This document shows positions 1 through 64,000 of a DNA stretch of 64,000 nucleotides, piece after piece. The stretch comes from a virus. Under the pieces are notes generated by a model. It saw only the letters and a list, made by a program, of their open reading frames with translations, made no database searches and had not been told where the DNA came from. Both the position numbers and the translations under genes were made by a program. How positions within the stretch are numbered: the stretch's first letter is position 1; the number at the start of each line of letters is the position of its first letter. Location: the IMG/VR virus record IMGVR_UViG_3300035645_000269; one strand, written 5' to 3'.

Positions 1-41
1 TAACACAACCGTTAGCAAATTCTTCTACGTTCATATTTTAA

Positions 42-530
42 TTAATACCTTTTAAAAGAGTTATAAAATAGTTCTACAAATTGTTCCGGCGTATTGATTT
101 CGCGTTTTTGAAACCTTACCGCCTTAATATACTCCGGCTTCGACAAAGAGGTACTAACGCCGGGGGCTTCTTCTTTCCATTCCATACCTACCCTAAAGCC
201 GTAACCGTCAAAAATACCAAATACCCGATAAACCTTACCGCCTTCCAGCCATTCCAAAGAGAAAGCCCCGTTTTGCGGGTTCATAGAAATACTGTTAAGC
301 GGTTGCTTCTTAATTACACGCAGAAAATCGCCTTTAAATACCTGCCAGCGACAACGGTTGTACGCTTCATCAAGACGAAGCCCGCCCCATTCGATATTTA
401 CGTGCCCGGCTTCCGCATCTGCATTATTTATCCAATTATCGGCTACCAAACGTTCAGACCAGCCGTTAGCGTTTAAATATTGCTTCTTTTCAGCGTTGGA
501 AATTGCAGTAGATGCTATTATATGCTTCAT
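42..530 (-). CDS. hypothetical phage protein (162 aa)
   Basis: Long ORF in the six-frame track with coding-like composition. No motif recognised. Confidence 0.35.
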   Translation of the reverse strand: MKHIIASTAISNAEKKQYLNANGWSERLVADNWINNADAEAGHVNIEWGGLRLDEAYNRCRWQVFKGDFLRVIKKQPLNSISMNPQNGAFSLEWLEGGKVYRVFGIFDGYGFRVGMEWKEEAPGVSTSLSKPEYIKAVRFQKREINTPEQFVELFYNSFKRY

Positions 531-949
531 CCTTGACTATACTTAGTTTCAACTTCAACATGGGAAATCCGTGTATCGACAATTTCGCCCGTTTCAGATA
601 CATACGGTTGTACCTCTACGCAGCCTTTGAAGATTACGGACGTACAAAACTTAACGGCAAATTCTTTCAGTTGCGCCGTTATAGCAAGTTCTAAATTAGC
701 CTTAGCACTAAAGAAGGCTTCTTCCGGTGTGATTTGTTTTTCTTCCATACAAACAACTATTTATCAGACACAAAAGTAAACCTTAGTTTTGATATATCCA
801 AAATTGCGCACTAAAGGCGGAGACGCAAAAAAGGGGCAATAGCAGCCATACAATAGCAGGCGTTACCGTCCCCAATGGTACAATCATAACCAAACGTTAC
901 CAAGCATTACCAACCGGAAAAAGCAATAGCGAAAAATGCTCAAAACGTA

Positions 950-1201
950 TTACTTTAATTCGTCTTCCTTCTTTCCCGACAACCTACTATCTTCATCAAG
1001 CCAACGCGTCCGGCGTTCAAGCCCGGAAACTTTCAACCGTTGTATAGCAGTATTAACATAGATACGGGTTAGTTCTTCGGCTTTTTCTTTCCTTTTAGCT
1101 CTGTTCCGCCTTGCGCTTGCTATACGAGCCACAAGAACAATAAAAAGAGCCAGTACAAAGCACGCAAGCGCAATAAAGCCCAAAATAGTTTCTACTTCCA
1201 T
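950..1201 (-). CDS. small membrane protein (one TM helix, basic C-terminus)
   Basis: Hydrophobic segment ILGFIALACFVLALFIVLVA followed by an R/K-rich tail. Start overlaps the stop of the upstream lipoprotein gene (ATGA at 1201). Confidence 0.4.
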   Translation of the reverse strand: MEVETILGFIALACFVLALFIVLVARIASARRNRAKRKEKAEELTRIYVNTAIQRLKVSGLERRTRWLDEDSRLSGKKEDELK

Positions 1202-1674
1202 TATTCCACGTCTATTACTTCTACAATACTTTCGACTTCAACCCATTTGTTATGGTCTTTACTTGAAAGGTCAAACGATACACTTAACGTACATTGCCCG
1301 GATTTCTTAGGAGAATATGCGATAGTAAAAGGCTGGGTGGTAGAAATGCCGATTACTTCATTTCCAACGTTGGGTGTGTTTAAGTAGTAGGTAACTTTTT
1401 CAACAGAACCGTTTATAATTTTCATTAATTCAGTGTCAGACAAACAGAACGGCGCAAAATTCACAGAATACGTACGCCCAACATAAACGCTATTCAGTTG
1501 TTCAATACTCCCAACTTCACTAAAAAAGGCAGAAGCCCGGACGGTTGTAGAAAGGTAGTTTGGTTCTTCTTCGGGTTCATTACTTGAGGTTGAGCAACCG
1601 GAAAGTAACAAACCCGGAAGGAGCAGGAAGGAAAGTAATAACTTCTTCATTTTATTTGCTAACTTTGCACCCAC
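1201..1674 (-). CDS. lipoprotein (signal peptide plus lipobox LLSGC)
   Basis: N-terminus MKKLLLSFLLLPGLLLSGCSTSS is a lipoprotein signal. Translationally coupled to the small TM protein downstream. Confidence 0.5.
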   Translation of the reverse strand: MGAKLANKMKKLLLSFLLLPGLLLSGCSTSSNEPEEEPNYLSTTVRASAFFSEVGSIEQLNSVYVGRTYSVNFAPFCLSDTELMKIINGSVEKVTYYLNTPNVGNEVIGISTTQPFTIAYSPKKSGQCTLSVSFDLSSKDHNKWVEVESIVEVIDVE

Positions 1675-1959
1675 CGCCCGAAGCAGATGTTACACTTTAC
1701 TACATAAAGAAAGCGCGGACTATATAGGTTTACATATTTGAGGCATCGCCAAACGCCCAACGAAAATAAACCGTATAGCCGCGCTTAGCCGATATATCAA
1801 GCATGGATATACGACACCAGCGCGTTAAAAGGCTCTTTTCGTTATTTGTTAATTTGGCGATTTTCAAATATAAAGACCTAACGCTTTCCATTCATTACCG
1901 GATTTCTCCCCGATAACAAGCGCAAAGGTATCAAATAATTAGCACAGTGCAAACAAAAA

Positions 1960-2100
1960 CATACAATTAGCCAAAACAACCGAAAACAACCGGGCGGTTG
2001 ATTTTTCAACCGAAACAACCGAAGGGTTGAAAAAACAAGCGAAAACAACCGAAAACAACATTGATATGATATGTAATGATATGATTTAATAATTATCTTT
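1960..2100. repeat. iteron-like direct repeats (GAAAACAACCG x4-5) with short palindromes, in a divergent intergenic region
   Basis: Read directly: ccgaaaacaaccgaaaacaaccgggcggttg...caaccgaaacaaccgaagggttg...gcgaaaacaaccgaaaacaac, followed by gatatgatatgtaatgatatga. Confidence 0.5.
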
Positions 2101-2347
2101 CTCTTCTTCATTGATGGCGTGCGCGCGAGAGAAAACGCAAAGGGAAAATGAAGCGATTTAAGGCACGTCTGTATGACCGGACAATTAAATACACACAAAA
2201 GCAAACAAAATTCAATAGCGGGCAAATGAACGGGCAATGTGGCGGTTTTATACGCCTGTTGCTCACCGCCTATTCTTTTTCAGAATTGGAAGTTTCGGTG
2301 AAGTGTTTGCTTCCTATTTCTTAATCCGTATTACCTTAATACGTTAC

Positions 2348-2355
2348 CTTTGCTT
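2348..2355 (+). promoter_or_regulatory. Bacteroides-type -7 element TAccTTTG upstream of the late operon
   Basis: TAnnTTTG motif (tacctttg) about 20 nt upstream of the ATG at 2375. An established Bacteroides sigma-A consensus. Single motif match only. Confidence 0.3.
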
Positions 2356-2374
2356 CGGTTTAACAAAATAGTTT

Positions 2375-3091
2375 ATGAACGAATTACAAGAACAAATCTT
2401 AGCACTACTTGTGGCAAAGTTCCAAGGCGTGCGCAAAGACGGGTTACAGCATTTGGCAGCCGCTATCGGCTTACAAGTCGCTACCATAGAAGAAGCTAAC
2501 GGAGTTGTAGATAAACTTACCGCCGACAAAGTTAGCCAGTACGTAACAGATTGGCGTAAGGTTGCAGACGCGGAAATAAGCAAGGCAAACCAAACCTACG
2601 AAAACAGCCTTAAAGAAAAGTATGATTTCGTGGAGAAGGGAAAGCCGACCCCGCCGCCGACACCACCAACACCACCTGCACCGGGCGGAGCGATAACGCT
2701 CGACGCGATAAGCAAACTTATTGACGAAAAACTTTCGGGCGTGCAAAGCAGCATTACCGAGATTAACGCTAATAAGGCGGCAACTTCGCGACGTGAACTA
2801 TTTGTAGCGGAATTGGATAACGCGAAGATTGAGGGGAAGACCCGCGAAGTGATGTTAAAGAACTTCGACCGGGCTAACACCTTTGCGAGCGACGAAGATT
2901 TCAACAGCTACCTAACCGAAGCGAAAGGCGACATCGCAGCCTTAGCGCAAGAACGCGCAGACGCAGGACTGCAAGGACACGATAAGCCGATTTTTGGAGC
3001 CGTGAACAAAGAAGGCGTAAGCAGTGGCGTAGCAGACTACATCAAAGCGCAGACCGAGAGTAAGACAGCCTTAACGGGCAAAGAAGTTTAA
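2375..3091 (+). CDS. scaffolding-like protein with Pro/Thr-rich linker
   Basis: 238 aa, helical N and C parts separated by PTPPPTPPTPPAPGG. Position immediately upstream of the capsid genes. Confidence 0.4.
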   Translation: MNELQEQILALLVAKFQGVRKDGLQHLAAAIGLQVATIEEANGVVDKLTADKVSQYVTDWRKVADAEISKANQTYENSLKEKYDFVEKGKPTPPPTPPTPPAPGGAITLDAISKLIDEKLSGVQSSITEINANKAATSRRELFVAELDNAKIEGKTREVMLKNFDRANTFASDEDFNSYLTEAKGDIAALAQERADAGLQGHDKPIFGAVNKEGVSSGVADYIKAQTESKTALTGKEV

Positions 3092-3111
3092 CCGTAAATT
3101 CATTCTTTACA

Positions 3112-3699
3112 ATGGGATTGAAGATAGACAGAAAGCAGGACAAACGTGTAGTACACGCTTGTACGCACATGCTGGCGGACATTCCTAACGGCGTTACCGT
3201 TTGCTCTTCCGAATTGGTTGCGGGCGGTATCTTGCAGGAAGGGACGGTATTAGGCGGCAAAGACGCTGCCGGGCTTTACCACGTAGTAAAGACCGCAAGG
3301 CTTACCGAAACCGCTACCGCCACTACAAAAGCCTACAAGGTGGCGAAAGGACATCATTTCAAAGTAGGCGATTTTATCATGTTGAAAGTAGGCGCAAAGG
3401 CTTACAAGATTACATCTATCAACACGTCAGAAACGCTTTACGACACCATCAACGTAGGCACTACTTTAGGAGAAACCGCCCCAGCAGGCGCAGCCCTTGT
3501 ACTTGCCGCCGCTGAAAGTGCGGACGCTACAAGCGCATTCAAGTACGTGCCTAAAGCCATGACGGGCGACAGCTACGACGTGGAAGCCCTTAACAACCAC
3601 TTTGTAACAGCGGTTACTATCGGGCAGTTCAAAGAGAGTGTTATCCCGGCAGTAAGCGACGACATTAAAGCCGCTTTACCCGGTATCAGTTTAATTTAA
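3112..3699 (+). CDS. capsid-associated protein (possible head decoration or protease-like)
   Basis: 195 aa Ala/Thr/Gly-rich ORF between the scaffold-like gene and the capsid gene. Function assigned by synteny only. Confidence 0.3.
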   Translation: MGLKIDRKQDKRVVHACTHMLADIPNGVTVCSSELVAGGILQEGTVLGGKDAAGLYHVVKTARLTETATATTKAYKVAKGHHFKVGDFIMLKVGAKAYKITSINTSETLYDTINVGTTLGETAPAGAALVLAAAESADATSAFKYVPKAMTGDSYDVEALNNHFVTAVTIGQFKESVIPAVSDDIKAALPGISLI

Positions 3700-3713
3700 T
3701 TGGGCTCTAAGTT

Positions 3714-4817
3714 ATGATTAAGACTTTAATGCGCGGTCTTGTAGAGAAAGACATGCAAGCCGTGATTAATACTTACGATTTGAAGCCCTACTACTATCCT
3801 ACGCTTTTCCCGTTGAAGGAAACCTATACCTTGACATGGAAGGCTTTGGAAGCGCAGGTAGGGCTTAAAATAGCCGCCGACTTGGTGGCACGTGGGGCGA
3901 CCATTGACAAAAAGACCCGCGATGCGATTGCACGTTTACAAGGGGACATCCCGAAGATTGCCGTAAAGCGCACCAAGAACGAAGACGAACTTACGGACTA
4001 CGAAGTAATGTTAGCCATGACTTCGCAGAACCCCGACCTTCGCGCGTTGGTTGAAGCATGGGCAGAAGACACTAATTTCTGCTGGACGGCGGTAGCCGCC
4101 CGTTTGGAATGGATGGCTTTGCAGGAAATCTCTTTAGGTAAGATTACGCTTACCAACGAAAACAACGGTTCAGTAATCAGCGAATACGATGTAGATTACC
4201 AAATCCCAGCCGAAAGAAAGTTAGGCTTCCAAACCGGCTCGGCTTCTTGGGCTACTTCCGCTTCCGCGAAACCTATCTCTAAGGATTTCAAGAACGTTGT
4301 AAAGGCAGCGAAGAAAGAGGGCGTATCTTTGAAATTCGCGTTTATGTCCCTTGACACGTTCGCGACTTTCGCGGAAACCGCAGAAGTACAGAAAATCTGC
4401 GCTTCCTTCGCCGTGAACGCCTTGAACCTCCAGCAAACACCAAGCCTTGAACAAGTAAACAGCGCAATGAAAACGCTTCCCTACTTGAAGGGTTTGCAGC
4501 TTGTTGTGATTGACCAAGATATTACCGTAGAACTTCCCAACGGTGACAGATACACCGGAAACCCGTTTACCGAGAACGTGGTACTGTTCACGGAAAGCAA
4601 AGTATTGGGACAAACCTACTGGAAGAAGCCCGCAGACATGAACGTAAAAGGTTCAGTAGCGATTAAGGCTTTGAACGGTCACACCCTTATAAAGAAGTTC
4701 GCTAACGAAGAACCTTTGGAAGAGGTTACTATGGGTATCGCAAACGCTTTCCCGGCGTGGCTTTCTTCTTCCCGTTCTTGGTTGATGGCTACCGACAGCA
4801 ACACATGGAATCACTAA
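3714..4817 (+). CDS. major capsid protein
   Basis: 367 aa ORF in the canonical position after scaffold and decoration genes, followed by a strong hairpin. Assigned by size and synteny. Confidence 0.5.
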   Translation: MIKTLMRGLVEKDMQAVINTYDLKPYYYPTLFPLKETYTLTWKALEAQVGLKIAADLVARGATIDKKTRDAIARLQGDIPKIAVKRTKNEDELTDYEVMLAMTSQNPDLRALVEAWAEDTNFCWTAVAARLEWMALQEISLGKITLTNENNGSVISEYDVDYQIPAERKLGFQTGSASWATSASAKPISKDFKNVVKAAKKEGVSLKFAFMSLDTFATFAETAEVQKICASFAVNALNLQQTPSLEQVNSAMKTLPYLKGLQLVVIDQDITVELPNGDRYTGNPFTENVVLFTESKVLGQTYWKKPADMNVKGSVAIKALNGHTLIKKFANEEPLEEVTMGIANAFPAWLSSSRSWLMATDSNTWNH

Positions 4818-4821
4818 CCGA

Positions 4822-4853
4822 TACCGGAAAGGCTTAGCGGTCTTTCCGGTTAA
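4822..4853 (+). terminator. hairpin terminator after capsid gene
   Basis: ccggaaaggcttagcggtctttccgg inverted repeat directly after the stop codon. Confidence 0.45.
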
Positions 4854-4864
4854 TAACTTAGCTT

Positions 4865-5176
4865 ATGACGTACAAAGAATGGTTTACCCGGACTACGGCG
4901 CGTTTCGACATTGAAAGCGCGGACGTGGAGCTAATTTTAGCCAACCAGCAGAATACAATCCACGACCCGGAAGAAGCGGTAGATGTAGTAACCGCCAAAC
5001 GTGCACTTTGCGCCGAATTTGGGACTATCATACCACTTGCCAATGTCGGCGAAGGGGGGTATTCCGTAAGTTGGAACTGGGAAGCTATAAAGTTTTGGTA
5101 TAACCAGACTTGCGGCGAATTGGGCATAACCCCAGTTACTACGCCAAAGGTCAGAAACAGAAGTAACAGATGGTAA
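4865..5176 (+). CDS. head-tail connector/adaptor protein (103 aa)
   Basis: Small ORF, position between the capsid gene and the major tail gene. Confidence 0.3.
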   Translation: MTYKEWFTRTTARFDIESADVELILANQQNTIHDPEEAVDVVTAKRALCAEFGTIIPLANVGEGGYSVSWNWEAIKFWYNQTCGELGITPVTTPKVRNRSNRW

Positions 5177-5565
5177 CGGACGTAGCAAGCAGACAATACC
5201 CGCATTACCTATACAAGCGTACAAGCAACGGCGAAGCCGTGCAGGACGCTAACGGTAGTTGGAAGGCTTTCGACGCGGAATGGACGCTACACAGCATTTG
5301 CCGCGAGGAAACCAACGGGAAGGGTACGCAGATACAAGCCGCGAACGGGAAGTTTGTTACGTTCGCTTCGCTAATACAGATACCTAAAGGCGTGCAACGC
5401 ATACCCGAAGGCATGGAAATAGCGGTAGCGGATGAGCCGTTAGAGCCTTCACGGTTGCTTAACCAAGAAACAATGGAAGAAGCTAAGATTTCGGGAATAA
5501 TTAGGATTTCCGGCGTTTGCTTGAAATTCGACAAAGGGCGTTTGCATTGCAGGTTATGGGTTTAG
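5170..5565 (+). CDS. head-tail adaptor protein (131 aa)
   Basis: Small ORF with overlapping start, position between the capsid gene and the major tail gene. Confidence 0.3.
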   Translation: MVTDVASRQYPHYLYKRTSNGEAVQDANGSWKAFDAEWTLHSICREETNGKGTQIQAANGKFVTFASLIQIPKGVQRIPEGMEIAVADEPLEPSRLLNQETMEEAKISGIIRISGVCLKFDKGRLHCRLWV

Positions 5566-6017
5566 AAACGAAATTCACGGGAGATATAGACGGCATGTTT
5601 AAAGCCTTCCTTCTTGAAGTGGAAAGGCAGATAATAGAAAGCCTTTGCCGTATAGGGGAAGAAGCCGTAAGCATGGCGAAGACCATACCCCCGGAACGCG
5701 GTTTTACAGACCGTACCGGAAATTTACGGTCTTCGATTGGCTACGTAGTCTTCAAAGACGGCAAGCCCGTTAATATCGCCTTTGAAGCGGTAAAGGGCGG
5801 TCACGTCGGAGTACACGAAGGACAACGTTTAGCCCAGCAGATCGGCGAAAACTATACCGACGGTTATACGCTGGTTGTAGTAGCCGGAATGAACTACGCC
5901 GTTCACGTAGAAAGCAAGGGGCGCGATGTTCTTACTTCCGCCGAGAAACAAGCCGAAAAAGCCATAGCTAAGGAACTTGCAGATTTAGTTACCAACATTA
6001 AAGACGCGTTCAAATGA
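5517..6017 (+). CDS. head-tail joining protein (166 aa)
   Basis: Small ORF with overlapping start, position between the capsid gene and the major tail gene. Confidence 0.3.
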   Translation: MLEIRQRAFALQVMGLETKFTGDIDGMFKAFLLEVERQIIESLCRIGEEAVSMAKTIPPERGFTDRTGNLRSSIGYVVFKDGKPVNIAFEAVKGGHVGVHEGQRLAQQIGENYTDGYTLVVVAGMNYAVHVESKGRDVLTSAEKQAEKAIAKELADLVTNIKDAFK

Positions 6018-6430
6018 AATATTGCAGCAGTATAGATACAGACGACATTCTTTTTAAGATTGTTTCGGAAGCGGTCACTTCCGGCAAAGTTGTTATAAAC
6101 GGCGGCGTTTTCACACAAGGCGAAAGACCGGACGACAGCGAAGCCGAGGACATCGTGATAAATACCATTACGGTAACGCACGACAAACCGCAAACGGGCA
6201 CTTCCAACGTGAATATTTACGCGAAGGATTTGAAGCTGCGGATTAAGGGCAAAGAGCAGCGCAAAGCCGACCGGGAACGCCTGCGAACCATAGGCAACGC
6301 GCTTGTAGCTTATTTGGACACGCAGAACATTGCAGACCTCGAATATTGGATAGAGAGCGACATCGTAATAAAAGAGCTTGAAGTAAACCAGCATTACCGG
6401 AACATTAGAATAAGTTGGAATATTCATTAA
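6014..6430 (+). CDS. tail completion protein (138 aa)
   Basis: Small ORF with overlapping start, position between the capsid gene and the major tail gene. Confidence 0.3.
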   Translation: MKYCSSIDTDDILFKIVSEAVTSGKVVINGGVFTQGERPDDSEAEDIVINTITVTHDKPQTGTSNVNIYAKDLKLRIKGKEQRKADRERLRTIGNALVAYLDTQNIADLEYWIESDIVIKELEVNQHYRNIRISWNIH

Positions 6431-6442
6431 ATTTTTATCAGT

Positions 6443-6967
6443 ATGGCAACATTAGTAACATTGGGTCTTTCCAAGATTTTAGGTAAGGTGGGAGAACCTA
6501 CGGCTTTAAACTTTACCGAAACTGGCTATACGGCATTCGGACTTACATACGAAGATACCTGCAAGATGTCACAGGAAGACCCGGAAGTAACCGAGTTCTA
6601 CGCAGAGGAAGAAGACGACCCGGTAGAAACCGTAGAGAAGCAAGGTAAAATAACCTTTACCTTCTCAATCATGAACCCCGACCTCCCCGTACTAAAACGG
6701 CTTTTCGGGGGCGAAATAGCTTCCGACATTTGGAGTTATCCCGATGCAGTAAATACCGTAGAGGAATCTATTATCATCCTTCCGAAAAAAGGTTTGAAGT
6801 TCCAAGTTCCACGCATGAAACTTGTAGCCAAAATTAATGGCGAGTTCAGTAAAAAGGGCTTGCTTCTTATCGAGGTTACGGGAACTGTGATGAAACCCAC
6901 AACTTCGGGATTGAAGAAAATGGCGGTAGGCAAAGTTTCAGCTTCTACGGCTTCCGTTTCTTCTTAA
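6443..6967 (+). CDS. major tail protein
   Basis: 174 aa ORF directly upstream of the chaperone and tape measure genes. Strong hairpin plus T-run follows at about 7000-7040. Confidence 0.45.
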   Translation: MATLVTLGLSKILGKVGEPTALNFTETGYTAFGLTYEDTCKMSQEDPEVTEFYAEEEDDPVETVEKQGKITFTFSIMNPDLPVLKRLFGGEIASDIWSYPDAVNTVEESIIILPKKGLKFQVPRMKLVAKINGEFSKKGLLLIEVTGTVMKPTTSGLKKMAVGKVSASTASVSS

Positions 6968-7045
6968 TACCGGATTGATAACATCATTTTCATTAACCGG
7001 AAGCCCCGTTTACTTTGTTTTCGGGGCTTCTTTTATATTCAGACA

Positions 7046-7618
7046 ATGGATTACAACGATAAGTTAGAAGCCTTAGAACGCGAACAAAGCGAATTAAGGC
7101 AGATGATAGGCGAAGGTATAACGTTTGACGTTGAAGTAACCTATACCCGCCGGAAGCCCGGCTTATTGGGCTTCTTCCGTAAACGCGAAAAGATTACCGA
7201 AAAGAAAGTATTCCGGGTTCAAGAGCCTACGCTGGCAACGCTTGACCGACTTAGCGCGCTTTGGCTACAAATGTCGATAGACGAAACCAAATTGAGCGAC
7301 GAAGACTATTTCAAGACCGCAAAGAAAATGGCAGCGCAGGAAGCCCGGAAACTTGCGCAGGTAGTAGCGGTTGCAGTATTGGGCGAAGACTATTACGACG
7401 TAACGGACAAAGGTGGCTATTTGGTACGCAAGCCCAATGAAACCCGCTTAGCCCGGCTTACTTCCCTTTTCCTTCATACCGTAACGCCTTCCCAACTTCT
7501 TACGCTCGCGATATTGATTACCAACGTAAGCAATTTAGGGGATTTTATAAACTCTATAAGATTGATGAGCGCAACGCGCACAAGCGACCCGACACAACTT
7601 ATAGAGCAACCGGGTTAA
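7046..7618 (+). CDS. tail assembly chaperone (G-like)
   Basis: 190 aa ORF between the major tail and tape measure genes. An overlapping -1 frame is open from 7441 to 7833. Confidence 0.5.
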   Translation: MDYNDKLEALEREQSELRQMIGEGITFDVEVTYTRRKPGLLGFFRKREKITEKKVFRVQEPTLATLDRLSALWLQMSIDETKLSDEDYFKTAKKMAAQEARKLAQVVAVAVLGEDYYDVTDKGGYLVRKPNETRLARLTSLFLHTVTPSQLLTLAILITNVSNLGDFINSIRLMSATRTSDPTQLIEQPG

Positions 7619-7833
7619 AAAGCCCACACGGTCGCCGGGGGTCGGTTTGCGCGCACTTCGGCTGGACGTTGGATTACCTTCTACACGGGATTTCGTGGGG
7701 AACGGTTCAGAGAATGATAGTAGATGCACCGGGAGCAGAGGAAGAAGACACGAAACCGGGAACGACGGAAGTAGTGCTTACCGAAGAAAACGCGGGCGAA
7801 GTATTGGACTTAATAAATAAACTTAACCGATAA
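7441..7833 (+). other. open -1 frame overlapping the chaperone 3' end and ending at the tape measure ATG (candidate G/GT-type frameshift extension)
   Basis: I checked codon by codon: frame 1 has no stop from 7441 to the TAA at 7831-7833, which overlaps the tape measure ATG (TAATG). Confidence 0.4.
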
Positions 7834-10800
7834 TGAACATACAAGGTGGCGGTTTGTCCTTTGAGATTTCGGGAAGCAACGATAAGTTGTTATCGGTACT
7901 TAACGAAAGCAAGAAGGCGATACAGAATTTTAGCACGGCGGCAGTTTCCGGCGGAAAGGGCATAGATAGAGCCTTTGAGAACGCAGCCGCCGCTATTGAA
8001 AAAGGCTTTGCAGACATTGACCGGATTGTAGATACGAACAAGGCTTCATTAGCCAAGTTGCAGGAAGAATACAAACGACTAAGTTCGGAAGCTGCAAAGG
8101 CTTTCAGCGAAGCGCGAGATGCGGACTACCGACGTTACATAGAAGCCGCAAAAAACATACAATCGGAAATAACTCTGCGCGAAAAACTGATTAACGAAGC
8201 GCAGGCTTCCGCCGACCAGCTTCTACAAGAAGAAAAGGCTTTAAAGAAGCAGAAGGAAACAGCCGAGAAAAACGTGAGCACGCAGATTTCATTAAGAACC
8301 CAGCTACGCAACGTTCGCGAAGAACTTGCGCTTTTGGAAGCCAACGGACAGCGCGGAACGGAAGCCTTCAAGAAGTTGCAGCAGGAAGCCGGACGGCTTA
8401 CCGACGCGATAGGCGACGCTACGACGCAGGCACGTATATTCTCCCATGACAACCGGGGATTGCAGGGTATGATTTCCGGGCTTAGCGGTGTGGTAGGCGC
8501 GTTCAGTGCGGCACAAGGCGCGGTAGCGTTGTTTGCCGGGGAAAACGAAGACTTACAGAAAGTAATGCTAAAGGTTCAAAGCCTTATGAGTATTACGATA
8601 GGTTTGCAACAAGTGGCGAACACCATAAACAAGGATAGTGCCTTTATGCTTACGACCGTAGCGAAAGCGAAAGAACTGTTAGCGGCGGCAACCAACAAAT
8701 TAACCATAGCTTTAGGCGGTTCAACCATTGCGGCAAAGGCGTTGATGGCTACACTTACTTTGGGGCTTTCCGTCGCTATTACCGTGATTATAGCGGCACT
8801 TTCTAAACTTCAAAGCAAGCAGGCGGAAGCCAAGAAAGCACAAGAAGAATTTAACAAGAAGGTATCAGAAGCAGCCGGGAAACCCGTAGCAGCTTACCGT
8901 GCATTGCAAACGGAATGGATTAGCCTTAGCGGTTCACTGAAAGAACGCGAAAAATGGGTGCAGGACAACGCCGACAATTTCAAAGAATTAGGCTTTTCAG
9001 TCCGTGACGCGAAGGAAGCCGAAGAACTGTTAGTTAGTAATAGTTCCAAATTTGTAGAAGCGATGATGTTGCGGGCTAAAGCCGCCGCTACAAGCGAACT
9101 TGCGATAGAAAAGTACAAGGCAGTAATAGAAGCGCAAAACAAGCTGGACGCAACCCCAAAAGCATACGTTTCCAAAAAAGGTACATATACGGACGGGTAT
9201 GGAGTAAAACGGAAAGGTACGGTATTGGAAAAAAGCGATACATGGAAAGAAGCCGAAGAAGCCTTAACGAAAGCCGAAGCCGAGTATAACAAACTTATCA
9301 ACCTGCAAGTAAGTTTTACCCAGCAGGAGAAGCAGATATTAGCGCAGATAGGCAACCAAGCCGGGAAAATTATAGCCGGAAGCGTGGAAGCCGCCGAAAA
9401 GGAGTTGGCACGGTTGCAGGAACTATACAAGAAGGCAGGTTCAGACAAAGAACGCGCCAGCTTGAAAAAACAGATAGAAGCGCAACAGAAGGAAGTAAAC
9501 CGGATAAGCCTTTCTTCCGGTAGCAAGAAAGAAAAAGACCCGTATTTGGAAATGCTGACGAAGCGAAAAGAAAAGTACGCGGATTATTTGAAATGGGTAA
9601 CAAGCAAGGATGAAACATTGAGAATGGCGGCAAATACCGAGTTTGCCACACTGTTGAAAGAAGGTACAAGCTACCTCGATTATCTGGAAAATAAACGTGC
9701 GGACATTCAAGCGAAAGCAACCAAAACAACAACCGACCTAAAGAACCTTAGCACGCTTAACAATGAGATAGCCAAGACCACGAAGGAAACGGTTATTTCG
9801 GACTTTGACAAAAAGCTGCAAGAAGAATTAGCGGCGTGCCAAACAATAGGCGCACGTTTAGACCTGCTGGAGCAACGAAGGAAGGAACTTAGCGGCGATA
9901 ATTCCGACGTGGATAACGCCAAGAAGGATATTATAGACGACGCCAAGAAAGACACTTTACAGCAAGCTAAGGAAGAAACAAAACAGTTACTAAGAGAGTA
10001 CGCCGGGTATTTGTCCGATAAGCTGGATTTTGAAGAAAGCTATGCATGGAAGAAACAAGCGATTACAGATAAGTTAGCCAAAGCCACCACCAGCAAGGAC
10101 AAACAAGTAGCCGAAGCTGCTTTAGCTGCATTGGAAAAGAAACGGGCGGAATACTCAAAGCTGACCGGAAATGAGCAATACGACCAACTTTTACAACAAT
10201 ACAAAACGTACCAGCAGCAACAAACCGAGATAATGAAGACGTACGCGGCGCAACGTGTTGAAGCCGAAAAGCAGGGAAATATAGCGATGATAGCGCAAAT
10301 AAACGCGAAAGAGCAAGCAGAGTTAAGCAAACTTGCAGCTTCCCGCCTTATGGCTTCCGAAAGCTGGAACCAGCTTTTCAGCGACCTAAGCACGCTTACG
10401 ACTAACACGATAAACAAGCTGATTACCGACATAAACAGCAAGAAGGTATCGCTTTCCGCACAGTTCAACCCGGCAGATCTGAAAGCCATTAACGACCAGT
10501 TGGAGAAGGCGAAGGACGAACTACACGAGCGTAACCCCTTCCTCGCCTTGAAGGACAGCTTAGCGGAACTGCGCGCCGCCATGAAAGCCGACAAACTATT
10601 AGAAAGCGACGACCCGTTTGTTAAGAGTTTGGAAGAAAGAAAAAAGCAGTACCAAGCCTATACGGACACCATAAATAGCGGTGACGAAATATTAGCTGGC
10701 GCGGCAAAAGAAGCGTTCGCGGAACTTCTTAGCGAAGGTTCTTCCTATGTTGATTACCTACGCCGGAAGATAGCCGAACTCAACAAACAGAAAGCCACAA

Positions 10801-12029
10801 TAAAGCTGACCGTAGAAGGCGAAGAACAGTTAGCCGTACTTAACGCCGCATTGTCAAAAGAAGAAGGCACGACGAAAAGCGTTTCAGCGGCTTTTAAAGA
10901 ATCCTTTAAAAGCATAGGAAGCAGCATAGACCTTGTTTCCGGGGCATTTGACAGCGTTGTAAGCGGAATAAAGAAAATGGGCGTTTCAATGGACGAAGAA
11001 ACGGACGCTATTTTAGGTGACATAGGCGGAATGCTTGAAGGCGCGGGACAGTTCGCCGCAGGTTACGCAAGCATGAACCCGGTACAAATGGTGTCCGGTG
11101 CGGTAGGCTTCCTTTCTTCCGCCTTCGACCTGTTCAACACCCGCGACCGGAAAGCCGAGAAGTCCATAAAGAAACACCAAGAAGCCGTAACAAAGTTAGG
11201 CTATGCCTATAACGCATTGGAACACGCCGTAGATAGTGCTTTGGGCGAAACCGTTTATCAGAACCAAAATGCCATGATACAGAATCTGCGTGCCCAGCAG
11301 AACGAGATACAAGGCATGATAAACGATGAAATCAGCAAGAAGAAAACCGATTGGGGCAGAGTGGACGAATTTAGGGAACAATACGCCGAAGCCGGAAGGC
11401 AGATAGAAGACCTCATAAAAGAGATTACCGAAAGCATTACGCAAACTTCGGCTACGGAATTGGCGGACGAATTGGCTAATGCACTGGTAGAAGCCTTTGA
11501 AGGTGGGGAAAACGCGGCTAAGGCATTCGGGGAAGTAGCAAACGACGTGATAAAAAACGCCGTCGTAAACGCCCTAAAATTGCAGTTCTTGGAACAGCCC
11601 TTACAGAAGGCTATAAAGCAGCTTCAAAAGGATATGGGGTTTGATGAAGAAGGGAACGGCTCTTTTAACGGATTGACGGAAACGGAGCAGGCGCGTTTCA
11701 AACAAGCCATACAAGCAGCCGGGGCGAACTTTGCCGCCGCTATGGATATGTACAAAGACCTATTTGAACAGTTGGACGAAGACGACCCCAGTACGTTAAG
11801 CGGCGCGATAAAAGGCGCAAGCCAAGAAAGTATAGACCTTTTGGCAGGACAAACAAACGCGGTACGAGTAAACCAAGTAACATCGCTCCAACTTTTACGG
11901 CAGCAGCTTACACACCTTGCGAACATGGACACCACGTTAGGCGTGATAAGCGGGCGGCTGCTTACCATAATAAACAAGATTACCAATACCCCTACGGATG
12001 ATTTACGTTCGCAGGGCATAACAGATTAA
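7833..12029 (+). CDS. tail tape measure protein
   Basis: 1398 aa, highly coiled-coil (Ala/Glu/Lys/Gln-rich) N half, hydrophobic central segment, follows the chaperone. The minus-strand ORFs inside are antisense shadows. Confidence 0.85.
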   Translation: MNIQGGGLSFEISGSNDKLLSVLNESKKAIQNFSTAAVSGGKGIDRAFENAAAAIEKGFADIDRIVDTNKASLAKLQEEYKRLSSEAAKAFSEARDADYRRYIEAAKNIQSEITLREKLINEAQASADQLLQEEKALKKQKETAEKNVSTQISLRTQLRNVREELALLEANGQRGTEAFKKLQQEAGRLTDAIGDATTQARIFSHDNRGLQGMISGLSGVVGAFSAAQGAVALFAGENEDLQKVMLKVQSLMSITIGLQQVANTINKDSAFMLTTVAKAKELLAAATNKLTIALGGSTIAAKALMATLTLGLSVAITVIIAALSKLQSKQAEAKKAQEEFNKKVSEAAGKPVAAYRALQTEWISLSGSLKEREKWVQDNADNFKELGFSVRDAKEAEELLVSNSSKFVEAMMLRAKAAATSELAIEKYKAVIEAQNKLDATPKAYVSKKGTYTDGYGVKRKGTVLEKSDTWKEAEEALTKAEAEYNKLINLQVSFTQQEKQILAQIGNQAGKIIAGSVEAAEKELARLQELYKKAGSDKERASLKKQIEAQQKEVNRISLSSGSKKEKDPYLEMLTKRKEKYADYLKWVTSKDETLRMAANTEFATLLKEGTSYLDYLENKRADIQAKATKTTTDLKNLSTLNNEIAKTTKETVISDFDKKLQEELAACQTIGARLDLLEQRRKELSGDNSDVDNAKKDIIDDAKKDTLQQAKEETKQLLREYAGYLSDKLDFEESYAWKKQAITDKLAKATTSKDKQVAEAALAALEKKRAEYSKLTGNEQYDQLLQQYKTYQQQQTEIMKTYAAQRVEAEKQGNIAMIAQINAKEQAELSKLAASRLMASESWNQLFSDLSTLTTNTINKLITDINSKKVSLSAQFNPADLKAINDQLEKAKDELHERNPFLALKDSLAELRAAMKADKLLESDDPFVKSLEERKKQYQAYTDTINSGDEILAGAAKEAFAELLSEGSSYVDYLRRKIAELNKQKATIKLTVEGEEQLAVLNAALSKEEGTTKSVSAAFKESFKSIGSSIDLVSGAFDSVVSGIKKMGVSMDEETDAILGDIGGMLEGAGQFAAGYASMNPVQMVSGAVGFLSSAFDLFNTRDRKAEKSIKKHQEAVTKLGYAYNALEHAVDSALGETVYQNQNAMIQNLRAQQNEIQGMINDEISKKKTDWGRVDEFREQYAEAGRQIEDLIKEITESITQTSATELADELANALVEAFEGGENAAKAFGEVANDVIKNAVVNALKLQFLEQPLQKAIKQLQKDMGFDEEGNGSFNGLTETEQARFKQAIQAAGANFAAAMDMYKDLFEQLDEDDPSTLSGAIKGASQESIDLLAGQTNAVRVNQVTSLQLLRQQLTHLANMDTTLGVISGRLLTIINKITNTPTDDLRSQGITD

Positions 12030-12038
12030 CGACGGAAT

Positions 12039-12542
12039 ATGAGTTTTGAAGAATTGAAAAGGGCTTTAGCCGCCGAAGCGCAGGCTAAGGGCATTTGCTC
12101 GGAATGGTACAGCTTCATTCTTCGGGCGACATCAAAAGAAAGGCTTCTTACACTTTTTGTGAAAGGGCTTGATTTCGTTTTTGACCACGATTTTCCCAGT
12201 GCGGAACTGCGTGCGGAGTTCAAAGGCTTGCATGAACATTACGGCGTGTTCATTGACGAACCTTTCAGCGTTACAGAAATGCGCCGTATCGTAGCTTTCG
12301 GAACATCGGAAGGCAAAGCCCGCTTTTCGGGGTTCTGCGCGGCGCAGGTATGGGCGCGAGATGGTACTAAGTTGGTTGTAGAGGTTGAAGATAACGCCTT
12401 TGTCTGCATTGACATAACCGACCGGGCAAAGGTGGAGATAACAGCAAGCGGGGCGGCAAAGGTTACTGTCTTCCAACACGGCGGGGAGTGCATTAACCGG
12501 GCTTCCGGCAACGCGAATATAAAAGTAATTGATAAACGTTAG
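12039..12542 (+). CDS. conserved tail-associated protein (paralogue of 61939..62451)
   Basis: Shares GLDFVFDHDFP / EVEDNAFVCIDITDRAKV with GIDFCIEHDYP / EVEDCAKVFVSVYDRAKL in the other ORF. Both sit immediately after a tape measure gene. Confidence 0.5.
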   Translation: MSFEELKRALAAEAQAKGICSEWYSFILRATSKERLLTLFVKGLDFVFDHDFPSAELRAEFKGLHEHYGVFIDEPFSVTEMRRIVAFGTSEGKARFSGFCAAQVWARDGTKLVVEVEDNAFVCIDITDRAKVEITASGAAKVTVFQHGGECINRASGNANIKVIDKR

Positions 12543-12547
12543 CAGCT

Positions 12548-13765
12548 ATGGCATTAGAACAGAATTTAATTTTAGACTTACCTTTCGACGAAGCGAACGG
12601 TTCTACCGTTGCATACGACTTTGCACAGAACCGCCACGACGCGACCGTAGTAGATTGCAGTTTTGTAGCAGGCAAGCAGGGAAACTGCATAAATTTTGAC
12701 GGCGAAGGATATGCAGACGTAAACTATAACGTTGTGCCCCTATCCGGCAGTTTTACCATATTGGCATGGGTAAAAGCCAATAAATACCCGGACGGCTACA
12801 CGGGCAAAAGAATAGGATTGTTCTGTAACACCGACCAAGTGGATGGCTACCGCACCTTTTGGATAGACGTAGAACCGGATAGCTGGGGCTTCTTCGCTAT
12901 AAAGAAGTCCGGCAACCGAGTTTTGGTATATTTAGACACACAGTTAATAGAAACGATCGTATTGCCTTCCACGCTTACCGGGATAGCGTTAATACAAGAC
13001 ATTTACGGTATTGGTTACGGTTACGCCGATTTAGACAGCGTGAAAGTGTACAACGTCGTATTAAGCGACGCGGAAATAGGCGAAGAACTTAACTCCGTTG
13101 CGCAGCTTGAATATTATTTGGACGGTAAAAACTTCCGCGATTTTGGAATACGCGTAGAAAGTTCTACGGGCGTTCTTGACCTTCCCAAACTGAAAACCCC
13201 GGCTTCCGTTGATTGGGCGGACTATCACGGGAAAGTTATAGACCTTAGCGAAAAGCGATACCAAGAACGCGAAATAACGCTTAATTGTTGGCTAAAGGCT
13301 TCCGGTAAGATGGATTTCGTTGAACGGGTTAATACCTTGTACGACCGTTTCCGGCAGGACGGCACGCAGCGGCTTATGATTTCCATACACCCAACTAAAC
13401 CGCTTGTTTACGAGGTTTATTGCGAAGACGGGGTAGCCCCCTCCAAACGTTGGCACGATGATAAAATGATAGGTACTTTCTCCCTGAAGCTGAAAGAACC
13501 AGACCCGGTTAAGCGCGTCGTAAGACACCAGCGGTTAAACAGCGGTTCGGCTAAGGTAAGCGTGGCGTTCAAATCCGATAAAATGATTAATATTTATTGG
13601 GGTGACGGTACGGTAGATACCGACGTTTACGGGGATTGTACCGGAAAGAACGCCATTAGCCACACCTACACGGATAACGGAATTTATTACATAATTGTAG
13701 CCGGGGTAATTGAAGACATAACGGACTTTGAAACTAACGGTATTGTAGTATGGAACAGATTATAA
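12548..13765 (+). CDS. distal tail protein (Dit-like) with N-terminal lectin/LamG-like domain
   Basis: 405 aa, position after the tape measure gene. C part resembles the 172 aa ORF at 58173..58691. Confidence 0.4.
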   Translation: MALEQNLILDLPFDEANGSTVAYDFAQNRHDATVVDCSFVAGKQGNCINFDGEGYADVNYNVVPLSGSFTILAWVKANKYPDGYTGKRIGLFCNTDQVDGYRTFWIDVEPDSWGFFAIKKSGNRVLVYLDTQLIETIVLPSTLTGIALIQDIYGIGYGYADLDSVKVYNVVLSDAEIGEELNSVAQLEYYLDGKNFRDFGIRVESSTGVLDLPKLKTPASVDWADYHGKVIDLSEKRYQEREITLNCWLKASGKMDFVERVNTLYDRFRQDGTQRLMISIHPTKPLVYEVYCEDGVAPSKRWHDDKMIGTFSLKLKEPDPVKRVVRHQRLNSGSAKVSVAFKSDKMINIYWGDGTVDTDVYGDCTGKNAISHTYTDNGIYYIIVAGVIEDITDFETNGIVVWNRL

Positions 13766-16700
13766 TAAACCATGCCGACGGAAGCAAAACACCGTTATTC
13801 AGCAGGAAGAATATAAGCGCAATAAGCAAGGCGACACAAAAAATCGCCTTGCTTTCCGAGGACGTGGTAAGTATTACCATAACCACCGCTACGCCTTTGG
13901 ATTTGATGATAGGCGATACCACGCTGATATACGGCAAGAAGTACAAACTTAACCAGCTTCCGCAAATAACCAAGAACGGCGAAAGGAACTATACCTACGA
14001 ACTGACCTTAGAAGGGGCGCAATATGACCTTATAGATGTTCAGTACCATTTGCCCGAAGATTGCTACGGCGATACGTTCTACTCGGATTTGGGCGGGCAT
14101 TTGGACGTATTGATGTGGAACATAAGCCGCGTATATCCGGGGCTTTGGAAGCTGGGGAACTATCCCAAAGATACGGAGTACACAAACTTTACAGCCACCG
14201 AAAAGAATTGTTTGGCGGCATTGCAGGAACACTGTACCAACTACGGCGTAGAATTTGAGATAACCAGCGACGGGAAGACCAACACGCTCAACATAAAAGC
14301 CAAAGCGGGAATAACGCATACTTTCACGTTGAAGTACGGGCGCGGGCGTGGTCTGTACCAGCTTAGCCGTACCAACGTGAACAATGCCGGGATAACAAAC
14401 CGCCTTTTCATTTACGGCGGAACGGAGAATTTAGGCAAGAACTACGGGCATACAAAGCTATGCCTTCCCGGAACTACGCGCCTTACTTCCTATTTGGAAG
14501 ATGCGGAATCAATAGCCGCCTACGGGATAAAGGAAAACGAGAAGAACTATACCAACATCAAACCGGGACGTATAGGCACGGTTACGGCATTGGGTACGGA
14601 TAAGATTACCTTCATAGACAATACGATGTTTGACCTTAACGCGAAAGAAGCGGACGGGAAAACGACAAAATATTTGATAGAAGGAACAAACGCGAAGATT
14701 AAGTTTGAAAGCGGGCAACTTGCAGGCTACGAGTTTGACCTGCACAGCTACGAGCATGGAACGCATAAGTTTGTAATAAACAAGTTCCAAGACGAAAACG
14801 GTACGGTATTCCCTTCCGAAACTTCCGGCGCGTTTCAGATAAGCGTAGGCGACAAATACAGCATTTTAGATATTCAGTTACCGCAGGAATACATAACGGA
14901 AGCCGAAAAGGATTTGAAGGAAGCCGGGACAAAGGATTTTGAAACCATGACACAGCCGCAAGTAAGTTACAAACTTGCACTAACCGAAGGCTTCTTTATT
15001 TCGCTTTGGGGTAAAGAAGTGGAAACCGAAATACTGCACGTAGGCGATTTCATACCGATTGAGGACGAACAGATAGGCGTAAATAAGGCGGTAAGGATTA
15101 CTCGCATAGAGCGCGATCTGCTAAAACGGCATAGCTACGACATAACGTTAAGTGACACCGTAACGAAAAGCACTACCGTACGCGTTCTAAACGAAATAGA
15201 GGACTTGAACGAAGTTATTACCATAAACAAGCTGGCAGACCCCGCAAGGGCGCGCCGCCGTTGGCTGGCTACGCAGGAACTTCTAAACATGGTATTCGAC
15301 CCCGAAGGCGACTATTACAGCGAGAAGATAAAGCCGCTTTCCATTGAAACGCAGATGTTAAGCGTTGGGGCTAAAAGCACACAGTTCACACTGCAAAACA
15401 TTACGTTCCAGCCGAACTATGGCGGCAACCCTAATAGCCTTTACGTTTCTTCCGGTACATTGGTTCATTACGCGATAGAACCGGACGCATTGAAGTTGTG
15501 GGGGCTTTCTTCGGCAACATTTACTAACCTAACATCCGCTACGGCGTATTACATCTACGCAAAATGTCCTAAAAACGGGGATAGTGGAACTATTATACTA
15601 TCCGCTACGGCTAAGACGGTAGAAGCGGAAGCGGGCTATTACAATTTCCTTGTAGGGGTTCTTAATTCGGTTGTTACAGATACGAACGGGAAGAACCCCG
15701 GTAGGCTTGTTTCATTGACTTACGGGAGCAGTACCATAAACGGGCGTTTCATCCGTACCGGAAGGATAGAGAGCAGCGGTGGCGGTAAATGCTACTTCGA
15801 CCTCGACAACGACGAAATAGGCGGCGTTATTCACTTTGTAAGCAGCGACGGAACGACAAAGAACGTTTCAGACCTCGACCAGATAGCGAACGAAACAAAG
15901 AACTACATAAATAATACCCTGCCTGGTATTCTGAACGAAATACAAGCGCAATTAGACGGGCAAATAGAGCAGTTCTTTGAAACATACGACCCGACGCTGA
16001 CAAACGCGCCCGCGAAGGATTGGAACACAACCGCGCTGAAAGATGAACATTTAGGCGACCTTTTCTATAACACTTCAACGGGTAAAGTTTTCCGTTTCGT
16101 AAAAAACGGTTCTACTTACAGTTGGCAGGAACTACAAGACAGCGAAGTAGCGCAAGCGTTGGCACTTGCTAACGACGCGTTAAAACTTGCCGGGACAAAA
16201 CGGCGTATTTTCGTGGCACAACCTACAACGCCTTACGACGTGGGCGATTTATGGGTACAAGGCAGTACGGGCGACATCATGCGATGCAAGACCGCCCGCA
16301 CTTCCGGTTCTTATAATTCCGTAGATTGGGTAAAGGCTTCCAAATATACGGACGACACCGGGCTAACCAACTTTATAAACAACAACTTCACGCCAACCGT
16401 AAACGACCTTACAACACAGATAGACGGCAAGATAGAAAGCTGGTTCCAATCTTCCGACCCGGCGGCTAATTGGACGACTACGGCACTAAAGAAGGCGCAC
16501 GTAGGCGATATGTGGTACAGTTCATCAACAAAGTTGTTGAAACGCTATACCGTTTCCGGTTCTACATATTCATGGACTACGATAGAAGACCAAAAGGCGA
16601 TAGACGCATACACGGCAGCAAGCAAGGCACAGGACACAGCGGACGGGAAAAGGCAGGTATTTGTAACCCAGCCAAAACCACCGTATGACATAGGCGACCT

Positions 16701-17775
16701 TTGGCTGACGGGTGGAAAAACAGACGGAATACTAAAACGTTGCATAACTAAACGTACTTCCGGTTCTTACGTCGCTAACGATTGGGTGGAAGCCGTTTAT
16801 TACGATAACACCCAAACCACGATAGACGGTGGCATAGTAACAGCCGGAACGGTTCAGCTTGCAGGTAGCGACGCGAGTATAAAAGCAGGAATAACAGGGG
16901 AAGGCACAGCCGACACAAGCGTAAGGTTTTGGGCTGGAGCAAGCAAGGGAAACCGGGCTACCGCACCTTTCCGCGTACTGCAAGACGGTAGCTTTGTAGC
17001 TACGAAAGGAACTATAACGGGAACAATCAACGCAAACGCCGGAAGTATTGGCGGCTTTGCGATAGCAAGCGGACGAATAGGTGTAGCGGCTTCATCCGGC
17101 GACACAAGCGGAAGCGGTTTAGCATTGCTTAGCAGTTTTATAAAGTTCTCGGACTCTTACCGCTGGGCTTCCATTGGAACGAACGTATTACCAGCTTCTA
17201 CCGGGTTGGTCGGCGTTGGACGTTTTACCAACAAGACACCAAACAGCTATGGAACTAACTACGGGCTACTTATTGAAGCGTCCGGCGCGCTGGTTAATTT
17301 GGGTATAGTGAGCAAAGGCGCGATAGTTTGCGACAGCTACGTAGCGGATTACGGTATATCAAAACTTTTGCCTTCCGTAAATACCTGCCTTACACCGGGC
17401 GACGCTACCAAGCCTACGCTATTCAAGTTAATGCCGCGCTTCATTTACAGTAATAGCGGCATAGGGCTACCTCGCCGCGACTCCATTTGTACGGTGTTAG
17501 GCATTAGTAATTATACAGCCTTTGCCGTAAGGATTACTATTATTTGTGATAGAACGAGCACGCAGACCGGGTATGTTTGCGGGCGTAATACATTCGTAAA
17601 GAACAGTTCCGGCGGCAACGCTATGGATAGCAACTACTACCCGTACCGTATGAACAACAACGCAGGAAACGAAACCGGAAAGTGGAACATGGCGGCGGGC
17701 GACATACGCGAGTTTCTTTTAGTTTGGGACGGAAGCAGCGGATATTACGCCTATTTATTGAACATAAGAGAATAA
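13750..17775 (+). CDS. tail tip / receptor-binding protein (Tal-like) with internal tandem domain duplication
   Basis: 1341 aa. KYGRGRGLYQLSRT matches KYGRGNGLYEIQRT in 55298..58195. Two ~140 aa repeats (NWTTTALK...GSTYSW...PYDxGDLW...RTSGSY). Confidence 0.55.
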   Translation: MEQIIINHADGSKTPLFSRKNISAISKATQKIALLSEDVVSITITTATPLDLMIGDTTLIYGKKYKLNQLPQITKNGERNYTYELTLEGAQYDLIDVQYHLPEDCYGDTFYSDLGGHLDVLMWNISRVYPGLWKLGNYPKDTEYTNFTATEKNCLAALQEHCTNYGVEFEITSDGKTNTLNIKAKAGITHTFTLKYGRGRGLYQLSRTNVNNAGITNRLFIYGGTENLGKNYGHTKLCLPGTTRLTSYLEDAESIAAYGIKENEKNYTNIKPGRIGTVTALGTDKITFIDNTMFDLNAKEADGKTTKYLIEGTNAKIKFESGQLAGYEFDLHSYEHGTHKFVINKFQDENGTVFPSETSGAFQISVGDKYSILDIQLPQEYITEAEKDLKEAGTKDFETMTQPQVSYKLALTEGFFISLWGKEVETEILHVGDFIPIEDEQIGVNKAVRITRIERDLLKRHSYDITLSDTVTKSTTVRVLNEIEDLNEVITINKLADPARARRRWLATQELLNMVFDPEGDYYSEKIKPLSIETQMLSVGAKSTQFTLQNITFQPNYGGNPNSLYVSSGTLVHYAIEPDALKLWGLSSATFTNLTSATAYYIYAKCPKNGDSGTIILSATAKTVEAEAGYYNFLVGVLNSVVTDTNGKNPGRLVSLTYGSSTINGRFIRTGRIESSGGGKCYFDLDNDEIGGVIHFVSSDGTTKNVSDLDQIANETKNYINNTLPGILNEIQAQLDGQIEQFFETYDPTLTNAPAKDWNTTALKDEHLGDLFYNTSTGKVFRFVKNGSTYSWQELQDSEVAQALALANDALKLAGTKRRIFVAQPTTPYDVGDLWVQGSTGDIMRCKTARTSGSYNSVDWVKASKYTDDTGLTNFINNNFTPTVNDLTTQIDGKIESWFQSSDPAANWTTTALKKAHVGDMWYSSSTKLLKRYTVSGSTYSWTTIEDQKAIDAYTAASKAQDTADGKRQVFVTQPKPPYDIGDLWLTGGKTDGILKRCITKRTSGSYVANDWVEAVYYDNTQTTIDGGIVTAGTVQLAGSDASIKAGITGEGTADTSVRFWAGASKGNRATAPFRVLQDGSFVATKGTITGTINANAGSIGGFAIASGRIGVAASSGDTSGSGLALLSSFIKFSDSYRWASIGTNVLPASTGLVGVGRFTNKTPNSYGTNYGLLIEASGALVNLGIVSKGAIVCDSYVADYGISKLLPSVNTCLTPGDATKPTLFKLMPRFIYSNSGIGLPRRDSICTVLGISNYTAFAVRITIICDRTSTQTGYVCGRNTFVKNSSGGNAMDSNYYPYRMNNNAGNETGKWNMAAGDIREFLLVWDGSSGYYAYLLNIRE

Positions 17776-18114
17776 GCCATGCATCACGGCGCAAGGCATT
17801 AAATAGAAGTGTTGTAACGCCGAATTTCACGGCTTCGGCTAAACAAACACTTCACGAGTATTTCACGACGTATTAAACTAATACGATAAGAAAGTATTTT
17901 TGTAACGACTTAAAATTAAGTGTATGGAAAATAGAAACGGCGATTTAGTGAGCGCGCAAATTTCGGTAGCCGGGAACGTGGATTTTTCCGGTGGCAACTT
18001 CCGAATGGACACGCCTTTTTGCTTAAAAAACGATGGCGAAGCGGCGATAGTATTGGAAGTAAACCTTTGGGGAATGCCCGAAGGCGAATTTATAAGCACG
18101 CGCTTTGAAACGGG

Positions 18115-19530
18115 ATGGAACCCCGAAATTATCAGAGAGATAAAAGAAACGAGTTCAGCAACCGCCCTGATTTGGGGCTATTAAAAATTATAACTATGGG
18201 TTTAATTATTGCGGCGGGCAACACAAAGCCCGCGTTTCCTTATGATTACTATTACGGCGTAAAGATTAATATAAACGTGGCAGATACCGCGTTAGAACGC
18301 GTAGGAAGATCGGAACTACATGTTTCGCTCCCGGTTCAATCCCTTATGCGCCGTTGTTTGCTTAACGATGCCGGGCAGGTTGTTACCTACCTTCATCAAA
18401 CCGACAGTACGAAGACGGACACCGGGGCAGCGGCAGACCTTACCGGAGCTTCCGGCATGGTAATGGTAGAAATACCGAAGCACTACCGTAAGTTTGAATT
18501 TGACGGTACTACGTTTACCTGCCTTATATCACAATACCAACTACCGGGCTTTATCGAAGTGCCGAAGATGTACCGGAGCGCATACGAAGCCACGATAGAC
18601 AGAACTTTATCAGCTACGCCCAAACTTGCCAGCGTGGTAAATACTACGGCTGCTTTCCGGGGCGGAAACAATAATACGGCATGGGACGGAACTTATAGAA
18701 CCCTCTTAGGTCGTCCAGCTACACAAACGAGCCTTACCAACTTCCGAAAATACGCACGTAACAGAGGTGCAGCCGGATTGAACAGCGCAGGATGGAACTG
18801 CGATTTATACGCGGCACAAAACGCGACCTATTGGCTTTACGTGATTGAATACGCTAACCTTAACTGCCAGCTTGATTTTAACGCGCAACCTACGAGCGAA
18901 GGGTACAAGCAAGGCGGGTTAGGCGCAGGCGTTACGACGCTTAACAGTACAAAGTGGAACACCTTCAACAGCTACTATCCGTTTGTGCCATGCGGTACTA
19001 CCAATTCATTGGGTAACGCTTCGGGTGTGGTAGAATACACCATGCCGGACGAATACGACACGGGCGTAGTTACCAAAGTAAAAGTACCTTCATACCGAGG
19101 AATAGAAAACCCGTTCGGGCATGTTTGGAGTTGGACGGACGGATGCAAATGCGCCATTGAATCAGACGCGGACGGCGGCATCAGTTCTTTCTATACTTGC
19201 GATAACCCGGCGAACTACCAAGATACAAACTATGACAATTACGTAAAACGTGGCGAACTTCCACGCAAGGAAGGTTATGTTAAGCGCATGATGATAGGCG
19301 AATACGGGGAAAATATGCCTACGGAAGTGGGCGTAGGTTCTACTACCTACTTTGCCGACTACTTCTATACCAACATACCAGCCAGTGGCGTAGCGCAAAG
19401 GGGTGTCTTGTTCGGCGGTGATGCGGATAACGGCGCGGGTGCCGGGCTTTCGTGCGCGTATACGGCTAACGCGGCTTCGTATGCGGGTGCGAATGTCGGC
19501 TCTCGGCTTTGCTTTATCCCCGCCGCGTAA
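18115..19530 (+). CDS. DGR-1 target protein with C-terminal variable region
   Basis: The last ~110 nt (VR1) match TR1 except at TR adenines. Likely true start at the ATG near 18196 (MGLIIAAG) after the 17924..18184 ORF. Confidence 0.75.
   Translation: MEPRNYQRDKRNEFSNRPDLGLLKIITMGLIIAAGNTKPAFPYDYYYGVKININVADTALERVGRSELHVSLPVQSLMRRCLLNDAGQVVTYLHQTDSTKTDTGAAADLTGASGMVMVEIPKHYRKFEFDGTTFTCLISQYQLPGFIEVPKMYRSAYEATIDRTLSATPKLASVVNTTAAFRGGNNNTAWDGTYRTLLGRPATQTSLTNFRKYARNRGAAGLNSAGWNCDLYAAQNATYWLYVIEYANLNCQLDFNAQPTSEGYKQGGLGAGVTTLNSTKWNTFNSYYPFVPCGTTNSLGNASGVVEYTMPDEYDTGVVTKVKVPSYRGIENPFGHVWSWTDGCKCAIESDADGGISSFYTCDNPANYQDTNYDNYVKRGELPRKEGYVKRMMIGEYGENMPTEVGVGSTTYFADYFYTNIPASGVAQRGVLFGGDADNGAGAGLSCAYTANAASYAGANVGSRLCFIPAA
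19401..19512 (+). repeat. DGR-1 variable repeat (VR1)
   Basis: gggtgtcttgttcggcggtGatgcgGataacGgcgcgGGtgcc... versus TR1 ...ggtAatgcgAataacAgcgcgAAtgcc... Every mismatch I could find sits at a TR adenine. Confidence 0.8.
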
Positions 19531-19573
19531 TACGTTACGAAACGAAATGTTTAATAATTAAAAATACAAGAAA

Positions 19574-19918
19574 ATGACTTCAAACAATAATAGCACAGAT
19601 GACGGTAGCCTTTCGTTCTTGAACATCCAGCCGGACGAAGCGAACAAACATTTCAACTGCCCGGAAACCACCCAGCAGAAACTAATCAATTTGCAGTTTT
19701 GGTTAATTGATTTTATCGAAGACGTGAAAACGAAATTCGGTGCGAACCGTTTCCTCGTGAAAATAAAGTTCAAGAAGGACGACCCCGAAAGCGAAGCAAA
19801 GAAGTTCTTCACAAATTCCAGCGAAATAAAATACATTTTGCAGGAAATAAAGAAGCGTAACGCCTTCCCGCGAAAGGTAACTATGCGGGCTTCGGGAACG
19901 CGCTATTATTTTGAGTAG
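19574..19918 (+). CDS. DGR accessory protein (Avd-like, by position)
   Basis: 114 aa ORF between the target gene and TR1. Assigned by synteny only. Confidence 0.35.
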   Translation: MTSNNNSTDDGSLSFLNIQPDEANKHFNCPETTQQKLINLQFWLIDFIEDVKTKFGANRFLVKIKFKKDDPESEAKKFFTNSSEIKYILQEIKKRNAFPRKVTMRASGTRYYFE

Positions 19919-19945
19919 GAAGATTTTCACGGTTGTTTGCCCTTC

Positions 19946-20057
19946 GGGTGTCTTGTTCGGCGGTAATGCGAATAACAGCGCGAATGCCGGGCTTTCGTAC
20001 GCGAATACGAATAACACGGCTACGAATACGAATGCGAATATCGGCTCTCAGCTATAC
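19946..20057 (+). repeat. DGR-1 template repeat (TR1)
   Basis: Adenine-rich (AAT/AAC codons) copy of VR1, non-coding, between the Avd-like ORF and the reverse transcriptase. Confidence 0.8.
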
Positions 20058-20175
20058 TGATTTTTTTGTAAAGCTAATAAGGACAAAGACCGCGCCGGAA
20101 GGCGGAAAATATTAACCATTAACGGGGTTTGGTAGGGAAACCGAAGAACACCATTTAATCAGCAAAGAAATTACT

Positions 20176-21210
20176 ATGAAAAGGTTAGGCAACCTTTACG
20201 ACAAAATAATAAGTTTGGATAATTTGCACCTTGCGGACGAACGCGCCCGCAAGGGCAAACTACATTCCTACGGCGTAAAGTTACACGACCGCAACAAGGA
20301 AGCCAACCTTTTGTCTTTGCACGAAGCACTGAAAGCAGGAACTTACAGAACTTCGGAATATAGTACCTTTACGATATACGAGCCTAAAGAACGCGAGATT
20401 TTCCGTTTGCCATACTTTCCCGACCGGATTGTACATCACGCCGTAATGAACATTTTAGAGCCTATATGGGTGTCTATTTTCACGGCGGACACTTATAGCT
20501 GCATCAAAGGGCGTGGCATACAAGCGGCGGCAAATAAGTTAAGGCACGTTATCGACAGAGATAAGGCAGGCTGCGCGTATTGCTTGAAAATAGACATACG
20601 CAAATTTTACCCTTCCATAGACCACACCGTACTAAAATCCATTGTTCGCCGGAAGATTAAGGACACACGGCTACTCAACCTTTTGGACGAAATTATAGAC
20701 AGTGCGGAAGGCTTACCGATTGGCAACTACCTTAGCCAATATTTAGCAAATCTTGTACTTACCTACTTCGACCATTGGGTAAAGGAAGTAAAGCGGGTAA
20801 GGTACTATTTCAGATACGCCGACGACATTGTAGTATTACATAGCGACAAAAAGACGCTTCACGCTTTGCTGGCAGAGTTTGAAAGCTATTTGGCGGCTAA
20901 CGTAAAGCTGGAAATCAAACAGAACAAACAAGTCTTTCCGGTGGCACGCGACCACCGCGACAGCTTCGGGCGTGGTATTGATTTCTTGGGCTATGTATTC
21001 TATTTGAACGAAACACGGCTTAGGAAGCGTATCAAACAGAACCTTTGCCGTAAGATAGCTAAATTACGGAAACGGAAGAAACCGTTAAGTGAGGATGAAT
21101 TTAAGCAGACGTTAGCCGCGTGGTGGGGTTGGGCTAAATACAGCGACAGCGAATATTTAATTAACAAGTTAAACAAAATTACACCTTATGAAATCAAGTT
21201 CAGACGTTAG
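20176..21210 (+). CDS. DGR reverse transcriptase
   Basis: 344 aa with RT motifs: FPDRIVHHAV, SCIKGRG, YADDIVVL (YxDD) and thumb region GIDFLGYVF. Confidence 0.9.
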   Translation: MKRLGNLYDKIISLDNLHLADERARKGKLHSYGVKLHDRNKEANLLSLHEALKAGTYRTSEYSTFTIYEPKEREIFRLPYFPDRIVHHAVMNILEPIWVSIFTADTYSCIKGRGIQAAANKLRHVIDRDKAGCAYCLKIDIRKFYPSIDHTVLKSIVRRKIKDTRLLNLLDEIIDSAEGLPIGNYLSQYLANLVLTYFDHWVKEVKRVRYYFRYADDIVVLHSDKKTLHALLAEFESYLAANVKLEIKQNKQVFPVARDHRDSFGRGIDFLGYVFYLNETRLRKRIKQNLCRKIAKLRKRKKPLSEDEFKQTLAAWWGWAKYSDSEYLINKLNKITPYEIKFRR

Positions 21211-21560
21211 ACCCGCGATTATTTTACCGTTGGGTAATGGTTCTTACCACTATAACTACAACATAGTGGAAGAAAAGGTAGAAGACCCGGAAACGGGCGA
21301 AAAGACCGTTTACAACTACGATACGGTACAGGTTTGGCAGAAGCCGGACTACGAAAACCTTACACGTGCGGTTATCCGTAGCGAAATAGACGAAACCGAA
21401 GAATTTTCTTTGATTAACGACTATTACGCCGCACAGTTGGGTATAGAAACGGACGAAGACCGCAAAGCGAAAGCAGTAGCGGACTATAAAGCACACCTTA
21501 GCAGGGTTATTGCTATCAAAACTATGGTAAAGAACGATTTATTAACGGAAGGTTACTAAT

Positions 21561-22031
21561 ATGTTGGAATTGATACAGCAAGAAGACTGGCACGGTTTGA
21601 CGGTTTACGTGGCGGTACGTGTAGCCATTGTGCTGATTTGCTGGGTATTCTTGGCGATGGCTACTTTCATAGATATGTACTACGGGCGCAAGGCGGCGAA
21701 GGCGGCAGGGGAAGGACTGCGAAGCAGGAAATACCGCCGGACGTTCAACAAAATCGGGGACTACATACGGGTTATGGTATTCGCCCTCATGTTTGACTTT
21801 TTAGCCGGATTGTTCACGTGGTACGTCGCTCCATTTGCTACCGTTGTCTATACTATCAGCGCGGTATTGATAGAATTTATTTCCGTACGCGAGAAGCTGC
21901 AAAAAATCAAAGTAAACGCGGCGGAAGTACCGGACATAATACGGCAGATTGTGCAGGCGGCAAGCGCAAAGGACGCGGAAAAAATTGTAGAGTTGATAAC
22001 GAATAAACATTCAGAAAATGGCACGGATTGA
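21561..22031 (+). CDS. holin-like membrane protein
   Basis: 156 aa with several TM helices. Paralogue of 47095..47562 ([12 protein letters not shown] versus FKSVREKSWEKAELRK). Immediately upstream of the lysin. Confidence 0.45.
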
Positions 22032-22593
22032 AATATTATCCCCCTTTATTTTAAGTTGGGAAGGTGGATTTACCAACCACCCGGCAGACAAAGGCGGAGC
22101 AACTAACAAAGGGGTAACTATCGCCACTTGGAAAGCCGTAGGGTACGACAAAGACGGTGACGGCGATATAGATGTGGAAGATTTGCGTTTGATAACCGAA
22201 GAAGACGCGGTTAGTCGCGTGATGAAGCCGCACTATTGGGACAGATGGAAGGCAGACCGGATAAAAAGCCAGTCCGTCGCCAACTTGGTAGTGGATTGGG
22301 TTTGGGCTTCGGGAAAGAACGGCATTACCGGGGTACAGCGAATTTTAGGGGTAAGCGTGGACGGCATAGTAGGCGAAAAGACCTTAGCCGCGATGAACGG
22401 AAGGAACGCCCGCGAACTGTTTGCAGACATAAAACGCGCCCGTATTTCCTTTATTGAAGGAATTATAAAGCGCGACCCTTCGCAGATGGTTTTCAAGAAA
22501 GGGTGGTTATCCCGGCTTAATTGTATAAACTACGGAAGCCTTACCCTTAACAAGAAGGGGAAGGACAAAGTTCTAAATTTCACAGACGTATGA
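22018..22593 (+). CDS. endolysin (GH108-like lysozyme N-domain plus peptidoglycan-binding C-domain)
   Basis: [24 protein letters not shown] (GH108-type) and [22 protein letters not shown] (PG_binding_3-type). Confidence 0.7.
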
Positions 22594-23294
22594 GAAGATT
22601 TGTTTTAGCCATGCTTTCCCTATTCTTGCTTCTGTTGGTTTTCGGGTGCGCAAGTACCCGAAGTACCCGTAAGGGAAAGCTGGCGGCGGAAAGCCAGCTA
22701 ACAGCAACTACGGAAGGAAGCCGGAGAACGGAAGACCGGACAACCACCAACACTACGGCTACTACCGGAAGCAACGAGAAGCAAAACATAGTTATAGAGT
22801 TTACAAAAGTTGAGTATTACCCGGAAGGACAAAAGCCGAACCGCTTTGCAGAACAGTTTCAAAAAGCCGACAGCGCGTTTAATGAAGACATGCGTAAGGC
22901 ATTGGAAATGGCAAACGGAGAGCCAACCCGGAAAGCCAGCGAAACGGCAGAAGGGCAATCAGATACCCCCCTGCGGCATAATACGGATTTGTTCCCGGCT
23001 ATTGAAGGATTGAAGAAACCGCCTAACGTAAAGTCGCTGACTACCGGACGCATCGTTATAAACGGCGATAAGCAAAAAAAGACAGAAACAAACGTTACTA
23101 CCGCTACGGAAACGGAAGTTACCGAAACGCAGAAGACGACGGCGGAAGCGGAAACAAAGGAAACCGCGCAGACCGAAGAAGAAAAGTACCCGAAAACGAA
23201 CCCGTTTCTTTGGGTACTTAGCGGGATAGGGTTAGCGGCGGTTCTTGCGGCGGGCTTTTACATTCGCTATAAAATTGTTAAAAATAGAAGGTAA
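22590..23294 (+). CDS. spanin-like lipoprotein with C-terminal TM anchor
   Basis: Lipobox LLLVFGCAS at the N-terminus, Thr/Glu-rich middle, C-terminal TM helix [18 protein letters not shown]. Position after the endolysin. Confidence 0.4.
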
Positions 23295-23324
23295 GCCGAG
23301 AGTTCCGGCAGCAAAACAGACAAA

Positions 23325-23375
23325 AAACACCCGGAAAAGTGAATAACGGGTACTTTTCCGGGTGCTTTTTATAAA
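23325..23375 (+). terminator. rho-independent terminator of the late operon
   Basis: cacccggaaaagt...acttttccgggtg, a 13-bp perfect inverted repeat followed by cttttt. Confidence 0.6.
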
Positions 23376-23828
23376 ACTTCCTTATTATAAGTGTTATACG
23401 CGGTGCGTACGGGACTAACACATTTTGCTATTATACTGATAATCAATAAAATACTTATTAAAAATATATTAATGGTATCATATTTATATCATCTCCGCTT
23501 ATTTTCTTCTATAATTTTATGCAGTGCTTCTATCTGCATCATCGCACCTTCATAAGCTGCTTTGTAGTTGACATTCGCATCAATATCCGTCTCAATCATA
23601 TTCCCTTTGCCAGTACAAAGCCACTTCACATTCAATTCCGGGAACTTATCCACAATACGAGCTATTATATCAGTTCCAATAGCCCCCTTCCCGTTCCTTA
23701 TGGAATTATAAATGTATCTATTTGATAATTCACAATAAGCCTCAAACGAGTTCTCACCTTTGACAACTCCCTTATCACGTGCATACCTTGCAAATTTTCG
23801 TAATCTGTCAATAGCCCTTTCTTCCATA

Positions 23829-24599
23829 TCAAATAATCTTTTGACTTATTATGCGTAATGCTTGCCACATCCCCCTTATTTCTCTTCTCTCGACATCTAA
23901 CTGGCCATGCTTGGGGTTATCAGCCTTTAAAGTCAGCACATTATCCAAGAAAAGACTGTTTTTCAATATCCGCTTGACTGAAAGTGTTTTCCCATACACA
24001 ATACTCACAACTCCTGACGCGCTTTCCCACAAACCTTCTTCTATTTTGCGAGCAAGAATTTTAGCTCCGTCCGGTATAGTTGGCTCCATGCTGTCACCAC
24101 GTACTTGAAAGACCATATAAGAATCATCAAGCACTTCACCTTCTTCCGGCATGACACCATAAGAATCAATTTCATAAGCTGTGTTATATAAGCTTTCGAC
24201 AAATGAAGCCGCAGCATCTATCGGAACATATTTTACTTTTACAAGAATATCTTGAAGATAAGGAGCTACTTTACTAATCGTAGAGTCTGATTGCATTCTC
24301 GCATTTTTCAGAGCATCCCTAATATCCTTCTCCGAAGGTTCTATCTGTCCTGATGGAGTCTTTGCAAACAAACCTTCTCCAGTATATAGCCATGCTCTGC
24401 TCACATCATACTTCTCACAAAAAGCATCAATTGTTTTTTTACTTGGTAACTGAATCCCTTTTTTTATACTGGTAAGAGTTGATTCACTGGATATAATATT
24501 GTCTTTCTTCAATTTATACCCACTCAAACCACAATATGAAATTGCTTGCAAAAACCTTTTTGAGAGATCACTCAATTTTTTATCGTCAACTTCTTGCAT
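23829..24599 (-). CDS. CI/LexA-like repressor (HTH plus S24 peptidase domain)
   Basis: VRGDSMEPTIPDGAKIL (S24 Ser motif) and downstream GKTLSVKRIL (Lys). Divergent from the early operon. Confidence 0.7.
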   Translation of the reverse strand: MQEVDDKKLSDLSKRFLQAISYCGLSGYKLKKDNIISSESTLTSIKKGIQLPSKKTIDAFCEKYDVSRAWLYTGEGLFAKTPSGQIEPSEKDIRDALKNARMQSDSTISKVAPYLQDILVKVKYVPIDAAASFVESLYNTAYEIDSYGVMPEEGEVLDDSYMVFQVRGDSMEPTIPDGAKILARKIEEGLWESASGVVSIVYGKTLSVKRILKNSLFLDNVLTLKADNPKHGQLDVERREIRGMWQALRIISQKII

Positions 24600-25573
24600 A
24601 CTTCATAAATTAAGTAGTATATTTGCATCCGTAATAGTAGCAGTATTACCACATAAATTGATTAAACATCCTATTTGGAGTTTATATATAGAAATCCGTA
24701 AATAGCTGCTACCTATTTGCGGATTTTCTTTTTCTCCACATTGTGTAATCGGCGGTAGGCCGCATAGCGGAGAGACAGAGGGTTACACTCTTACAACTCA
24801 ATACTGCGAAAGGCGTGCGATATTGAGAGGCAAACGAAACCGGGATGCCTGCACAGCTACAAGTAAGCGAAAAATCCGGGAAGTCGGGTAACTTGTTAAT
24901 GCCCGGCCAGCTAAGAACGGCGTACTTATACGAACGAGACATTTCTTATGCTGCATATAGCAAAAACGGGAAACCGTCTAAGGGCTAACTATGCAGCAAT
25001 CCAGCACCTTACCGAATGAGATCGTCTTTTACTTCTTCAATTATTACAATAACAATAGAACGACATTACTTTTTTCAAAAAGCTTTCTTTTTACGCGAGC
25101 CTTACCTATATAACATTTTATAAACCAACAACTTGCATCAAAACATGTTTTATAACATACAAAGTACTACAAATTTTATGAAGTATTTTATTGCACTTCT
25201 GAAAATATGAAGTATATTTGCAACGTCAAACAAACAAAGAGTGTAAGCTTGAACAATAAGAAAGCTGGCGACTTCAAAAGCCACTTACTACATATCTCAT
25301 TGGCAAATGTAGTTGTTAGCTTTCTTTTATGCAAATTTTTTGTGGAAAATTTAAGTATAAAATAGAAAATAATATGAAAGTAACAAAGAAAGATATTCTA
25401 AGCATTAAAGCTGGTTCTTCCAAAGTAATGCAGCTGGATTCTTACAAGGATTGCGTCAATGCAAGAAGCTACGCCTATCAATTAGCTTTTACTGATCCCC
25501 GTGAAGACGTTGAAAGATATTCAATATCCATCGACAAAGATAAAAATCAGATAACCATCGAAGCGATAAAGAA

Positions 25574-25825
25574 ATGAACCGTTCAGATGCCAAAATGATT
25601 GCAGAAGAACTGCACAAGTTTATTCGCAATGATGTGAGAAAGGTTGTAACTGAAATGGCGACTGCTGAAACCGAAGAGTATTTGAATGCCAAACAAGCTG
25701 CTGTATTTCTCGGATGGAAGTTGCAAACCTTATACAATCGAATACATGATATTCCTCACACCAAAAATGGCAAGAGTCTCATTTTTACCAAATCAGCTTT
25801 GATAAAATTCATGGAAAGAAAATAA
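25574..25825 (+). CDS. small HTH DNA-binding protein (excisionase/AlpA-like)
   Basis: 83 aa with LNAKQAAVFLGWKLQTLYNRI, an HTH-like segment. Confidence 0.35.
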   Translation: MNRSDAKMIAEELHKFIRNDVRKVVTEMATAETEEYLNAKQAAVFLGWKLQTLYNRIHDIPHTKNGKSLIFTKSALIKFMERK

Positions 25826-26982
25826 TCCCGGACGGATTTGGCCGTCTTTCCGGGAACTAACAAAACGTTCTTTGACATATTGTATAGTCTGAACAAATAA
25901 AGACTTAAAACAAGGTTTACTGCTTATCTAAAGGGCGAAATAGACCGACAAAGTAGCCAAAGCGGATTAGTGAAAAGAGTGTGAATACGGACTGCCAATA
26001 AGAAGATGCAGCACACGAATCACTAAGTTATCAAAAACAACTTATATTATGACAAAGTAAACGTAGGGCGTTTATAAATACATTCTTAACTGAATAGATA
26101 CTTTAAATGATATATATACCCGTGCTTCGCAAGAAGCGGTCACCGCTAAAAAGCTACGGCCAACAATCCATCGGAACGCGGACGGGAACACATTTTAAAT
26201 GCTAAAAGTATGAAAGGAATTACAGAAATGACCGAGCAAGAGATTCTTGCGTTAACGGAGGAAGATGTACAGAAAATGATTAAACTTCGCATGATGGAGG
26301 AAGGTATCAAAATCATGGATAAACCCAAAATTCCCGAATTATTTGAAATTGAGCCTGCTGATATTCAGTACTTCTCTATTCCGCTTTTGGATGGTTTTGC
26401 GTTTACTGACATTAATGAAGCGACTAAGGTTGCTGAAATTCTGAAAAGCGCGAAGTCATTGCGAAAGGTTGATTACGATTGGAATAAACTTGGGAGTGAT
26501 TACAAGTTCCTTAAAAAGAGTGAGAGATACAAGTTTAATGGGAACTCTGATTTTGACATCATTTCAGGATGGGCTTATTCGGATGAACTATATGCTAAGA
26601 TTTCAAACTTTGCCGCACAGAACAAGGTTATGAAAGAACAAGCAGCAAAAGACCAAAAGGAATATGACGAAAAGATGCAAGAAGCGTCCGGCATCATCTC
26701 GGAGATAAGCGGATGGGTTAAGGAGGTCAAAGTTAAGTATGAGCGATTGAATAGGCTTACTTACAAATTCGCTACTGACTATTATCCCCTTTCCGATCAC
26801 AACGAGGATATGGCAATGAAATTTATGGCTAAAGCCTATTCTTTTACAGATGAAGAAAAAGAATACATATTACAGAATTACAAAGAATTACTATCCACAA
26901 GTGATGAATAAGTTTTTTAGTTAGTTATTGGCTCCTTGCTTGCGAAAGTAGGGAGTTTTTTGTAAAACTCTAAATTCATTAT

Positions 26983-27951
26983 ATGAGTAATATAGAAGAT
27001 ACAATTTACGATCTGCCAAATGAAGAATACCACCGTGGAGAAAGATTCAAAGATTTCCTAAGTAGTACGCAGATTAAAGATTATATGGTGTCCCCAAAGT
27101 TTGCCCGATACAAGGCGTTGCACCCGGAATTATTTGAGATAAGTATTGAAGCCTCTGAAAAAGGTTCACTGTACCATGATGCAATGGAAAGCCTTGTTAA
27201 TACTGGAAAACTTGACAAGTGGCGAAATAACCTTCTTGTATTTGAGCCGCCTATAAATCCTAAAACCGGCTGTCCGTATGGACGAGATACCCAAAAATAT
27301 CAGATTGCACTAATAGAGGCCAAAGAGTCAAATCCGGGTAAAACGTTGACAAGCACAACCGATATACAATTGGTTGAAACAATGGTTTATGAGCTTCTTA
27401 ATAATTGCCGGGACACCTCCAAACAGATCAGGCAGATATTAAAATGGGGAAAAGCCGAAGTCAGCCATTTCGTTGAATACGAAGGATGCAAGTTCAAATA
27501 TCGCCCTGATGTGGAAACGGCCAAAAAAATTGTTGACTGGAAAACATTGGCGGTTGATGATCTTCATGAAGAAACAGTTAACCGGACTATTGCCAAATTT
27601 CATTATGGTATTTCGGCAGCTTTCTATCAGTTTTTTGAACATGAACGTACTGGAGTATGGAAGGAGTTCTACTGGGTTATGCAACAAAAGACAGCTCCCT
27701 ATGACGCAGTATTTGTCAGTGCAGCTAACTGGGCTTTCCATTTGGAAGACGGAATTGTGAAAATGGGGGCAAGCGCATTGGCATTCAAGAAATTGTTAGA
27801 CCAGCATGTTTACTGTACACAAAACAATGATTTTGACGGTGCACAGATATTTATTCAGCCGGGATTCAAAGGACGAAGAATAATGGTGCCGGACACACCT
27901 GCATTTGAAAAGAACAAGATGTTTAACTTTTATAATAATCAAGAACAATGA
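26983..27951 (+). CDS. PD-(D/E)XK family exonuclease (likely RecT partner)
   Basis: KFKYRPDVE...IVDWKT fits the D...(D/E)xK motif. Directly upstream of, and overlapping, the RecT-like gene. Confidence 0.45.
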   Translation: MSNIEDTIYDLPNEEYHRGERFKDFLSSTQIKDYMVSPKFARYKALHPELFEISIEASEKGSLYHDAMESLVNTGKLDKWRNNLLVFEPPINPKTGCPYGRDTQKYQIALIEAKESNPGKTLTSTTDIQLVETMVYELLNNCRDTSKQIRQILKWGKAEVSHFVEYEGCKFKYRPDVETAKKIVDWKTLAVDDLHEETVNRTIAKFHYGISAAFYQFFEHERTGVWKEFYWVMQQKTAPYDAVFVSAANWAFHLEDGIVKMGASALAFKKLLDQHVYCTQNNDFDGAQIFIQPGFKGRRIMVPDTPAFEKNKMFNFYNNQEQ

Positions 27952-28856
27952 GTAAAACAGAGAATCAATCCCCCCAACAAGGGAACTTGGGAATGGAACA
28001 ACACAATGCTCCTTCACCAACAAAAACAGAACCGGTCTCCCCAACACCTTCCACACCACAACCGCCCGTTCCTTCTGCCCCACCAGCCTTTCCAGTACAA
28101 CTGAAAGGATTGGAAAGCTGTTTTATCTCCCCTAAAAAGGCATTTATAGCAGCTGGTGGCACAGAACAGCAATTTGCCCGTGAAGTCAATTTCGCTATGC
28201 AGGCAATGTTGAATAATCCTTATTTGATTGACTGTGCCCGGCAATATCCCGATCATCTTGTCGAAGCAATCAAAAACGTTTCTCTTACCGGTCTGACGCT
28301 CAATCCTGAACTAAGATTGGGGTATCTTGTACCGTACAAAGGCAAAGTGAAGTTCCAAGCTTCATACATGGGGAAAGTTGATATTTTGATCCGCACTGGT
28401 GTTGTAAAGGATATTTATTCTGATTTGGTTTATGCTAATGACGAGTTCTGTATGACAAAAGGTACCGGCGGCACTATCATCCACAAACCTAATGTATTCG
28501 GAGAACGTGGTGATCTTCTTGGAGGCTACTATTTCGCTGTCTTGACTTCCGGTGTTGTAAAATTCGATGCAATGCCCAAAGCCCGTATTGAAGAAATAAA
28601 AAGTCGTAGTGAGGCTGTCAAGAAAGGCAAGCAATCTCCGTGGGACACAGACTTTGAAGAAATGGCTCGAAAAACAATCGTGAACTGGGCTTTCAAATTC
28701 CTGCCCAAAACCGGCATTTCAGATTCCATGATTAAAGTTCTTGAAACAGAGAGCCAGTTGGATGATGAAATGTTTGAAGACTGGAAAAAGGCACAAGGTC
28801 AGAAACCGGACGATTTTGAGGAAGACGATACTCCATACGCAGAAGAAGTCAAGTAA
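27948..28856 (+). CDS. RecT-family single-strand annealing protein
   Basis: LGYLVPYKGKVKFQASYMGKVDILIRTGVVKDIYSDLVYANDEF and WDTDFEEMARKTIVNWAFKFLP fit RecT conserved blocks. Confidence 0.6.
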   Translation: MSKTENQSPQQGNLGMEQHNAPSPTKTEPVSPTPSTPQPPVPSAPPAFPVQLKGLESCFISPKKAFIAAGGTEQQFAREVNFAMQAMLNNPYLIDCARQYPDHLVEAIKNVSLTGLTLNPELRLGYLVPYKGKVKFQASYMGKVDILIRTGVVKDIYSDLVYANDEFCMTKGTGGTIIHKPNVFGERGDLLGGYYFAVLTSGVVKFDAMPKARIEEIKSRSEAVKKGKQSPWDTDFEEMARKTIVNWAFKFLPKTGISDSMIKVLETESQLDDEMFEDWKKAQGQKPDDFEEDDTPYAEEVK

Positions 28857-29076
28857 TGGATTCATGTGAAAAAATTAGTAACAGTATCACAGCGGCTAAA
28901 GAACTGATCGAAAATGAAACACGTTCTTTGGCTGCTTTACATAAAGCAAAACAGCTTGAAAAAGAGCTTCATAAATCCGGCAAGTTGTTTCGTATTCCTA
29001 CAATGAACGGAATTATAGAAACAACCTGCCCGGAAAAATACATAGAATACAATAACCAGTTTAAAATCAAATTAAA

Positions 29077-29691
29077 ATGAGAACAGTAACAGTTGAAGTG
29101 CCCGAAGGACACATGGTAAAAATCGTGAAAGAAGAAAGTATGCAACCTACTCAAAAAGTTACGGGGGGGGGTAAATTTGAATTTGAGGGTGAGACATTCA
29201 TCCCCGGTGACGTAATTATCAATCCGAATCGCGGAGGGGGCAGCATGATGATTCTCTCTGAAATTAGAGAAGAAAGGCCACTCTCTTTTTTACCGGCAAT
29301 TAAAGTACCTTTCGGCCTTGTCGCCTATGTTCCTTCCAATGATGAAGGTGACAGAGTTTTTGTAAGACTCACACCCGAAGCTGGTATCGGAGGCATGAAG
29401 GGATTCCGTAAAGCTACGGAAGAGGAAAAGGCAAAGATGCTTGCCGCCATGAAGGAAGAAAAACATTACTCCTTCAATTTTGAGAAGTTACAGCCTGAAT
29501 ATATCCCGACTGTCGGCGATGTTGTTATTGTATGGGATGATAATAGCAAAGAAAATGCGGTAGTCGGTGTTATGAATGAAATGGATAAAACAGTCAGGCC
29601 ATACAAGATAAATGATGGTACTTGGTATGGGAACTGCGACAAGTTCGTTTCAGAAGAACAATATAAAAATTTGATTGATGGGAAAGAGTAA
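29077..29691 (+). CDS. hypothetical protein containing an in-frame G9 tract
   Basis: 204 aa. The poly-G at about 29163-29171 encodes TGGG. Confidence 0.35.
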   Translation: MRTVTVEVPEGHMVKIVKEESMQPTQKVTGGGKFEFEGETFIPGDVIINPNRGGGSMMILSEIREERPLSFLPAIKVPFGLVAYVPSNDEGDRVFVRLTPEAGIGGMKGFRKATEEEKAKMLAAMKEEKHYSFNFEKLQPEYIPTVGDVVIVWDDNSKENAVVGVMNEMDKTVRPYKINDGTWYGNCDKFVSEEQYKNLIDGKE

Positions 29692-30410
29692 ATCTAAATC
29701 GGGGGGGGCGAGAAATTACACTCCCCTTCTCACAGCTCGCCCAAAGGGAATGAGCTACCAAGAATATCGTGAACGCAGAGCCTATCAGAACGCATGGTTG
29801 AAAGAGCGACTGAAAGGCTTTATTTGTTATGTATCGTCTGAACTGGTTGTATATGACAAAATAACGGGATTACCCCGATTATTCAATCATCGTACAGATG
29901 ATATACACAAAGCAAACATAAGGACTAACCCACAGCCATTTGTCGGTTCTGCCCGATATGGCTTAAAACCTTTATGATATGGATAAAGAACTATTTAAAG
30001 ATAAGAATCCATTGCTTCGCAGACAAATGTTGGAAGACAATTGCGCAGCAGTTGAAAGAATTACCTATACTTCTCCTTTCAGCGAGGAAGAAATGGGTGA
30101 ACGGAAAACGGAGTTGGCAAATATTGACCTTGACATGGCCGCACTGGAAGAAGAAAAGAAAGCTTTCATGCAAGCATACAAGGACAAACTGAAACCTAAA
30201 AAGGAACGTAAAAAAACGTTGCTTACCGATATAAAACGTGGTTATGAGGAAATTACGGATGAATGCTTTAAGTTTATGGATCGTAGCACCCGTACCACCG
30301 GATATTACAATGGTAATGGCGATTTGGTTAAAGAACGTCCGATGGAGGCACAAGAGATGCAAAAAACGGTCTTCGAGGACATTGAATCTACTGGTACGGA
30401 GGGATAAGCC

Positions 30411-30689
30411 ATGAGAAAAGAAGAACTTATCAAGCAAGTAGCCGAATCAACCGGTATTGCTATTTGCGAAGTCCGAACAGTTATAGAAGCAGCATTGAAG
30501 GAAACCGTGGATGCAGTAGCTAATGGAAGAACTCTTTATATCAGAGGTTTTGGTACACTGTCACCCAAACACTATAAACGAAAAGTTGCTCGTAACATAC
30601 ACAAAAACGAGACTATTGTCATAGCGGAGCATTATACTCCACACTTCAAACCAGCCAAATCATTTAAAAACAGAACTAAAAATTTGTAG
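30411..30689 (+). CDS. HU/IHF-family DNA-binding protein
   Basis: GFGTLSPKHYKRKVARNIHKNETIVIAEHYTPHFKPAKSFK fits the HU beta-arm pattern. Confidence 0.7.
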   Translation: MRKEELIKQVAESTGIAICEVRTVIEAALKETVDAVANGRTLYIRGFGTLSPKHYKRKVARNIHKNETIVIAEHYTPHFKPAKSFKNRTKNL

Positions 30690-31598
30690 AACAACATGGA
30701 AAACGAAAAGATGCAAGTGAACTTTGCTCCGGGTGTGACCGAAGCAACCCTTAGAGTTATTGAACTTCACGAAGAAAATGAGTTACCGGTACTGGAGCCT
30801 GATAAGGTAGAATTAGCCGGAACAATTGGAAGTGTTCATGAATTTCTCTTGAAAAGAATCTCTGAAAAAGAGCAGATCAATCAGAAACGTTGCTATATTC
30901 TTGTTGATCGGGAGAAAATGACACTTAAACTTGTCACCAATGAAACTGACAGTAGGAATAAAGCTACTGTAAGAGGTGAGTTGAAATACTATCCCAAGTT
31001 TCTTGAATTTGGTATTAACACAAGCAAGACATGGGAACCGGTGCAGCTTTCAAAGTTCTTCAAAATGAATCGTGCCTTCTTCAAGGATGCACAATACAAC
31101 ATGGAACTGGTAACAGTCTTGAAGAACTTCAAAGCCAGCATTGACTCAAAAGTGGAAAACTCCCGACAAGACAACGGTAGTCGCACTGACAATTACAGCC
31201 AAGTTGTCAACTCCAATCTTCCGGCCTCATTCAATCTTATTGTCCCGATTTTCAAAGGTCGCCCTGCAGAAGAGATTGAAGTGGAAATCATTGCAGATGT
31301 GGACGGGCGTAATATTCGATTGTCCCTTTGCTCCCCTGGTGCAGAAGTGATAGTGGAAGAGGAACGCAACAAGGCCATTGACGAGCAATTATTGTTGATC
31401 CGTAAATTGGCACCGGATATTGCCATTATCGAACAATAACAATGAAGACTGTAAAGAAATACTGGAAGCCGGTACTTGTCGTATCGGCTTTCTTCATTGG
31501 CAACCGCGTATTCAATCACATAAATGCGTGGTTGGGAATTTCAATAATTATGCTGACAGTAGCATTTATAGTTTATAATATCATTAAAAAAGTAGAAA

Positions 31599-32408
31599 AT
31601 GAAAAGAAAGATTGATTTTTTGATTGTGGCACTATTTGCCGTTGTTTTGTTTGCTTCATGCGAAAGAGTTGCTCCCAATTATGCCGGTGTCCTTATGGAG
31701 AACTACGGCAAACAAGGGAAAGAAGATTTTAAAATCGTTGCCGGTAAGGTATCTACATGGGAATTAGGCACAGAGCTTTTTCAAGTTCCGCTATTCGATC
31801 AGCGTGGAGAATTTTCTGATCCAGTCACACTAAAAGCAGCCGACAATACAGAGTTTACAGCCCGGCCAACTTACTCTTATAAAGTAATGAAAAACAGGGC
31901 TATTGATATTGTATTTGATAACAAGCATATTGATAAGGCTGACACCCCATCGGGAAAAGATGGCTTTATGCAATCATTAGAAGATAATATTTTGGAGCCA
32001 CGTATATATGATCTTATCAAAGAAGAAAGTCGCAAACATAAAACAGACAGTCTGATGGCTGACGGTGGTTCATTGGTATTTGAAAAGAGACTGGAACAGA
32101 TCGTTGATAAAGAATTTGAGAAACGGGGATTGCAGTTATTGACCTTCTCCGCACAATTGGAATTTTCAAGAGCTGTCCGCGATAAAATAGATAGCCGTAA
32201 CGAGGTAAACACTAATATTTCGGTACTTGATCAGAAGATTGAAGAACAAAAGAAGCAAAACGAACTGGAGCAACTAAAAACAGAACAAGCTTTAATTGCG
32301 TCCCGTGGACTCACCCGTGAGATTTTATATAAACAATTTATAGACAAGTGGGACGGGAAGACACCTCTATATGGCATTGCTCCTGAATTTTTAAAAATGA
32401 CAAAATAA
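31599..32408 (+). CDS. SPFH/band-7-like lipoprotein
   Basis: Lipoprotein signal LFASCE, then a region with coiled-coil C-terminus (EEQKKQNELEQLKTEQ). Confidence 0.35.
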   Translation: MKRKIDFLIVALFAVVLFASCERVAPNYAGVLMENYGKQGKEDFKIVAGKVSTWELGTELFQVPLFDQRGEFSDPVTLKAADNTEFTARPTYSYKVMKNRAIDIVFDNKHIDKADTPSGKDGFMQSLEDNILEPRIYDLIKEESRKHKTDSLMADGGSLVFEKRLEQIVDKEFEKRGLQLLTFSAQLEFSRAVRDKIDSRNEVNTNISVLDQKIEEQKKQNELEQLKTEQALIASRGLTREILYKQFIDKWDGKTPLYGIAPEFLKMTK

Positions 32409-33155
32409 TATGCTGACATTTCAACAAAGAAGAGATACGATATTGTCTCAATTTGCACAAGCAAAAGCCGATTTGGAAACACTTAATAGTGATATTGATG
32501 CAGAAATCGAAAAGAATAAATCTGTTATTTCTACACTAACTTCTAAAAATACAGAATTGGCCTCTTTAAAAAGTAATAATGAAGGCTCAATCAAGACTTT
32601 TGCTAAATTCCTAAAATAATAATTATCAACCCGATTAATAATCAGCTTCTCCCGGTGTGGCTTGACCGCCTATCCGGGAACTATCATGCCTCACCTTTTT
32701 TCTTCTCTTTGCAAGTCGAGTCGAGTACGCTGCATACGCTCCACGGCGGTAGATACTACAAAGAGTCTTTTTGTTCATGTAAAATGCCTCTATTGTAGAG
32801 GCAAACGGATAAGTGGCGAAATCGGAAGACGCTTAGTTTCTGTGGTAAAAATGCACGAATAGCATCACGAGTCAGGTAATATGCTATTAACACTTGACAT
32901 ACGTACAAACGGAAGCAGAAACGAAAATCCTGATTGCAACAGTTCCCGGTTCGAGTCCGGGCTTATCCACATAAATCAATCATTATGAAAGTTGAAATCC
33001 CCGACTATTTCCTAAAATCCTTTATCCGACATTTTGAAAGGATAACCGAGAATTGTAAAGCTTCACCTTCTGACATCAAGACCAGTGAAGCACTAAGGCT
33101 TGGAAAGAAAGATGTAATTAAGCTCAAAAGATTTATAAACAAAAAAGTATAATTT

Positions 33156-33611
33156 ATGAAACGAAGGATCATAGGTATAGATGTTGGCAAAAACGGTGGA
33201 ATTGTAGTGTACGACACCGAGAATAACAAATTATTGGAGTGTATCAAAATGCCACCAACTCCCAAAGACTTATTAGATTTTCTCTCCATATACAAAGAAA
33301 ATAGCGTTTGTTATTTGGAACGAGTGAATGGCATGACCGGACAAAGTGCTTCTGCCTCTTTTGTTTTTGGAGAAGGTTACGGACAGCTGACTATGGGATT
33401 GATAGCTTGTGGGATTCCGACAGTAACAGTATCTCCACAAACTTGGCAAAAAACTATAGGATTACGAAATACAGACAAATTGGGTAAGACAGAATGGAAA
33501 AACATCTTAAAGAAGAAAGCCCAACAGCTGTTCCCGTATGCAAAAGTTACATTGGCAACTTCGGATGCCTTACTAATATGTGAATATGGTAGAATTAAAG
33601 AAAAGGAATAA
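33156..33611 (+). CDS. RuvC-like Holliday junction resolvase
   Basis: N-terminal IIGIDVGKNGGIVVYD (RNase H-fold catalytic Asp), 151 aa. Confidence 0.5.
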   Translation: MKRRIIGIDVGKNGGIVVYDTENNKLLECIKMPPTPKDLLDFLSIYKENSVCYLERVNGMTGQSASASFVFGEGYGQLTMGLIACGIPTVTVSPQTWQKTIGLRNTDKLGKTEWKNILKKKAQQLFPYAKVTLATSDALLICEYGRIKEKE

Positions 33612-33886
33612 TGGAAAAATTAAAAAAATGTAGCAAATGTGGCCGGGAACTTCCGGTCAGTGAGTTTTGGAAAAATGCTTCAACCGAAGATGGATTGCAG
33701 ACATATTGTAAAGAGTGCGGTAATGTTTATGCCAGAAACCGTAAGAAAACTCCGGGGGGGGGGAATTTGAAGAAAATATATTCCAATCCTGAATTGGCAA
33801 AATTTTCTCCACGGGAACTTATCGCAGAATTGAAAGCACGTGGATATACCGGAGAATTGAAATACACCCAAACAATATCATTATAA
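33611..33886 (+). CDS. zinc-ribbon protein containing an in-frame G10 tract
   Basis: CSKCG...CKECG. The G10 at about 33754-33763 encodes PGGG. Confidence 0.35.
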   Translation: MEKLKKCSKCGRELPVSEFWKNASTEDGLQTYCKECGNVYARNRKKTPGGGNLKKIYSNPELAKFSPRELIAELKARGYTGELKYTQTISL

Positions 33887-34423
33887 ATGGAAAAGTTACG
33901 TCTATTGGTTACAACCAAATGTCCGAACAAATGTCCTATGTGTTGCAACAACTCATGGGATTTTTCAAAATTACCAGTTGTTGAGCACTTTAATTACAAA
34001 GAGATCATGATAACTGGTGGAGAACCACTTTTGTTTCCTGAAAAACTGGCAAATTTGGCTGAAAGTATCAAAACCGTTCAAAAATTGGCCTATGGTAATA
34101 AAGGAAAATTATTTCTATATACGGCACTGGCTGATATGCTCCCCAATTATATCAGATACTTCGATGGAGTTGTTTACACTCCACATTCTGTTAATGATGT
34201 TCATAGTTTATTGGAGGCCAATAATTTTTTGTTGGATTACAAAGATGAACTTATGGAAAGTAAATCTCTTCGGCTCAATCTTTTTCCTGATATTAAAAAG
34301 CATATTCCTGACAACACAGACCTTTCGTTATGGAAAGTAAAAGATATGCAATGGATCAAAGATTGCCCGGTTCCGGCTGATGAAGAGTTCAAAAGAGTAG
34401 CTGAATTATGGGAGGTGGAATGA
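33887..34423 (+). CDS. radical SAM-like protein (QueE/NrdG-like)
   Basis: CPNKCPMC (CX3CX2C) and ITGGEPLL glycine motif. Confidence 0.45.
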   Translation: MEKLRLLVTTKCPNKCPMCCNNSWDFSKLPVVEHFNYKEIMITGGEPLLFPEKLANLAESIKTVQKLAYGNKGKLFLYTALADMLPNYIRYFDGVVYTPHSVNDVHSLLEANNFLLDYKDELMESKSLRLNLFPDIKKHIPDNTDLSLWKVKDMQWIKDCPVPADEEFKRVAELWEVE

Positions 34424-34550
34424 TGAAAGATGTAATTACCCCCCCCATACACAACATCTCTATCCTTATCGCTGGTCTTTAGAAGATGCTGTTTTTACTA
34501 AAGATAAAGGAAAGGTATTTTCTTGTTTTGCATGTGGCGGTGGCTCTACT

Positions 34551-35513
34551 ATGGGTTACAAAATAGCAGGTTACGATGTTATTGGCTGTAATGAGATTGA
34601 TCCACGAATGATGAAATGCTATGAAACAAACCATCATCCCCAGTATAGTTATTTGGAAGATATTCGTGATTTAGTGAAAAGGAATAATCTTCCCGAAGAA
34701 CTGTACCATTTAGATATATTGGACGGATCACCACCTTGCAGTACATTTAGCATGTCGGGATTACGTGAAGATGCGTGGGGTAAAGAAAAGAAATTCAAAG
34801 AAGGTCAAAAGACACAAGTTTTAGACACGCTCTTTTTTGATTTTATTGCACTTGCCAAACGCTTAAAACCTAAAGTCGTTATTGCTGAAAATGTGAAAGG
34901 ACTTCTTTTAGGGAATGCGATTGATTATGTCAGACGTATATACAAAGACTTTGAGGAAGCTGGTTATTATTGTCAGCATTTTCTTCTTGATGCTTCTAAA
35001 ATGGGAGTACCTCAAAAAAGAGAACGTGTATTCTTTATATGTATCAGGCATGATTTGGGAGTCCATTTCCTAAAAGTTTCAGACCTCTTCAATGTTGAGC
35101 CATACATCGACATGGAATTTAATGAATCGGAAATATATTATGGGGAATATGCGGATTACAAGGGAAAGCCTATTGGTGTAAAAATGAGAAAGTTATTTGA
35201 GCAGAGAGTGGCAGGAGATATTGCTTTGGCAGAGGCCTATAAGAAACAAACTGGAAAACGAGGCTTTTTTAATCAACAATATCTATATGAGAACAAAGTA
35301 AGCTACACCCTAACAACTCATGCAGACTCAATTATTCCTTTTAAGCAGCCTATATATTTATCACGGTCAGAAGTATGTAATATATCCACATTTCCACAAG
35401 ATTATCATTTCCTCAACCAATCCCCACATTATATCTGTGGAATGAGTGTACCACCCGTTATGATGGCGCACGTAGCCTCACGAATATGGAAATATTGGTT
35501 ATCTAAATTATAA
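34551..35513 (+). CDS. C5-cytosine DNA methyltransferase, N-terminus displaced into another frame by a poly-C tract
   Basis: Motif IV GSPPCSTFSMSG and motif VI VIAENVKGLL. Motif I (VFSCFACGGGSTMG) is encoded in-frame upstream of the annotated Met, but the only upstream ATGs (34420/34423) are in another frame across a C8 tract at about 34439-34446. Confidence 0.75.
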   Translation: MGYKIAGYDVIGCNEIDPRMMKCYETNHHPQYSYLEDIRDLVKRNNLPEELYHLDILDGSPPCSTFSMSGLREDAWGKEKKFKEGQKTQVLDTLFFDFIALAKRLKPKVVIAENVKGLLLGNAIDYVRRIYKDFEEAGYYCQHFLLDASKMGVPQKRERVFFICIRHDLGVHFLKVSDLFNVEPYIDMEFNESEIYYGEYADYKGKPIGVKMRKLFEQRVAGDIALAEAYKKQTGKRGFFNQQYLYENKVSYTLTTHADSIIPFKQPIYLSRSEVCNISTFPQDYHFLNQSPHYICGMSVPPVMMAHVASRIWKYWLSKL

Positions 35514-37178
35514 ATCAAATGAAATCAGAAGAATTAGCAACCCAGTGGTGTCAGGATCATCCTGATGCAACATTGGAACAAGCATTCATGGCCGGATTAG
35601 GCCATAAGATGAATATGAATAAGGATTCTCTTTCTGCAAGGAAAGACAAATTCAGAAGTGAAGTCCTCATGTATAGAGGGAAATATCCTGATGATATGTT
35701 GAAGGACTTTTTCGAGTATTGGACTGAATGCGGAGGACGGAAAATGCGCTTTGAGAAGGAACGTACATTTGAAGTTTCCAAACGTTTAGTCAGATGGTCT
35801 AATAATGATTTTAACAAGTATGGGAAACAACTTAATTCAAGTCAACAGCAATCTCCCGGCAACCGAAAAGAAAGCGTTGAAAGACTTGCTGACCTTGCAA
35901 GCGGAGTATTACAAGGGATTGCACGTAAGTTCGATTAAAGAAGCTGTTCTCAACACTCCTAACCTACCACTCTCCGTTATAAGAAAAGAAATCACATTGG
36001 CTGGCGCAAGAGCCATACTGGTAATTGCGATTAACGAGCTTGTGTCTTTTTTCAATGTTGGAAAAACGATGAATGATGTTCAAGTGGCACTTACCGCTGA
36101 TCTAATAATAGACAGATTCTATTATCTCAAATTGGAGGAAATCAAATTGTGTTTCCGTAATGCTATGGCTTCCGGTAAGATTTACGATAGACTGGACGGT
36201 AATATCATTCTCGGCTGGTTAAATGAATACGATGCACAGCGTGATGAAATTGTTTCTTCTCTTTCAATTAATGAAGCCCATGAACAAAATAATAACAGCA
36301 CTGGAATGTTCTACGGAGAATATATCAAACATCTAACTGAAAGATCGGAAAATGGAGATGAAGAGGCCAAAGAATTATTGGAATCCCATCAATCATTCAT
36401 ACAAAGGATGAAATCAAATGATAAAGAAGCCGCTTTCAAAAAATGGAAAGAAGAATATTATGGAAGAACTAAGAGACAAACTACTTGACTGGGCGAAACA
36501 ATTTGAAACACCTGATTTTATAAAAGATGATCCTATATTTTTTCCACATAAGTACAATGATAAAAAGGACATAGAAATCAGTGCCTTTCTTACTTCATGG
36601 ATAGCTTTCGGGAATCGCAAACTGATAATGCAGCAAGCAGAAATTTTGGATAATCTAATGGGTAATTCTCCTTATGCCTTCATTATGAACAAAGTATGGG
36701 AACAATACAAAGAAAATACAAATACCTTCTACCGTATGTTCACCTACCATGACTTCTTCTGCATTTGCCAGCGGTTGTACAACATATATCAGGAATGGGA
36801 TGATTTGGAAGTATTTTATGAGGGTTACAACAATGTTATCCGTGAAATACAAACAGATTTTGGTGGCGTAAAAGGTATTCCAAAATTGGAGCGTGATTCT
36901 CCATGCAAGCGTATTTGTCTGTTTCTACGGTGGGTAGTACGAAAATCGCCGGTGGATTTAGGTATTTGGAATATTATTCACCCGACAGAATTATACATAC
37001 CATTGGATGCACATGTTGCAAAAATGGCACACCAGCTTGGGATAACAACACGCAAAACAGAGGACTGGAAAATGGTTCAACAAGTAACCAATTACATGAA
37101 AACAATTTTCCCGGATGATCCGTGCCGGGGAGATTTTGCATTATTCGGATATAGTATTAACAATAAATAATTTACATT

Positions 37179-37763
37179 ATGTCAGAACTTAAAATCACAC
37201 AAGAAAAGGTAACAGCCGCTTTTAGTGAAGCAAACGACTGTCCTAAAGCAATTAGTATTCTAACAGCCCTATTCGGAAAGCAAAAGCCGGATTATACAGA
37301 TTATCACAATATTAAAACCTACGAAGATGCTTGTGAAGCAATAGGTGTAAAACCTATTGTTCGCCTACTTGTTGAGGATGAAGACGGACACAAAGAAGAA
37401 GTGGCTGATATTGCACACCTCGCCTACATCAAACTATGCACAATTGCTCGTGCATTGAACAACGATCCTGATTTTCCACGATTTACTAAAGATGAATACC
37501 GTTATACGCCGTGGTTTTATCTTTATAATCAGAAAGAAATTGATGAAATGGACGAAGAGGATCGTAATCAGCTGGTTCTTTGGGGCGGTAGTGCGGATAA
37601 CGGTGCGTATTGCGGCCTCGCTTATGCGGACTCGAATCTCGTTTGGTCGACCTCGTTTGCGTCTGTCGGCTCTCGCCTTGCTGTAAAATCAAGTGAAATC
37701 GCAATTTACTTTGGAGAACAATTCAAAGAATTGTGGAAAGACTTTCTGATTGGAAAAAAGTAA
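37179..37763 (+). CDS. remote DGR-2 target protein (small, C-terminal VR)
   Basis: The C-terminal ~107 nt match TR2 (51284..51391, minus strand) except at TR adenines. Encodes ...LVLWGGSADNGAYCGLAYADSNLVWSTSFASVGSRLA. Confidence 0.6.
   Translation: MSELKITQEKVTAAFSEANDCPKAISILTALFGKQKPDYTDYHNIKTYEDACEAIGVKPIVRLLVEDEDGHKEEVADIAHLAYIKLCTIARALNNDPDFPRFTKDEYRYTPWFYLYNQKEIDEMDEEDRNQLVLWGGSADNGAYCGLAYADSNLVWSTSFASVGSRLAVKSSEIAIYFGEQFKELWKDFLIGKK
37571..37677 (+). repeat. DGR variable repeat (VR2), cognate to TR2
   Basis: gctggttctttggggcggtaGtgcgGataacggtgcgTattgcggcctcgcttatgcgGactcgaatCTcgTttggtcgaCctcgTTtgcgTCtGtcggctctcgcc. Capital letters mark differences from TR2, all at TR2 adenines. Confidence 0.7.
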
Positions 37764-38627
37764 TCACACTGGGGAGGCCGCATCAAAGCGGCCTTTTCCA
37801 TACCTTTTAAATCTATGACTCCAAAAGAATTTTTCGACAAAGTGGTGGAAATGCGCCGTTGCCAAAAAGAATATTTCAAAAATAAGAGACAGATAGATTT
37901 ACGAATAAGTAAACAAATTGAGCGTGAAGTAGATGAAGAAATTGAACGTGTTCAAAAAATCCTTCACGACAAACAGAATCCGCAACTCTTTTAGACTATG
38001 GTTAATATGAAAATCCTTGACCTGCCATTAAAAGCAAAATGGTATGAAATGATCGAATCCGGAAATAAGAAAGAAGAATACAGAGAGATCAAGAAATACT
38101 GGATCGGAAGATTAGCAAAATGTGGAGGTCGCAATTCCTATGAAAAGACTGGTTTCTATTGTAAGAAAGCTATTTGTTTTTCTTGTATTACACGTGGAAA
38201 CGGCTTTCACCCCAAAGAATACACTCATGTTTGCTTCCGTTTTGGCTACACCAAACGGACAATGCTTTTTGAACTTGAATCTATAACCATCGGAGTTGGT
38301 AACACCAATTGGGGAGCACCGGATAACGAATGTGTATTTATACTTAAACTGGGAAAATGTATCAAAAAAAATGAAAGTAAGGACTCAACAGAATTTCAAC
38401 CGAAAAACTCGTGAAACAGTATTCGGTATCAGCATCATGCCTGACGGTGGCAGAAGATATTGTAAATACCCAATAGGCCACCAAGAATACAAAGACTATA
38501 CCCAAGCACACCAAGCTATGAAAGATGTACAAAAGATATTGGATAATGGAGGCCGATTAGTGTATTCTCCCAAAGGTAGTGCCGGGATTAATAAAAATGA
38601 ATATGTAAAAATTGAAATGACATAAAA

Positions 38628-39478
38628 ATGAAAATATTAGTAAGTTTTTCAGGTGGTAAGGATTCACAAGCATGTTTGATCCAAGCCTTCAAACAATATG
38701 GGGGGGGGATTTAATCGCTGTGTTTTGTGACACCGGCTGGGAACACCCTGACACATATAAACATGTGAATGATGTTTGTCTGCAAATGGGAGTAAGACTT
38801 ATAACTCTCAAATCAAAATACGATTTTGTGTCTTTGGCAGTTCACAAGAAAAGATTTCCTTCCACGAATGCACGGTTTTGTACCAGTGAACTAAAAATGA
38901 AGCCAATGATTGATTATGTACTTTCTTTGAAAGAAAGCTGCATTATTATACAAGGTATCAGAGCCGGAGAAAGTACAGCACGTGCGGCAATGGAAGAGGA
39001 ATGTATGTACTTCAAATCGTATTTTCAACCTAATAAGAAAGGAAGAACTGAAAACTACCGAAGTAAGGATGTCAAAGAATGGTGTTCCCAATTTGACGCT
39101 TCTGTTCTAAGACCGATCTTCAAATGGAGTGCACAGCAAGTTATAGATTGCATACTGGATGCAGGGCAGAAACCGAATCCATTGTATTATCGTGGATTCT
39201 CACGTGTTGGATGTTTCCCGTGTATCATGTGTCGGCATAAAGAAATTGAACTTATAGCCAAAAATGATCCTGAAATGTGTCAACGTCTGATTCAAGCAGA
39301 GAAAAACGTGGGACATTCCTTCTTTCCTCCATCATACATACCTCAAAGATTCTGTAAAAACAAACAATATCCTTATGTAGAGGAAGTTTTGGAGTACGTT
39401 AAAGAACATACCCCTGATATGTTCGAGCCGGAAAGTGGATATGCCTGCATGAGCCTGTTTCATGGACTATGCGAATAA
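38628..39478 (+). CDS. PAPS reductase-family (PP-loop) protein, split by a poly-G tract
   Basis: The upstream ATG gives MKILVSFSGGKDSQACLIQAFKQYGGG (PP-loop SGGKDS) and stops just after the G tract at about 38700-38708. ORF 38672..39478 continues in another frame with GIRAGESTARAAMEE. Confidence 0.55.
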
Positions 39479-39626
39479 ATAAAAATATTATGAAGAAAAT
39501 ACTACTTATCTTTACACTCCTTGTTTTGTTAACTGGATGTACTGCACCAAGAGTTTATAAAAAGAACCGCTTCACAAAACAGTTTCAAGAAGCAGATTCA
39601 ATGTTTACTCAAAAACATTTATTAGA

Positions 39627-40079
39627 ATGAAGACATTAGACGAAAAGGCTGCCGAATATGCAGCAGGGGTTGTAGCTGAGTTCCCTGAACTTGCAAGCTA
39701 CAAAGGAACTATTGAAACCATTTACGGACAAGGGGCAATGGAATGTGAATTACTTGGAGAAGAAACGGGAACCTTTGGGCAAGCACTTGAATCTCTCAAA
39801 CGAGGGCATCTCGTTACTCGTAAAGGATGGAACGGTAAGGGTATGTTCATATTCATGCGTCCTGAAGATTGTTTATCAACGGAAAAGGTTGTTAATCATG
39901 TTAAATCACTTCCCGAATCATTCAAAAAATGGATAGCCAACAATTATGGAGATTCGGAAATTGATAAAATCAAATTTACTGCATACTTATGTATGAAAGC
40001 TGCCGATGGCACCGTTGTAAATGGTTGGCTTGCATCACAGACAGATATGCTTGCTAACGATTGGATGATAGTTAAATAA
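39627..40079 (+). CDS. DUF2829-like phage protein
   Basis: KGWNGKGMFIFMRP...LCMKAADGTVVNGWLASQTDMLANDWMIV. Confidence 0.35.
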   Translation: MKTLDEKAAEYAAGVVAEFPELASYKGTIETIYGQGAMECELLGEETGTFGQALESLKRGHLVTRKGWNGKGMFIFMRPEDCLSTEKVVNHVKSLPESFKKWIANNYGDSEIDKIKFTAYLCMKAADGTVVNGWLASQTDMLANDWMIVK

Positions 40080-40609
40080 GTGTATGTCATACGGCTGTTA
40101 AATGTCTGCCGTATGACGCATTCTATACAATTATAAAGCAAACGACTAAGTTATGAAATGTGAAGAGCACGTAGATAAAGGAAAAACAAGAATAAGAGGC
40201 TGGCACAATTTTACTCCATGTAAAAATACTGCTAAATACAAAGTTACATACCCAAGTGGCAATGTTCTATTTTTATGTGGAGTCCATTATAATAGATTGA
40301 AAAGACTTGGATATAACGTTAAAGCCGAAGAAATCAGAAAATAATATTAGTAGAAAAATCTTTATATTACTTCCATATATTCAAAATCATGTATGAAGGA
40401 TTAAAAATAAATTTCAGACTATGGCATATTGTAGGCGGTATTTACGAATACAAAACATTGATAAGACTTCCTCGAAAGCAAAAGAAAGCATTAAAGAAAA
40501 GTCTTTTGCAGGATATTTTTACGATTGATAGGAACTACCTAAAAGAGTGCCCAAAGCCTAAAAAAATGCCAATATTTAGTTATAAACAAGAATAAAAAGG
40601 ATATAAATA

Positions 40610-40849
40610 ATGCCGATAAGCGAAGTATATAACATGGACTGTATGGAATACATGAAGGGGATTCCTGATAAGTTCTTTGATTTAGCGATAGTCGATCCCC
40701 AGTATGGCATAGACATAATGCACAAGGGTGGGATGCCGAAGCATTTAGGCTTTAAGCAGTATAAACGCAAGGATTGGGACAAGAAACCACCTGGCAAAAG
40801 ATATTTTCAGGAGTTATTTAGAGTGAGTAAGAATCAAAATATGTTTTAG
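40610..40849 (+). pseudogene. truncated N4/N6 DNA methyltransferase fragment (DPPY-type)
   Basis: MDCMEYMKGIPDKFFDLAIVDPQYG is an N-terminal methylase block, but the ORF stops after 79 aa. Confidence 0.4.
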
Positions 40850-41151
40850 GTGAGCATACCAAAGGCTATAAAGAAGGATTTGATACTGGAATTAAACAGT
40901 GCATTAAGATACTTGATAGAAATTGCTACTCTAAAGAAATAAATAATGATGAAACAGTACAGAATCAATAAAACGACTACCTTCGTAGAAGATAATTGCA
41001 GCGGAAACAGAGAGAAATACCTCCTTCTTGATTACAAAGTACAAGTTAAATTTGCAGGGATTTGGATAACAGTCAAGTCCTTTCATGATGAAGATGAAGA
41101 ATACGCAAAGAACTGTGCGAATGAACTTCTTGAAAAACTTAACGAAAAGAT

Positions 41152-42423
41152 TTGATTATGATTGAATTACAAGGAAAATTCGGCAAAGATTGTAAAATAT
41201 TTACAAATGCAATAGAAAATGAAGCTATTGGAACGATACAAAACATTTTGAACAATCCGGTTACGACTGGTGTTCCGGTTCGTATTATGCCTGATACCCA
41301 TCAGGGAGTAGATATAGTGATTGGATTCACCATGCCAGTTACAGATCGTGTCAACCCCAATCATATCGGAGTGGATATTGGTTGTGGAATGTTGTGTGTA
41401 GAAATTGAAAATGCAATAACAGAAGAGTCTTTCCCGGACATTAATCATGCAATCCGTTCCATCATACCTATGGGATTTGAGATTAACCAACAACCCTTAT
41501 CCAAACAAGAAAAGGAAGATTTGTTTACCTTCTTATCTATCAGAATGGATCAGTTCTGCTCTAAATACCAACTAACCAAACCAGTTATTAATGAAGAATA
41601 TGTATCACAACTTTGTAAGAAGGTGGGGATAAATGAAGGCACATTCTACAACTCTTTAGGTACATTGGGAGGTGGAAACCACTTTATAGAACTGGGGCGT
41701 GCCGAGTCAACCAATAATATATTTCTTACAATACATACCGGATCGCGCAACTTTGGTGTGAAGGTCTGTAAATACCATGCAGAAATAGCAAAATTTGATA
41801 AAAAGGCTTTTTCTAATGAAATTCAACGCTTGAAGTCCACTGTTGAGCCACAATTCATGCAAACTGAAATACTACGTTTGAAGGAAAAATTTGCCGAATA
41901 TTCCGGGTATCTCACAAATGAAGCAATGCTCCACTATTTATGTGACATGGTGATCGCACAAGGATATGCCGCATTCAACCGCAAGTTGATTATACAGCGT
42001 ATAATCAGAACTTTGAGCTGGAACGCTACAATATCCGTTGAGACAGTCCATAACTATATCAGCTTTGATGATATGATAATCCGTAAAGGGGCTATTGCCG
42101 CATACGCCAATGATTACGTTGTGATTCCTATGAATATGGCAGACGGTATTCTTCTTTGTCGTGGTAAGGGAAACAAAGACTGGAACTATTCTGCACCACA
42201 TGGTGCAGGACGCTTATACTCCCGTTCCGAAGCTAAAGAAAGATTATCAATGGACGCATTCAAAACCCAAATGAGCAAAGTGTATTCCACTTCCGTATGT
42301 GAAGGGACATTGGATGAAAGTCCTATGGCATACAAAAATGTTCAGGAAATAAAAGAGCTTATAGAACCTACGGTAGAAATTATTGATACAATTGTGCCAC
42401 TAATCAATATCAAAGCTGTATGA
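41152..42423 (+). CDS. rtcB: RtcB-family RNA ligase
   Basis: GGGNHFIELG, HTGSRNFG and SAPHGAGR match RtcB catalytic blocks. Confidence 0.8.
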   Translation: MIMIELQGKFGKDCKIFTNAIENEAIGTIQNILNNPVTTGVPVRIMPDTHQGVDIVIGFTMPVTDRVNPNHIGVDIGCGMLCVEIENAITEESFPDINHAIRSIIPMGFEINQQPLSKQEKEDLFTFLSIRMDQFCSKYQLTKPVINEEYVSQLCKKVGINEGTFYNSLGTLGGGNHFIELGRAESTNNIFLTIHTGSRNFGVKVCKYHAEIAKFDKKAFSNEIQRLKSTVEPQFMQTEILRLKEKFAEYSGYLTNEAMLHYLCDMVIAQGYAAFNRKLIIQRIIRTLSWNATISVETVHNYISFDDMIIRKGAIAAYANDYVVIPMNMADGILLCRGKGNKDWNYSAPHGAGRLYSRSEAKERLSMDAFKTQMSKVYSTSVCEGTLDESPMAYKNVQEIKELIEPTVEIIDTIVPLINIKAV

Positions 42424-43719
42424 TAGAAAAGACAGACTTCCCATATACTCTTGGCGGCTATGTTGAACAGCAAAATTATAAAGGTTTCGACATAGCCGTT
42501 TCCATTCGTAGATACAAAGGAATATCAGCTTATGTCATTTCCTCGGAGAAAAGGCTGATCCGTGAAGAATCTGCCACCTTTGCCGACAAAGAAGACATGT
42601 TCCGTTGGGGACGAGAAGCGGTTGACCGATATTTGGAACAGCAAGAACGTAGAAAAGAAGAAAATACGATCAAACGGGCAGACTATTATAAGAAGAAAGC
42701 TCGTGTGGCAGCATTGAAAGCCTTTAATGCCGCTATGTATTTCTCTGATATAAAGGACGGACTTTATGATAAGGCAAAAGGATTTTTTGAGTATGAACTG
42801 GATAAGGAACATGGAAAGATCAAATGAAAACACTTGATATTATACAAGGCTTTTGCGATCATGTTTTTCGTGATAAAAAAGGAAACCGCATCTTTCCCAA
42901 TATTTTTGTCGGGAAATGGGAAGCTGACTTATTGGAAGTTACCCGGTCACGCCTGACTTATGAATATGAAGTAAAAGTAAGCAGATGTGATTTCCATAAG
43001 GATAAAAAGAAAAGTGATAAATATGGCAAGAACAAGTTTGATGTTGTCACTTCCGGCCAACGTACCAATTATTTTTATTATATAGTACCAAAAAGTTTGA
43101 TAAAGCCCGATGAAGTCCCTGATTTTGCCGGGCTTATTTATGCTTATGAAGGATCAGTGCAATGTTATTCTCTTGAAAAGGGAAGGTATGCGGTAAAGAG
43201 AATTTTCTTTGAGGTAGTCAAGCCTGCCCAAAAAGTTTCTGACATGAAAGCGGATGATAATTTCATTCGTAAACTCGACTTATCCATGTACTATCGCTAT
43301 CACCAAATGAGAAGAGATAATTACAAAAATAAGGAATAATATGGAATTAAGATTAGACCCTGAAATACCGGTCACACGGGTTGTCAACGGACATAATGTT
43401 TTCAATAAAGGCTATCACCACGGATTAAGAGGAAAAACCTATGAAGAATACTATGGCAAAGAGAGAGCTGTTGAAATAAGAAAAAGACACAGCGAGGCTT
43501 TGAAAGGACATAGATATTGGTCTAATGGAAACGCCCATGCCTTTGCGTGTATCGCAATCACTCCCGAAGGCAAATGGTATAGATTCGATTCAATAACCCA
43601 AGCCGCCCAAAAGCTAAATCTGAATTATGCCACAGTTCGCCGGTATATAAAACGAAAAATCAAGCCCCAAAATGGCTGGCAATGGTTTTTGGAGAAAGAT
43701 AATAACTGGATAAAACATA

Positions 43720-44019
43720 TTGATAATGGGAAAATTAAATGAGATCGCGCAGAAAGCTTATGAATGTGCCGTAAGACGTGGAAAGATTGATCCCGACAAT
43801 GATAGCAACAACAATCTTCACCGCGATCTGCTTGAAGAAGTTGCCGAAGTCTTTGAGTGTACGGGTGAGAAATCTCCACATATTAAAGAGTATTTAGATG
43901 TAGAAGAAGAACTGGCAGATGTAATCATTGTTGCCCTAAGTACACTACATCATTTCAAATGTGACATTGATTCACTCATTGAAGCCAAAATGAATTATAA
44001 TAAAAACAGAATGGATTGA
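43720..44019 (+). CDS. MazG-like nucleotide pyrophosphohydrolase (small phage type)
   Basis: DLLEEVAEVFE and VEEELADVIIVAL, acidic EExxE-type helices. Confidence 0.45.
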   Translation: MIMGKLNEIAQKAYECAVRRGKIDPDNDSNNNLHRDLLEEVAEVFECTGEKSPHIKEYLDVEEELADVIIVALSTLHHFKCDIDSLIEAKMNYNKNRMD

Positions 44020-44961
44020 TATAGGAACCGGACAATTAATAAAGTTGATTGTTGAGACGTTTGTCCTTATCTTTGCACTACCATGTGTCTATAAAGATTT
44101 CATGAACTTATGGAAAGAAAAATAGGTGATATAAAAGACAAGAAGTTAAAAGCTGAAAATATCACACTGGCAGCAATATATAACATATTGTTCACCAATG
44201 ACATAGTTTGTTCCTTAATTGTAGAAATGTTAAGTGAATTACGTAAATCAAGGCTTTGTCGTTTCCGCGTAAAGCAGCAAGGAAATAAACTGGAACAGTT
44301 GATGCTTCAATATGAAAAGAAAATCAATAAAATAGCTGGACACCGGGCTTTTTTCATGGCTGATGCTAACCAGTATATTGCAGATGAAGTACAACCTGAT
44401 CTGCTTAAAATGGAATACTCCATTAAACTGGAATTTGACAAATGCCGGATTGAAAACAGTGCCTTACTTGCCAAAGTAGAACTTACAAGATGTATGGCAG
44501 AGCTTGCTTGTCTATCCCTTGACAAACGGATAGAAGAAGTCCGTCCATACAACAAAGAAGTAACCGGAATAACATATCTCCGGCTCACTGACACACTTAA
44601 AGTATTGGACGAACTTTCTGATATTTTATATAAGGGAGGGTATTGTGACCTCAATCAAAGTGATAATTGCAAAAGGGGGATGGCTATCATACAACGAAAA
44701 CTTACTGATTGTGATATTATCAGCCGCGCAATCAATGAGTCAGACAAGTTAAATCCGGCTGGGGATGATGAATAAAAATGGCAAAATATCGTATAGGAAT
44801 ATCCGAGAATCTATTAGGAGACAAACGCTATCAGTGTCAGATTAAAAGATTTGGCATTTGGTGGAATGATGAAAGTTTCAGCACTAAAGAAAGAATGTTA
44901 GATTATGCCCGTAAACTTGAAAAGGCCGGGCATATAGTGTTTAACTATTTATAAGCGAACA

Positions 44962-45363
44962 ATGAAATTAGAAGGAAAAATTATTGTGGCACAACCGATA
45001 CAATCGGGTGTCTCAAAAAATGGTAACAACTGGCAAAGACAAGATTTCGTTTTGGAAATTCCCGGCCAATACCCTAAAAAAGTCGCTTTTTCAGTAATGA
45101 ATAGCAATATTCAGAATTTTGGATTAGCAGTCGGGCAAGACGTTGATATTGAAATAGATATTAATGCGAATGAATGGCAAGGAAAATGGTTTAACTCCAT
45201 TACTTGCTGGAAAGCAACACTCCGTAATCCAGGACAGCCTACCGCAGCGCAACAGCCCCAAACTTATTATCAGGGGGCATCATCCACCGCGGCACCCGTA
45301 CAAACTGCCATACCTCAACCGCCAGTGGATTTTGGGGAACAAAAAGACGATTTGCCTTTCTAA
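44962..45363 (+). CDS. DUF3127-like OB-fold protein
   Basis: 133 aa, NGNNWQRQDFVLEIP, Gln/Pro-rich tail. Confidence 0.35.
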   Translation: MKLEGKIIVAQPIQSGVSKNGNNWQRQDFVLEIPGQYPKKVAFSVMNSNIQNFGLAVGQDVDIEIDINANEWQGKWFNSITCWKATLRNPGQPTAAQQPQTYYQGASSTAAPVQTAIPQPPVDFGEQKDDLPF

Positions 45364-45369
45364 AGAAAA

Positions 45370-45400
45370 AGGAGAAGGGAGCATTTCGGCTCCCTTCTTA
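45370..45400. terminator. bidirectional terminator at the junction of convergent modules
   Basis: gaagggagcatttcggctcccttc inverted repeat between the stops of 44962..45363 (+) and 45405..45968 (-). Confidence 0.5.
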
Positions 45401-46700
45401 TTAATTAATGTTCCACCTTTACAATTTCATTATAAACGATTTTGCTTCGTGGGTTATGATTGACTATCGTTTGTTTATACCCCTTTGTCCCCCATCTCCA
45501 CCATAGGAACCTGTGTTTATATATCCGGCTTATCGCACTTGAAAGACTGTCTCTCACTTCATAAGTAAATGTGCTGTCAGGAATATTTGCATAAAAATCC
45601 ACCCATTTATCTGAATAATTGAAACAGCTGTCTTTCAGAACAAATACAATACTGTCTTTAGTGACAACTTTTGTGGTTGTGATATATTCGACTTCTTTTG
45701 GACGCAGATTCAATTCTTTTATTAGTTTTGCATCCGCACTCCGCAGCTCTTTCAATTCTTCTATGTTAAGCCGTAAAACATGGTTTTCAACCACATTTAG
45801 ACTATCCCTAATCTTATATTCTTCAAGCCCAGTACAGAGACTTTTCATATTATCTGAAAGTCGGGCACTTTCCTTCTTCTCTTCCTGCCACAACCGGTAC
45901 ATCAAAAAGGTTGCCGCAAGGAGTAACACAAAGATTACTCCTATACCTATCTTCAATCTCATAATCAATCTGTATATACATTTTTACCAACTTCCGCAAT
46001 AACTACCCATGCACCATTACAGAAACCATATATCTTACCGTCATTCTCCGGCATTTCAGGTATTGTATTAAGTTTTGTTTCATTGGCAGTGGCTTTGCTA
46101 AGAGCTGTTTGAGCTGTACTTTTTGCAGCATCAGCCGTTGTTTGTGCGGTCACGGCCTTTCCATCAGTAACAGCCAACATTCCAGTCAGAGTTTTTTCAT
46201 TGGTTACTCCTGCAAGGAAGGTTTCAATTTCATTGAAGGTGTCAATGGCCGTAGTCGCATCAACAGTACCAACCAATTCATCCAAAGCGGTCTTCACCGC
46301 ATTTATGGACTGTTCCAGTTGGGACTCTGCCAGTTGAGCACGTCCGCTTTCTGCTAAAATATCCGATTTGCTCGCACTGCTGCTACCATCAGAACTTTCC
46401 AAAAATGAAGATGAAATAGGAAGTTCATTACATCCTACCATAACATATTGTCCGGCTATCAACCCGTCGACATTCATATCACAGAACTCTCCAACCCCAA
46501 GTGCTGTTTTGTAAGGTACATAATCCTTTCCATTAGAACTTTTGTACACAACAACTCTGTTGTTTGCTGCATCTCCAAAATTGATGCTAATAGCAAATTT
46601 CCCAGTAGATAACTGTATAGGTTGGCTTTCGTACCAATCCTCTTCTTTAAGAGTAAAATTCAAGTTTGCCATATCTTCTATGTGTTTATATGTTTGTTTC

Positions 46701-47147
46701 CTATATCAACTCCCAACCTTTCCTTACCTCATCCATGTTTGCAGGAACACCATTCTCAACATAACTCATTGCAGCCACCACCGCAATAAGTTGTTCCCGG
46801 TTGTTTCTGTTCAGAATTGTATGACGAGATATGCCTGAACGCTTTTCGACTGTGGTAATATACACTTCAGTATTGTTCTCACATGGCGGTGCCCATCGCA
46901 TAATAACATCTTCAAGTTCATTGGCCGTGCCGTCTTTGTCAGTATCATACTTATTAAGAATATAAGTTTGAAGAGTTTTAAAAGCAGCACGATAACCGTA
47001 TGCCATAGTTTTAAACTGAAAGAAACTTTTATCTGTCTGTGTTGCAGACAACCCCTGCCATTTCGTATTATTTCTCCGTATATTTAACGGATTATTATTC
47101 CGTAGTCCCCGTGTCATTTTTATCCTCCTTTTCTTTTTGTGTTTCAA
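46701..47147 (-). CDS. lysin-like protein (NNPLNIR motif)
   Basis: RGLRNNNPLNIRRNNTKWQGL. Adjacent to the holin paralogue. Confidence 0.35.
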   Translation of the reverse strand: MKHKKKRRIKMTRGLRNNNPLNIRRNNTKWQGLSATQTDKSFFQFKTMAYGYRAAFKTLQTYILNKYDTDKDGTANELEDVIMRWAPPCENNTEVYITTVEKRSGISRHTILNRNNREQLIAVVAAMSYVENGVPANMDEVRKGWELI

Positions 47148-47562
47148 ACAATATTTGTGCGGCCAGTCGTGCTATATCGTCCTTATTCTCAATGATTATA
47201 CTCATGGTCTTTTCCGCTTTCCGAAGCTCGGCCTTTTCCCATGATTTCTCACGTACCGATTTGAACTCACAGAAAACGCAATAAACCGCCCATAACATAG
47301 CGAATACTGGAAATGGAATGACGATGCAACATATAAGGTCAATCATAACCAGTGTCAGAAACGGATTAAAATATTTCTTCGCTTTTGTCGCTGTCATTTT
47401 GTACTTCTTCGAGGTACGAAGTTCCCCACGCTGTTTGGCCTTCTGAATCCCCGAAATAAAATCTATCCCCATTGCGATTATGATAGCTGTCATACTTACC
47501 GCTATCAAAACCAAATGTAAAAACAAATGGTCGTGAATGAATGTTTCAATAATGTCGTTCAT
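47095..47562 (-). CDS. holin-like membrane protein (paralogue of 21561..22031)
   Basis: TM helices and a shared KxxGELRxxKYxxT...VREK block with the other holin. Confidence 0.45.
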   Translation of the reverse strand: MNDIIETFIHDHLFLHLVLIAVSMTAIIIAMGIDFISGIQKAKQRGELRTSKKYKMTATKAKKYFNPFLTLVMIDLICCIVIPFPVFAMLWAVYCVFCEFKSVREKSWEKAELRKAEKTMSIIIENKDDIARLAAQILFETQKEKEDKNDTGTTE

Positions 47563-47855
47563 ATCCTTTTGTGTTTGCGTTTATTATTTTTATTCCAATA
47601 GTAATTTGTTGATAGCATCAATAAAGGCTGGGGAACATAAACTTGCGTATTCCTTAATCATATTACACTCTTCATCGTTATACTCAATTTCTCCATTGGA
47701 GTTGAATATTTTAAATGCGAGGGCATGAGCCTCTATTCCCCTGCCAAGTTGATAAATGATATTGGCAAAATCCTTCTTGTAGTTCTCAACGGAACATCTC
47801 GTCTTATCAATATCAACAAATATCTCAATTCTTTCAAAATTTATCCTTTTCATAA

Positions 47856-49031
47856 TCACTTCCAATCATTATCATTTGAAGCACCGAACATCAGTCCTCT
47901 TCCCAACCTGTCAGAGTTCGGTGACGGATACATAAAATCCACCAACTGCATACAATGGTGCATGGAACCGCCATTCAATGTTTGCTTTGTTCCATTCGCA
48001 TATATCTGAACATTATTATAATTGTCATTTGCATTAACCACGAATATCCTTTGGGTGACGGCAAGACTCAAAAGATAACGGTAGGTTACATTCGATGTTA
48101 TTCTAAATATAACCGTATCAACTGGAAAACCCGAAGTTTCACCGTTATAATCGTATCTTGGCGAATAGCAAGGAACTGTATAATAAGTTTCGTTAGCAGA
48201 GGAAGTCCCGGAAGTCAAAGGTATATAAGTACCGGTTTTATCAGCACCTTTTGTGTACACATAGGCATAGGAGCCGTAAACTACCATAATGCTTCTTTCC
48301 CTTGCGCCAAACACGCCTCTACACCATAAGTCAGAAGTGCAGAAACGTAATGACCGGTTATCCTTAGTACCTTGATGATACATATCACCATCAAACCACA
48401 TTCTTCCATCACTTCCAAAGCTGATTCCTCCAACCGCATCACCAGCAGCATTCACGCAATTCAACCTTGTAAAAGAGCCTGATACACCTTTCAATGTACC
48501 TTCAAAAGTGCTGTCACCTGAAATAACCGCACCAGCCGCATAGAGTTTCCCTGCTATACTCACCTTATATGGCGCATCAGTCGGTGTTGTAGCTCCAACC
48601 CATAACGGATAGTCACCACCAACAAGACCTGCTGCAACCGTTTTATTATCGCCCTTCATTATCAAAAGCTGATTACCCTGCATGAACCGTAGAATAGCAT
48701 TTTGAGCCATGATAAGCGGAGTGTACACTGGCACCAAAGAATTAAACTTCTGCCAATAAGTTGTATTTGTCACCGGAATGGAATCACTGGACGTATGAGT
48801 TTTCAGACATTTATACGCATTAAACGTATTAGCACCGGTAGTCACAATTGCAATATCCAAGTACCGGGTACCGGAAGTCAAAGCCTCGTCATTGCGATAC
48901 TCTATGCCTTTAGCCCATTCGGATTGCCGGAGAATACAGCCTTGCAGCCCGTTTTTCCCCGGTTCCCCATTAGTACCGTCAATTCCATTTTTGGCCTTTC
49001 TTCGTATTAATATATGCCCTTGCGCCTCCAT
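47856..49031 (-). CDS. tail fiber protein with collagen-like N-terminal repeat
   Basis: NGIDGTNGEPGKNGLQG (G-x-x repeats), Gly/Ser/Thr-rich remainder. Confidence 0.45.
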   Translation of the reverse strand: MEAQGHILIRRKAKNGIDGTNGEPGKNGLQGCILRQSEWAKGIEYRNDEALTSGTRYLDIAIVTTGANTFNAYKCLKTHTSSDSIPVTNTTYWQKFNSLVPVYTPLIMAQNAILRFMQGNQLLIMKGDNKTVAAGLVGGDYPLWVGATTPTDAPYKVSIAGKLYAAGAVISGDSTFEGTLKGVSGSFTRLNCVNAAGDAVGGISFGSDGRMWFDGDMYHQGTKDNRSLRFCTSDLWCRGVFGARERSIMVVYGSYAYVYTKGADKTGTYIPLTSGTSSANETYYTVPCYSPRYDYNGETSGFPVDTVIFRITSNVTYRYLLSLAVTQRIFVVNANDNYNNVQIYANGTKQTLNGGSMHHCMQLVDFMYPSPNSDRLGRGLMFGASNDNDWK

Positions 49032-49454
49032 ACCGGATTACTTCAATTTTGCTAATACTTCTTTTGCGATCTCCTTAGCCTTGATACGATAACTCTGATA
49101 ATCAGTGTATTCTTTCAGATATTCGGCACGCTTACCTTCGTCAAGTTCCGAAGCCATATCACGTGCCATTTCCAAGTTGGCGAAAATGGCATCACGTTTA
49201 TTCGCATCATAACGTTCCATGATAATGGCACTTACAATACTGTCATAATCATGTTCCCCTTCAACATCCACGTTTTCACAGACATACTGGTCTTCAACCA
49301 CCACATCTTCCGAACCGGCCTTTTGAACAGCTTCTCTTCTCTCAAAGTCGAAGTAAATGCGTAGCAACGCACCTTCAACTACAAATTCAATACCAGTCGG
49401 CAGTTCTCCTACAAGAGTTCCATAACTTTTCATAAATTACCTCCATTTTTATAA

Positions 49455-50998
49455 TTATTCTTCAAAATAATAAGCACTCTTCCCGTCACCTAACGAACGC
49501 CGCTTGACAATCACATTTTCCACTGGAAAAATCTTCTGACCGTTATTCTCCGCTTCGCGAGCCTGATCCAACACATCTTTCAGATTGTAACAGTTCGTTA
49601 TGAATTTGCTACGTTGTCCGTTCTGTTCAAAAAGAACACAATATCTACCTTCACCTTGCTTTGTCTTCACATTCGTTTCAAAGTCCACCACTGTTATAGG
49701 GACATTGAGAATATCCATCAATCTTGTCTCTTTTACATCGAAGAACTTCTTTCCGTCCTTTGTTCTACCACTCTGTTTGATACCTTTATCTGCAAAACTC
49801 ATATCATTATTTGTTATTGTTCTCCATAAATTCTTACAATCTCCCCACTTACACCAGCCCCAGTATGAAGCTCGTATCTCGCGGTTACGTTTCCGGCTTT
49901 TTATTCGTTTCACCTTTCGGGCAAAGTTCTTTTTCATATTTTTACGCATCCGAACATTATCTTTCGTGAAGCAATAGCCCAAAAAGTTAATCCTTCTTCC
50001 TCTTACTACGTTTTCGCTTTCTATGCTTTTTGTTCCCATTTTTTGTTTCTGTTCCTATCGGAGCAATACAACTGTTTGCTTTAACTACCAACCCAACTTT
50101 TGCACTTTCCCGTTCATACGCACGAATAAGAAACAACGCTTCGGCCTTAGAACGAGCCAGCATAACATTATCATCGCAATATCTATGCAGGCATTTGACA
50201 CGATATTTCTCCTTCATTGTATGATCTATCCGGCTTGCCGCAAAATTCCCGATAGGTTGGCTTGTAAATGCTCCAATCGGAACACCTCTTCTTCCGTTCA
50301 ACTTCATTCTCCAATACGTCAACTAACTCTGTTCCGCTGTCATACGATAAAACAGCTATCTCGATCAATTTAATAAATCGTTCATCTTTGAATTTCCTTC
50401 TCAATGCAGCAACAATAAGCTCATGAAGAATACTTTGATAGAACTTTTTGAAATCAGTCTTTACGAACCATTTGTATTCCGGGTACCGGTGAAGAAAACG
50501 TTTCATTCTCCTTACTCCAAAATGTAATCCCTTTCCCTTGATACACGCACTTGTATCATAAATCAAATTTCTATAAACATCTTCTTCAATCACCCTCATA
50601 ATTGCATGGTGCAATATACGCCACGGGAAATATTTCTGTTTGACAATATCTCGAACCTTTCCTGCATCACTTTTTACTCTCATTACGCTATAATCCGGTG
50701 CCGGAAAATCCAATGTCAGGATCATCAACTGCAAAGCTCGGAGGTCTTCTTCCGGGTGTAGATTATGCCGCCTGATAAAGCGGTTTTTCTTAACCTTCCC
50801 ATCTTGTGCTTCTTTGTCCGCTTCACGTAAATTATTTATCTCTGCTATACGTTCAAGAATATACCCGGCTCTTTTAGATTTCTTTCCACCGTTTGCTTCT
50901 ATCCGTTTATTGTCAGCCTCTATCCTTTCCGCTATAATTCTATCAATTTCATTATGCGATAGACTCTTCCAATCAATATCACTTCTTCCAATATTCAC
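49455..50998 (-). pseudogene. second DGR reverse transcriptase, split across three overlapping frames
   Basis: 50183..50998 has FPWRILHHAIM and ACIKGKG. 49987..50322 has YCDDNVMLA (YxDD). 49455..50039 has INFLGYCF and SYWGWCKWGD. All are collinear with RT-1 motifs but in three frames. Confidence 0.6.
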
Positions 50999-51283
50999 TG
51001 CTGCTTTGTTTTAAAATTTACACCATACTTCCAATTTTGTCTTGTTCAGACTATTTTAATTATTCCGATAACTGCAAGCTGTTTTTACTTGCTTGAATAA
51101 TTCGCCCGGAGCTTTCGAGAACCAACCTACTAACACCGCTTGTTGCCTTTCGCAAATTGGGCAACCTTTCCGCATTCTTGATTTTCTGACATCGTAACCA
51201 ATTGATTACTACGTTGCAACGATATAAATCCTGCAAGGTCATGGCTCGGAGAACTCGCAGATTACTCTACGATAAATAAGTAT

Positions 51284-51391
51284 GGCGAGAGCCGATATTC
51301 GCATTCGAGTTCGACCAATCGTTATTCGAGTTCGCATAAGCGAGGCCGCAATTCGCACCGTTATTCGCATTACCGCCCCAAAGAACCAGCT
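51284..51391 (-). repeat. DGR-2 template repeat (TR2)
   Basis: Minus strand reads agctggttctttggggcggtaatgcgaataacggtgcgaattgcggcctcgcttatgcgaactcgaataacgattggtcgaactcgaatgcgaatatcggctctcgcc. About 75-80% identical to TR1 and adenine-rich. Confidence 0.75.
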
Positions 51392-51514
51392 CTTGTTCCC
51401 CTCTGCCAACCGTCCACGCCTTTCGGCTTTCGTCCCGTTATCCGTTGCCGTAAAACGAGAAGGTGGACGGGTTTTAATTAATTGAAATTCAAAGAACTAA
51501 TATTTCAAAATCTA

Positions 51515-52834
51515 TTATGCAGCCATCAAAGATGCACCGCTAACAAATGTTAAATTCCCAAAATACGCAAGGCGAGAGCCGATACCCGCATACGAGAGCG
51601 ACCAATCGTTAGACGAGGTCGCACAAGCGAGGCCGCAATTCGCACCGTCATACGCAAGACCGCCCCAAAGAACCAGCTGCCCAGTAGTGTTTGCCCATGA
51701 ATAATCAGCCCAATAAGAAGTGCTGTTTCCACCAATCTTTTTCGGGAAAATATCAAAATGCTCCCCAAGAATTATTTCCTGCACTTGACCGGAAGCTGTC
51801 TGACGGGTAGCTTGTCTGTATTCACCATTTGGATGCGCAGCTAATTCAGCAGTAGTCGGTAAACGGTTTCCTTTGTAAATGAAAATTTCCGTTCCACTTT
51901 GAGCACTATTGTTGGAACTACCGCAAAATACTCCTTGCAGAAATTCCCACTGCCACCCATAAGGATCTTCTATACCCATCATGTTCACCCGTGAACAATC
52001 CACTCCAGTATTACTTCCATTCACCACAGAAATAGCTATTTTGCCCCAATTGTCACCGAGACTCTTTGTTGCGCCAGTTTGCAATGCTGCCGCAGCAGCC
52101 CACAAGTCTTTACTGGAGCTACCACCCACACCATAACCAAGTTTGGCTTGAATATTGGTATCTCCGTACTGGGACAGCCCCAACATCATAATAAGCTTTC
52201 TCTGATCGTAATCGGTCAGTCCCCATTCCTTACCGTTCACTTGTGCAGCATTCCAAAATGCGTTGATTGTCTTGCTGCCTGCCGGTGCAACTCCTGAACG
52301 TGAAACAAGTGCGCTACCTGACATGGAGCCTTTGTATGCACCGATACAGTTATACATTCCACCATTTGCCCCACCAATAAACTCACCGCCAATAGGTAGC
52401 ATCGAGAGCCATAAGACTGGTACACCACTCACACTGTCAGTCTGTACACGATAATACAAACGTGGCCCTATCCACATCACATGCCCTTTGGTTTCATCCA
52501 CCGCAGTACCATCAGCAAACACCGCACTATTGGTAGGGGACATTTTAGCAGCCCTTCCATCATTCGTTACGAGATAACGGCCACAATACAACTTGTATTC
52601 TGTCCATGCGGCTGTATTACCTATCACACCATAGTTCGTGCTACTTTGGGTTGATTGTTTGATTGGAATCCCCCAAGCCACCTGCCTCAACATTTGTTCG
52701 TCACCATTATTAATAGCATTCATGAAGTTTTCCACGGTAATGCGTCTGACACTACCACCAACTTCCACCAATACTGTATTGGAACGCAGAATGGAGGTCA
52801 CCAATGTTTCATTTCCTAATCCTTTAGTTGCCAT
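51515..52834 (-). CDS. DGR-2 target protein with C-terminal VR
   Basis: 439 aa. C-terminus ...QLVLWGGLAYDGANCGLACATSSNDWSLSYAGIGSRLAY is encoded by VR3. Confidence 0.7.
   Translation of the reverse strand: MATKGLGNETLVTSILRSNTVLVEVGGSVRRITVENFMNAINNGDEQMLRQVAWGIPIKQSTQSSTNYGVIGNTAAWTEYKLYCGRYLVTNDGRAAKMSPTNSAVFADGTAVDETKGHVMWIGPRLYYRVQTDSVSGVPVLWLSMLPIGGEFIGGANGGMYNCIGAYKGSMSGSALVSRSGVAPAGSKTINAFWNAAQVNGKEWGLTDYDQRKLIMMLGLSQYGDTNIQAKLGYGVGGSSSKDLWAAAAALQTGATKSLGDNWGKIAISVVNGSNTGVDCSRVNMMGIEDPYGWQWEFLQGVFCGSSNNSAQSGTEIFIYKGNRLPTTAELAAHPNGEYRQATRQTASGQVQEIILGEHFDIFPKKIGGNSTSYWADYSWANTTGQLVLWGGLAYDGANCGLACATSSNDWSLSYAGIGSRLAYFGNLTFVSGASLMAA
51560..51667 (-). repeat. DGR-2 variable repeat (VR3)
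   Basis: Identical to TR2 over about 108 nt except about 12 positions, all at TR2 adenines (aat to ctt, gaataac to gtatgac, ttatgcgaactcgaataac to ttgtgcgacctcgtctaac, and so on). Confidence 0.8.
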
Positions 52835-52854
52835 AATATTATTTTGTTTTTATG

Positions 52855-53877
52855 TTAATTAAAATGACATTCTGCCAAAACATCAACATCATATTGAGTC
52901 CCGTTTCTGTCAGTTTCCGTTGTTGTTACAGATATAGAATTTGTTGTAGAATGTTTCAAACTCTTCCAGTTTTCCTTATCCATCACATCCATAGTCCACG
53001 ATGCGGAAGTAGGAGTATAAGTTGACCCCGTAGTCATATTTACAATCTTGGCACTTACTGTAACGGGTTGTCCGGTATCAACCTCTTTGTTGGAAGAAGT
53101 TATATAACATACAATTTGAAATTCATCTGCCGTATCAATGATACGTACCCCGGCACGTGCTATCGGTTGTGAAGCACTTGAAGACTGATAAACTTCTGCT
53201 ATGAATAACTGGGTACCGTCCACATCACCACGGGTAACAGTTACACTTTTCTGTCCGTTCTTATCAGTCCAAGCCGCCGTGTCCTTATACCATTTTATAT
53301 AGTAATCGGTAATGGCATTGGCACCGGCATACAGCTTGGTAGTCAGAGTACAACTTGTTACTTTGCTTGTTAACTGTTCGGTACTTGCAAGAATAGCAAG
53401 ATAGTAAGAGCTGGCTCCCATATTCTGAATGGCAATAGGCAGTTCCCCGGTCAAATTATACTCAACACCTGCCGTAGAAGCGACACATGAATAAGTCAAT
53501 GTATCTCCTGCAATATTCGTTTTGCTTGCCAAGTTTCCGACAATTTTAATGGCACCGGTACTGGTATTCAAAGAGAATTTGCCCGTACTGTCTTTTTTCC
53601 AACCTCCACTTTCCGCACCGTTAAAATTTAAAGCCACTCCATTGTAAGCCCAACTATGACCAGACAAACTGACCGCCAACCCACGTGCCGAAGTTACTTT
53701 GGGTGTCCGTACCGGCTGATTCGCAGCTATACTCCAATCAGGAGAGACAGCCCCACTTTCTTCATCTACGGCCTGAAACAATGGAATGCCATTATTTTCA
53801 AAAGTCAGCATCAGGCTGTCATTGGAACGAAGACGTTTAATCGTGATGCTATTTTGGGCACTATAATTTTCTGCCAT
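52855..53877 (-). CDS. tail/baseplate-associated protein
   Basis: 340 aa Thr/Ser/Gly-rich ORF between the Tal-like gene and the DGR target. Synteny only. Confidence 0.3.
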   Translation of the reverse strand: MAENYSAQNSITIKRLRSNDSLMLTFENNGIPLFQAVDEESGAVSPDWSIAANQPVRTPKVTSARGLAVSLSGHSWAYNGVALNFNGAESGGWKKDSTGKFSLNTSTGAIKIVGNLASKTNIAGDTLTYSCVASTAGVEYNLTGELPIAIQNMGASSYYLAILASTEQLTSKVTSCTLTTKLYAGANAITDYYIKWYKDTAAWTDKNGQKSVTVTRGDVDGTQLFIAEVYQSSSASQPIARAGVRIIDTADEFQIVCYITSSNKEVDTGQPVTVSAKIVNMTTGSTYTPTSASWTMDVMDKENWKSLKHSTTNSISVTTTETDRNGTQYDVDVLAECHFN

Positions 53878-54095
53878 ATTCCCAACCTCCTTCTGATATA
53901 ATTTGATTCATGCTTGTATTAGTATAAACGATACCGTCCAACAACAGTATTCTATCTTCCAGTTCTCCATCAAGAGAAGGCAGGCACATTACCTCCTTTT
54001 CATTCAAGATGATGGATTCTCCCTTTACCAAGTGCCCCAACAACAGAACCCCGGCATCCAAAGCCTTTTCCTTATTTGCTACAACATACCTCATA

Positions 54096-55301
54096 TCAAT
54101 TATTTATATATATGTTCCCGTTACTGTCCGTATATTCATTTGTCCCATCAGTCAATACAGAGAAAGCCTTTTTTTGCTCGGCCTTAATGTACACGTCCAA
54201 CCAATCGTCAAGATAAGTTTCACCAATACCGGTTCCATCCAACATTATCACAGTTTTTTCCCCCTCCTGCCATTGTACCCCGGTCTTATTTGCACTGTCC
54301 GTAAACCATACCATGCGGATAATCGGTGCCGGTATCGGCACAATTTCTCCATTCCACTGTACCATAGCTATATTCCTATGCAGGATTTCATCAGGATTGA
54401 TGGAAGCCTGACTTGCCGGTATGCACGTAAATTTTGGATAAACACGATTGACGGAGAATTGCTGTCTTGCAACCTCCTTTCCACCAACCTTCACCAACAG
54501 CAAGTAATCCCCCTTCTCGACCAAACGCAAGTCCATTATCAGGCTGGTTAAGGACAAAGCCACTATTTCATGGTTTGCGGTAGTCAGCATTGTTTGACTT
54601 GATATGCTGTTCACCTGATAAAGTTCAATTGTATATCCGGTAGTTATTTTATTCACTCCCTTTGTTACCATAAGTGGAATGGTGCGCTCGTATGAATTTT
54701 CATCCAAAGCTGCATTCCTATTGGCCGTAGATGCGGAAATCAAATTGTTGGCTACCTTGTAATCATACAACAAAAGCTTGTCAAGAAATGGATTGTACTG
54801 GATTATCTGACTATCCCCAATAGACAAACCGTAGGTATCTTCACTCTTATCTACCGTTGTCAACATGATAGAGTCAGTCTTAACGGGAATATTCACCCCA
54901 AGCCGGGTATCAGCTATCAGACCTTCAAAATACAACTCAAAACTTTCACCCGGAGCCACATTTCTGCTTATGGTAATGGCACCGCGTGTATCTCCAACCG
55001 TATCTATACTGTACTTCCCATTCCATGAACTGATTGCAGAAATATTCTCTCCATTAGCAAACCAGTTCATTTCTGCCAACAAAGAATTAACATAAGGCAT
55101 ATCCCAGCTACCGTCAGCGGCATTCGCTATGACTTCCGGTAAAATCACCAGTGGAGTAACCCCACGGTCAGGATCATATTCATTTGCCACCGGATTATAG
55201 ACCTGATTGGCCGGACTGTTCGGTGTCATTATCTTCAAGCTTACTGCAATCGTAAGCGGTTGAAACTCTTTTCTGATTCTTTTCTTTTCACTCTCTATCA
55301 T
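54096..55301 (-). CDS. tail/baseplate-associated protein
   Basis: 401 aa Thr/Ser/Gly-rich ORF between the Tal-like gene and the DGR target. Synteny only. Confidence 0.3.
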   Translation of the reverse strand: MIESEKKRIRKEFQPLTIAVSLKIMTPNSPANQVYNPVANEYDPDRGVTPLVILPEVIANAADGSWDMPYVNSLLAEMNWFANGENISAISSWNGKYSIDTVGDTRGAITISRNVAPGESFELYFEGLIADTRLGVNIPVKTDSIMLTTVDKSEDTYGLSIGDSQIIQYNPFLDKLLLYDYKVANNLISASTANRNAALDENSYERTIPLMVTKGVNKITTGYTIELYQVNSISSQTMLTTANHEIVALSLTSLIMDLRLVEKGDYLLLVKVGGKEVARQQFSVNRVYPKFTCIPASQASINPDEILHRNIAMVQWNGEIVPIPAPIIRMVWFTDSANKTGVQWQEGEKTVIMLDGTGIGETYLDDWLDVYIKAEQKKAFSVLTDGTNEYTDSNGNIYINN

Positions 55302-58195
55302 ATCGTCACAATTGCTTCTACTGATGCAGTATCATTTGTTGCCGTTATGGTAAACAAGGTACTTACCACTGTTACTGAATTATTTCCTAAATCACTAATT
55401 TCCTTTGTGTTATGTATCGTTATTGAACCGTTGAAATCCTTATGCTTGATATTCCAAGCTTCATCATCGGCGGTATCTCCACTATCCCTTCGGATAGCCC
55501 ATTGTCTAACTGTGTCTGTAATATCCTCCCAACCTTTAAAGACCTTGCAAGTAATTTCCATTGATTCACCATAAGCAAGAAAATTGTCACCTTGCGTATC
55601 AATCTCAATGCGTACCGGTGCATCTATCTGTAACTGTTCGATTGTGCCGGTCATATAAATGTTATTCAGATAAGCAGAATAACCGGTCATATCCAACCCG
55701 AAGATGTTGAGATTGCTCAAATCCCCATCCTGCATTGCAACCATACTCTTTGTAAACTCCCAGTCATTTACCCCTACCAAGAAACGGCGGTATGTCCTCG
55801 TCTCATAAGCGGAAGTCTGGCGTTCCTTGTTTGTAAAGTTGCCATAAGCGACAAAATGCAAAGCCTCACACGGATGGAAAGAATATTGCCAACGATCAGA
55901 AACACCACGAAGCACATAGCGAAACCTTTTGTTTGTTCCGGCATCCAATATTTCTGTAATACGAAAATAGATTGTACAGAAACCGGCAAACATACGGTTG
56001 CCACGGCTATCATCTATATCAGATACCGCATTATTCCCCGGCGTTTCATAGTCATGGAAATACCCCATGCAAATATCATCCACAGCCACAGCACCTATTT
56101 CACCGTCTTGTAATTTCAAACTTATTGTCCCGGAACGTAGCAAGTTACCATCAGCATCATAATCAGGCTCAACACTCTCTATAATTCCAGCACCGGGAGA
56201 ACGCCATTTGTCACCAAGCACAATTTCAGCACGGTTAAAACGCAATTCCGGCACCTCTAAAAACCTGCGTAACGTGAGGCTTTCCATATACCCACGTCCC
56301 ATGCTGTCTATTTTCGCCCCAAAGCCGGTCAAACCCTCTGCAAAACCGCTTGCACCAAAGATAGCACCGGCTAAGAAGCCGATAAGCCCAGCTGCCGTAT
56401 CATTGTGGGTGCGCGAAAGAAAAAGCTGATTGCCCAGTGAACGGATGATAGACTGTATCTGTTGGGTATTCAAGCCGCCGGTTCCCTGCCCACCACCTGC
56501 AATAGAGTCTATCTGATTTTGGATTTTTTCAAGCGATCCAACAGCCTTTTCCTCCCGAAGTGTCATAGTGTACTTCGGTATCATATCTTCTCCCTCTTTG
56601 ATAATAAGGGTATCAATAATGATGCTGCCTTCAATACCAAGATCGCTATCAGTGAATAGCATCAAGTCCCCTTCTTTCAAAGTATCATGTATGCTTGCTT
56701 CCCCCCTTGCAACAGCCTCATCATGTTGGCGTGCCATGAAAATATCATCCACCTTCGGTTCATACGAATAGCGCACATAGTCATTCTTTGCAAGATATTT
56801 TTTCGCGGTAGCAAGCAACCGTTGTGAAGCGGCCTGAATATAAACGTCCGGCATATCAATATAAAGCAGGACAAACTTGTCACCGGACTTTATATTGTAA
56901 TCCTTGTATGGGAAATATAATTTCAGACTTTCATCATATACACGGTTACAAGTCAGCACATATTTATTGCCCTTCTTCTCACATTTGGTTATTTCAAAAT
57001 CCCGGCCACCACACATGCCGTTTTTCATGCTAATGGTGGCTGTTTCAGAAGTCAGGTAATCGTTTATATTGAAACCAACATCTTTTAGCGTTATTGTAAA
57101 AGGTGGGACATCTTCACCTTCCTTCAGGCTATCCATTGTACCATCATCTGTCAGTTGTTCGGCATCAGCCACTTCGTCAAGATTGCCATTATCCCCGGCA
57201 TCCAATGATACATAAATACCTGCATCTTTCAACTGTTCGGCGGTCATACCTTCCATTGAAGGACATATTTCTTCCAAATCACCGGTACCGTCAAAATAAA
57301 CACTCCCTTCCCGAATGCCAAGCACAGCAATATTCTTGCTGTCAATATATGGATCAAGCGTTGTCTTAGGAAAATCAGGTAACATCAGATTTTCCACGGC
57401 CATGTTATTCGGCAAATAATTGGTAAGAGAACTGTTTGAGAGCTTATTATAATACCGGTTAGGCATATTTCTTGTACTACCGTATGCACGCAATCGCGTA
57501 ATAATCTGTTGATCCGCATCGGCTGTACGTTGAATTTCGTACAAACCGTTTCCACGTCCATACTTGAAAATATTGCCCACAGCAATACCGGCAGTACCGA
57601 TTGTTATTGTTCGGCCACGAATAACAAAGTTCGCACCAAATTTTGAATTGAACAACTCCAATGCACCCCATACCTTTATATTGTTCACATCAATGTTTAC
57701 ATTGGTAGTGCTCACATATTCAGGGTGTACGGCAACCGTCCATTTTTGTGCTCCAGTATATATACGGTCAAGATTTACTTGAACACGGTCTGCCAAATCT
57801 TGTATAGACGAAGCGAAGAAACTGAACTTAGGCAAAGAAGTGAAGTGTATCTGATTATCACTTTTCACATAATCAAGAAAATCACATCGCGTCAATTCAT
57901 CTCCCGGCCAGTTGAACTTTACGTTATCATAGACAAACGCTTCTCCCGAAGTTTTTCTTGCCGCCTTTTTTAATGCCGTAGGATCATAGTTTATCTCAAA
58001 CTTCTCACCACGGTACATAACATAGTCACCTATCTCAAAAAGAATGGGTACGGCACTTTTCAGAGTGCTTGTCACAAAACATGCACCCATCCATGTACCA
58101 TTATACTCCAAACCTTTCAGTGTACAACGTACCGTATTGCCAGTTTTATCATAAACCTTCCATGCCATACAGCTATACTTTTTCAACCAATGCAA
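55298..58195 (-). CDS. tail tip protein (Tal-like), paralogue of 13750..17775
   Basis: 965 aa. KYGRGNGLYEIQRT block shared with the other Tal-like gene. Confidence 0.5.
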   Translation of the reverse strand: MHWLKKYSCMAWKVYDKTGNTVRCTLKGLEYNGTWMGACFVTSTLKSAVPILFEIGDYVMYRGEKFEINYDPTALKKAARKTSGEAFVYDNVKFNWPGDELTRCDFLDYVKSDNQIHFTSLPKFSFFASSIQDLADRVQVNLDRIYTGAQKWTVAVHPEYVSTTNVNIDVNNIKVWGALELFNSKFGANFVIRGRTITIGTAGIAVGNIFKYGRGNGLYEIQRTADADQQIITRLRAYGSTRNMPNRYYNKLSNSSLTNYLPNNMAVENLMLPDFPKTTLDPYIDSKNIAVLGIREGSVYFDGTGDLEEICPSMEGMTAEQLKDAGIYVSLDAGDNGNLDEVADAEQLTDDGTMDSLKEGEDVPPFTITLKDVGFNINDYLTSETATISMKNGMCGGRDFEITKCEKKGNKYVLTCNRVYDESLKLYFPYKDYNIKSGDKFVLLYIDMPDVYIQAASQRLLATAKKYLAKNDYVRYSYEPKVDDIFMARQHDEAVARGEASIHDTLKEGDLMLFTDSDLGIEGSIIIDTLIIKEGEDMIPKYTMTLREEKAVGSLEKIQNQIDSIAGGGQGTGGLNTQQIQSIIRSLGNQLFLSRTHNDTAAGLIGFLAGAIFGASGFAEGLTGFGAKIDSMGRGYMESLTLRRFLEVPELRFNRAEIVLGDKWRSPGAGIIESVEPDYDADGNLLRSGTISLKLQDGEIGAVAVDDICMGYFHDYETPGNNAVSDIDDSRGNRMFAGFCTIYFRITEILDAGTNKRFRYVLRGVSDRWQYSFHPCEALHFVAYGNFTNKERQTSAYETRTYRRFLVGVNDWEFTKSMVAMQDGDLSNLNIFGLDMTGYSAYLNNIYMTGTIEQLQIDAPVRIEIDTQGDNFLAYGESMEITCKVFKGWEDITDTVRQWAIRRDSGDTADDEAWNIKHKDFNGSITIHNTKEISDLGNNSVTVVSTLFTITATNDTASVEAIVTI

Positions 58196-58691
58196 CTATC
58201 TTTGTCGGTTCCGCAACACTATACGAGGGGATTATTTGAGTTCGAGGATCAGTTACTCTGAATTTTACCGGGAAGGTCAAGACTTCATCCATATTGGACT
58301 TATTAAATTCAAAATCTCCAACCTCCAGTAAGTAAAGTCCTTGCCGCCCGATACCCGTGTGCGAGTTATATATTTTCAAGGTGGCACCGTCACCATTTTC
58401 TCCCGTGAGATAGTTTTGAAAGGCCATAATTTTATCGTATGCAGTACCCAAATCTCCCTTATAGCACATCTCGGCTTCCAAGTCGTATGCCTTTAATAGC
58501 AGCTTATCGGGTATGTAAGTATCTTCACCGTCTTCATCCGGCCAATCCCGTTTGGGTAAATCTTTCGTTTCCCCACCCGGCTTGAACGGAAATTCTGTGC
58601 ACACAATTCCAAAATGCGCCAAGCTGTCTTTGACTGGAGCATTCTCGGTAGTTTTCTGCATCAAAATAGAATACGGTTCGTTCATATACAT
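58173..58691 (-). CDS. distal tail protein (Dit-like)
   Basis: 172 aa. Position upstream of the Tal-like gene and resemblance to the C part of 12548..13765. Confidence 0.4.
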   Translation of the reverse strand: MYMNEPYSILMQKTTENAPVKDSLAHFGIVCTEFPFKPGGETKDLPKRDWPDEDGEDTYIPDKLLLKAYDLEAEMCYKGDLGTAYDKIMAFQNYLTGENGDGATLKIYNSHTGIGRQGLYLLEVGDFEFNKSNMDEVLTFPVKFRVTDPRTQIIPSYSVAEPTKIVALVEKV

Positions 58692-58953
58692 ATATTAAAA
58701 AAGAGCTTGCCGCAGAGATATTTAGTCTCCACAACAAGCTCTATGGCCTTATACTTTAATCTTATTTCAACGCAAATATAATTGTATTTTCTATATAATC
58801 ATAGAAAATAATGCCATAAAAGCATTTTTTAGTAGATTATTATACTCAACCCCTAACTTGCTTCCACGTGTATGTTGAAAAACATAAAAAATATCATTTG
58901 TCATAATTTTATTTATTAATACTTTTGTATTTAATTATAAAAGAGGTTATTAT

Positions 58954-59160
58954 ATGTTAGGAGTTTTAGTTTGGATAGTAGTGATTCTTCTGATCTGCTT
59001 TAGTGTTACTGGGTGGCATTGGATTATATTTTATGTAGTCATACTACCATTTTCAACATGGCTATTTTTCTTCTATGTCGATTTTCCCGAAAATCGTTTT
59101 AATATAAAAAGATTCAAGAATGACATAAAATATTTATTAAATAAATTACATAAGAAATGA
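58954..59160 (+). CDS. small two-TM membrane protein in the AT-rich insertion
   Basis: VWIVVILLICFSV and IIFYVVILPFSTWLFFFYV hydrophobic helices. Very AT-rich flank. Confidence 0.3.
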   Translation: MLGVLVWIVVILLICFSVTGWHWIIFYVVILPFSTWLFFFYVDFPENRFNIKRFKNDIKYLLNKLHKK

Positions 59161-59738
59161 AAAAAAATATATTATTCTTTTTGCTTTATACTATTATGTG
59201 TTTTACTTCCTATTCGCAGAACAAACAGATTAGTTATTCATCTGTAAATGGGCTTGTAACTTACGACAATGGTTCAGGTACGAAAGCCGATATTGGTGCA
59301 AAATTATATATTATACCATGTAAATATTTCAAACAAGATATTGAATTAAAAAATGACTCTATACAAATGGGGTATGAATCTTTGTTACAATACATCAAAT
59401 GGAAAGAACTTGTTGGGCAAGAACAAGCAATAGCCAAATTAAAAGAATATGACTTTTACATTTCCGCTGAAGAACAAATTAGGAGAGAAGGTGAATTAGC
59501 TATATGTTTGGTTGATATTCTCAAATCAAATAAAGTAAAATATAGTTGTACGATTGACAATACGGGAAAATATAAAACTACAATCCCTTATGGTAATTAT
59601 TATTTTATATTTAAATCCGCAAATAAAAGCGTAGATAAGTCTATACTTAATGGTCGTGGAACATATAATATTTATAAAATCAAATTATATTCTAAATATA
59701 AAGATATTAGTACGTCTTTTAACGCTGACTACCATTAA
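59157..59738 (+). CDS. secreted protein (signal peptide) in the AT-rich insertion
   Basis: N-terminus MKKNILFFLLYTIMCFTSYSQ is signal-peptide-like. Asn/Lys/Tyr-rich, low-GC codons. Confidence 0.35.
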   Translation: MKKNILFFLLYTIMCFTSYSQNKQISYSSVNGLVTYDNGSGTKADIGAKLYIIPCKYFKQDIELKNDSIQMGYESLLQYIKWKELVGQEQAIAKLKEYDFYISAEEQIRREGELAICLVDILKSNKVKYSCTIDNTGKYKTTIPYGNYYFIFKSANKSVDKSILNGRGTYNIYKIKLYSKYKDISTSFNADYH

Positions 59739-60292
59739 ATATTGAGCTAACATAATCTGGCTAATGTTTTCGCGTATAAATTATAATTAGGCTGGCTCCA
59801 AAGTCAGCCCAATTTTATTTTGTGCATTTTGCCACTCTTAGCCAAAAGTATTCAGCTTTCGAGATATTTGTTAAGCGCATCTCTCAATTTACGAATTTCA
59901 TCATTTGAAGATACTATTTCGGATATTTCATCTTCACATGCGCAATCGCACATTGAAATAAGCATACCTTTTATGCCACCTCCCTTTTCTATTTTAGCAT
60001 CTTTTGAGAACATTTCTATCGGGAGAAACTCGACTACCCCTCCGCTGTCAAAACTTACCGAAGCCGCAGCGTTTTTCTTTTCCCATTCCTCCACCTCACT
60101 ACATGACATATAAGCCGTTTGACAATTTTCTAATTCTGGCTTCTTTTGCTCTATCATATCTAAATAGAACTGTATAGCCATTAAACCTTTCTCTGTTACC
60201 GTATTGTCTTTTGCAATAAGACCATTTACTTTGAATGTTTCTACAACGCATTCTTTGTTGCTCATAAATTCTACTAATTCCATATTGATTTA

Positions 60293-61018
60293 TTATTTAT
60301 AGTGGATAAAATTTGTATTTTCTTGCTGTAATTGGAACACGGCAGGATAGTTCCTTTTTGAATATTGTTTTCTAAGGTATGATATTAAATTATCGAAGTT
60401 GGTAATGAATCCCTCGTTGATTAAATCAGCCACCTTCTTTTCAAGCTGCCACAGTTCGCGTTGTTTGCTTTCATCACCCTGCTTGTTGCGAAGCATTTTC
60501 TCATGTGAGTTAAACACAACCCAATTCAATGCTTCCCCAACCTTTTGCATTGCTTTCGGCATAAACTCTTTAGGAACTATCTTCTGAACGGCAGAGCCAA
60601 GTTCTTTGTAAGCATCCCCGGCATCGTTTCGATAGCGAATCATTTCATCGTACACAAACCGTAATACTTTGACTTCAAAAGCCGGATTTATCCACATAGC
60701 AAATTTGATAAACAGAAGCGGATTCATCCAAACTTTATCGGGTGTTTTGCCTTCTTTCGTATTTCTACCCTTAACTTTTATAAGTAGTTGATTTTCACCA
60801 ATGAGCATTTTTGCTCTATGGCTTTCATCCTCTGCAAGAGCTTTCAAAAACTCTGATGTATTATCAGATTCTAAGAATTTACTCATTTGCCTTCTCGGAT
60901 TCCCTTCTACATTATTCCACTGCCGAAGCAATTCAGTTCCGTCAAAATAACCATCACTCGTGCGCTGAACCACAGAAAAACTATCAATGTATCGCACCAT
61001 TTCTTGATTTGTTTTCAT
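60293..61018 (-). CDS. KilA-N domain protein
   Basis: WMNPLLFIKFAMWINPAFEVKV resembles the KilA-N C-terminal block. Confidence 0.5.
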   Translation of the reverse strand: MKTNQEMVRYIDSFSVVQRTSDGYFDGTELLRQWNNVEGNPRRQMSKFLESDNTSEFLKALAEDESHRAKMLIGENQLLIKVKGRNTKEGKTPDKVWMNPLLFIKFAMWINPAFEVKVLRFVYDEMIRYRNDAGDAYKELGSAVQKIVPKEFMPKAMQKVGEALNWVVFNSHEKMLRNKQGDESKQRELWQLEKKVADLINEGFITNFDNLISYLRKQYSKRNYPAVFQLQQENTNFIHYK

Positions 61019-61027
61019 ATTATAAAT

Positions 61028-61399
61028 TTAGATTTTACTTAACAAAGATTTCTCCCTTTTACGGGAAAGTTCACGCTTGTTTTCTTCAAGTTCTTCCCAA
61101 CGATTAATAATTTTGGCTCGTAAGTTTGCATCATAACCACTTGCGAGAAGAAGACAATCCTTTTTGGTGAGAATGTAACAAGACACTTCTTTGCTTCCAC
61201 CGTTTGGCATAGGTTGAGGTCTTGATGATAATTCAAAACTGAATTGTCGTCTATCTTCCAGTTGTTCAAGGATATTGCGAATATCTCGCATTACATTTGA
61301 ATGAGTTTTGCCCGTAATTTCTGCAATCTGTAAGGAGGTCATTGTTCTTTTTTTACCTTTTCCCTCATCAATAGGTATTAACTGATTAAAATTTTCCAT
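61028..61399 (-). CDS. Rha-family phage regulatory protein
   Basis: TMTSLQIAEITGKTHSNVMRDIRNIL matches the Rha N-terminal block. Confidence 0.55.
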   Translation of the reverse strand: MENFNQLIPIDEGKGKKRTMTSLQIAEITGKTHSNVMRDIRNILEQLEDRRQFSFELSSRPQPMPNGGSKEVSCYILTKKDCLLLASGYDANLRAKIINRWEELEENKRELSRKREKSLLSKI

Positions 61400-61464
61400 A
61401 TCTTTGCACTATAAAGTTAATGTTTTCCCCATCAGCGGCTCGGACATCTCCGCTTTTGGGGAAT

Positions 61465-61520
61465 TATTTTGTCCGATCTTGTAGTAGGCAGGGAATCGAA
61501 CCCCAATACGCCATTACTCG
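61465..61520 (-). other. tRNA 3'-end-like fragment (T-arm GGGGTTCGATTCCCT plus acceptor strand), possible att remnant
   Basis: Minus strand reads ...agtaggtacgagtaatggcgtattggggttcgattccctgcctacta. I could not find a D-arm or anticodon arm upstream. Confidence 0.3.
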
Positions 61521-61938
61521 TACCTACTGAACCCTCCTTAATATAATAGTCACGCTTGACATAATAATAAAGAGAAAGGGCAAATCCCGATGAAGCCTAA
61601 TGTGGTTGCCTGCCTCAAAGAGAATGCCCTATAATATTTTATTCCAGTTCATGACAACCACGAAATGAACCTAACAGCATTGTTTCCGACACAAATATAG
61701 AAACGATATTTTCACCATACAACAACCTAAAAATCAATAAAATAAATTCGGTAAACATCAGTAACAAACGGTAAGAATCGGTAAATAAAAACAGTTATAT
61801 TTACTCTAAAATTTAGACATAATATAAATAATGCACGTATCTACCGTATTGTGACGAGATATTGGTTACAATTTATGATACCGTTCAAATAATTTAGAAA
61901 TATAAAAGACTGTAAATAAATATATTGCAGAAAACGTG

Positions 61939-62451
61939 TTAGTCCCCATTCTTTTTATATCTTACCATAACATTGCCTTCGGATTCTATTTTACAGTTTC
62001 CACCATGAACATATACATAAACTTTAGCCACATCGCTTTGCCTTACATGTAGTTTAGCCCGATCATATACACTCACAAAAACTTTGGCGCAATCTTCCAC
62101 TTCAAGAGTCAATTCACTATCATGGCGCAAATGGAGAGTAGCGGCTGTAAATTTACCGAAAGAAAGCTTGCCTGAACATTTACCGTTCAGTACATATACA
62201 CCATTGTTGCCTCCGGTCACTGGTTCATCAACAAAAATAAGGTTTTGATGAAGCAGGCTCCGGTCAAAATTACCTTTTATATATTCCACCGTCGGATAAT
62301 CGTGTTCAATACAAAAATCAATGCCCCGTATATACATTCCGATCAATTCTTGCTGGCTTTTATTGTTTTGCCAGTCACCTTGCCATTGTGTGCAGAGGCC
62401 ATACGATACGGCATGACCTCTCAATTCACTATTCAATCTGTTCATAATCAT
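61939..62451 (-). CDS. conserved tail-associated protein (paralogue of 12039..12542)
   Basis: Motif sharing described under 12039..12542. Immediately follows the second tape measure gene. Confidence 0.5.
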   Translation of the reverse strand: MIMNRLNSELRGHAVSYGLCTQWQGDWQNNKSQQELIGMYIRGIDFCIEHDYPTVEYIKGNFDRSLLHQNLIFVDEPVTGGNNGVYVLNGKCSGKLSFGKFTAATLHLRHDSELTLEVEDCAKVFVSVYDRAKLHVRQSDVAKVYVYVHGGNCKIESEGNVMVRYKKNGD

Positions 62452-64000
62452 ATATTAAACTTGTTTACACCGTTTATATTCCTATGTAGTATATCCCTGA
62501 TTTCTTCCACAAATTCCACATTCTTTGCTGTATTTATCTGTATCATTGTCAGTTGTTGTAATTGTGCTTGTGCTATTACATTATAGGCCGGGAACAATTC
62601 TTCAACCAATCTGCGCACATACTCCCGTTTAACACTCACGTCAGCCCGGATTGCATTTATATAAGAAGCCAAAAGGTTAGCGGTATTTTCAGTAACATTC
62701 TGTATGCCTTTAGATAAACCACTTCCACTGTCTTCTTCCTCTTCCTTCATACTGATACCATATTTCTTTTCCATATAGTTATTCAGTTTGTCAAGCATGG
62801 AATAGTAATCATCGGTTTTCTCACTTACCCCCATTAGATAGTCCGCAATACTTTCCAACTCCTTTTCGTCAAGAGAGAAATCCTTGCCGAAATAACCACT
62901 CATTCCATCCTCACCAAAAAGCATCTTTTGAAGCTGTTGCATGGCCGGTTCCAAAATACTTATTTTGAGAATGGAGTTCATAACATCACCCATAATGTCG
63001 GCAACCTTATTTTTGAAAGCTTCGGCACCATCCTCGCCTTTCTGCCATGCCTCATACAAGGCATCTCCCAGCTGTGAAGCCCAGTCTTTCAAATTAATGC
63101 CATAAAGAGATTCAGCCGTTTCTTCGGCAAAATCCTTTATTTGCTGTTTCATCTCCGCAATCTGATTCTCATAATCAGCCACCTTGCTATCATCCGTCTT
63201 CTTCTTGTCAATTTCGGCTTGCCGTTGTTTCTCCAATTCTGAAAGTTGTTCTTGCATCAAGGCACGTTGATACCCGTATGCACCACCTTCATCGTATGCC
63301 GAAACACGTTTTTGAAGTTTTTCCGCTTCCTGCTTATATTTCTGCAAAGACATCAAATCGAAGATGTTGATCTTTCCCTTATTGCGTATTGCACCAATCT
63401 GATTATTTAATTGATTCAACCGGGTACGGTCATTTTCTGCATCTACAAGTTTTAGTTCCGTGCCACTGCCCAAAAAACGTTCAAGAATACCGTCAATTTG
63501 TTCGTATATATATTGCAACTGTTGAGCACGAAGTTTACTCTTTTCAATAGCCTTATCGAGTTTCTTATCATGCGCTTGTGCTATCTTCCCAATCCAATTT
63601 ACAGCTTCACCAGCAGCGGCAGCAATACCACCAACGATTCCACCTTTGGCGAATCCCTGCCCGATATTGCTTATAGAAGACATGGCATCCTGCACATTAC
63701 CCATCGTGTCGGCCATACCCTCATTGCCCAAAGCATCGAACATGGAAGACATCTGTCCTGCAAAATTGCCGACAAGATCAGCACTTTCAGCGGCACTTTC
63801 TCCCAACCGTCCGATTTTCTTTTCCAGTTTGTCGCTGTCTTTTTCAGAAGTAAAAAGTTCTTTTACATTCTTCGCTAAGGTTTTGAATGGATTTACAGCC
63901 AACTGTGCATCTTGCAACTGGGGGATGGCTTTTATCAATTTATCCAACAAAGAATAAGCACCCTTAACATTTTCAATACTACCATCATCTTTCGTAAAAA
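62448..64000 (-). CDS. second tape measure protein (C-terminal part; gene continues beyond the window)
   Basis: Coiled-coil rich (QQLQYIYEQIDG, KQRQAEIDKKKTDD, AEMKQQIKDFAEE), followed by the 12039-type paralogue exactly as in the + strand module. Confidence 0.6.
   Translation of the reverse strand, partial: FTKDDGSIENVKGAYSLLDKLIKAIPQLQDAQLAVNPFKTLAKNVKELFTSEKDSDKLEKKIGRLGESAAESADLVGNFAGQMSSMFDALGNEGMADTMGNVQDAMSSISNIGQGFAKGGIVGGIAAAAGEAVNWIGKIAQAHDKKLDKAIEKSKLRAQQLQYIYEQIDGILERFLGSGTELKLVDAENDRTRLNQLNNQIGAIRNKGKINIFDLMSLQKYKQEAEKLQKRVSAYDEGGAYGYQRALMQEQLSELEKQRQAEIDKKKTDDSKVADYENQIAEMKQQIKDFAEETAESLYGINLKDWASQLGDALYEAWQKGEDGAEAFKNKVADIMGDVMNSILKISILEPAMQQLQKMLFGEDGMSGYFGKDFSLDEKELESIADYLMGVSEKTDDYYSMLDKLNNYMEKKYGISMKEEEEDSGSGLSKGIQNVTENTANLLASYINAIRADVSVKREYVRRLVEELFPAYNVIAQAQLQQLTMIQINTAKNVEFVEEIRDILHRNINGVNKFNI

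What the first reader, a model, noticed from the sequence alone, without database searches (positions are those of the whole stretch)
18115..21210. Complete DGR-1: target, Avd-like ORF, TR and reverse transcriptase with adenine-only TR/VR differences
Aligning about 112 nt at the 3' end of the 471-aa tail-module gene (19401-19512) with the non-coding repeat at 19946-20057 shows identity except where the template has A. About 20 such A to N changes appear, for example ggtAatgcgAataacAgcgcgAAtgcc versus ggtGatgcgGataacGgcgcgGGtgcc. This is the hallmark of mutagenic retrohoming. The reverse transcriptase carries YADDIVVL. The target sits right after the Tal-like tail tip genes, so it is a likely receptor-binding specificity determinant of this phage.
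Basis: partly seen in the sequence, partly recalled or inferred. Interest (0 to 1): 0.8.

Follow-up and report, generated by a model that had tools for sequence, protein, structure and literature searches.

The report
Active phage DGR with non-Avd accessory
This is a genuine, complete diversity-generating retroelement in a Bacteroides prophage that rewrites the tip of a tail protein at adenine-coded positions; it is an ordinary member of a known kind, except that its small helper gene is not Avd but a free-standing copy of a domain that related phages carry fused to the end of their reverse transcriptase.

Summary
VR 19401-19513 and TR 19946-20058 align without gaps. All 19 mismatches fall on TR adenines (P about 3e-14).

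Seventeen independent contigs carry the same TR, and each has a different VR. Only 26 adenines (TR positions 20-95) vary. Four further sites are fixed differences, three of them in an IMH-like end.

The RT (20176-21210) is DGR-type. Its best solved relative is Bordetella bRT (E 1.6e-42), and it has IGNYLSQ and YADDIVVL. The TR is bracketed by a strongly covarying long-range RNA duplex (19936-19944 with 20079-20087). The TR-RT spacer matches Rfam RT-17.

Three details need correcting:
- The target gene starts at 18196 (444 aa, not 471).
- Three of the "A-to-N changes" are fixed, not mutagenic.
- The "Avd-like ORF" (19574-19918) is not Avd. It has no Avd sequence match and a predicted beta-barrel-plus-helix (OB-like) fold. 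It is homologous to the C-terminal extension of Hankyphage-type DGR RTs.

Verdict: a new member of a known kind, common in gut metagenomes. The most interesting residue is the uncharacterised accessory domain.

The parts
18196..19530 (+). DGR target gene (444 aa tail protein). The longest ORF begins at 18115, but all homologues start at 18196.
19401..19513 (+). Variable repeat (VR). The mutable part is 19420-19495. 19496-19513 is an invariant IMH-like end (TCGGCTCTCGGCTTTGCT).
   Evidence: 19 of 19 mismatches to the TR fall on TR adenines. 17 loci with the same TR have 17 different VRs. The end sequence is conserved across the whole family.
19574..19918 (+). Accessory gene (114 aa, pI 9.2). 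It is not Avd. It is a free-standing homologue of the C-terminal extension of Hankyphage-type DGR RTs, with a predicted OB-like small beta-barrel.
19936..19944 (+). 5' strand of a long-range RNA duplex just upstream of the TR (UUUGCCCUU). It pairs with 20079-20087.
   Evidence: 90.8% of cells paired across 23 distinct sequences. 8 of 9 pairs show compensatory changes. 0 of 500 shuffles reach the observed value, and slid controls give 44-64%. The window copy has one C.A mismatch.
19946..20058 (+). Template repeat (TR), non-coding. It has 30 A. The adenines at positions 20-95 (19965-20040) are the mutagenic ones. 20041-20058 is the IMH*-like end (TCGGCTCTCAGCTATACT).
   Evidence: The TR is identical in 4 of 5 metagenome loci and in 5 genome contigs while the VRs differ. 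All mutable A sit at codon positions 1/2, and there are 10 AAY codons.
20057..20062 (+). CUGAUU at the 3' end of the TR. It is the proposed template strand of a template:primer duplex with spacer AAUCAG (20157-20162).
   Evidence: 75.8% of cells paired against 15-42% in slid controls. Covariation is modest (e.g. CUUUUC/GAAAAG in L052). This is an inference by analogy to BPP-1.
20059..20175 (+). Spacer (Sp) RNA between TR and RT. It contains the 3' strand of the bracketing duplex (20079-20087), GACC, hairpin P1 (20093-20104), the UGGUAG...CGAA stem region, and the invariant AAUCAGCAAAG (20157-20167).
   Evidence: Rfam RT-17 (RF03020) scores 32.2 bits at 20088-20169, below the gathering score of 40.4. 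8 of 20 related loci pass the gathering score at the same place. P1 covaries UA<->CG and GC<->AU.
20176..21210 (+). DGR reverse transcriptase (344 aa)
   Evidence: RVT_1 at 1e-19 and phrog_1423 at 1.6e-127. The best PDB sequence hit is the 328-aa RT chain 8ub7_A at E 1.6e-42 over the full length, far ahead of group II intron RTs at 9e-19. By length and sequence I take that chain to be Bordetella bRT. It has IGNYLSQ, which fits the DGR signature [I/V/L]GxxxSQ, an Arg aligned to bRT R74, and YADD.

Best explanation
DGR-1 is a functional diversity-generating retroelement at the right end of a roughly 50-kb temperate Bacteroides siphovirus-type prophage. That prophage's right end lies at window 23416.

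An RNA running from at least 19936 to about 20170 carries the TR. A covarying long-range duplex (19936-19944 with 20079-20087) brackets the TR, and a structured spacer of the RT-17 type follows it.

The RT (20176-21210) probably acts together with the 114-aa basic OB-like protein (19574-19918). It would copy the TR into cDNA, most likely cis-primed from the spacer near AAUCAG/CAAAG, which pairs with the CUGAUU at the TR end. It misincorporates opposite adenines.

The cDNA then replaces the VR (19401-19513) at the 3' end of the tail-protein gene. The 3' boundary of transfer lies in the A-free TCGGCTCTC element. As a result 26-27 adenine-coded positions in about 17 codons are randomised (about 1.8e16 DNA and 9e15 protein variants), while the scaffold stays constant. 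The varied surface most likely sits on a C-type-lectin/FGE-like receptor-binding domain and changes host or receptor specificity.

Shown here:
- the repeat anatomy and the adenine specificity;
- the RT type;
- natural VR diversity with an invariant TR;
- the RNA covariation;
- the recurrent fusion of the accessory domain to RTs.

Inferred:
- the priming site;
- the transfer boundary;
- that the accessory protein is an RT cofactor;
- the target fold and its receptor-binding role.
For: Repeat and adenine specificity:
- 19 of 19 mismatches fall on TR A (P 3e-14), and all mutable A sit at codon positions 1/2.
- Across 80 related cassettes, 1202 of 1232 VR/TR mismatches are on TR A.

Activity in nature:
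- 17 loci with the same TR have 17 unique VRs that vary only at A sites 20-95.
- In L002 the target gene body matches at 1202/1205 positions and the TR at 113/113, yet the VR differs from the window's at 15 of 113 positions.
- 90%-identity protein clusters hold 5148 and 11593 distinct members.

RT type:
- The best PDB hit is the 328-aa RT chain 8ub7_A (taken to be Bordetella bRT), E 1.6e-42.
- IGNYLSQ fits the DGR signature, and the residues equivalent to R74 and I181 are conserved.

RNA:
- The bracketing duplex is 90.8% paired, with 8 of 9 pairs compensatory and 0 of 500 shuffles as high.
- RT-17 matches the spacer in the window and in relatives.
- The TR-end:Sp duplex is 76% paired.
- This parallels the BPP-1 cPRT-Stop and template:primer duplexes.

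Accessory:
- It lies between VR and TR in the related loci examined.
- It is homologous to the Hankyphage RT C-terminus.
- It is fused to RVT_1 in five long representatives and structurally matches viral RT proteins.
- The Hankyphage DGR, whose RT carries this domain, is experimentally active.

Target:
- Tail module context.
- The C-terminus is homologous to the DGR-2 target and to crAss-like DGR targets.
Against: - There are no population reads from this sample, so ongoing mutagenesis in this particular copy is not shown.
- The window copy, and its near-identical relative L002, have a C.A mismatch in the middle of the bracketing duplex.
- The window's spacer scores below the RT-17 gathering threshold (32.2 against 40.4 bits).
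- No conserved GC-rich hairpin follows the VR as it does in BPP-1.
- The target model is of low confidence (pLDDT 55.5), and no sequence method detects a CLec/FGE domain.
- crAss-like DGRs with related RT and target show no detectable copy of the accessory domain, so it may not be strictly required.
- The proposed priming duplex has only modest covariation and was derived from the window sequence.
Confidence: 0.9

Rival explanations
1. The cassette is a DGR relic. The VR/TR pattern records past retrohoming, but this copy no longer diversifies.
For: The bracketing RNA duplex has a C.A mismatch in this copy. The spacer scores below the RT-17 threshold. Only one consensus VR is available for this sample.
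Against: All ORFs are intact. The TR is identical to that of 9 other loci whose VRs all differ. The near-identical L002 shares the same mismatch yet has a VR that differs at 15 positions from the window's. That implies turnover since the two diverged at about 0.2% elsewhere.
Confidence: 0.07
2. The 114-aa ORF is a highly divergent true Avd (a pentameric four-helix-bundle barrel) that sequence methods miss.
For: It has the same position as avd in BPP-1 (between target and TR), a similar size (114 against 128 aa), and a basic pI of 9.2. Avd sequences are known to be poorly conserved.
Against: No member of the family hits an Avd or four-helix-bundle family at E<=10, and there is no PDB sequence hit. 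The AF2 model, with core pLDDT about 90, is five strands plus one helix rather than a helical bundle. Structural neighbours are OB-fold SSBs and viral RT C-terminal domains. The domain occurs fused to the RT C-terminus.
Confidence: 0.04
3. The 114-aa ORF is a phage gene unrelated to the DGR that merely sits between VR and TR. The RT works alone, as in the accessory-less 'Architecture A' DGRs.
For: 29% of catalogued DGRs lack accessory genes. crAss-like DGRs with 57%-identical RTs and 43-47%-identical targets show no detectable homologue.
Against: The domain is repeatedly fused to RTs, in Hankyphage, in DGR-2 of this window and in 5 long representatives. Its position between VR and TR is kept in the related loci examined across 67-100% identity. 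It is more conserved than the target (70% identity or more in the top 120 hits).
Confidence: 0.2
4. The VR/TR similarity is an ordinary duplication or gene-conversion tract with biased mutation, not retrohoming.
For: None beyond the existence of a direct repeat.
Against: All 19 mismatches fall on one base of one copy (P 3e-14). The asymmetry holds in 80 loci. A DGR-type RT sits 118 nt downstream. The TR is invariant while the VR is hypervariable.
Confidence: 0.01

Closest known systems
Bordetella phage BPP-1 DGR (mtd-avd-TR-brt)
   Same: - Same gene order: target(VR)-accessory-TR-spacer-RT.
- Adenine-specific VR/TR differences, with AAY-rich TR codons.
- The RT is the closest solved relative (8ub7_A, E 1.6e-42) and shares the [I/V/L]GxxxSQ signature.
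- An upstream-of-TR:spacer duplex and a TR-end:spacer duplex resemble the cPRT-Stop and template:primer duplexes.
- The target is a tail protein.
   Different: - The accessory protein is not Avd in sequence or in predicted fold.
- The spacer belongs to motif RT-17, not RT-10.
- There is no conserved GC-rich hairpin after the VR.
- The upstream duplex strand lies in the intergenic 27 nt, not inside the accessory ORF.
- The target has no detectable Mtd sequence similarity.
Hankyphage (Bacteroides phage p00, BK010646) DGR
   Same: - Bacteroides temperate phage, with the DGR near the right genome end.
- Integration at varied sites.
- RT 34% identical over residues 1-323.
- The accessory protein is 33% identical to RT residues 326-433.
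- The target C-terminus is weakly homologous.
- DGR activity has been shown experimentally for Hankyphage.
   Different: - Here the C-terminal domain is a separate gene placed upstream of the TR rather than fused to the RT.
- The target is a 444-aa protein rather than a protein of more than 2200 aa.
- There is no nucleotide similarity.
crAss-like phage DGRs (e.g. cr55_1, cr111_1, cr115_1) and Bacteroides phage Versailles
   Same: These have the closest annotated RTs (up to 57% identity) and targets (43-47% identity, annotated as tail protein).
   Different: No homologue of the 114-aa accessory domain is detectable in those genomes by tblastn. The virion type and genome are different.
Rfam RT-17 RNA motif (RF03020; Weinberg et al. 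2017, PMC5737381)
   Same: It lies between TR and RT with the same conserved blocks (GACC-hairpin-AAAA, UGGUAG...CGAA, AGCA). 8 of 20 related loci pass the gathering score.
   Different: The window copy scores 32.2 bits, below the gathering score of 40.4. The Rfam model does not include the long-range duplex with the segment upstream of the TR that is found here.
Thermus aquaticus variable protein TaqVP (5vf4) and other CLec/FGE-fold DGR targets (TvpA 2y3c, Mtd 1yu0)
   Different: The model has a pLDDT of only 55.5. No Pfam or PDB sequence match was found. The N-terminal two thirds are unrelated.

Membership tests
Diversity-generating retroelement (DGR) | TR/VR repeat pair whose differences fall at TR adenines | tested here: met
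   19 of 19 mismatches on TR A, P 3e-14. 1202 of 1232 across 80 related loci.
Diversity-generating retroelement (DGR) | RT of the DGR clade with the [I/V/L]GxxxSQ motif and YxDD | tested here: met
   IGNYLSQ and YADD are present. The best PDB hit is the 328-aa RT chain 8ub7_A (taken to be Bordetella bRT), E 1.6e-42, against 9e-19 for group II intron RTs. The motif definition comes from PMC7826257. No RT phylogeny was built.
Diversity-generating retroelement (DGR) | VR at the 3' end of a protein-coding target; TR non-coding and next to the RT | tested here: met
   The VR ends 17 nt before the target stop codon. The TR lies 118 nt upstream of the RT start and has an in-frame stop.
Diversity-generating retroelement (DGR) | TR adenines placed to give non-synonymous, stop-free variation (AAY codons) | tested here: met
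   27 of 27 mutable A sit at codon positions 1/2. There are 10 AAY codons and no stop is reachable.
Diversity-generating retroelement (DGR) | IMH / IMH* asymmetry at the 3' ends of VR and TR | tested here: inconclusive
   Three end differences (TR 20050, 20054, 20056) are identical in all 17 VRs and are conserved family-wide. An A-free TCGGCTCTC element separates the variable and fixed parts. This is consistent with IMH/IMH*, but function was not tested. No BPP-1-like hairpin is present.
Diversity-generating retroelement (DGR) | Evidence of activity: invariant TR with diversified VR among close relatives | tested here: met
   17 unique VRs across 17 loci with the same TR. The flanks are 92-99.9% identical.
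Diversity-generating retroelement (DGR) | Adenine-mutagenic cDNA synthesis and retrohoming demonstrated | not testable with these tools
   This needs biochemistry or amplicon sequencing.
Diversity-generating retroelement (DGR) | Target VR displayed on a C-type lectin / FGE-like fold | tested here: inconclusive
Avd (accessory variability determinant; four-helix-bundle pentamer) | Sequence membership in the Avd / four-helix-bundle families | tested here: not met
   None of the 42 family members hits such a family in Pfam at E<=10. NCBIfam gives no hit. A PDB profile search gives no Avd hit.
Avd (accessory variability determinant; four-helix-bundle pentamer) | Helical-bundle fold | tested here: not met
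   The AF2 model (pLDDT 81, core about 90) has strands at 41-53, 56-65, 76-80, 100-107 and 110-113, and a single helix at 83-94.
Avd (accessory variability determinant; four-helix-bundle pentamer) | Small basic protein encoded between target and TR | tested here: met
   114 aa, pI 9.2, encoded at 19574-19918 between the VR and the TR. This is a resemblance in role, not membership.
Hankyphage-type RT C-terminal extension domain (unnamed; phrog_19665) | Sequence homology to the ~108-aa extension after the RT thumb | tested here: met
   33% identity, E 1e-12, to Hankyphage RT residues 326-433. phrog_19665 at E 5.5e-34. The domain lies at the C-terminus of five RVT_1 proteins. The top three BFVD structural hits are RT proteins.
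OB-fold single-strand nucleic-acid-binding proteins | Five-stranded barrel with a helix between strands 3 and 4 | tested here: inconclusive
OB-fold single-strand nucleic-acid-binding proteins | Binds ssDNA or RNA | not testable with these tools
   This needs EMSA or a structural experiment.
Rfam RT-17 (RF03020) | Score at or above the gathering threshold (40.4 bits) | tested here: not met
   The window scores 32.2 bits (E 8e-5 in a local search) at 20088-20169. 8 of 20 related loci pass, at 41-52 bits, in the homologous position. The window copy is therefore a divergent relative.

The most novel reading that the evidence does not exclude
The 114-aa protein would define a previously uncharacterised class of DGR accessory factor. 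It would be an OB-like nucleic-acid-binding domain that takes the place of Avd as the RT's obligatory partner in a large clade of Bacteroidota phage DGRs. It exists either fused to the RT C-terminus (Hankyphage, and DGR-2 of this window) or as a separate gene upstream of the TR (this cassette). It would work with an RT-17-type spacer RNA and a TR-bracketing duplex. If so, DGR ribonucleoproteins come in at least two architecturally different forms that converge on the same cis-primed, adenine-mutagenic mechanism.
Probability: 0.45. Interest if true: 0.6.

Novelty: new member of a known kind. Interest (0 to 1): 0.38.

Why it matters
As a DGR this is ordinary. Phage tail-protein DGRs are abundant in the gut, and this cassette family has hundreds of copies in public viromes.

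It still has some value in three ways.

1. It is a clean, compact example that is demonstrably active in nature. It sits in a Bacteroides prophage that also occurs in a cultured strain (B. faecichinchillae JCM 17102).

2. It shows that the unexplained 'C-terminal extension' noted on about 20% of DGR RTs can exist as an independent gene. That is Rosetta-stone evidence that the domain is a functional DGR component. It gives a tractable two-protein system for asking what replaces Avd.

3. It ties the orphan Rfam motif RT-17 to a DGR spacer. It also extends the BPP-1 'cPRT-Stop' type of duplex to a distant, Avd-less DGR, with strong covariation.

Tried and rejected
- **Close relatives among deposited phages.** Megablast of the cassette and of the 21-kb phage arm against 50,697 phage records found nothing.
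- **Target fold by sequence.** Pfam at E<=10 and a PDB profile search for the target found nothing. The CLec fold could therefore only be approached through a poor AF2 model (pLDDT 55.5).
- **AFDB comparison.** Foldseek against afdb50 was unavailable.
- **Hairpin after the VR.** I looked for a BPP-1-style hairpin or cruciform downstream of the VR. The only candidate (CGTAA-TACG-TTACG, about 19526-19539) is no more stable than shuffled sequence (z 0.03). It is broken in close relatives, so I rejected it.
- **Folding the whole RNA.** A single-sequence MFE fold of the full TR-spacer RNA was uninformative (z -0.43). It also conflicted with the covarying hairpin P1.
- **RNAalifold on the spacer.** On the MAFFT spacer alignment it recovered only P1. 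The second RT-17 stem could not be scored reliably, because the alignment there is poor.
- **Cross-talk between the two DGRs.** I considered whether DGR-1 could serve DGR-2's repeats. The remote VR at 37570 matches TR2, not TR1, and the DGR-2 spacer has no RT-17 motif, so I rejected this.
- **One large phage with two DGRs.** I rejected this because similarity to five independent contigs stops at exactly 23416, with different flanks beyond.


Full report
**1. The observation**

Window 19401-19513 is the last 113 nt before the final six codons of the tail-module ORF. It aligns with 19946-20058 without gaps at an offset of 545 nt.

There are 19 mismatches. All lie at adenines of the downstream, non-coding copy: 14 A>G, 4 A>T and 1 A>C. 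That copy has 30 A in 113 nt, so the probability that all 19 fall on A is 3.2e-14.

Read in the target's frame, all 27 adenines in TR positions 1-95 sit at codon position 1 or 2. Ten codons are AAY, and no substitution at these sites can create a stop codon. The theoretical repertoire is 1.8e16 DNA and about 9e15 protein variants. The 18-mer at the start of the repeat occurs only at these two places in the window.

**2. Is it an active DGR?**

I fetched the same cassette from independent assemblies. Three routes were used: exact-protein look-ups, an IMG/VR scan with the accessory-protein alignment, and a genome scan with a 55-nt TR pattern.

- Among 17 loci with the same (or nearly the same) TR, all 17 VRs are different.
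- The variation is confined to 26 adenine sites at TR positions 20-95, plus four stray non-A changes.
- In locus L002 the target gene body is 1202/1205 identical to the window, the VR-TR interval 431/432 and the TR 113/113. Yet the two VRs differ at 15 of 113 positions.
- Across 80 cassettes of the wider family (accessory 67-100% identical), 1202 of 1232 VR/TR mismatches lie on TR adenines.
- The target's 90%-identity clusters contain 5148 and 11593 distinct sequences. That is what a hypervariable tip produces.

This is strong comparative evidence for ongoing mutagenic retrohoming. No population data exist for this particular copy.

**3. Corrections to the anatomy**

- Four TR adenines never vary among the VRs. 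Window 19977 is always G in the VR. 20050, 20054 and 20056 are always G, T and G.
- The last three lie beyond an A-free TCGGCTCTC element, and the same VR-end and TR-end sequences are conserved across the whole family.
- I read this as an IMH/IMH*-like end, with the 3' boundary of information transfer inside TCGGCTCTC. That is an inference.
- The target almost certainly starts at 18196 (444 aa). Every homologue begins MGLIIAAG, and every gene call is 444 aa. The 471-aa reading overlaps the upstream 86-aa gene.

**4. The reverse transcriptase**

ORF 20176-21210 hits RVT_1 (1e-19) and phrog_1423. Its best match among solved structures is the 328-aa RT chain 8ub7_A, over the full length at E 1.6e-42. 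By length and sequence I take that chain to be the Bordetella phage DGR enzyme bRT. Group II intron RTs reach only 9e-19.

It carries IGNYLSQ, which fits the DGR signature [I/V/L]GxxxSQ. It also has an Arg aligned with bRT R74. These are the two positions shown to promote adenine mutagenesis (PMC7826257). YADD is present.

**5. The RNA**

The 117-nt TR-RT spacer matches Rfam RT-17 (32.2 bits; gathering score 40.4). Eight of 20 related loci pass the gathering score at the homologous site. Weinberg et al. described the RT motifs as lying next to RT genes and tied RT-10 to the BPP-1 DGR (PMC5737381). RT-17 can now be tied to this DGR family.

Hairpin P1 (20093-20104) covaries.

More telling is the 9 nt just upstream of the TR (19936-19944), which pairs with the 9 nt just 5' of the RT-17 motif (20079-20087):
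- In 23 distinct sequences, 90.8% of cells pair.
- 8 of 9 pairs show compensatory changes.
- No shuffle of 500 reaches the observed covariation.
- Slid controls give 44-64% paired.

This is the same arrangement as the avd:Sp 'cPRT-Stop' duplex of BPP-1 (bioRxiv 10.1101/2023.10.23.563531).

A second, weaker duplex joins CUGAUU at the TR end (20057-20062) to AAUCAG (20157-20162), immediately before the invariant CAAAG. It is 76% paired against 15-42% in slid controls, with a few compensatory changes. I propose it as the template:primer duplex. This step is an inference. Both duplex alignments are concatenations anchored on motifs, and the second was derived from the window sequence.

No conserved hairpin follows the VR.

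**6. The 'Avd-like' ORF**

The 114-aa protein (19574-19918, pI 9.2) has no Pfam, NCBIfam or PDB sequence match. This holds for 42 family members scanned at E<=10. It belongs to phrog_19665, of unknown function.

tblastn against phages finds it only in Hankyphages, inside the annotated RT gene. The 434-aa Hankyphage RT aligns with RT-1 over residues 1-323 and with the accessory protein over residues 326-433 (33% identity, E 1e-12).

A profile search of 1.8 billion representatives finds 199 relatives. Most are free-standing proteins of about 100-150 aa. Five are proteins of 430-583 aa with the domain at the C-terminus, and all five carry RVT_1.

So the protein is not Avd. It is a split-off version of the RT C-terminal extension that Wu et al. 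noted on about 20% of DGR RTs without assigning a function (PMC5758913). The fused form works in an experimentally active DGR (PMC12135933).

I infer that it is the RT's nucleic-acid-binding partner, with a probability of about 0.6. I found no paper describing it. The related crAss-like DGRs lack a detectable copy, which is the main argument against it being indispensable.

**7. Target and context**

Upstream lie a tape-measure gene (7833-12029), a Dit-like gene (12548-13765) and a 1341-aa Tal-like gene (13750-17775) with a sub-threshold Prophage_tail match. An 86-aa gene and the target follow. Downstream come holin-like, GH108 endolysin and 234-aa genes.

The target is phrog_5302 'tail protein'. 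It is 43-47% identical to crAss-like DGR targets. Its C-terminal 180 residues are 30% identical to the DGR-2 target of this window.

**8. The element that carries it**

Similarity between the window and five independent contigs stops at exactly 23416, with different flanks beyond: his genes in one contig and a SusD-like gene in another. The prophage therefore ends there and integrates at varied sites.

Contigs of about 50 kb, and an isolate genome (Bacteroides faecichinchillae JCM 17102), carry the same TR. No deposited phage is close at the nucleotide level.

**9. Verdict**

This is a real, complete and naturally active DGR: a new member of a known kind, and common in gut data. The one point a specialist might want to follow is the non-Avd accessory domain and its RNA partner.

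Noticed in passing
window 49455-52834 (- strand), plus 37570-37682 (+ strand): There is a second DGR. Its target is ORF 52834..51515 (439 aa), with VR2a at 51678..51561 and TR2 at 51391..51274. A remote second VR (37570-37682) lies on the opposite strand, 13.6 kb away, at the 3' end of a 194-aa ORF (37179-37763). 15 of 16 mismatches (VR2a) and 16 of 16 within the repeat (VR2b) are on TR2 adenines. No ORF lies between the target and TR2.
   Followed up: partly
window 50875-49461 (- strand): The DGR-2 reverse transcriptase is split over three reading frames (about 50875-50300, 50301-50035 and 50000-49827). A homologue of the DGR-1 accessory domain follows, fused at its C-terminus (49757-49461, 24% identity). 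This means either two frameshifts (pseudogene or assembly error) or recoding. The DGR-2 spacer has no RT-17 match.
   Followed up: partly
window 23416/23417: Similarity to five independent contigs carrying the DGR-1 prophage ends at exactly 23416, with unrelated flanks in each. In this window the neighbour is a second prophage-like region that starts with divergent repressor-like genes (23489-24599, - strand). Two DGR-bearing elements therefore abut.
   Followed up: partly
window 19977 (TR) / 19432 (VR): This TR adenine lies in the middle of the mutable tract (AGC, Ser). It is G (GGC, Gly) in all 17 VRs examined, and the Gly is nearly invariant in the protein family. Either selection for Gly is very strong or the site escapes randomisation.
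   Followed up: no
L028 (about 3452-3500) and L003 (6373-6405): Some related loci have a 'TR' that carries VR-like substitutions. The L028 TR has only 15 A instead of 27. The L003 TR has 4 changes at its 5' end that resemble its own VR. These may be assembly chimeras between the two repeats, or cDNA homing into the TR itself.
   Followed up: no
window 19940 with 20083: The window copy, and the near-identical L002, have a C.A mismatch in the centre of the otherwise well-conserved TR-bracketing duplex. Close relatives have U-A at this position.
   Followed up: no
window 17924-18184 and 21188-21559: Two small conserved genes of unknown function flank the cassette in every related locus. An 86-aa gene (phrog_26422) lies directly upstream of the target. 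A 123-aa gene (phrog_11557) overlaps the RT stop by 23 nt. Whether either belongs to the DGR is unknown.
   Followed up: no
window 32807-32969 (+): There is a marginal Rfam tRNA match (29.5 bits against a gathering score of 29) spanning 163 nt. ARAGORN finds no tRNA anywhere in the window.
   Followed up: no
protein P0278 (257 aa): In this representative the accessory domain is at the N-terminus (residues 23-111), followed by a fragment of RVT_1. It may be a read-through of accessory-TR-RT, a different fusion order, or a gene-calling artefact.
   Followed up: no

Follow-up and report, generated by a model that had tools for sequence, protein, structure and literature searches.

Why does one operon of a temperate Bacteroides phage, in a region of 37-42% G+C, hold five long runs of G or C inside its genes? 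The window, that is, the whole 64 kb stretch of DNA analysed here (IMGVR_UViG_3300035645_000269), belongs to a LoVEphage-type temperate phage of Bacteroides and Phocaeicola. An earlier note had compared the runs to the loci of slipped-strand phase variation. In our assessment the five runs are probably (at a probability of roughly 0.75) slipped-strand contingency loci that give combinatorial on/off states, phage DNA-modification genes being among those switched.

The phage and its early operon

Sequence identity of the window to LoVEphage, and to two temperate phages obtained by induction, PV4-TP1 and BI-TP1, is 96.7-99.5%. LoVEphage ranks among the most prevalent temperate phages of the human gut, with a reported presence in some 8-14% of gut viromes (PMC8525569, PMC12629997), and its induction has been reported from three host species (PMC12629997). 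Cultured isolates of LoVEphage exist. All genes that carry a tract lie on the + strand, downstream of the Cro-like/RecE/RecT side of the immunity region. Their operon appears to be an early, lytic-side one, and expression would be expected in the lytic cycle.

Five long runs within 9.5 kb

Exactly five G/C homopolymers of at least 8 bases are present in the window, all inside 9.5 kb, and the other 54 kb contains none. A recount finds each where the earlier note had placed it. In the lines below, ON denotes a length that would give the full-length product, and OFF a length that would give an early-terminated or N-terminally truncated one.

29163..29171, + strand: T1, G9, codons 29-32 of ORF 29077-29691 (204 aa); ON in the window
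29701..29708, + strand: T2, G8, codons 8-11 of ORF 29678-29977 (99 aa); ON in the window
33754..33763, + strand: T3, G10, codons 48-51 of ORF 33611-33886 (91 aa zinc-ribbon protein); ON in the window
34439..34446, + strand: T4, C8, codons 11-14 of the full-length C5 DNA methyltransferase; OFF in the window
38700..38708, + strand: T5, G9, codons 24-27 of the PAPS-reductase-family gene; OFF in the window

The run-length spectrum of the window is bimodal: G runs number 9, 1 and 0 at lengths 5, 6 and 7, then 1, 2 and 1 at lengths 8, 9 and 10, and C runs number 10, 3 and 0 at lengths 5, 6 and 7, then one at length 8. A chance origin had been called extremely unlikely, and the calculation agrees: a first-order Markov model, which overestimates the empirical tail for long runs, gives an expectation of 0.61 runs per window (Poisson P = 4e-4) and of 0.08 in the 29-39 kb region (P = 3e-8). 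The probability that five random points all fall inside 9.5 of 64 kb is 2e-3. The tracts occupy the 5' coding parts of their genes, at codons 8-51 of the five ORFs. Three of them had been said to encode Gly-Gly-Gly in frame; T1-T3 are indeed in frame, but T2 encodes Ser-Gly-Gly-Ala, and its ORF most likely starts at ATG 29678 instead of at 29675.

Two further sites in the window belong to the same picture:

38364..38371, + strand: A8 tract at the 3' end of the ASCH-like ORF 37998-38414; length-polymorphic
44633..44640, + strand: interrupted proto-tract AGGGAGGG in ORF 44110-44775 (221 aa)

The A-tract is A7 in 5 genomes, A8 in 15 and A9 in 3, and because of this polymorphism it is likely to be a sixth slippage site; A7 fuses the ASCH-like ORF with an overlapping frame to give 207 aa instead of 138 aa. 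In some relatives the site at 44633 carries an uninterrupted G8 or G11, so that the birth of a tract is seen in progress. A further two tracts occur in relatives, one in an N6_N4 methyltransferase and the other in a Dam-type methyltransferase. The clade has eight tracts, all of them 5'-proximal or in the middle of coding sequences within a single operon.

The genes under the tracts

Gene 1, which carries T1, has tract lengths of 7-11 in relatives (22 ON, 12 off), and is annotated as two CDS in the genomes where T1 is off. Its OFF form (148 aa) is found in at least 1000 contigs, complete Bacteroidaceae chromosomes among them, and its ON form belongs to a sequence cluster of 4089 members; both forms are common in nature. 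T2 measures 7-12 bases in relatives (24 ON, 10 off), and in sister lineages without the tract the site reads AGGGGAGT. T3 has lengths of 7-11 (20 ON, 33 off), some alleles consisting of GGGA followed by G8-10. The PHROG matches of its protein (endonuclease VII, HNH, Lar-like) are confined to the zinc ribbon.

Three genes follow that require their own coordinates:

33887..34423, + strand: small radical-SAM gene (178 aa), with a weak Radical_SAM match and a CxxxCxxC motif visible in the sequence
34408..35513, + strand: gene for a C5 cytosine DNA methyltransferase, with a frameshift at T4 in the window
38628..39478, + strand: PAPS-reductase-family PP-loop enzyme gene, frameshifted at T5

The ATG of the radical-SAM gene abuts the stop of the T3 gene (TAA ATG junction), and the ON start of the methyltransferase falls within its 3' end, an arrangement in which it is possibly coupled translationally to both neighbours.

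T4 had been placed between the radical-SAM ORF and the methyltransferase. It lies instead inside the 5' coding part of the methyltransferase, out of frame in the window. The companion claim, that the tract splits the enzyme, holds: the start codon and the first 11 codons are upstream of the tract, and motif I, downstream of it, is therefore left without an in-frame start codon. A C9 at T4 links ATG 34408 (MGGGMMKDVITPP) to the body of the methyltransferase to give 368 aa, and two relatives with C9 (L003 and L004) have the gene annotated as one 1107-nt CDS. Lengths in relatives run from C7 to C11 (18 ON, 32 off). The 320-aa ORF of the window (ATG 34551) lacks motif I; a complete C5 methyltransferase domain, with motif I (FACGGGS) and the PC motif (SPPCSTFS), is obtained only in the C9 reconstruction. 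This ON form matches PF00145 (residues 36-360, profile 2-322 of 324, E 4e-45) as well as TIGR00675, and aligns to PDB 8yf3 from residue 32, with FACGGGS opposite FAGGGGS. The enzyme is an orphan, Type II-like methyltransferase carried by the phage, and no endonuclease is annotated next to it.

The frameshift at T5 detaches the PP-loop (SGGKDS) from the PAPS-reductase-family enzyme, so the earlier note was correct that it separates the N-terminal catalytic part: the N-terminal MKILVSFSGGKDS is out of frame with the 268-aa ORF 38672-39478. One extra G restores an intact enzyme of 283 aa, and only in this reconstruction do the PP-loop (SFSGGKDS) and the PAPS_reduct domain share one chain (PF01507, residues 3-200, profile 2-173 of 175, E 2e-24). 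Lengths in relatives range from G7 to G12, with 4 ON and 17 off in an unbiased set; L011, L032, L087 and L095 are among the genomes with an ON allele. More than 50 distant homologues read Y-G-A-D-K-I-E-A, with the tract absent and a single intact ORF. The PADLOC matches of the protein (SspD 7e-23, BrxP 2e-17, DndC 1e-7) are limited to the shared domain, and no SspABC, DndABDE or BREX partner genes are annotated near the gene. DndC identity was considered and rejected, with a TIGR03183 score of 25 against a cut-off of 290. The likeness to SspD, BrxP and DndC is best taken as a lead to a DNA-modifying role, not as family membership.

Tract length varies between near-identical genomes

Comparison with about 70 related genomes, a check that the earlier note had proposed, places each tract at a constant position, with lengths of 7-12 bases and all three frames populated. 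Among 19 pairs of genomes with zero SNPs in about 860 flanking columns, T3 differs in length in 68% and T4 in 79%, and homopolymers of 5-7 bases between 27 and 41 kb are nearly all invariant among genomes. Both observations support slipped-strand phase variation. Since tract lengths differ between otherwise identical genomes, each gene appears to flip on and off, and the 25 genomes with all five tracts display 14 distinct on/off combinations. The ON share in the unbiased set is 36% for T3, 33% for T4 and 19% for T5, which is the expectation for random frames, so that ON is not visibly favoured at these three tracts in the sampled genomes. At T1 and T2 in-frame lengths are in excess (p about 0.003), a binomial result that is indicative only because the genomes are not phylogenetically independent. 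GenBank annotations split or fuse the tract genes in agreement with the frame state. Some of the one-base differences between assemblies are possibly consensus errors, or an arbitrary pick among mixed reads.

Selection on genes and tracts

Downstream of the tracts dN/dS is 0.04-0.15, and this includes the mostly-OFF PAPS-family gene (0.04 against L092 and L043). No other inactivating mutations are seen in the tract genes of most genomes. Such values indicate strong purifying selection on the tract genes, and not decay. In the divergent lineage L043/L092, T1, T3 and T5 are kept at a dS of about 0.8-1.5, and a rough calculation puts the probability that nine synonymous Gly sites would all stay G by chance at about 3e-4; on these two grounds the tract itself appears to be selected. 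Tract-less relatives, like the more than 50 distant homologues, show one uninterrupted ORF each, and it can be aligned to the ON form without gaps, which identifies the ON frame as the ancestral one by sequence comparison. Some sister lineages lack the tract genes.

Recoding, artefact or neutral hot spots

Could the lengths be a product of sequencing or assembly, each tract having one true in-frame length and the rest being homopolymer miscalls? Variation is confined to runs of at least 8 bases, A8 included, as length-dependent error predicts; some contigs have very low coverage, and several terminate at or within a tract. Against this, the variation recurs in genomes of cultured phages, in isolate and complete bacterial genomes and in many independent Illumina assemblies, some at about 100-245x coverage. 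Differences reach 2-4 bases (G8 against G11 or G12 at T2, G8 against G12 at T5), no single length brings all genomes into frame, and random error would not produce the in-frame excess at T1 and T2. We regard an artefact as most improbable. The idea that the runs are neutral mutational hot spots, arisen by chance or bias and breaking dispensable accessory genes that are being lost, draws on the near-random ON fraction at T3-T5 and on the absence of tract genes from some sister lineages. It is very unlikely in view of the low dN/dS, the scarcity of further inactivating mutations and the retention of pure tracts in the divergent lineage; nor does it sit well with five tracts here, and eight in the clade, in one operon, when 54 kb of the window have none.

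The low dN/dS has also to be set against the fact that at T3-T5 the majority of the genomes sampled have an out-of-frame length, and here recoding offers an answer. RNA polymerase slippage or ribosomal frameshifting would give some full-length protein at any tract length, the tracts tuning expression level or rescuing frameshifts and setting no heritable on/off states. Transcriptional slippage is known to occur at homopolymers of at least 9 bases, the poly(A) rescue of insect endosymbionts being one example. In these bacteria out-of-frame homopolymers are fixed and rescued at the RNA level, the genes being under purifying selection. LoVEphage resembles them in that long out-of-frame homopolymers persist in genes under purifying selection; it differs in that the DNA length of its tracts varies among near-identical genomes and in-frame alleles are common. 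Moreover, intermittent selection on ON variants would explain the low dN/dS too, and the length differences between genomes are heritable in the DNA. A programmed recoding site was rejected as a description, since such a site needs a conserved relation between the upstream and downstream frames, and near-identical genomes present three frames at every tract. Recoding as the whole explanation is thus unlikely, and it is not mutually exclusive with genetic switching.

How switching would work

In a slipped-strand contingency locus, mispairing during DNA replication would add or remove G:C pairs at the tract, and the change in length would shift the frame and flip the gene heritably and reversibly. 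For the OFF states of the window, this would mean a methyltransferase whose motif I has no in-frame start and a PAPS-family enzyme without its PP-loop. Two of the five genes switched in the window are DNA-modifying or probably so, and relatives would add two more switched methyltransferases. If switching occurs within one population, as we infer, the progeny are likely to be mixed, with differing combinations of DNA modification. Such a mixture may hedge the phage's bets against the diverse restriction-modification and modification-dependent restriction systems of the several host species that it infects. The tracts lie in a phage genome, and the types of gene (a methyltransferase, an SspD/BrxP/DndC-like enzyme) would fit a role in defence evasion.

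Relation to known switching systems

Repeat-driven on/off switching is textbook biology in a few bacterial pathogens; in phages, to our knowledge, demonstrations are limited to Campylobacter phages and to T-even phages, the latter in a preprint of 2025. Bacteroidota, the host phylum of LoVEphage, are better known for invertible-promoter switching. The polyG phages of Campylobacter are reportedly lytic, infect an AT-rich host that itself switches by polyG, and have tracts that affect host-recognition functions. Sorensen et al. 2021 (Cell Rep) reportedly linked hypermutable polyG tracts in these phages to phenotypic diversity among the progeny. In both groups of phages several G runs per genome lie inside coding sequences and change in length. 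In contrast with the Campylobacter phages, LoVEphage is temperate, has Bacteroidota hosts, carries its tracts in an early operon with a methyltransferase and a PAPS-family enzyme, and is known here from genomes alone.

A closer functional parallel is the DNA-modification gene agt of phage T2, a contingency locus that hedges between TgvAB and McrBC (Gomez, Barrick and Waters 2025 preprint, PMC12633550). The likeness consists in a homopolymer within a phage DNA-modification gene and, presumably in LoVEphage as well, in reversible frameshifts and progeny mixed for modification, a hedge between restriction aimed at modified DNA and restriction aimed at unmodified DNA. In the T-even phages experiments have measured the tracts, which are A runs of 6-9 bases within an AT-rich genome (PMC12633550), whereas those of LoVEphage are G/C runs of 8-12 bases at 37-42% G+C, far above chance and in one operon, and are described by comparison of natural genomes only. 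T4 also resembles the tracts of bacterial phasevarions, in which a repeat within the 5' portion of a methyltransferase gene turns methylation on or off randomly; the C. jejuni Type IIG enzyme, reportedly polyG-controlled, is an example (PMC4889913). Phasevarions consist of chromosomal Mod or Type I/IIG restriction-modification genes, and their switching alters host gene expression. By comparison, the LoVEphage methyltransferases are orphan and Type II-like, and their operon is expected to be repressed in the lysogen, so that the phage's own DNA is the likely target of methylation. Membership of a phasevarion was therefore rejected for the enzyme under T4: it is an orphan C5 methyltransferase of a phage, not part of a chromosomal system with a Type III mod, Type I or IIG gene.

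Implications for LoVEphage and its hosts

Repeat-driven switching thus appears to be a known trick newly seen in LoVEphage. The signature is unusually clean, with tracts that are clustered, far above chance and pure across saturating synonymous divergence, and they fall mostly in DNA-modification genes. A practical consequence concerns annotation. Gene callers split or truncate the tract genes differently in every deposited genome, and for this reason the methyltransferase content of LoVEphage-like prophages is mis-scored, as is their predicted methylation.

A wider proposal is possible, if somewhat doubtful at present. If 5-8 tracts govern as many as three DNA methyltransferases, an SspD/BrxP-like PP-loop enzyme and a number of early genes, every burst would be a combinatorial library of virions that differ in modification. 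Together with a diversity-generating retroelement for receptor binding, such epigenetic bet-hedging might be what allows a single phage species to lysogenise several species of Bacteroides and Phocaeicola whose restriction systems differ greatly. The restriction landscape of Bacteroides is a mosaic (PMC10333322), and tract switching would be a concrete and testable explanation for how the phage copes with it.

The five tracts and their surroundings

A homopolymer scan of the whole window finds exactly five runs of G or C of at least 8 bases, at the coordinates recorded in the earlier note. They are named T1 to T5 from 5' to 3', and a tract is called ON when it is in frame and the product is full-length, OFF when it is out of frame and the product truncated.

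G/C tracts in the window
T1: 29163-29171, + strand, G9, codons 29-32 of the 204-aa ORF 29077-29691 (gene 1), in frame
T2: 29701-29708, + strand, G8, codons 8-11 of a 99-aa ORF with most likely start ATG 29678 (gene 2), in frame
T3: 33754-33763, + strand, G10, codons 48-51 of the 91-aa zinc-ribbon ORF 33611-33886, in frame
T4: 34439-34446, + strand, C8, codons 11-14 of the full-length C5 methyltransferase, out of frame
T5: 38700-38708, + strand, G9, codons 24-27 of the PAPS-reductase-family gene, out of frame

The tract region has a G+C content of 37-42%, and the run-length spectrum of the window shows a gap: four G or C runs of length 6, none of length 7, and then the five long ones. For G/C runs of at least 8 bases, an analytic first-order Markov estimate, which overshoots the tail of the empirical run spectrum considered with it, predicts 0.6 per 64 kb (P = 4e-4) and, for 29-39 kb, 0.08 (P = 3e-8). 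The probability that five points placed at random all lie inside 9.5 kb of 64 kb is 2e-3. The cluster is real, and chance is ruled out as its source. A structural role, such as a G-quadruplex, was set aside, because a single run of 8-10 G gives no four G-blocks and the placement of the tracts is accounted for by their frame effects.

From 28 to 40 kb the window shares 96.7-99.5% identity with Bacteroides phage LoVEphage (MW660583 and three OY records), and it is equally close to two temperate phages, PV4-TP1, induced from Phocaeicola vulgatus, and BI-TP1, induced from Bacteroides intestinalis. In the PV4-TP1 annotation the tract-bearing genes form a single co-oriented block, which begins with a Cro-like HTH gene divergent from an S24-type repressor and continues with exonuclease VIII, RecT, then RtcB ligase, an excisionase-like gene and SSB. 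The block is an early lytic-side operon, and its gene order suggests that it would be silent in the lysogen. Between the switched genes, the same operon encodes a very short radical-SAM protein (33887-34423, 178 aa, with CxxxCxxC and GGEPLL) and a DUF2400/TIGR02757 protein (36418-37170). The radical-SAM gene is kept in sister lineages that have neither the zinc-ribbon nor the methyltransferase gene beside it. Its ATG directly abuts the stop of the T3 ORF, and with the zinc-ribbon, radical-SAM and methyltransferase junctions this tight, it can be speculated that T3 may also influence translation of the radical-SAM gene.

Length variation at conserved positions

Relatives were collected in two ways. 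The radical-SAM protein gave six phage records, 80 IMG/VR loci and 6 GTDB genome loci. A metagenome search with the PAPS gene in its ON form gave at least 570 matches, of which the best 80 loci were kept; these 80 are enriched for ON at T5, and their T5 counts are left out of the ON fraction. About 70 of the collected loci belong to the LoVEphage clade. Length polymorphism at conserved positions in related phages, which the earlier note proposed as a check on slipped-strand phase variation, is seen across this clade: every one of the five tracts keeps its position and varies in length.

Tract lengths in relatives and ON/off counts (unbiased set)
T1: lengths 7-11, ON/off 16/10
T2: lengths 7-12, ON/off 16/9
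T3: lengths 7-11, ON/off 14/25
T4: lengths 7-11, ON/off 12/24
T5: lengths 7-12, ON/off 4/17

The ON state at T1 and T2 exceeds the one-third expected of a random frame (p about 0.003), and T3-T5 show no such excess. Among the 25 genomes that carry all five tracts there are 14 different on/off combinations, the commonest being that of the window itself (T1-T3 ON, T4-T5 OFF). GenBank annotations split or fuse the tract genes in line with tract length. For gene 1 both forms are abundant, the 148-aa OFF product occurring in at least 1000 contigs of up to 7.1 Mb and the ON cluster holding 4089 sequences, figures from which no ON:OFF ratio can be derived because the shorter OFF product collapses into fewer distinct sequences.

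The tracts also differ between genomes that are otherwise the same. In an alignment of the stretch with T3 and T4 (25 genomes, 863 unmasked columns), 19 genome pairs have zero SNPs; their T3 lengths are unlike in 68% and their T4 lengths in 79%. The other 27 homopolymers of 5-8 bases between 27 and 41 kb, taken from the same genomes as a control, are invariant or nearly so, with the exception of three A runs. Instability thus climbs steeply as runs get longer. Slippage predicts this, and the same rise would come from sequencing or assembly error. That such error accounts for all of the length variation is nevertheless very improbable: the tracts, in varying lengths, are seen in genomes of cultured phages, in isolate and complete bacterial genomes, and in numerous Illumina assemblies made independently, some of them covered 100-245x; lengths can differ by 2-4 bases; and T1 and T2 show an excess of in-frame lengths. 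Single one-base differences may be consensus noise. Several metagenomic contigs start or stop at tracts, namely loci L009 (at T1 and T4), L015 and L023 (inside tracts), and L103 and L106 (at T5), which suggests that assemblers break there, possibly as reads disagree on length; these cases are anecdotal, true ends not being cleanly separable from flank cuts.

The three A runs differ in character. At 38364-38371, in the 3' end of the ASCH-like ORF 37998-38414, the A8 of the window is A7 in 5, A8 in 15 and A9 in 3 relatives. A7 would join the ORF to the frame that overlaps it (38296-38625) and yield 207 aa vs 138 aa, and the run could be a further contingency tract or a slippery recoding site. 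The A6 at 31586-31591, 8 nt upstream of the ATG at 31599 of a band-7/lipoprotein-like gene, ranges from A6 to A9 among 31 relatives, a variation that might change translation initiation or promoter spacing. The A6 at 33141-33146 lies towards the end of ORF 32934-33152; 14 relatives have A5 there and 18 have A6, which looks like two fixed alleles, not a hypermutable tract.

Selection and ancestry

The coding sequence 3' of the tracts is under strong purifying selection, with dN/dS, computed downstream of each tract, of 0.04 for the PAPS gene, 0.06 for the zinc-ribbon gene, 0.09 for gene 2, 0.13-0.15 for gene 1 and 0.16-0.32 for the methyltransferase. In the divergent lineage L043/L092 (Bacteroides sp. 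GD17; dS 0.8-1.5 from the window), T1, T3 and T5 are still pure; by a rough Jukes-Cantor estimate, nine Gly third positions that are free to change would all stay G with a probability of about 3e-4. Sister lineages without tracts carry the same genes intact, for example with AGGGGAGT at the T2 site, and the PAPS gene has over 50 distant homologues with Y-G-A-D-K-I-E-A in an uninterrupted ORF, which can be aligned to the ON form codon by codon. On these two grounds the ON frame is ancestral. The repeat is derived and has been maintained, in genes that are not decaying.

Products of the tract-bearing genes

T4 had been placed between genes in the earlier note, a reading that has to be revised: it lies inside the methyltransferase, since an extra C joins the ATG at 34408 (MGGGMMKDVITPP...) to the body. 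The product reconstructed with C9 has 368 aa, covers 2-322 of 324 positions of the Pfam DNA_methylase profile and aligns to the solved enzyme 8yf3 from residue 32, motif I included (FACGGGS vs FAGGGGS); the 320-aa methyltransferase ORF of the window itself starts past motif I. T5 cuts the PP-loop MKILVSFSGGKDS off the remainder of the PAPS-reductase-family enzyme. With a G added, the product has 283 aa and covers 2-173 of 175 positions of the PAPS_reduct profile; its closest defence-system profiles are SspD, BrxP and DndC. This similarity is a lead towards a possible DNA-modifying role; membership of a Dnd, Ssp or BREX system was rejected, the gene scoring far under the DndC family cut-off and having no partner genes nearby. 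Genes 1 and 2 have no usable match in Pfam, PHROGs, NCBIfam or PADLOC, and an AlphaFold2 model of the T1 protein is of low confidence (pLDDT 41.6, pTM 0.28, from a 13-sequence alignment with all members at least 70% identical).

Relatives carry further tracts in two genes absent from the window: C7-9 in the gene of an N6_N4 DNA methyltransferase, and G7-9 in that of a Dam-type methyltransferase, which is annotated as two CDS in PV4-TP1 (extra tract loci of the two: L032:16642, L032:18811 and, in PV4-TP1, L093:33781). At 44633-44640, in a 221-aa gene (ORF 44110-44775), the window has the interrupted AGGGAGGG, and relatives have GGGGAGGG, G8 (PV4-TP1, L115) or G11 (L154), a series that looks like a new poly-G tract arising step by step. 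In total the clade has at least eight tract loci, all within the early operon, and four of the eight are in DNA-modification or probable DNA-modification genes.

A repeat pair of a different kind lies at 51274-51391 and 51561-51678 (- strand), 118 nt each and 86% identical, with 15 of 16 mismatches at a + strand T (- strand A). The two copies are the template repeat and the variable repeat of LoVEphage's diversity-generating retroelement, which has been described before.

Proposed slipped-strand switching of phage DNA modification

The best-supported mechanism is slipped-strand mispairing at classical contingency loci, under which the tracts would switch within a population. Slippage at the runs would produce heritable, reversible changes of frame. 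Programmed recoding, in which the tracts would serve as frameshift sites, is unlikely as the main device, the frame relation not being conserved at the tracts; transcriptional slippage may leak some product. Mixed DNA modification among the phages would then hedge against both restriction-modification and modification-dependent restriction. Bet-hedging of this kind is suggested by the functions of the genes, by the reported multi-species host range (PMC12629997) and by the mosaic methylation landscape of Bacteroides (PMC10333322). The agt gene of phage T2, in which a poly-A tract hedges between TgvAB and McrBC, is a direct precedent for hedging of phage DNA modification (PMC12633550).

None of the LoVEphage paper, the 2025 temperate-phage paper (PMC12629997) and the Bacteroides methylome paper (PMC10333322) mentions homopolymers, tract-linked frameshifts or phase-variable phage genes. 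The tracts are likewise unmentioned in the literature searched on LoVEphage and on Bacteroides methyltransferases. The principle of tract switching is known from Campylobacter phages, T-even phages and bacterial phase-variable methyltransferases; the case here has a notably clean evolutionary signature, in a very prevalent phage of the human gut.

Follow-up and report, generated by a model that had tools for sequence, protein, structure and literature searches.

Phase-variable methyltransferases have been studied extensively in bacterial pathogens, where they include the Mod genes behind the phasevarions of Haemophilus, Neisseria, Helicobacter and Moraxella and poly-G genes of Campylobacter, among them cj0031. 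Bacteroidota are better known for invertase-driven phase variation. The phase-variable DNA methyltransferases of bacteria have been reviewed (PMC13076061). In phages, hypermutable polyG tracts have been described in Campylobacter Fletchervirus, and 'phage contingency loci' in T2/T4; the formal proposal of such loci dates only from 2025 and concerned lytic coliphages (PMC12633550, preprint 2025). The same work mentions that a methylase gene of Bordetella phage BPP-1 contains a polyG tract, which was never studied and is the nearest direct precedent for the locus described here. In the literature that we searched (open-access papers and bioRxiv), homopolymer switching is unreported for LoVEphage or Bacteroides phages. 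LoVEphage, whose host is Bacteroides, is described as very common in the human gut, and in a virome survey of that habitat it was reportedly the inducible temperate phage detected most often; its reported hosts comprise several Bacteroides and Phocaeicola, and induced isolates and lysogens exist (PMC12629997).

The window, by which we mean the whole stretch of 64,000 nucleotides that was analysed, is from a LoVEphage-type temperate Bacteroides phage. It contains a run of eight cytosines between the start codons and the remainder of a C5-cytosine methyltransferase-family gene. From its sequence, we consider this tract likely to be a simple-sequence (slipped-strand) contingency locus that is OFF in the window, and neither an artefact nor a pseudogene. 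All features below lie on the + strand. The tract is preceded by a radical-SAM-like (HxsC-like, as annotated in relatives) gene of 178 aa (33887..34423), whose TGA overlaps the ATG at 34420; this ATGA overlap with the methyltransferase start suggests that the two genes may be translationally coupled. The full-length enzyme can start from ATG 34408, 34420 or 34423, which share a single frame (34408..34425). The preliminary description had reported the latter two, their overlap with the upstream stop and a termination near 34480, all of which hold, but had missed the third in-frame ATG at 34408.

Reading from these start codons, the frame runs through the C8 tract (34439-34446; methyltransferase codons 7–9, Thr-Pro-Pro in the ON frame) and then meets TAG at 34480-34482. 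The resulting OFF-state ORF (34420..34482) has 20 codons and gives the product MMKDVITPPIHNISILIAGL followed by the stop. The N-terminal coding segment of the enzyme (34447..34550) is in a different frame from the start codons. It contains YPYRW (34461-34475), which the family conserves, and motif I, FACGGG (34527-34544), which thus lies 5' of the Met at 34551 as first noted. The gene body from this Met (34551..35513) is usually annotated as a 320-aa ORF. As had also been reported, the methylase frame follows a TAG at 34398-34400, is open from 34401 and contains no ATG until 34551. GTG and TTG are likewise absent from this stretch, so that a CTG at 34401, placed immediately after the stop codon, is its sole near-cognate codon and the only candidate for another in-frame start ahead of motif I; we rejected it.

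When tract length was varied in silico, C6, C9 and C12 yielded a full-length protein of 363–365 aa, whereas C7, C8, C10 and C11 led to termination after 20–27 codons. The earlier proposal that C9 or C6 would fuse the start to the enzyme is therefore borne out, except that C6 is C8 minus two, not 'three fewer'; the frames and the simulated lengths also agree that the C8 product lacks motif I. Consistently, in two C9 relatives the annotation gives the enzyme its full 368 aa, starting from the ATG equivalent to 34408, and the N-termini of homologues read MGGGMMKDV or MMKDV.

The fused protein matches PF00145 at 155 bits (cut-off 22), its residues 32–356 aligning to profile positions 2–322 of 324. 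Motifs I (FACGGG), IV (SPPC with the catalytic Cys, 34728-34739, in the context GSPPCSTFS) and VI (ENV, 34887-34895) of C5-methyltransferases are all present. CmoX, M.HaeIII and M.HhaI were the best matches among solved structures, several chains being labelled only 'Cytosine-specific methyltransferase' and none established as specific to Dcm, and the top match was SpCmoX (PDB 8YF3; E = 4e-45, residues 28–364). A comparison of the motifs with the M.HhaI sequence agreed in alignment range with the PDB search. The Gly-Asn of motif X (Asn304 of M.HhaI, a cofactor contact) is absent, Met standing there in 115 of the 120 homologues; the variant in the window is GMSVPP (35439-35456). This position was assigned through the CmoX alignment together with the statement that Arg350 of CmoX replaces HhaI Asn304 (PMC12783734). 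Additionally, F37 of the enzyme aligned to Phe-25 of CmoX, a residue that stacks on the adenine of the cofactor (PMC12783734).

These comparisons place the enzyme in the C5-methyltransferase family PF00145, with the carboxymethyltransferase CmoX as its nearest characterised relative. The original label 'Dcm-type' was thus right as to the family but too specific, because that relative is CmoX, whose key Arg is absent here. We also rejected membership in CmoX itself: SPPC is present, but Met occupies the position of the defining Arg350, where Arg was found in one of 120 homologues (GRSVPP), and neither CmoA nor an amide ligase (CmoY) is annotated in 66 kb of the relative BI-TP1 (1-50000 and 52029-68029, annotation only). 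With Met at the Asn304/Arg350 position and its suggested translational coupling to a small radical-SAM protein, the enzyme might possibly install a non-methyl group.

Tract length was surveyed in 111 independent assemblies and compared between samples. It ranged from C6 to C12 (C6 in 1, C7 in 11, C8 in 38, C9 in 46, C10 in 11, C11 in 3 and C12 in 1), and the tract was in frame in 45 of the 111 (41%). Seven flank haplotypes (300 bp on each side) were found 7–11 times each, and every one of them occurred with 2–4 tract lengths; contigs with identical 600-bp flanks therefore differ in the length of the C tract. Induced-phage and isolate genomes carried C8, C8, C9, C9, C8 and C10. Of 68 whole contigs, 3 ended within the tract, against 0.28 expected (P = 0.003). 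Clusters in the protein database had 4,528 members for the 366-aa form and 198 for the 320-aa form, counts from which no ON/OFF frequencies were derived, as they are confounded by clustering and by gene calling.

Could the variation be an artefact of sequencing or assembly, with C9 the true length everywhere and C8 a homopolymer miscall? Homopolymers are error-prone, and the extreme lengths C6 and C10–C12, which may partly be assembly error, come mostly from low-coverage contigs (mainly <10x). However, the C tract was the most variable homopolymer of the region (non-modal fraction 0.60), and G/C tracts of at least 8 nt had non-modal fractions of 0.17–0.60, whereas A/T runs of 6–7 nt were nearly invariant in the same contigs (≤0.07). 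C8 was also the consensus at coverages of 53x, 58x, 75x and 131x (184–484x for ON C9 contigs) and recurred in several phage genomes that were sequenced independently, and both the window and MW660583, which are 99.8% identical, carry it. An artefact is thus almost certainly not the explanation. It is very improbable, too, that C8 is itself the functional state, with −1 ribosomal frameshifting or transcriptional slippage producing the full-length enzyme and length acting as no switch. Such programmed recoding would suit the ATG frame, which reads ACC CCC CCC and offers C_CCC_CCC as a formal X_XXY_YYZ heptamer at which a −1 slip yields exactly the ON protein, and C8 is frequent (38/111). Yet tract length is not conserved, alleles requiring −1, +1 or zero shift are all present, and C9 alleles encode the enzyme directly. 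Moreover, folding of the 94 nt 3' of the tract is not significant (z = −0.55), an equally good fold being reached by 67 of 200 shuffles, and the other tracts of the phage vary likewise with no consistent direction of shift. OFF alleles could nevertheless be leaky if RNA polymerase or the ribosome slips at C8.

Further, the tract might be a neutral mutational hotspot, unstable in a dispensable accessory gene in which length changes are tolerated without adaptive switching; we regard this as unlikely. The ON fractions, 41% for the C tract and 26% at two other tracts, are near the one-third that neutral length drift predicts, and because of this closeness we treat selection on the ON/OFF state itself as a possibility. 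The N6-methyltransferase copy of the window is a truncated remnant, and 13 of 58 OFF genomes bear additional defects in the C5 gene. However, 5 of 37 ON bodies are broken as well, and much of the breakage is therefore probably assembly noise; among genomes complete for the gene, the body was intact in 45 of 58 OFF and 32 of 37 ON (Fisher P = 0.42). Purifying selection acts on the gene body, with pN/pS of 0.19 in the ON set and 0.19 in the OFF set, and seven of the eight body sequences that occur more than once are present in both ON and OFF genomes. Pseudogene decay is ruled out by this pN/pS in OFF genomes and by the bodies common to both states.

Retention of the tract also argues against a neutral hotspot. 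No interrupted C tract occurred among the alleles found, and a synonymous interruption was seen in none of the 23 viral contigs recovered from a downstream-side anchor, in all of which the tract was uninterrupted. An ascertainment bias from an anchor needing at least four C's was considered and discarded, as the downstream-side scan gave the same 23 contigs. The tract is kept in alleles down to 83% nucleotide identity, that is, over 17% divergence, and in protein homologues at 78–84% identity; homologues at ≤76% identity start M..HKFPYNW.. and do not have it, and the segment with YPYRW and motif I is conserved in homologues to about 60% identity. The window has nine overlapping matches to G/C runs of at least 8 nt against 0.63 expected, a count reached by none of 100 dinucleotide-preserving shuffles. 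These long runs are about 14-fold enriched over shuffles, are clustered at gene 5' ends in one module and are made of rare CCC/GGG codons, CCC accounting for 14% of Pro codons in this genome.

We thus favour a slipped-strand contingency locus, and the sequence-level predictions of the ON/OFF switch proposed in the preliminary description hold, with lengths of C6–C12 and identical flanks and bodies in both states. Slipped-strand mispairing at replication would add or remove C's and so shift the start codons in or out of phase with the enzyme. Lengths divisible by three (C6, C9, C12) would give the full 363–368 aa enzyme, and at other lengths, the C8 of the window included, translation would end after about 20 codons. 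A product from ATG 34551 would lack strand β1 and the motif-I cofactor loop and is therefore presumably inactive. As tract length differs from genome to genome, the switch would be heritable and, we infer, reversible, and phage or lysogen populations would therefore mix modifying and non-modifying genomes. The likely benefit would be bet-hedging: modified DNA should be safe from classical restriction enzymes and exposed to modification-dependent nucleases.

The C tract does not stand alone. The window holds four further tracts of G8–G10 and relatives hold two more, all of which vary independently, with states at different tracts mutually independent; four of the seven lie in DNA-modification genes. 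The preliminary description had left the C tract unlinked to the others in the window (at least five in total). Three G tracts are in frame in the window. The G9 tract T1 (29163..29171) lies at codon 29 of a hypothetical ORF (29077-29691) and is G8–G10 in relatives, in frame in 16/20; the G8 tract T2 (29701..29708) lies at codon 8 of another hypothetical ORF (29678-29977) and is G7–G11, in frame in 21/35. The G10 tract T3 (33754..33763) is at codon 48 of a zinc-ribbon ORF (33611-33886) whose N-terminal domain is endonuclease VII / Lar-like; it controls the C-terminal tail only, and in relatives it is G6–G11 and in frame in 23/71.

The G9 tract T5 (38700-38708) splits a PAPS-reductase-family (PP-loop) gene (38628..39478). 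From ATG 38628 the sequence MKILVSFSGGKDSQ... is read and then TAA at 38712-38714, with the remainder of the enzyme in the frame of 38672-39478, so that the gene is OFF in the window. G10 would join both frames in the window's haplotype, and the fused protein covers PF01507 positions 2–173 of 175. This tract was in frame in 12 of 46 assemblies, surveyed with the left anchor only; exact-flank matching gave zero matches because in the window the tract is followed by a single-A variant that is unique to it. An N6-adenine methyltransferase survives as a truncated remnant with a DPQY motif (40610..40849), carrying the interrupted sequence AAACCACCTGGC at about 40785-40796; relatives have a variable C7–C10 tract there, in frame in 6/23. 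The PAPS-reductase-like gene, an N6-methyltransferase and a Dam-type gene are built alike, with the tract placed after the start and ahead of the catalytic or cofactor motif. The tract of the C5 gene belongs to a group of G/C tracts that would switch independently of one another in an accessory and DNA-modification module.

More tentatively, LoVEphage may possess a combinatorial 'phasome' of five (window) to seven (pan-genome) independently switching tracts, four of them gating DNA-modification enzymes; within the same tentative reading, these enzymes would be the CmoX-related C5 enzyme, two N6-adenine methyltransferases and the PAPS-reductase-family PP-loop enzyme. If so, each lysogen population or burst would hold many epigenetic phasotypes, the counterpart, after entry, of the diversity-generating retroelement by which the phage varies the tail protein. 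Such a phasome could account for the multi-genus host range and would amount to a prophage-borne phasevarion in lysogens.

The C-tract switch, if true, would be a natural, population-scale example of contingency in a gut-prevalent temperate phage, with switches concentrated in genes that decide how phage DNA appears to host restriction systems. If functional, it would offer a simple genetic explanation for how the phage copes with hosts that restrict unmodified versus modified DNA. Automatic annotation splits or truncates the tract-bearing genes, the population is misrepresented by any one consensus genome, and methylome-based host assignment of LoVEphage would differ from sample to sample.

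Compared with described enzymes, the LoVEphage protein shares with SpCmoX (PDB 8YF3; PMC12783734), a DNA cytosine C5-carboxymethyltransferase encoded by Synechococcus phage S-B43, the SPPC catalytic motif, the C5-methyltransferase fold family and a phage origin. It differs at Arg350 (GRMVPP), which in SpCmoX binds the carboxymethyl group of Cx-SAM and is replaced by Met (GMSVPP) here. CmoX systems also include a phage-encoded CmoA (Cx-SAM synthase), often with the CmoY ligase nearby, which BI-TP1 does not have annotated, and phase variation is unreported for CmoX. PamA of Staphylococcus aureus, cited in the review above (PMC13076061), exemplifies prophage methyltransferases that reprogram the host; like it, the LoVEphage enzyme could methylate the host chromosome from a prophage. 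PamA is Dam-like, however, and has no repeat-tract switch. Any effect of the LoVEphage enzyme on its host is pure speculation.

As in bacterial phasevarions, a simple-sequence tract lies in the 5' part of a methyltransferase ORF, where slipped-strand length changes would shift the frame, turn the enzyme ON or OFF and generate mixed populations. The LoVEphage gene is different in being carried by a temperate phage of Bacteroidota, in encoding an orphan C5-family enzyme that is neither Type III nor Type IIG, and in sharing one small genome with other switched modification genes. In Fletchervirus and T2/T4, similarly, homopolymers in phage genes create frameshift subpopulations that have been read as bet-hedging against host resistance or defence (PMC12633550). 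The Fletchervirus tracts lie in receptor-binding proteins, whereas those of LoVEphage are concentrated in DNA-modification and accessory genes; and while the lytic coliphages T2/T4 carry short runs of at least 6 nt in many gene classes, the temperate LoVEphage carries G/C runs of 8–11.

We read an uninterrupted C8 run at 34439–34446 (+ strand) near the 5' end of the C5-enzyme gene. Upstream lies a radical-SAM-like gene of 178 aa (33887–34423, + strand), whose TGA stop overlaps the ATG at 34420. The ATG codons at 34408, 34420 and 34423 share one frame, which crosses C8 and, read from 34420, runs for 20 codons to TAG 34480–34482. The methyltransferase frame opens at 34401, encodes ...YPYRWSLEDAVFTKDKGKVFSCFACGGGSTMGY... 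and carries motif I FACGGG (34527–34544, + strand). A search of this frame between 34401 and ATG 34551 found no ATG, GTG or TTG, and its sole near-cognate codon there is CTG 34401; the first usable start thus comes only after motif I. Simulated tracts of C6, C9 and C12 yielded proteins of 363–365 aa, and all other simulated lengths ended early. Both induced or isolate phage genomes with C9 are annotated with a 368-aa enzyme. The preliminary description, in which a poly-C tract puts the methylase out of phase and leaves motif I before Met 34551, agrees with the sequence and the simulated tract lengths, except that C6 is two rather than three C's fewer than C8 and that the supposedly only upstream start is accompanied by a third in-frame ATG at 34408. 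Two viral contigs (L025 and L028) carry C9 followed by AAA, not AA (CCCCCCCCCAAACATC), which places their C9 alleles out of frame; a second short run beside the tract can therefore also shift phase.

The fused protein matched the C5-cytosine DNA methylase family (Pfam PF00145) at 155 bits, with residues 32–356 aligned to profile positions 2–322 of 324, and homologues of 354–368 aa cover 97–100% of it. Its N-terminal signature H-x-F/Y-P-Y-x-W...FTKDKGKVFSCFACGGGSTMGY is kept in homologues to ~60% identity, indicating that the residues which the frameshift cuts off from the start codons are integral to the enzyme. The product from Met45 (ATG 34551) would be without motif I and Phe37. The latter aligns with SpCmoX Phe-25, which, in the crystal structure, stacks against the adenine of the cofactor (PMC12783734). 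Because both elements are missing, the Met45 product is predicted to lose activity.

A PDB search identified SpCmoX as the nearest solved structure (8YF3, E = 4e-45). SpCmoX is a phage cytosine C5-carboxymethyltransferase, and the CmoX family is defined by an SPPC motif and Arg350 (PMC12783734). The window protein shares SPPC but has Met (GMSVPP, 35439–35456) where CmoX has Arg350 and M.HhaI has Asn304; a direct alignment with M.HhaI agrees with that of the PDB search. Met occupies this position in 115 of 120 homologues, and no CmoA is annotated in BI-TP1, a relative. Given the Met and the lack of an annotated CmoA, we place the protein in a distinct clade of the C5-methyltransferase family, as judged from sequence, with methyl as the most likely transferred group. 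Of the earlier label "Dcm-type cytosine methyltransferase", the family assignment held and the Dcm type was not established. The clade is large (>100 homologues, with SPPC like CmoX), and the enzyme is probably translationally coupled to the small radical-SAM-like protein (33887–34423); its cofactor or transferred group may be non-canonical.

From collections of viral sequences, genomes and metagenomes, we gathered 108 further loci that carry the 5' anchor. Tract lengths across 111 loci were C6 (1), C7 (11), C8 (38), C9 (46), C10 (11), C11 (3) and C12 (1), and the start frame continued into motif I in 45 of them. Seven haplotypes, each defined by identical 300 bp to either side of the tract, displayed two to four tract lengths apiece; a single haplotype, seen 11 times, had C7 once, C8 three times, C9 six times and C11 once. 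Control A/T runs of 6–7 nt in the same contigs had non-modal fractions of at most 0.07, and an A8 run reached 0.16, versus 0.17–0.60 for G/C runs of at least 8 nt, the C tract at 34439 being the highest. The consensus was C8 at 53x, 58x, 75x and 131x coverage and C9 at 184x, 245x and 484x (values transcribed by hand from contig names), and induced or isolate phage genomes carried C8, C8, C9, C9, C8 and C10. A sequencing or assembly artefact is excluded by the A/T controls, the coverage and the independent phage genomes. Additionally, 3 of 68 whole contigs ended inside the C tract versus 0.28 expected (P = 0.003), which is, indirectly, what within-sample length heterogeneity would do to assembly. 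The proposed ON/OFF tract, with ON and OFF denoting lengths in and out of frame with the start codons, is thus borne out as a candidate by comparison across samples: length varies from C6 to C12 on identical flanks, above the A/T controls.

The window contains five G/C runs of at least 8 nt, all within 29.1–38.7 kb, on the coding strand and in codons 8–48 of + strand genes. Overlapping 8-mer G/C matches numbered 9 against 0.63 expected, and none of 100 shuffles reached 9. Length varies among relatives at all five tracts. G9 (29163–29171) and G8 (29701–29708) lie near the 5' ends of hypothetical genes and G10 (33754–33763) mid-way through a zinc-ribbon (endonuclease VII / Lar-like) gene; these three are in frame (ON) in the window, and the C5 enzyme is OFF.

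The clearest parallel to the methylase is a PAPS-reductase-family gene (38628–39478, + strand) split by G9 (38700–38708). ATG 38628 encodes MKILVSFSGGKDSQ... (PP-loop, SGGKDS), enters G9 and stops at 38712–38714, and the remainder of the enzyme follows the frame of 38672–39478; the fused protein matches PF01507 positions 2–173 of 175. The window has the OFF state, 12 of 46 assemblies have the gene in frame, and public annotations place its start downstream of the PP-loop. A single-A variant after the tract, unique to the window, makes G10 the ON length here, whereas relatives need G9 or G12. An N6-adenine methyltransferase of relatives also contains a C7–C10 run, with 6 of 23 in frame; at this place the window has AAACCACCTGGC: its tract is interrupted and the gene truncated to a 79-aa remnant (40610–40849, + strand). 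The region 3' of this remnant, which in relatives holds a radical SAM and a Dam-type gene, is replaced in the window, so the module is mosaic. In relatives, a G run directly precedes the NPPY motif of the Dam-type enzyme; 36 of 63 alleles are in frame, and 10 of these have a short G4 that is fixed. Tract states were statistically independent of one another (Fisher P ≥ 0.12), and seven of the eight possible combinations of the 29701, 33754 and 34439 tracts were seen among 25 genomes. Separately, an A6 run (31586–31591) sits 8 nt upstream of the band-7/lipoprotein gene ATG (31599), where it also falls within the 3' end of an ORF for a 57-aa membrane peptide (31442–31615). Across 51 contigs its length ranges from A6 to A10, which sets it apart from all other A/T runs that long; it may tune expression or act as an ORF-end switch.

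The ORF from ATG 34551 (the body) was intact in 45 of 58 OFF and 32 of 37 ON genomes complete for the gene (Fisher P = 0.42). Among distinct bodies, pN/pS was 0.19 overall, 0.195 in ON and 0.188 in OFF, and of the eight body sequences that recurred, seven occurred in both states. Pseudogenisation was rejected on the OFF pN/pS and the bodies common to ON and OFF genomes; selection thus maintains the gene in lineages currently OFF, in keeping with frequent switching. The C tract itself looks retained. It was uninterrupted in 23 of 23 viral contigs recovered with a downstream anchor, a search that removes the bias of the 5'-anchor one. Alleles with as little as 83% nucleotide identity still carry the tract, as do protein homologues at 78–84% identity. 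Remoter homologues start M..HKFPYNW, without the Thr-Pro-Pro segment. The main rival is a neutral hotspot, in which tract length drifts without adaptive switching, because ON fractions of 26–41% are near one-third; against it stand the G/C-run enrichment, the 5' placement, the absence of interruptions, purifying selection on the body and the composition of the tract from CCC, only 14% of Pro codons in the genome. A programmed −1 frameshift could also yield the ON protein from C8, C_CCC_CCC being formally slippery, and may give low-level leakiness; however, tract length varies among alleles, C9 encodes the enzyme without any shift, and the 94 nt 3' of the tract show no significant structure (z = −0.55). 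On these comparisons of sequences, slipped-strand mispairing at a contingency locus explains the data best; it would change C tract length and produce heritable ON/OFF states of the enzyme.

The window belongs to a temperate Bacteroides phage of the LoVEphage type. Its 33000–37000 region is 99.8% identical to MW660583 and 98–99.5% identical to five further records, which were obtained by induction from Bacteroides and Phocaeicola hosts or have been assigned to such hosts; several host genera are reported for LoVEphage (PMC12629997). The switch would probably be a form of bet-hedging across these host genera, with restriction of unmodified DNA on one side and modification-dependent restriction on the other. 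In BI-TP1 (PQ571265, 5441–8092), a reverse transcriptase adjoins an Mtd_N-domain tail protein, forming a diversity-generating retroelement; the lineage therefore seems both to vary its tail protein by the retroelement and to switch its modification genes by repeat tracts. Two odd annotations occur in relatives (L001, 5808–6010; L005, 13068–13173): a "tRNA-His/Undet" joined from two pieces, which adjoins window ~32.8 kb, and a barrnap "5S rRNA" call inside the accessory module of OY731433.

Our search of open-access papers and bioRxiv brought up nothing on homopolymer switching for LoVEphage or any Bacteroides phage, and the words homopolymer, frameshift and phase variation are absent from the two LoVEphage papers. 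A 2025 preprint mentions a polyG tract, unstudied, in a methylase gene of Bordetella phage BPP-1 (PMC12633550). The C-tract switch would share its mechanism with bacterial phase-variable methyltransferases (phasevarions), Campylobacter phage polyG tracts and the T2/T4 phage contingency loci proposed in that preprint. The mechanism is therefore familiar; what is new is the setting, in which several DNA-modification genes of a temperate gut phage switch independently.

Follow-up and report, generated by a model that had tools for sequence, protein, structure and literature searches.

Sequence evidence for an active remote target of the diversifying DGR in a LoVEphage/Quimbyvirus-type Bacteroides prophage

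Introduction

In the diversity-generating retroelement (DGR) of Bordetella phage BPP-1, the single target is a tail-fibre gene adjacent to the cassette, the reverse transcriptase is encoded by one open reading frame (ORF), an Avd protein is present, and a cruciform follows the repeat. Cellular DGRs with several or remote targets are known from Treponema denticola and Legionella, where they are chromosomal or island elements and mostly diversify surface lipoproteins. For Hankyphage, to our knowledge, the only target that has been described adjoins the DGR cassette.

Remote targets are a recognised category of DGR targets (Roux et al. 2021, PMC8144416), and we use the term for a cognate repeat that lies outside the cassette of reverse transcriptase (RT), template repeat (TR) and variable repeat (VR), beyond the usual 10-kb search range. 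Such a system was described by Benler et al. (2021, Microbiome 9:78, PMC8008677) in the phage 'Quimbyvirus' (OMAC01000147.1), which has an RT in three frames and two variable repeats. One of these repeats is in the gene after the tail fibres, and the distal one is on the opposite strand, beside genes for a MutY-like nuclease, methyltransferases and a tRNA ligase. The same study found about 22 adenine sites that vary among near-identical genomes and proposed a role in phage-host conflict (PMC8008677). The genomes of the Quimbyvirus study and of the LoVEphage study (PMC8525569) were each aligned by their authors to the same Bacteroides dorei CP011531.1 prophage, and Dahlman et al. (2025, Nature, PMC12629997) cite the two papers for LoVEphage. 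The latter authors found a second, distal repeat close to counter-defence genes in four prophage species, and in the human gut LoVEphage/Quimbyvirus ranks with the most prevalent temperate phages (PMC12629997).

Here, we analyse a stretch of viral DNA of 64,000 nt (IMG/VR record IMGVR_UViG_3300035645_000269), referred to as the window throughout, in which an initial annotation made from the letters of the sequence had placed a remote variable repeat in a small early-region gene.

Results

The remote repeat matches the template with differences at adenines

The features that concern the template and its two variable repeats are as follows.

37179..37763, + strand: remote DGR target gene, 194 aa, from the ORF list; member of family phrog_11581
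37570..37677, + strand: remote variable repeat, 108 nt, coding for residues 131-167 of 194 in ORF 37179-37763
37668..37681, + strand: IMH-like 3' boundary element, GGCTCTCGCC followed by TTGC, the same in both variable repeats; the template reads ATAC
51284..51391, - strand: template repeat (TR2); in the frame of the target, each of its 24 adenines falls on a first or second codon position, mainly within AAY codons
50999..51283, - strand: non-coding spacer from template to RT, presumed from its position to be part of the template RNA
51571..51678, - strand: adjacent variable repeat, 3' end of the tail-module target gene
51515..52834, - strand: adjacent DGR target, 439 aa, tail protein family phrog_5302 by profile match

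When we searched the window for the opening 21-mer of the repeat, AGCTGGTTCTTTGGGGCGGTA, it was found at 37570 (+) and 51391 (-), and also at 51678 (-) with 1 mismatch, while shuffles of the window gave 0 matches. A repeat finder placed inverted arms at 37570-37682 and 51279-51391, which are 113 nt long, 87% complementary and separated by 13,596 nt. At 13,596 nt from the template and on the opposite strand, the repeat is a remote target as defined above. A scan of the 64,000-nt window with a degenerate pattern detected no further repeat copies.

Comparison of the remote copy with the template over the 108-nt core (37570-37677 against 51391-51284) revealed 13 differences, and 13/13 are at template adenines. 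Since adenines make up 24/108 positions of the template core, the probability that all 13 differences fall on them by chance is 1.2e-10. The adjacent copy (51678-51571) also differs from the template at 13 positions, 13/13 at template adenines, and in the three-way alignment of TR2, adjacent copy and remote copy that the annotation had proposed, 26/26 differences from the template are at its adenines. In the target frame, the template adenines occupy codon positions 1 (11 adenines) and 2 (13 adenines) and never position 3; the codons that contain them are nine AAY codons plus GAT, TAT, ATC and CAG, a design under which adenine changes leave the ORF free of stop codons.

After CTCGCC, the remote and the adjacent repeat both read TTGC, unlike TR2, which reads ATAC, as the annotation had stated. 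Among seven genomes (the window and six deposited genomes, see below), TTGC after GGCTCTCGCC is fixed in 14/14 variable-repeat copies and ATAC in 7/7 templates. The two forms are predicted to be an IMH-like homing signal pair, in which TTGC would belong to IMH and ATAC to IMH*. When we folded 81 nt of DNA after each variable repeat, no hairpin or cruciform beyond those of shuffled sequences was found (z-scores -0.84 and +0.79); a downstream hairpin or cruciform does not define all DGRs.

The annotated relation of the remote repeat to TR2 is thus borne out by the 108-nt match, the adenine-only differences and the IMH-type 3' boundary, and every substitution string quoted in the initial annotation was found in the sequence. 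No non-adenine difference is present in the 108-nt core, and no better template was found elsewhere: the other template of the window (19946-20058) was rejected as the source of the remote repeat, with a local alignment score of 27 versus 82 for TR2. Two details of position needed correction. The repeat starts at 37570 and not at 37571, and that first A itself varies among genomes. Moreover, the repeat does not form the 3' end of its ORF but lies inside it (residues 131-167 of 194) and is followed by 86 nt that are still coding.

Template, reverse transcriptase and both repeats are in one phage

When we compared the window with six deposited genomes, namely LoVEphage MW660583, OY725593, OY731444 and OY731433, Phocaeicola phage PV4-TP1 and Bacteroides phage BI-TP1, the latter two being cultured isolates, window 26000-46000 was 96.6-99.5% identical with 88-96% covered. 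Window 46000-64000 was 98.3-99.7% identical for the records that cover most of the stretch. The LoVEphage match starts at window 23399, and the same neighbour genes surround both targets in the records. The window from there on belongs with LoVEphage at the species level, that is, with at least 95% identity over most of the genome and the same gene order. As judged from the sequence, window 23399-64000 is one LoVEphage/Quimbyvirus-type prophage, and since this is a single genome, the template, the RT and both repeats are in one phage. The annotation's suggestion that the 194-aa gene is possibly in a different prophage from the tail-module target therefore does not hold.

Upstream of 23399, the window contains an unrelated phage-like late region with genes for a major head protein, a tape measure protein, tail proteins and an endolysin, which carries its own DGR:

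18115-21210, + strand: second, complete DGR, in a different phage-like element upstream
19401-19513, + strand: variable repeat of this DGR, in tail-protein ORF 18115-19530 (phrog_5302)
19946-20058, + strand: template of this DGR
20176-21210, + strand: intact 344-aa RT of this DGR

In this second DGR, all core differences of the repeat pair are at template adenines, and its template is 81% similar to TR2 across a stretch of 57 nt. No relative of the upstream late region was found in the phage collection. A tRNA search with ARAGORN over the 64,000 nt found none, and hence no tRNA attachment site by that route; the integration site of Quimbyvirus has been reported as tRNA-Asp (PMC8008677).

The three-frame layout of the reverse transcriptase is conserved

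The RT downstream of TR2 is spread over three overlapping pieces:

50183..50998, - strand: RT piece 1, frame 1, RVT_1 profile positions 14-93
49987..50322, - strand: RT piece 2, frame +1, with the PIGxxTSQ and YCDD motifs, RVT_1 profile positions 116-187
49455..50039, - strand: RT piece 3, in a further +1 frame, with the FLGY motif; its C-terminal ~100 aa are a phrog_19665 domain

The RVT_1 match is split over pieces 1 and 2 (E=1.7e-4 and 1.1e-3, both short of Pfam's cut-off), and piece 3 matches phrog_1423 'reverse transcriptase'. All three pieces are colinear with an intact relative of 493 aa. When we scanned IMG/VR with the conceptual full-length enzyme, 78 loci were collected (L093-L170). 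The frame 1/2/3 layout recurs in 58 of the full-length IMG/VR loci, from 99% down to ~48% amino-acid identity, and in these 58 loci the frame junctions are at the same positions of the enzyme, inside lineage-specific linkers. A single-ORF enzyme was found in a distant clade (34-37% identity) and at locus L048. This clade-wide conservation of the three-frame layout rules out the RT as a pseudogene.

Two programmed frameshifts have been proposed in the literature as the expression route of the three-frame enzyme. Examination of divergent representatives revealed an ATG in frame 2 located 6-9 codons ahead of the RGxPIG motif in 20/23 of them, and an ATG in frame 3 located 11-23 codons ahead of IDFLGY in 21/23; in addition, the C-terminus of piece 2 is a conserved basic tail. 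Based on these conserved in-frame ATGs and the basic tail, we suggest that three separately initiated polypeptides are as plausible as two programmed frameshifts.

The split gene leads to an alternative in which the phage's frameshifted RT is dead and the repeats are diversified in trans by another enzyme, for example that of a host DGR such as 18115-21210, whose intact RT is located 30 kb away in the same window. Pseudogenes, however, would not be expected to keep the same three frames and the same junctions in 58 full-length loci down to ~48% identity. Moreover, the 2 kb of template and RT are indel-free and nearly invariant in the seven genomes, which come from different hosts, none of the deposited LoVEphage genomes contains a counterpart of the element that carries the intact enzyme, and the template of that element matches the remote repeat poorly, as described above. 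We consider diversification in trans very improbable, and the phage's own three-frame enzyme is the preferred candidate.

No Avd-type accessory protein was detected among the candidate ORFs, none of which gave a Pfam match at E<=1. The phrog_19665 domain of ~100 aa, which is fused to the RT at 49455-~49760 (-), also occurs as a stand-alone ORF at 19574-19918 (+), between the repeat and the template of the window's other DGR. The fused and stand-alone forms share 24% identity (E=2e-7) and have no Pfam or Avd match. The phrog_19665 domain may be an accessory factor that replaces Avd.

Both repeats vary among related genomes almost only at template adenines

For comparison, the sequences of the template and of the two repeats were taken from each of the seven genomes, the window included. 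The template is identical in 7/7 genomes. The remote repeat occurs in six distinct versions with 23 variable columns, all of which are template adenines (23/24 in the core), and no non-adenine column varies among the seven genomes. In the rest of the remote target gene (477 nt), only 16 positions are variable. In the adjacent repeat, the variable columns are 23 adenines and a single T, and the OY731444 copy contains a 3-nt deletion. No variant has a stop codon, and the ORF is open in all seven genomes. The seven-genome comparison thus supports the annotated proposal that both a tail-module gene and the 194-aa gene of the early region are served by one TR.

Since all 23 variable columns are template adenines and the template is identical throughout, we infer that the remote repeat is actively diversified, its activity being read from the differences between genomes. 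The variation could alternatively be a fossil, that is, the remote copy was once diversified or duplicated and its differences from the template are now frozen; one genome alone cannot tell an active repeat from a frozen one, and the RT looks broken into three ORFs. A frozen copy is difficult to reconcile with six versions in seven genomes whose flanks are nearly and whose templates are fully identical, with 23/23 variable columns at template adenines, and with the diversity in the databases, where 37,449 distinct sequences fall in the 90%-identity cluster of the remote target. Ancient frozen lineages are also argued against by the genome identity of 96-99.7%. The fossil explanation is therefore very improbable in our view.

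The same data bear on the idea that the variation stems from recombination or gene conversion and not from reverse transcription, with exchange taking place either from one repeat to the other or among co-infecting phages. Exchange is conceivable, because the 108-nt scaffold and the identical 3' ends are common to both repeats, but it would neither confine the variable columns to template adenines nor leave the template invariant, and within a single genome the two repeats have different bases at many of those sites. This makes recombination extremely improbable, and active diversification by reverse transcription is the reading that we carry forward.

The genomes OY725593 and OY731444 (L005 and L007) are almost identical and have the same remote repeat but different adjacent repeats, which indicates that the two targets are rewritten independently, in separate events. 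The tail target may be turning over faster than the remote target.

In the sequence databases, a sister cluster of the remote target's cluster contains 14,127 distinct sequences, and the clusters of three genes that neighbour the remote target contain 930-2,287 distinct sequences each. Some database versions of the target (P0003, P0018, P0030, P0032 and P0109) show internal duplications of repeat-encoded segments, or stretches inside the repeat that are frame-shifted; these irregular versions may reflect misassembly of a heterogeneous population, or may result from imprecise retrohoming.

The 194-aa target belongs to family phrog_11581

The 194-aa gene is labelled 'hypothetical' in all LoVEphage records, and its protein has no Pfam family. 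A profile search assigned it to phrog_11581 with E=6.4e-49, residues 2-193 being aligned to profile positions 2-194 of 200. The family is large, with 954 representatives at 50% identity and more than 7,000 clusters at 90%; its members are mostly 180-210 aa long and have a conserved core from about residue 43 to the C-terminus.

DGR signatures were found in other members of the family, which are only 39-42% identical to the 194-aa protein. First, for the relative at locus L048 (42% identical), the template is found on the opposite strand at a distance of 9.3 kb, and 12/12 differences are at A. Second, the relative at L063 (42% identical) has a template ~10 kb away, with 18/20 differences at A. 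Third, a group of 198-aa proteins is 98% identical outside the segment equivalent to the repeat and 63% inside it, where the residue sets are of NNY type only. By these signatures, at least three further lineages have a phrog_11581 protein that is targeted by a DGR, and in two of these lineages the template is distal. Locus L048 also contains, at 3211-3429, a second, non-identical copy of the small protein (76% over 231 nt), 7 kb from the DGR-targeted copy.

Two structure models of the 194-aa protein gave pLDDT values of 54.7 and 68.3, with values below 50 in the repeat region, and at this low pLDDT neither had a significant match in the PDB. Among BFVD entries, the modest-quality model matched the crAss-like virus proteins A0A8S5QTH9 (E=5e-4) and A0A8S5V6N7 (E=1.5), both uncharacterised. 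Going by the model, the phrog_11581 family may reach beyond Quimby-like phages.

The 194-aa gene is on the early strand, amid recombination, methyltransferase, PAPS-reductase and RtcB (RNA-repair) genes, and directly 3' of it is the following feature:

37771..37798, + strand: terminator-like hairpin, with an 11-pair stem (7 G-C) and then a T-rich tail

The position of this hairpin suggests that the 194-aa gene ends a transcription unit. Conserved neighbours were considered as a functional clue and dropped, because no linkage of DUF2400 and other LoVEphage neighbours to distant family members was seen.

Here, we need to consider that the 194-aa protein might be a virion or cell-surface component, that is, a second receptor-binding protein whose gene happens to lie apart from the structural module. 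Tail proteins account for almost all phage DGR targets known so far (PMC12636319), and the repeat-encoded segment matches the tail family phrog_5302, to which the adjacent target, labelled tail collar fibre or tail protein in LoVEphage records, belongs. However, the likeness to the tail target is confined to 38 repeat-encoded columns, and the gene is placed among early genes with its own terminator-like hairpin. The protein is small, and by eye neither a signal peptide nor a tail-attachment domain is apparent in it. A virion or surface role thus appears unlikely to us, and we tentatively prefer a non-virion protein of the early region.

Discussion

Based on comparison of sequences across genomes, we conclude with high confidence that the DGR of a LoVEphage/Quimbyvirus-type Bacteroides prophage has a genuine second target at 37570-37677, and that this target is currently active. 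By analogy with BPP-1, the template RNA (51391-51284) and the downstream spacer would be copied by the phage RT (49455-50998), which would misread adenines during copying, and the mutagenised cDNA would replace either variable repeat. GGCTCTCGCC followed by TTGC would mark the recipient, and ATAC would mark the template as donor.

The 194-aa product would be a non-virion, probably cytoplasmic binding protein made together with the early genes, and its ~12 randomised residues might let it follow variable partners, most plausibly host defence proteins or proteins of competing phages. This functional part, a non-virion binder that tracks variable partners, is tentative at best. In a broader form, which we regard as speculative and rather doubtful, the phrog_11581 proteins would be widespread small phage proteins that have been recruited repeatedly as distal DGR targets and act as intracellular, re-programmable binders in antibody-like counter-defence or superinfection exclusion. 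The counter-defence idea was already a hypothesis in PMC8008677 and PMC12629997. If it is true, the function of phage DGRs extends from receptor recognition to intracellular conflict. The LoVEphage DGR is unusual in that it diversifies, besides a tail protein, a non-structural protein of the early region, and the cultured, inducible isolates make the binding partner of the 194-aa protein experimentally approachable. In the open-access papers searched, we found no report of the recurrence of phrog_11581 as a DGR target, of the clade-wide conservation of the three-frame enzyme, or of the phrog_19665 accessory domain.

Comparison with known systems

Because a paper of 2021 (PMC8008677), followed by one of 2025 (PMC12629997), already reports this remote target in the same phage species, its detection here is a correct rediscovery. 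The distal target of Quimbyvirus/LoVEphage is the same element, with the three-frame enzyme and with MutY-like (DUF2400), methyltransferase and RtcB neighbours, and about 22 adenine sites vary there compared with 23 here. Nothing essential is different; the copy in the window is an integrated one that adjoins another prophage-like element. The Quimbyvirus/LoVEphage papers assign the target to the C-type lectins by HHpred, an assignment that our low-pLDDT models, with no significant PDB match, did not reproduce.

The locus resembles the Mtd/Avd/TR/Brt system of Bordetella phage BPP-1 (Liu et al. 2002) in its adenine-specific transfer from template to repeat, its AAY-rich template, its G+C-rich recipient/donor element at the 3' end, and the use of the C-terminal region of the target as the variable surface. 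Unlike BPP-1, the locus has two targets, encoded 13.6 kb from each other and on opposite strands, as well as an enzyme in three frames, and here no Avd was recognised and no hairpin was found after the repeats. With the DGRs of Treponema denticola and Legionella it shares the use of one template for multiple variable repeats, of which some lie at a distance from the RT, but it is carried by a temperate phage and its extra target has no signal peptide that could be seen by eye. Finally, it is like the DGR of Hankyphage (Benler et al. 2018) in being an active DGR of a temperate Bacteroides/Phocaeicola phage that is common in human guts, and the three-frame RT and the two targets are the features by which Quimbyvirus has been set apart from Hankyphage (PMC8008677).
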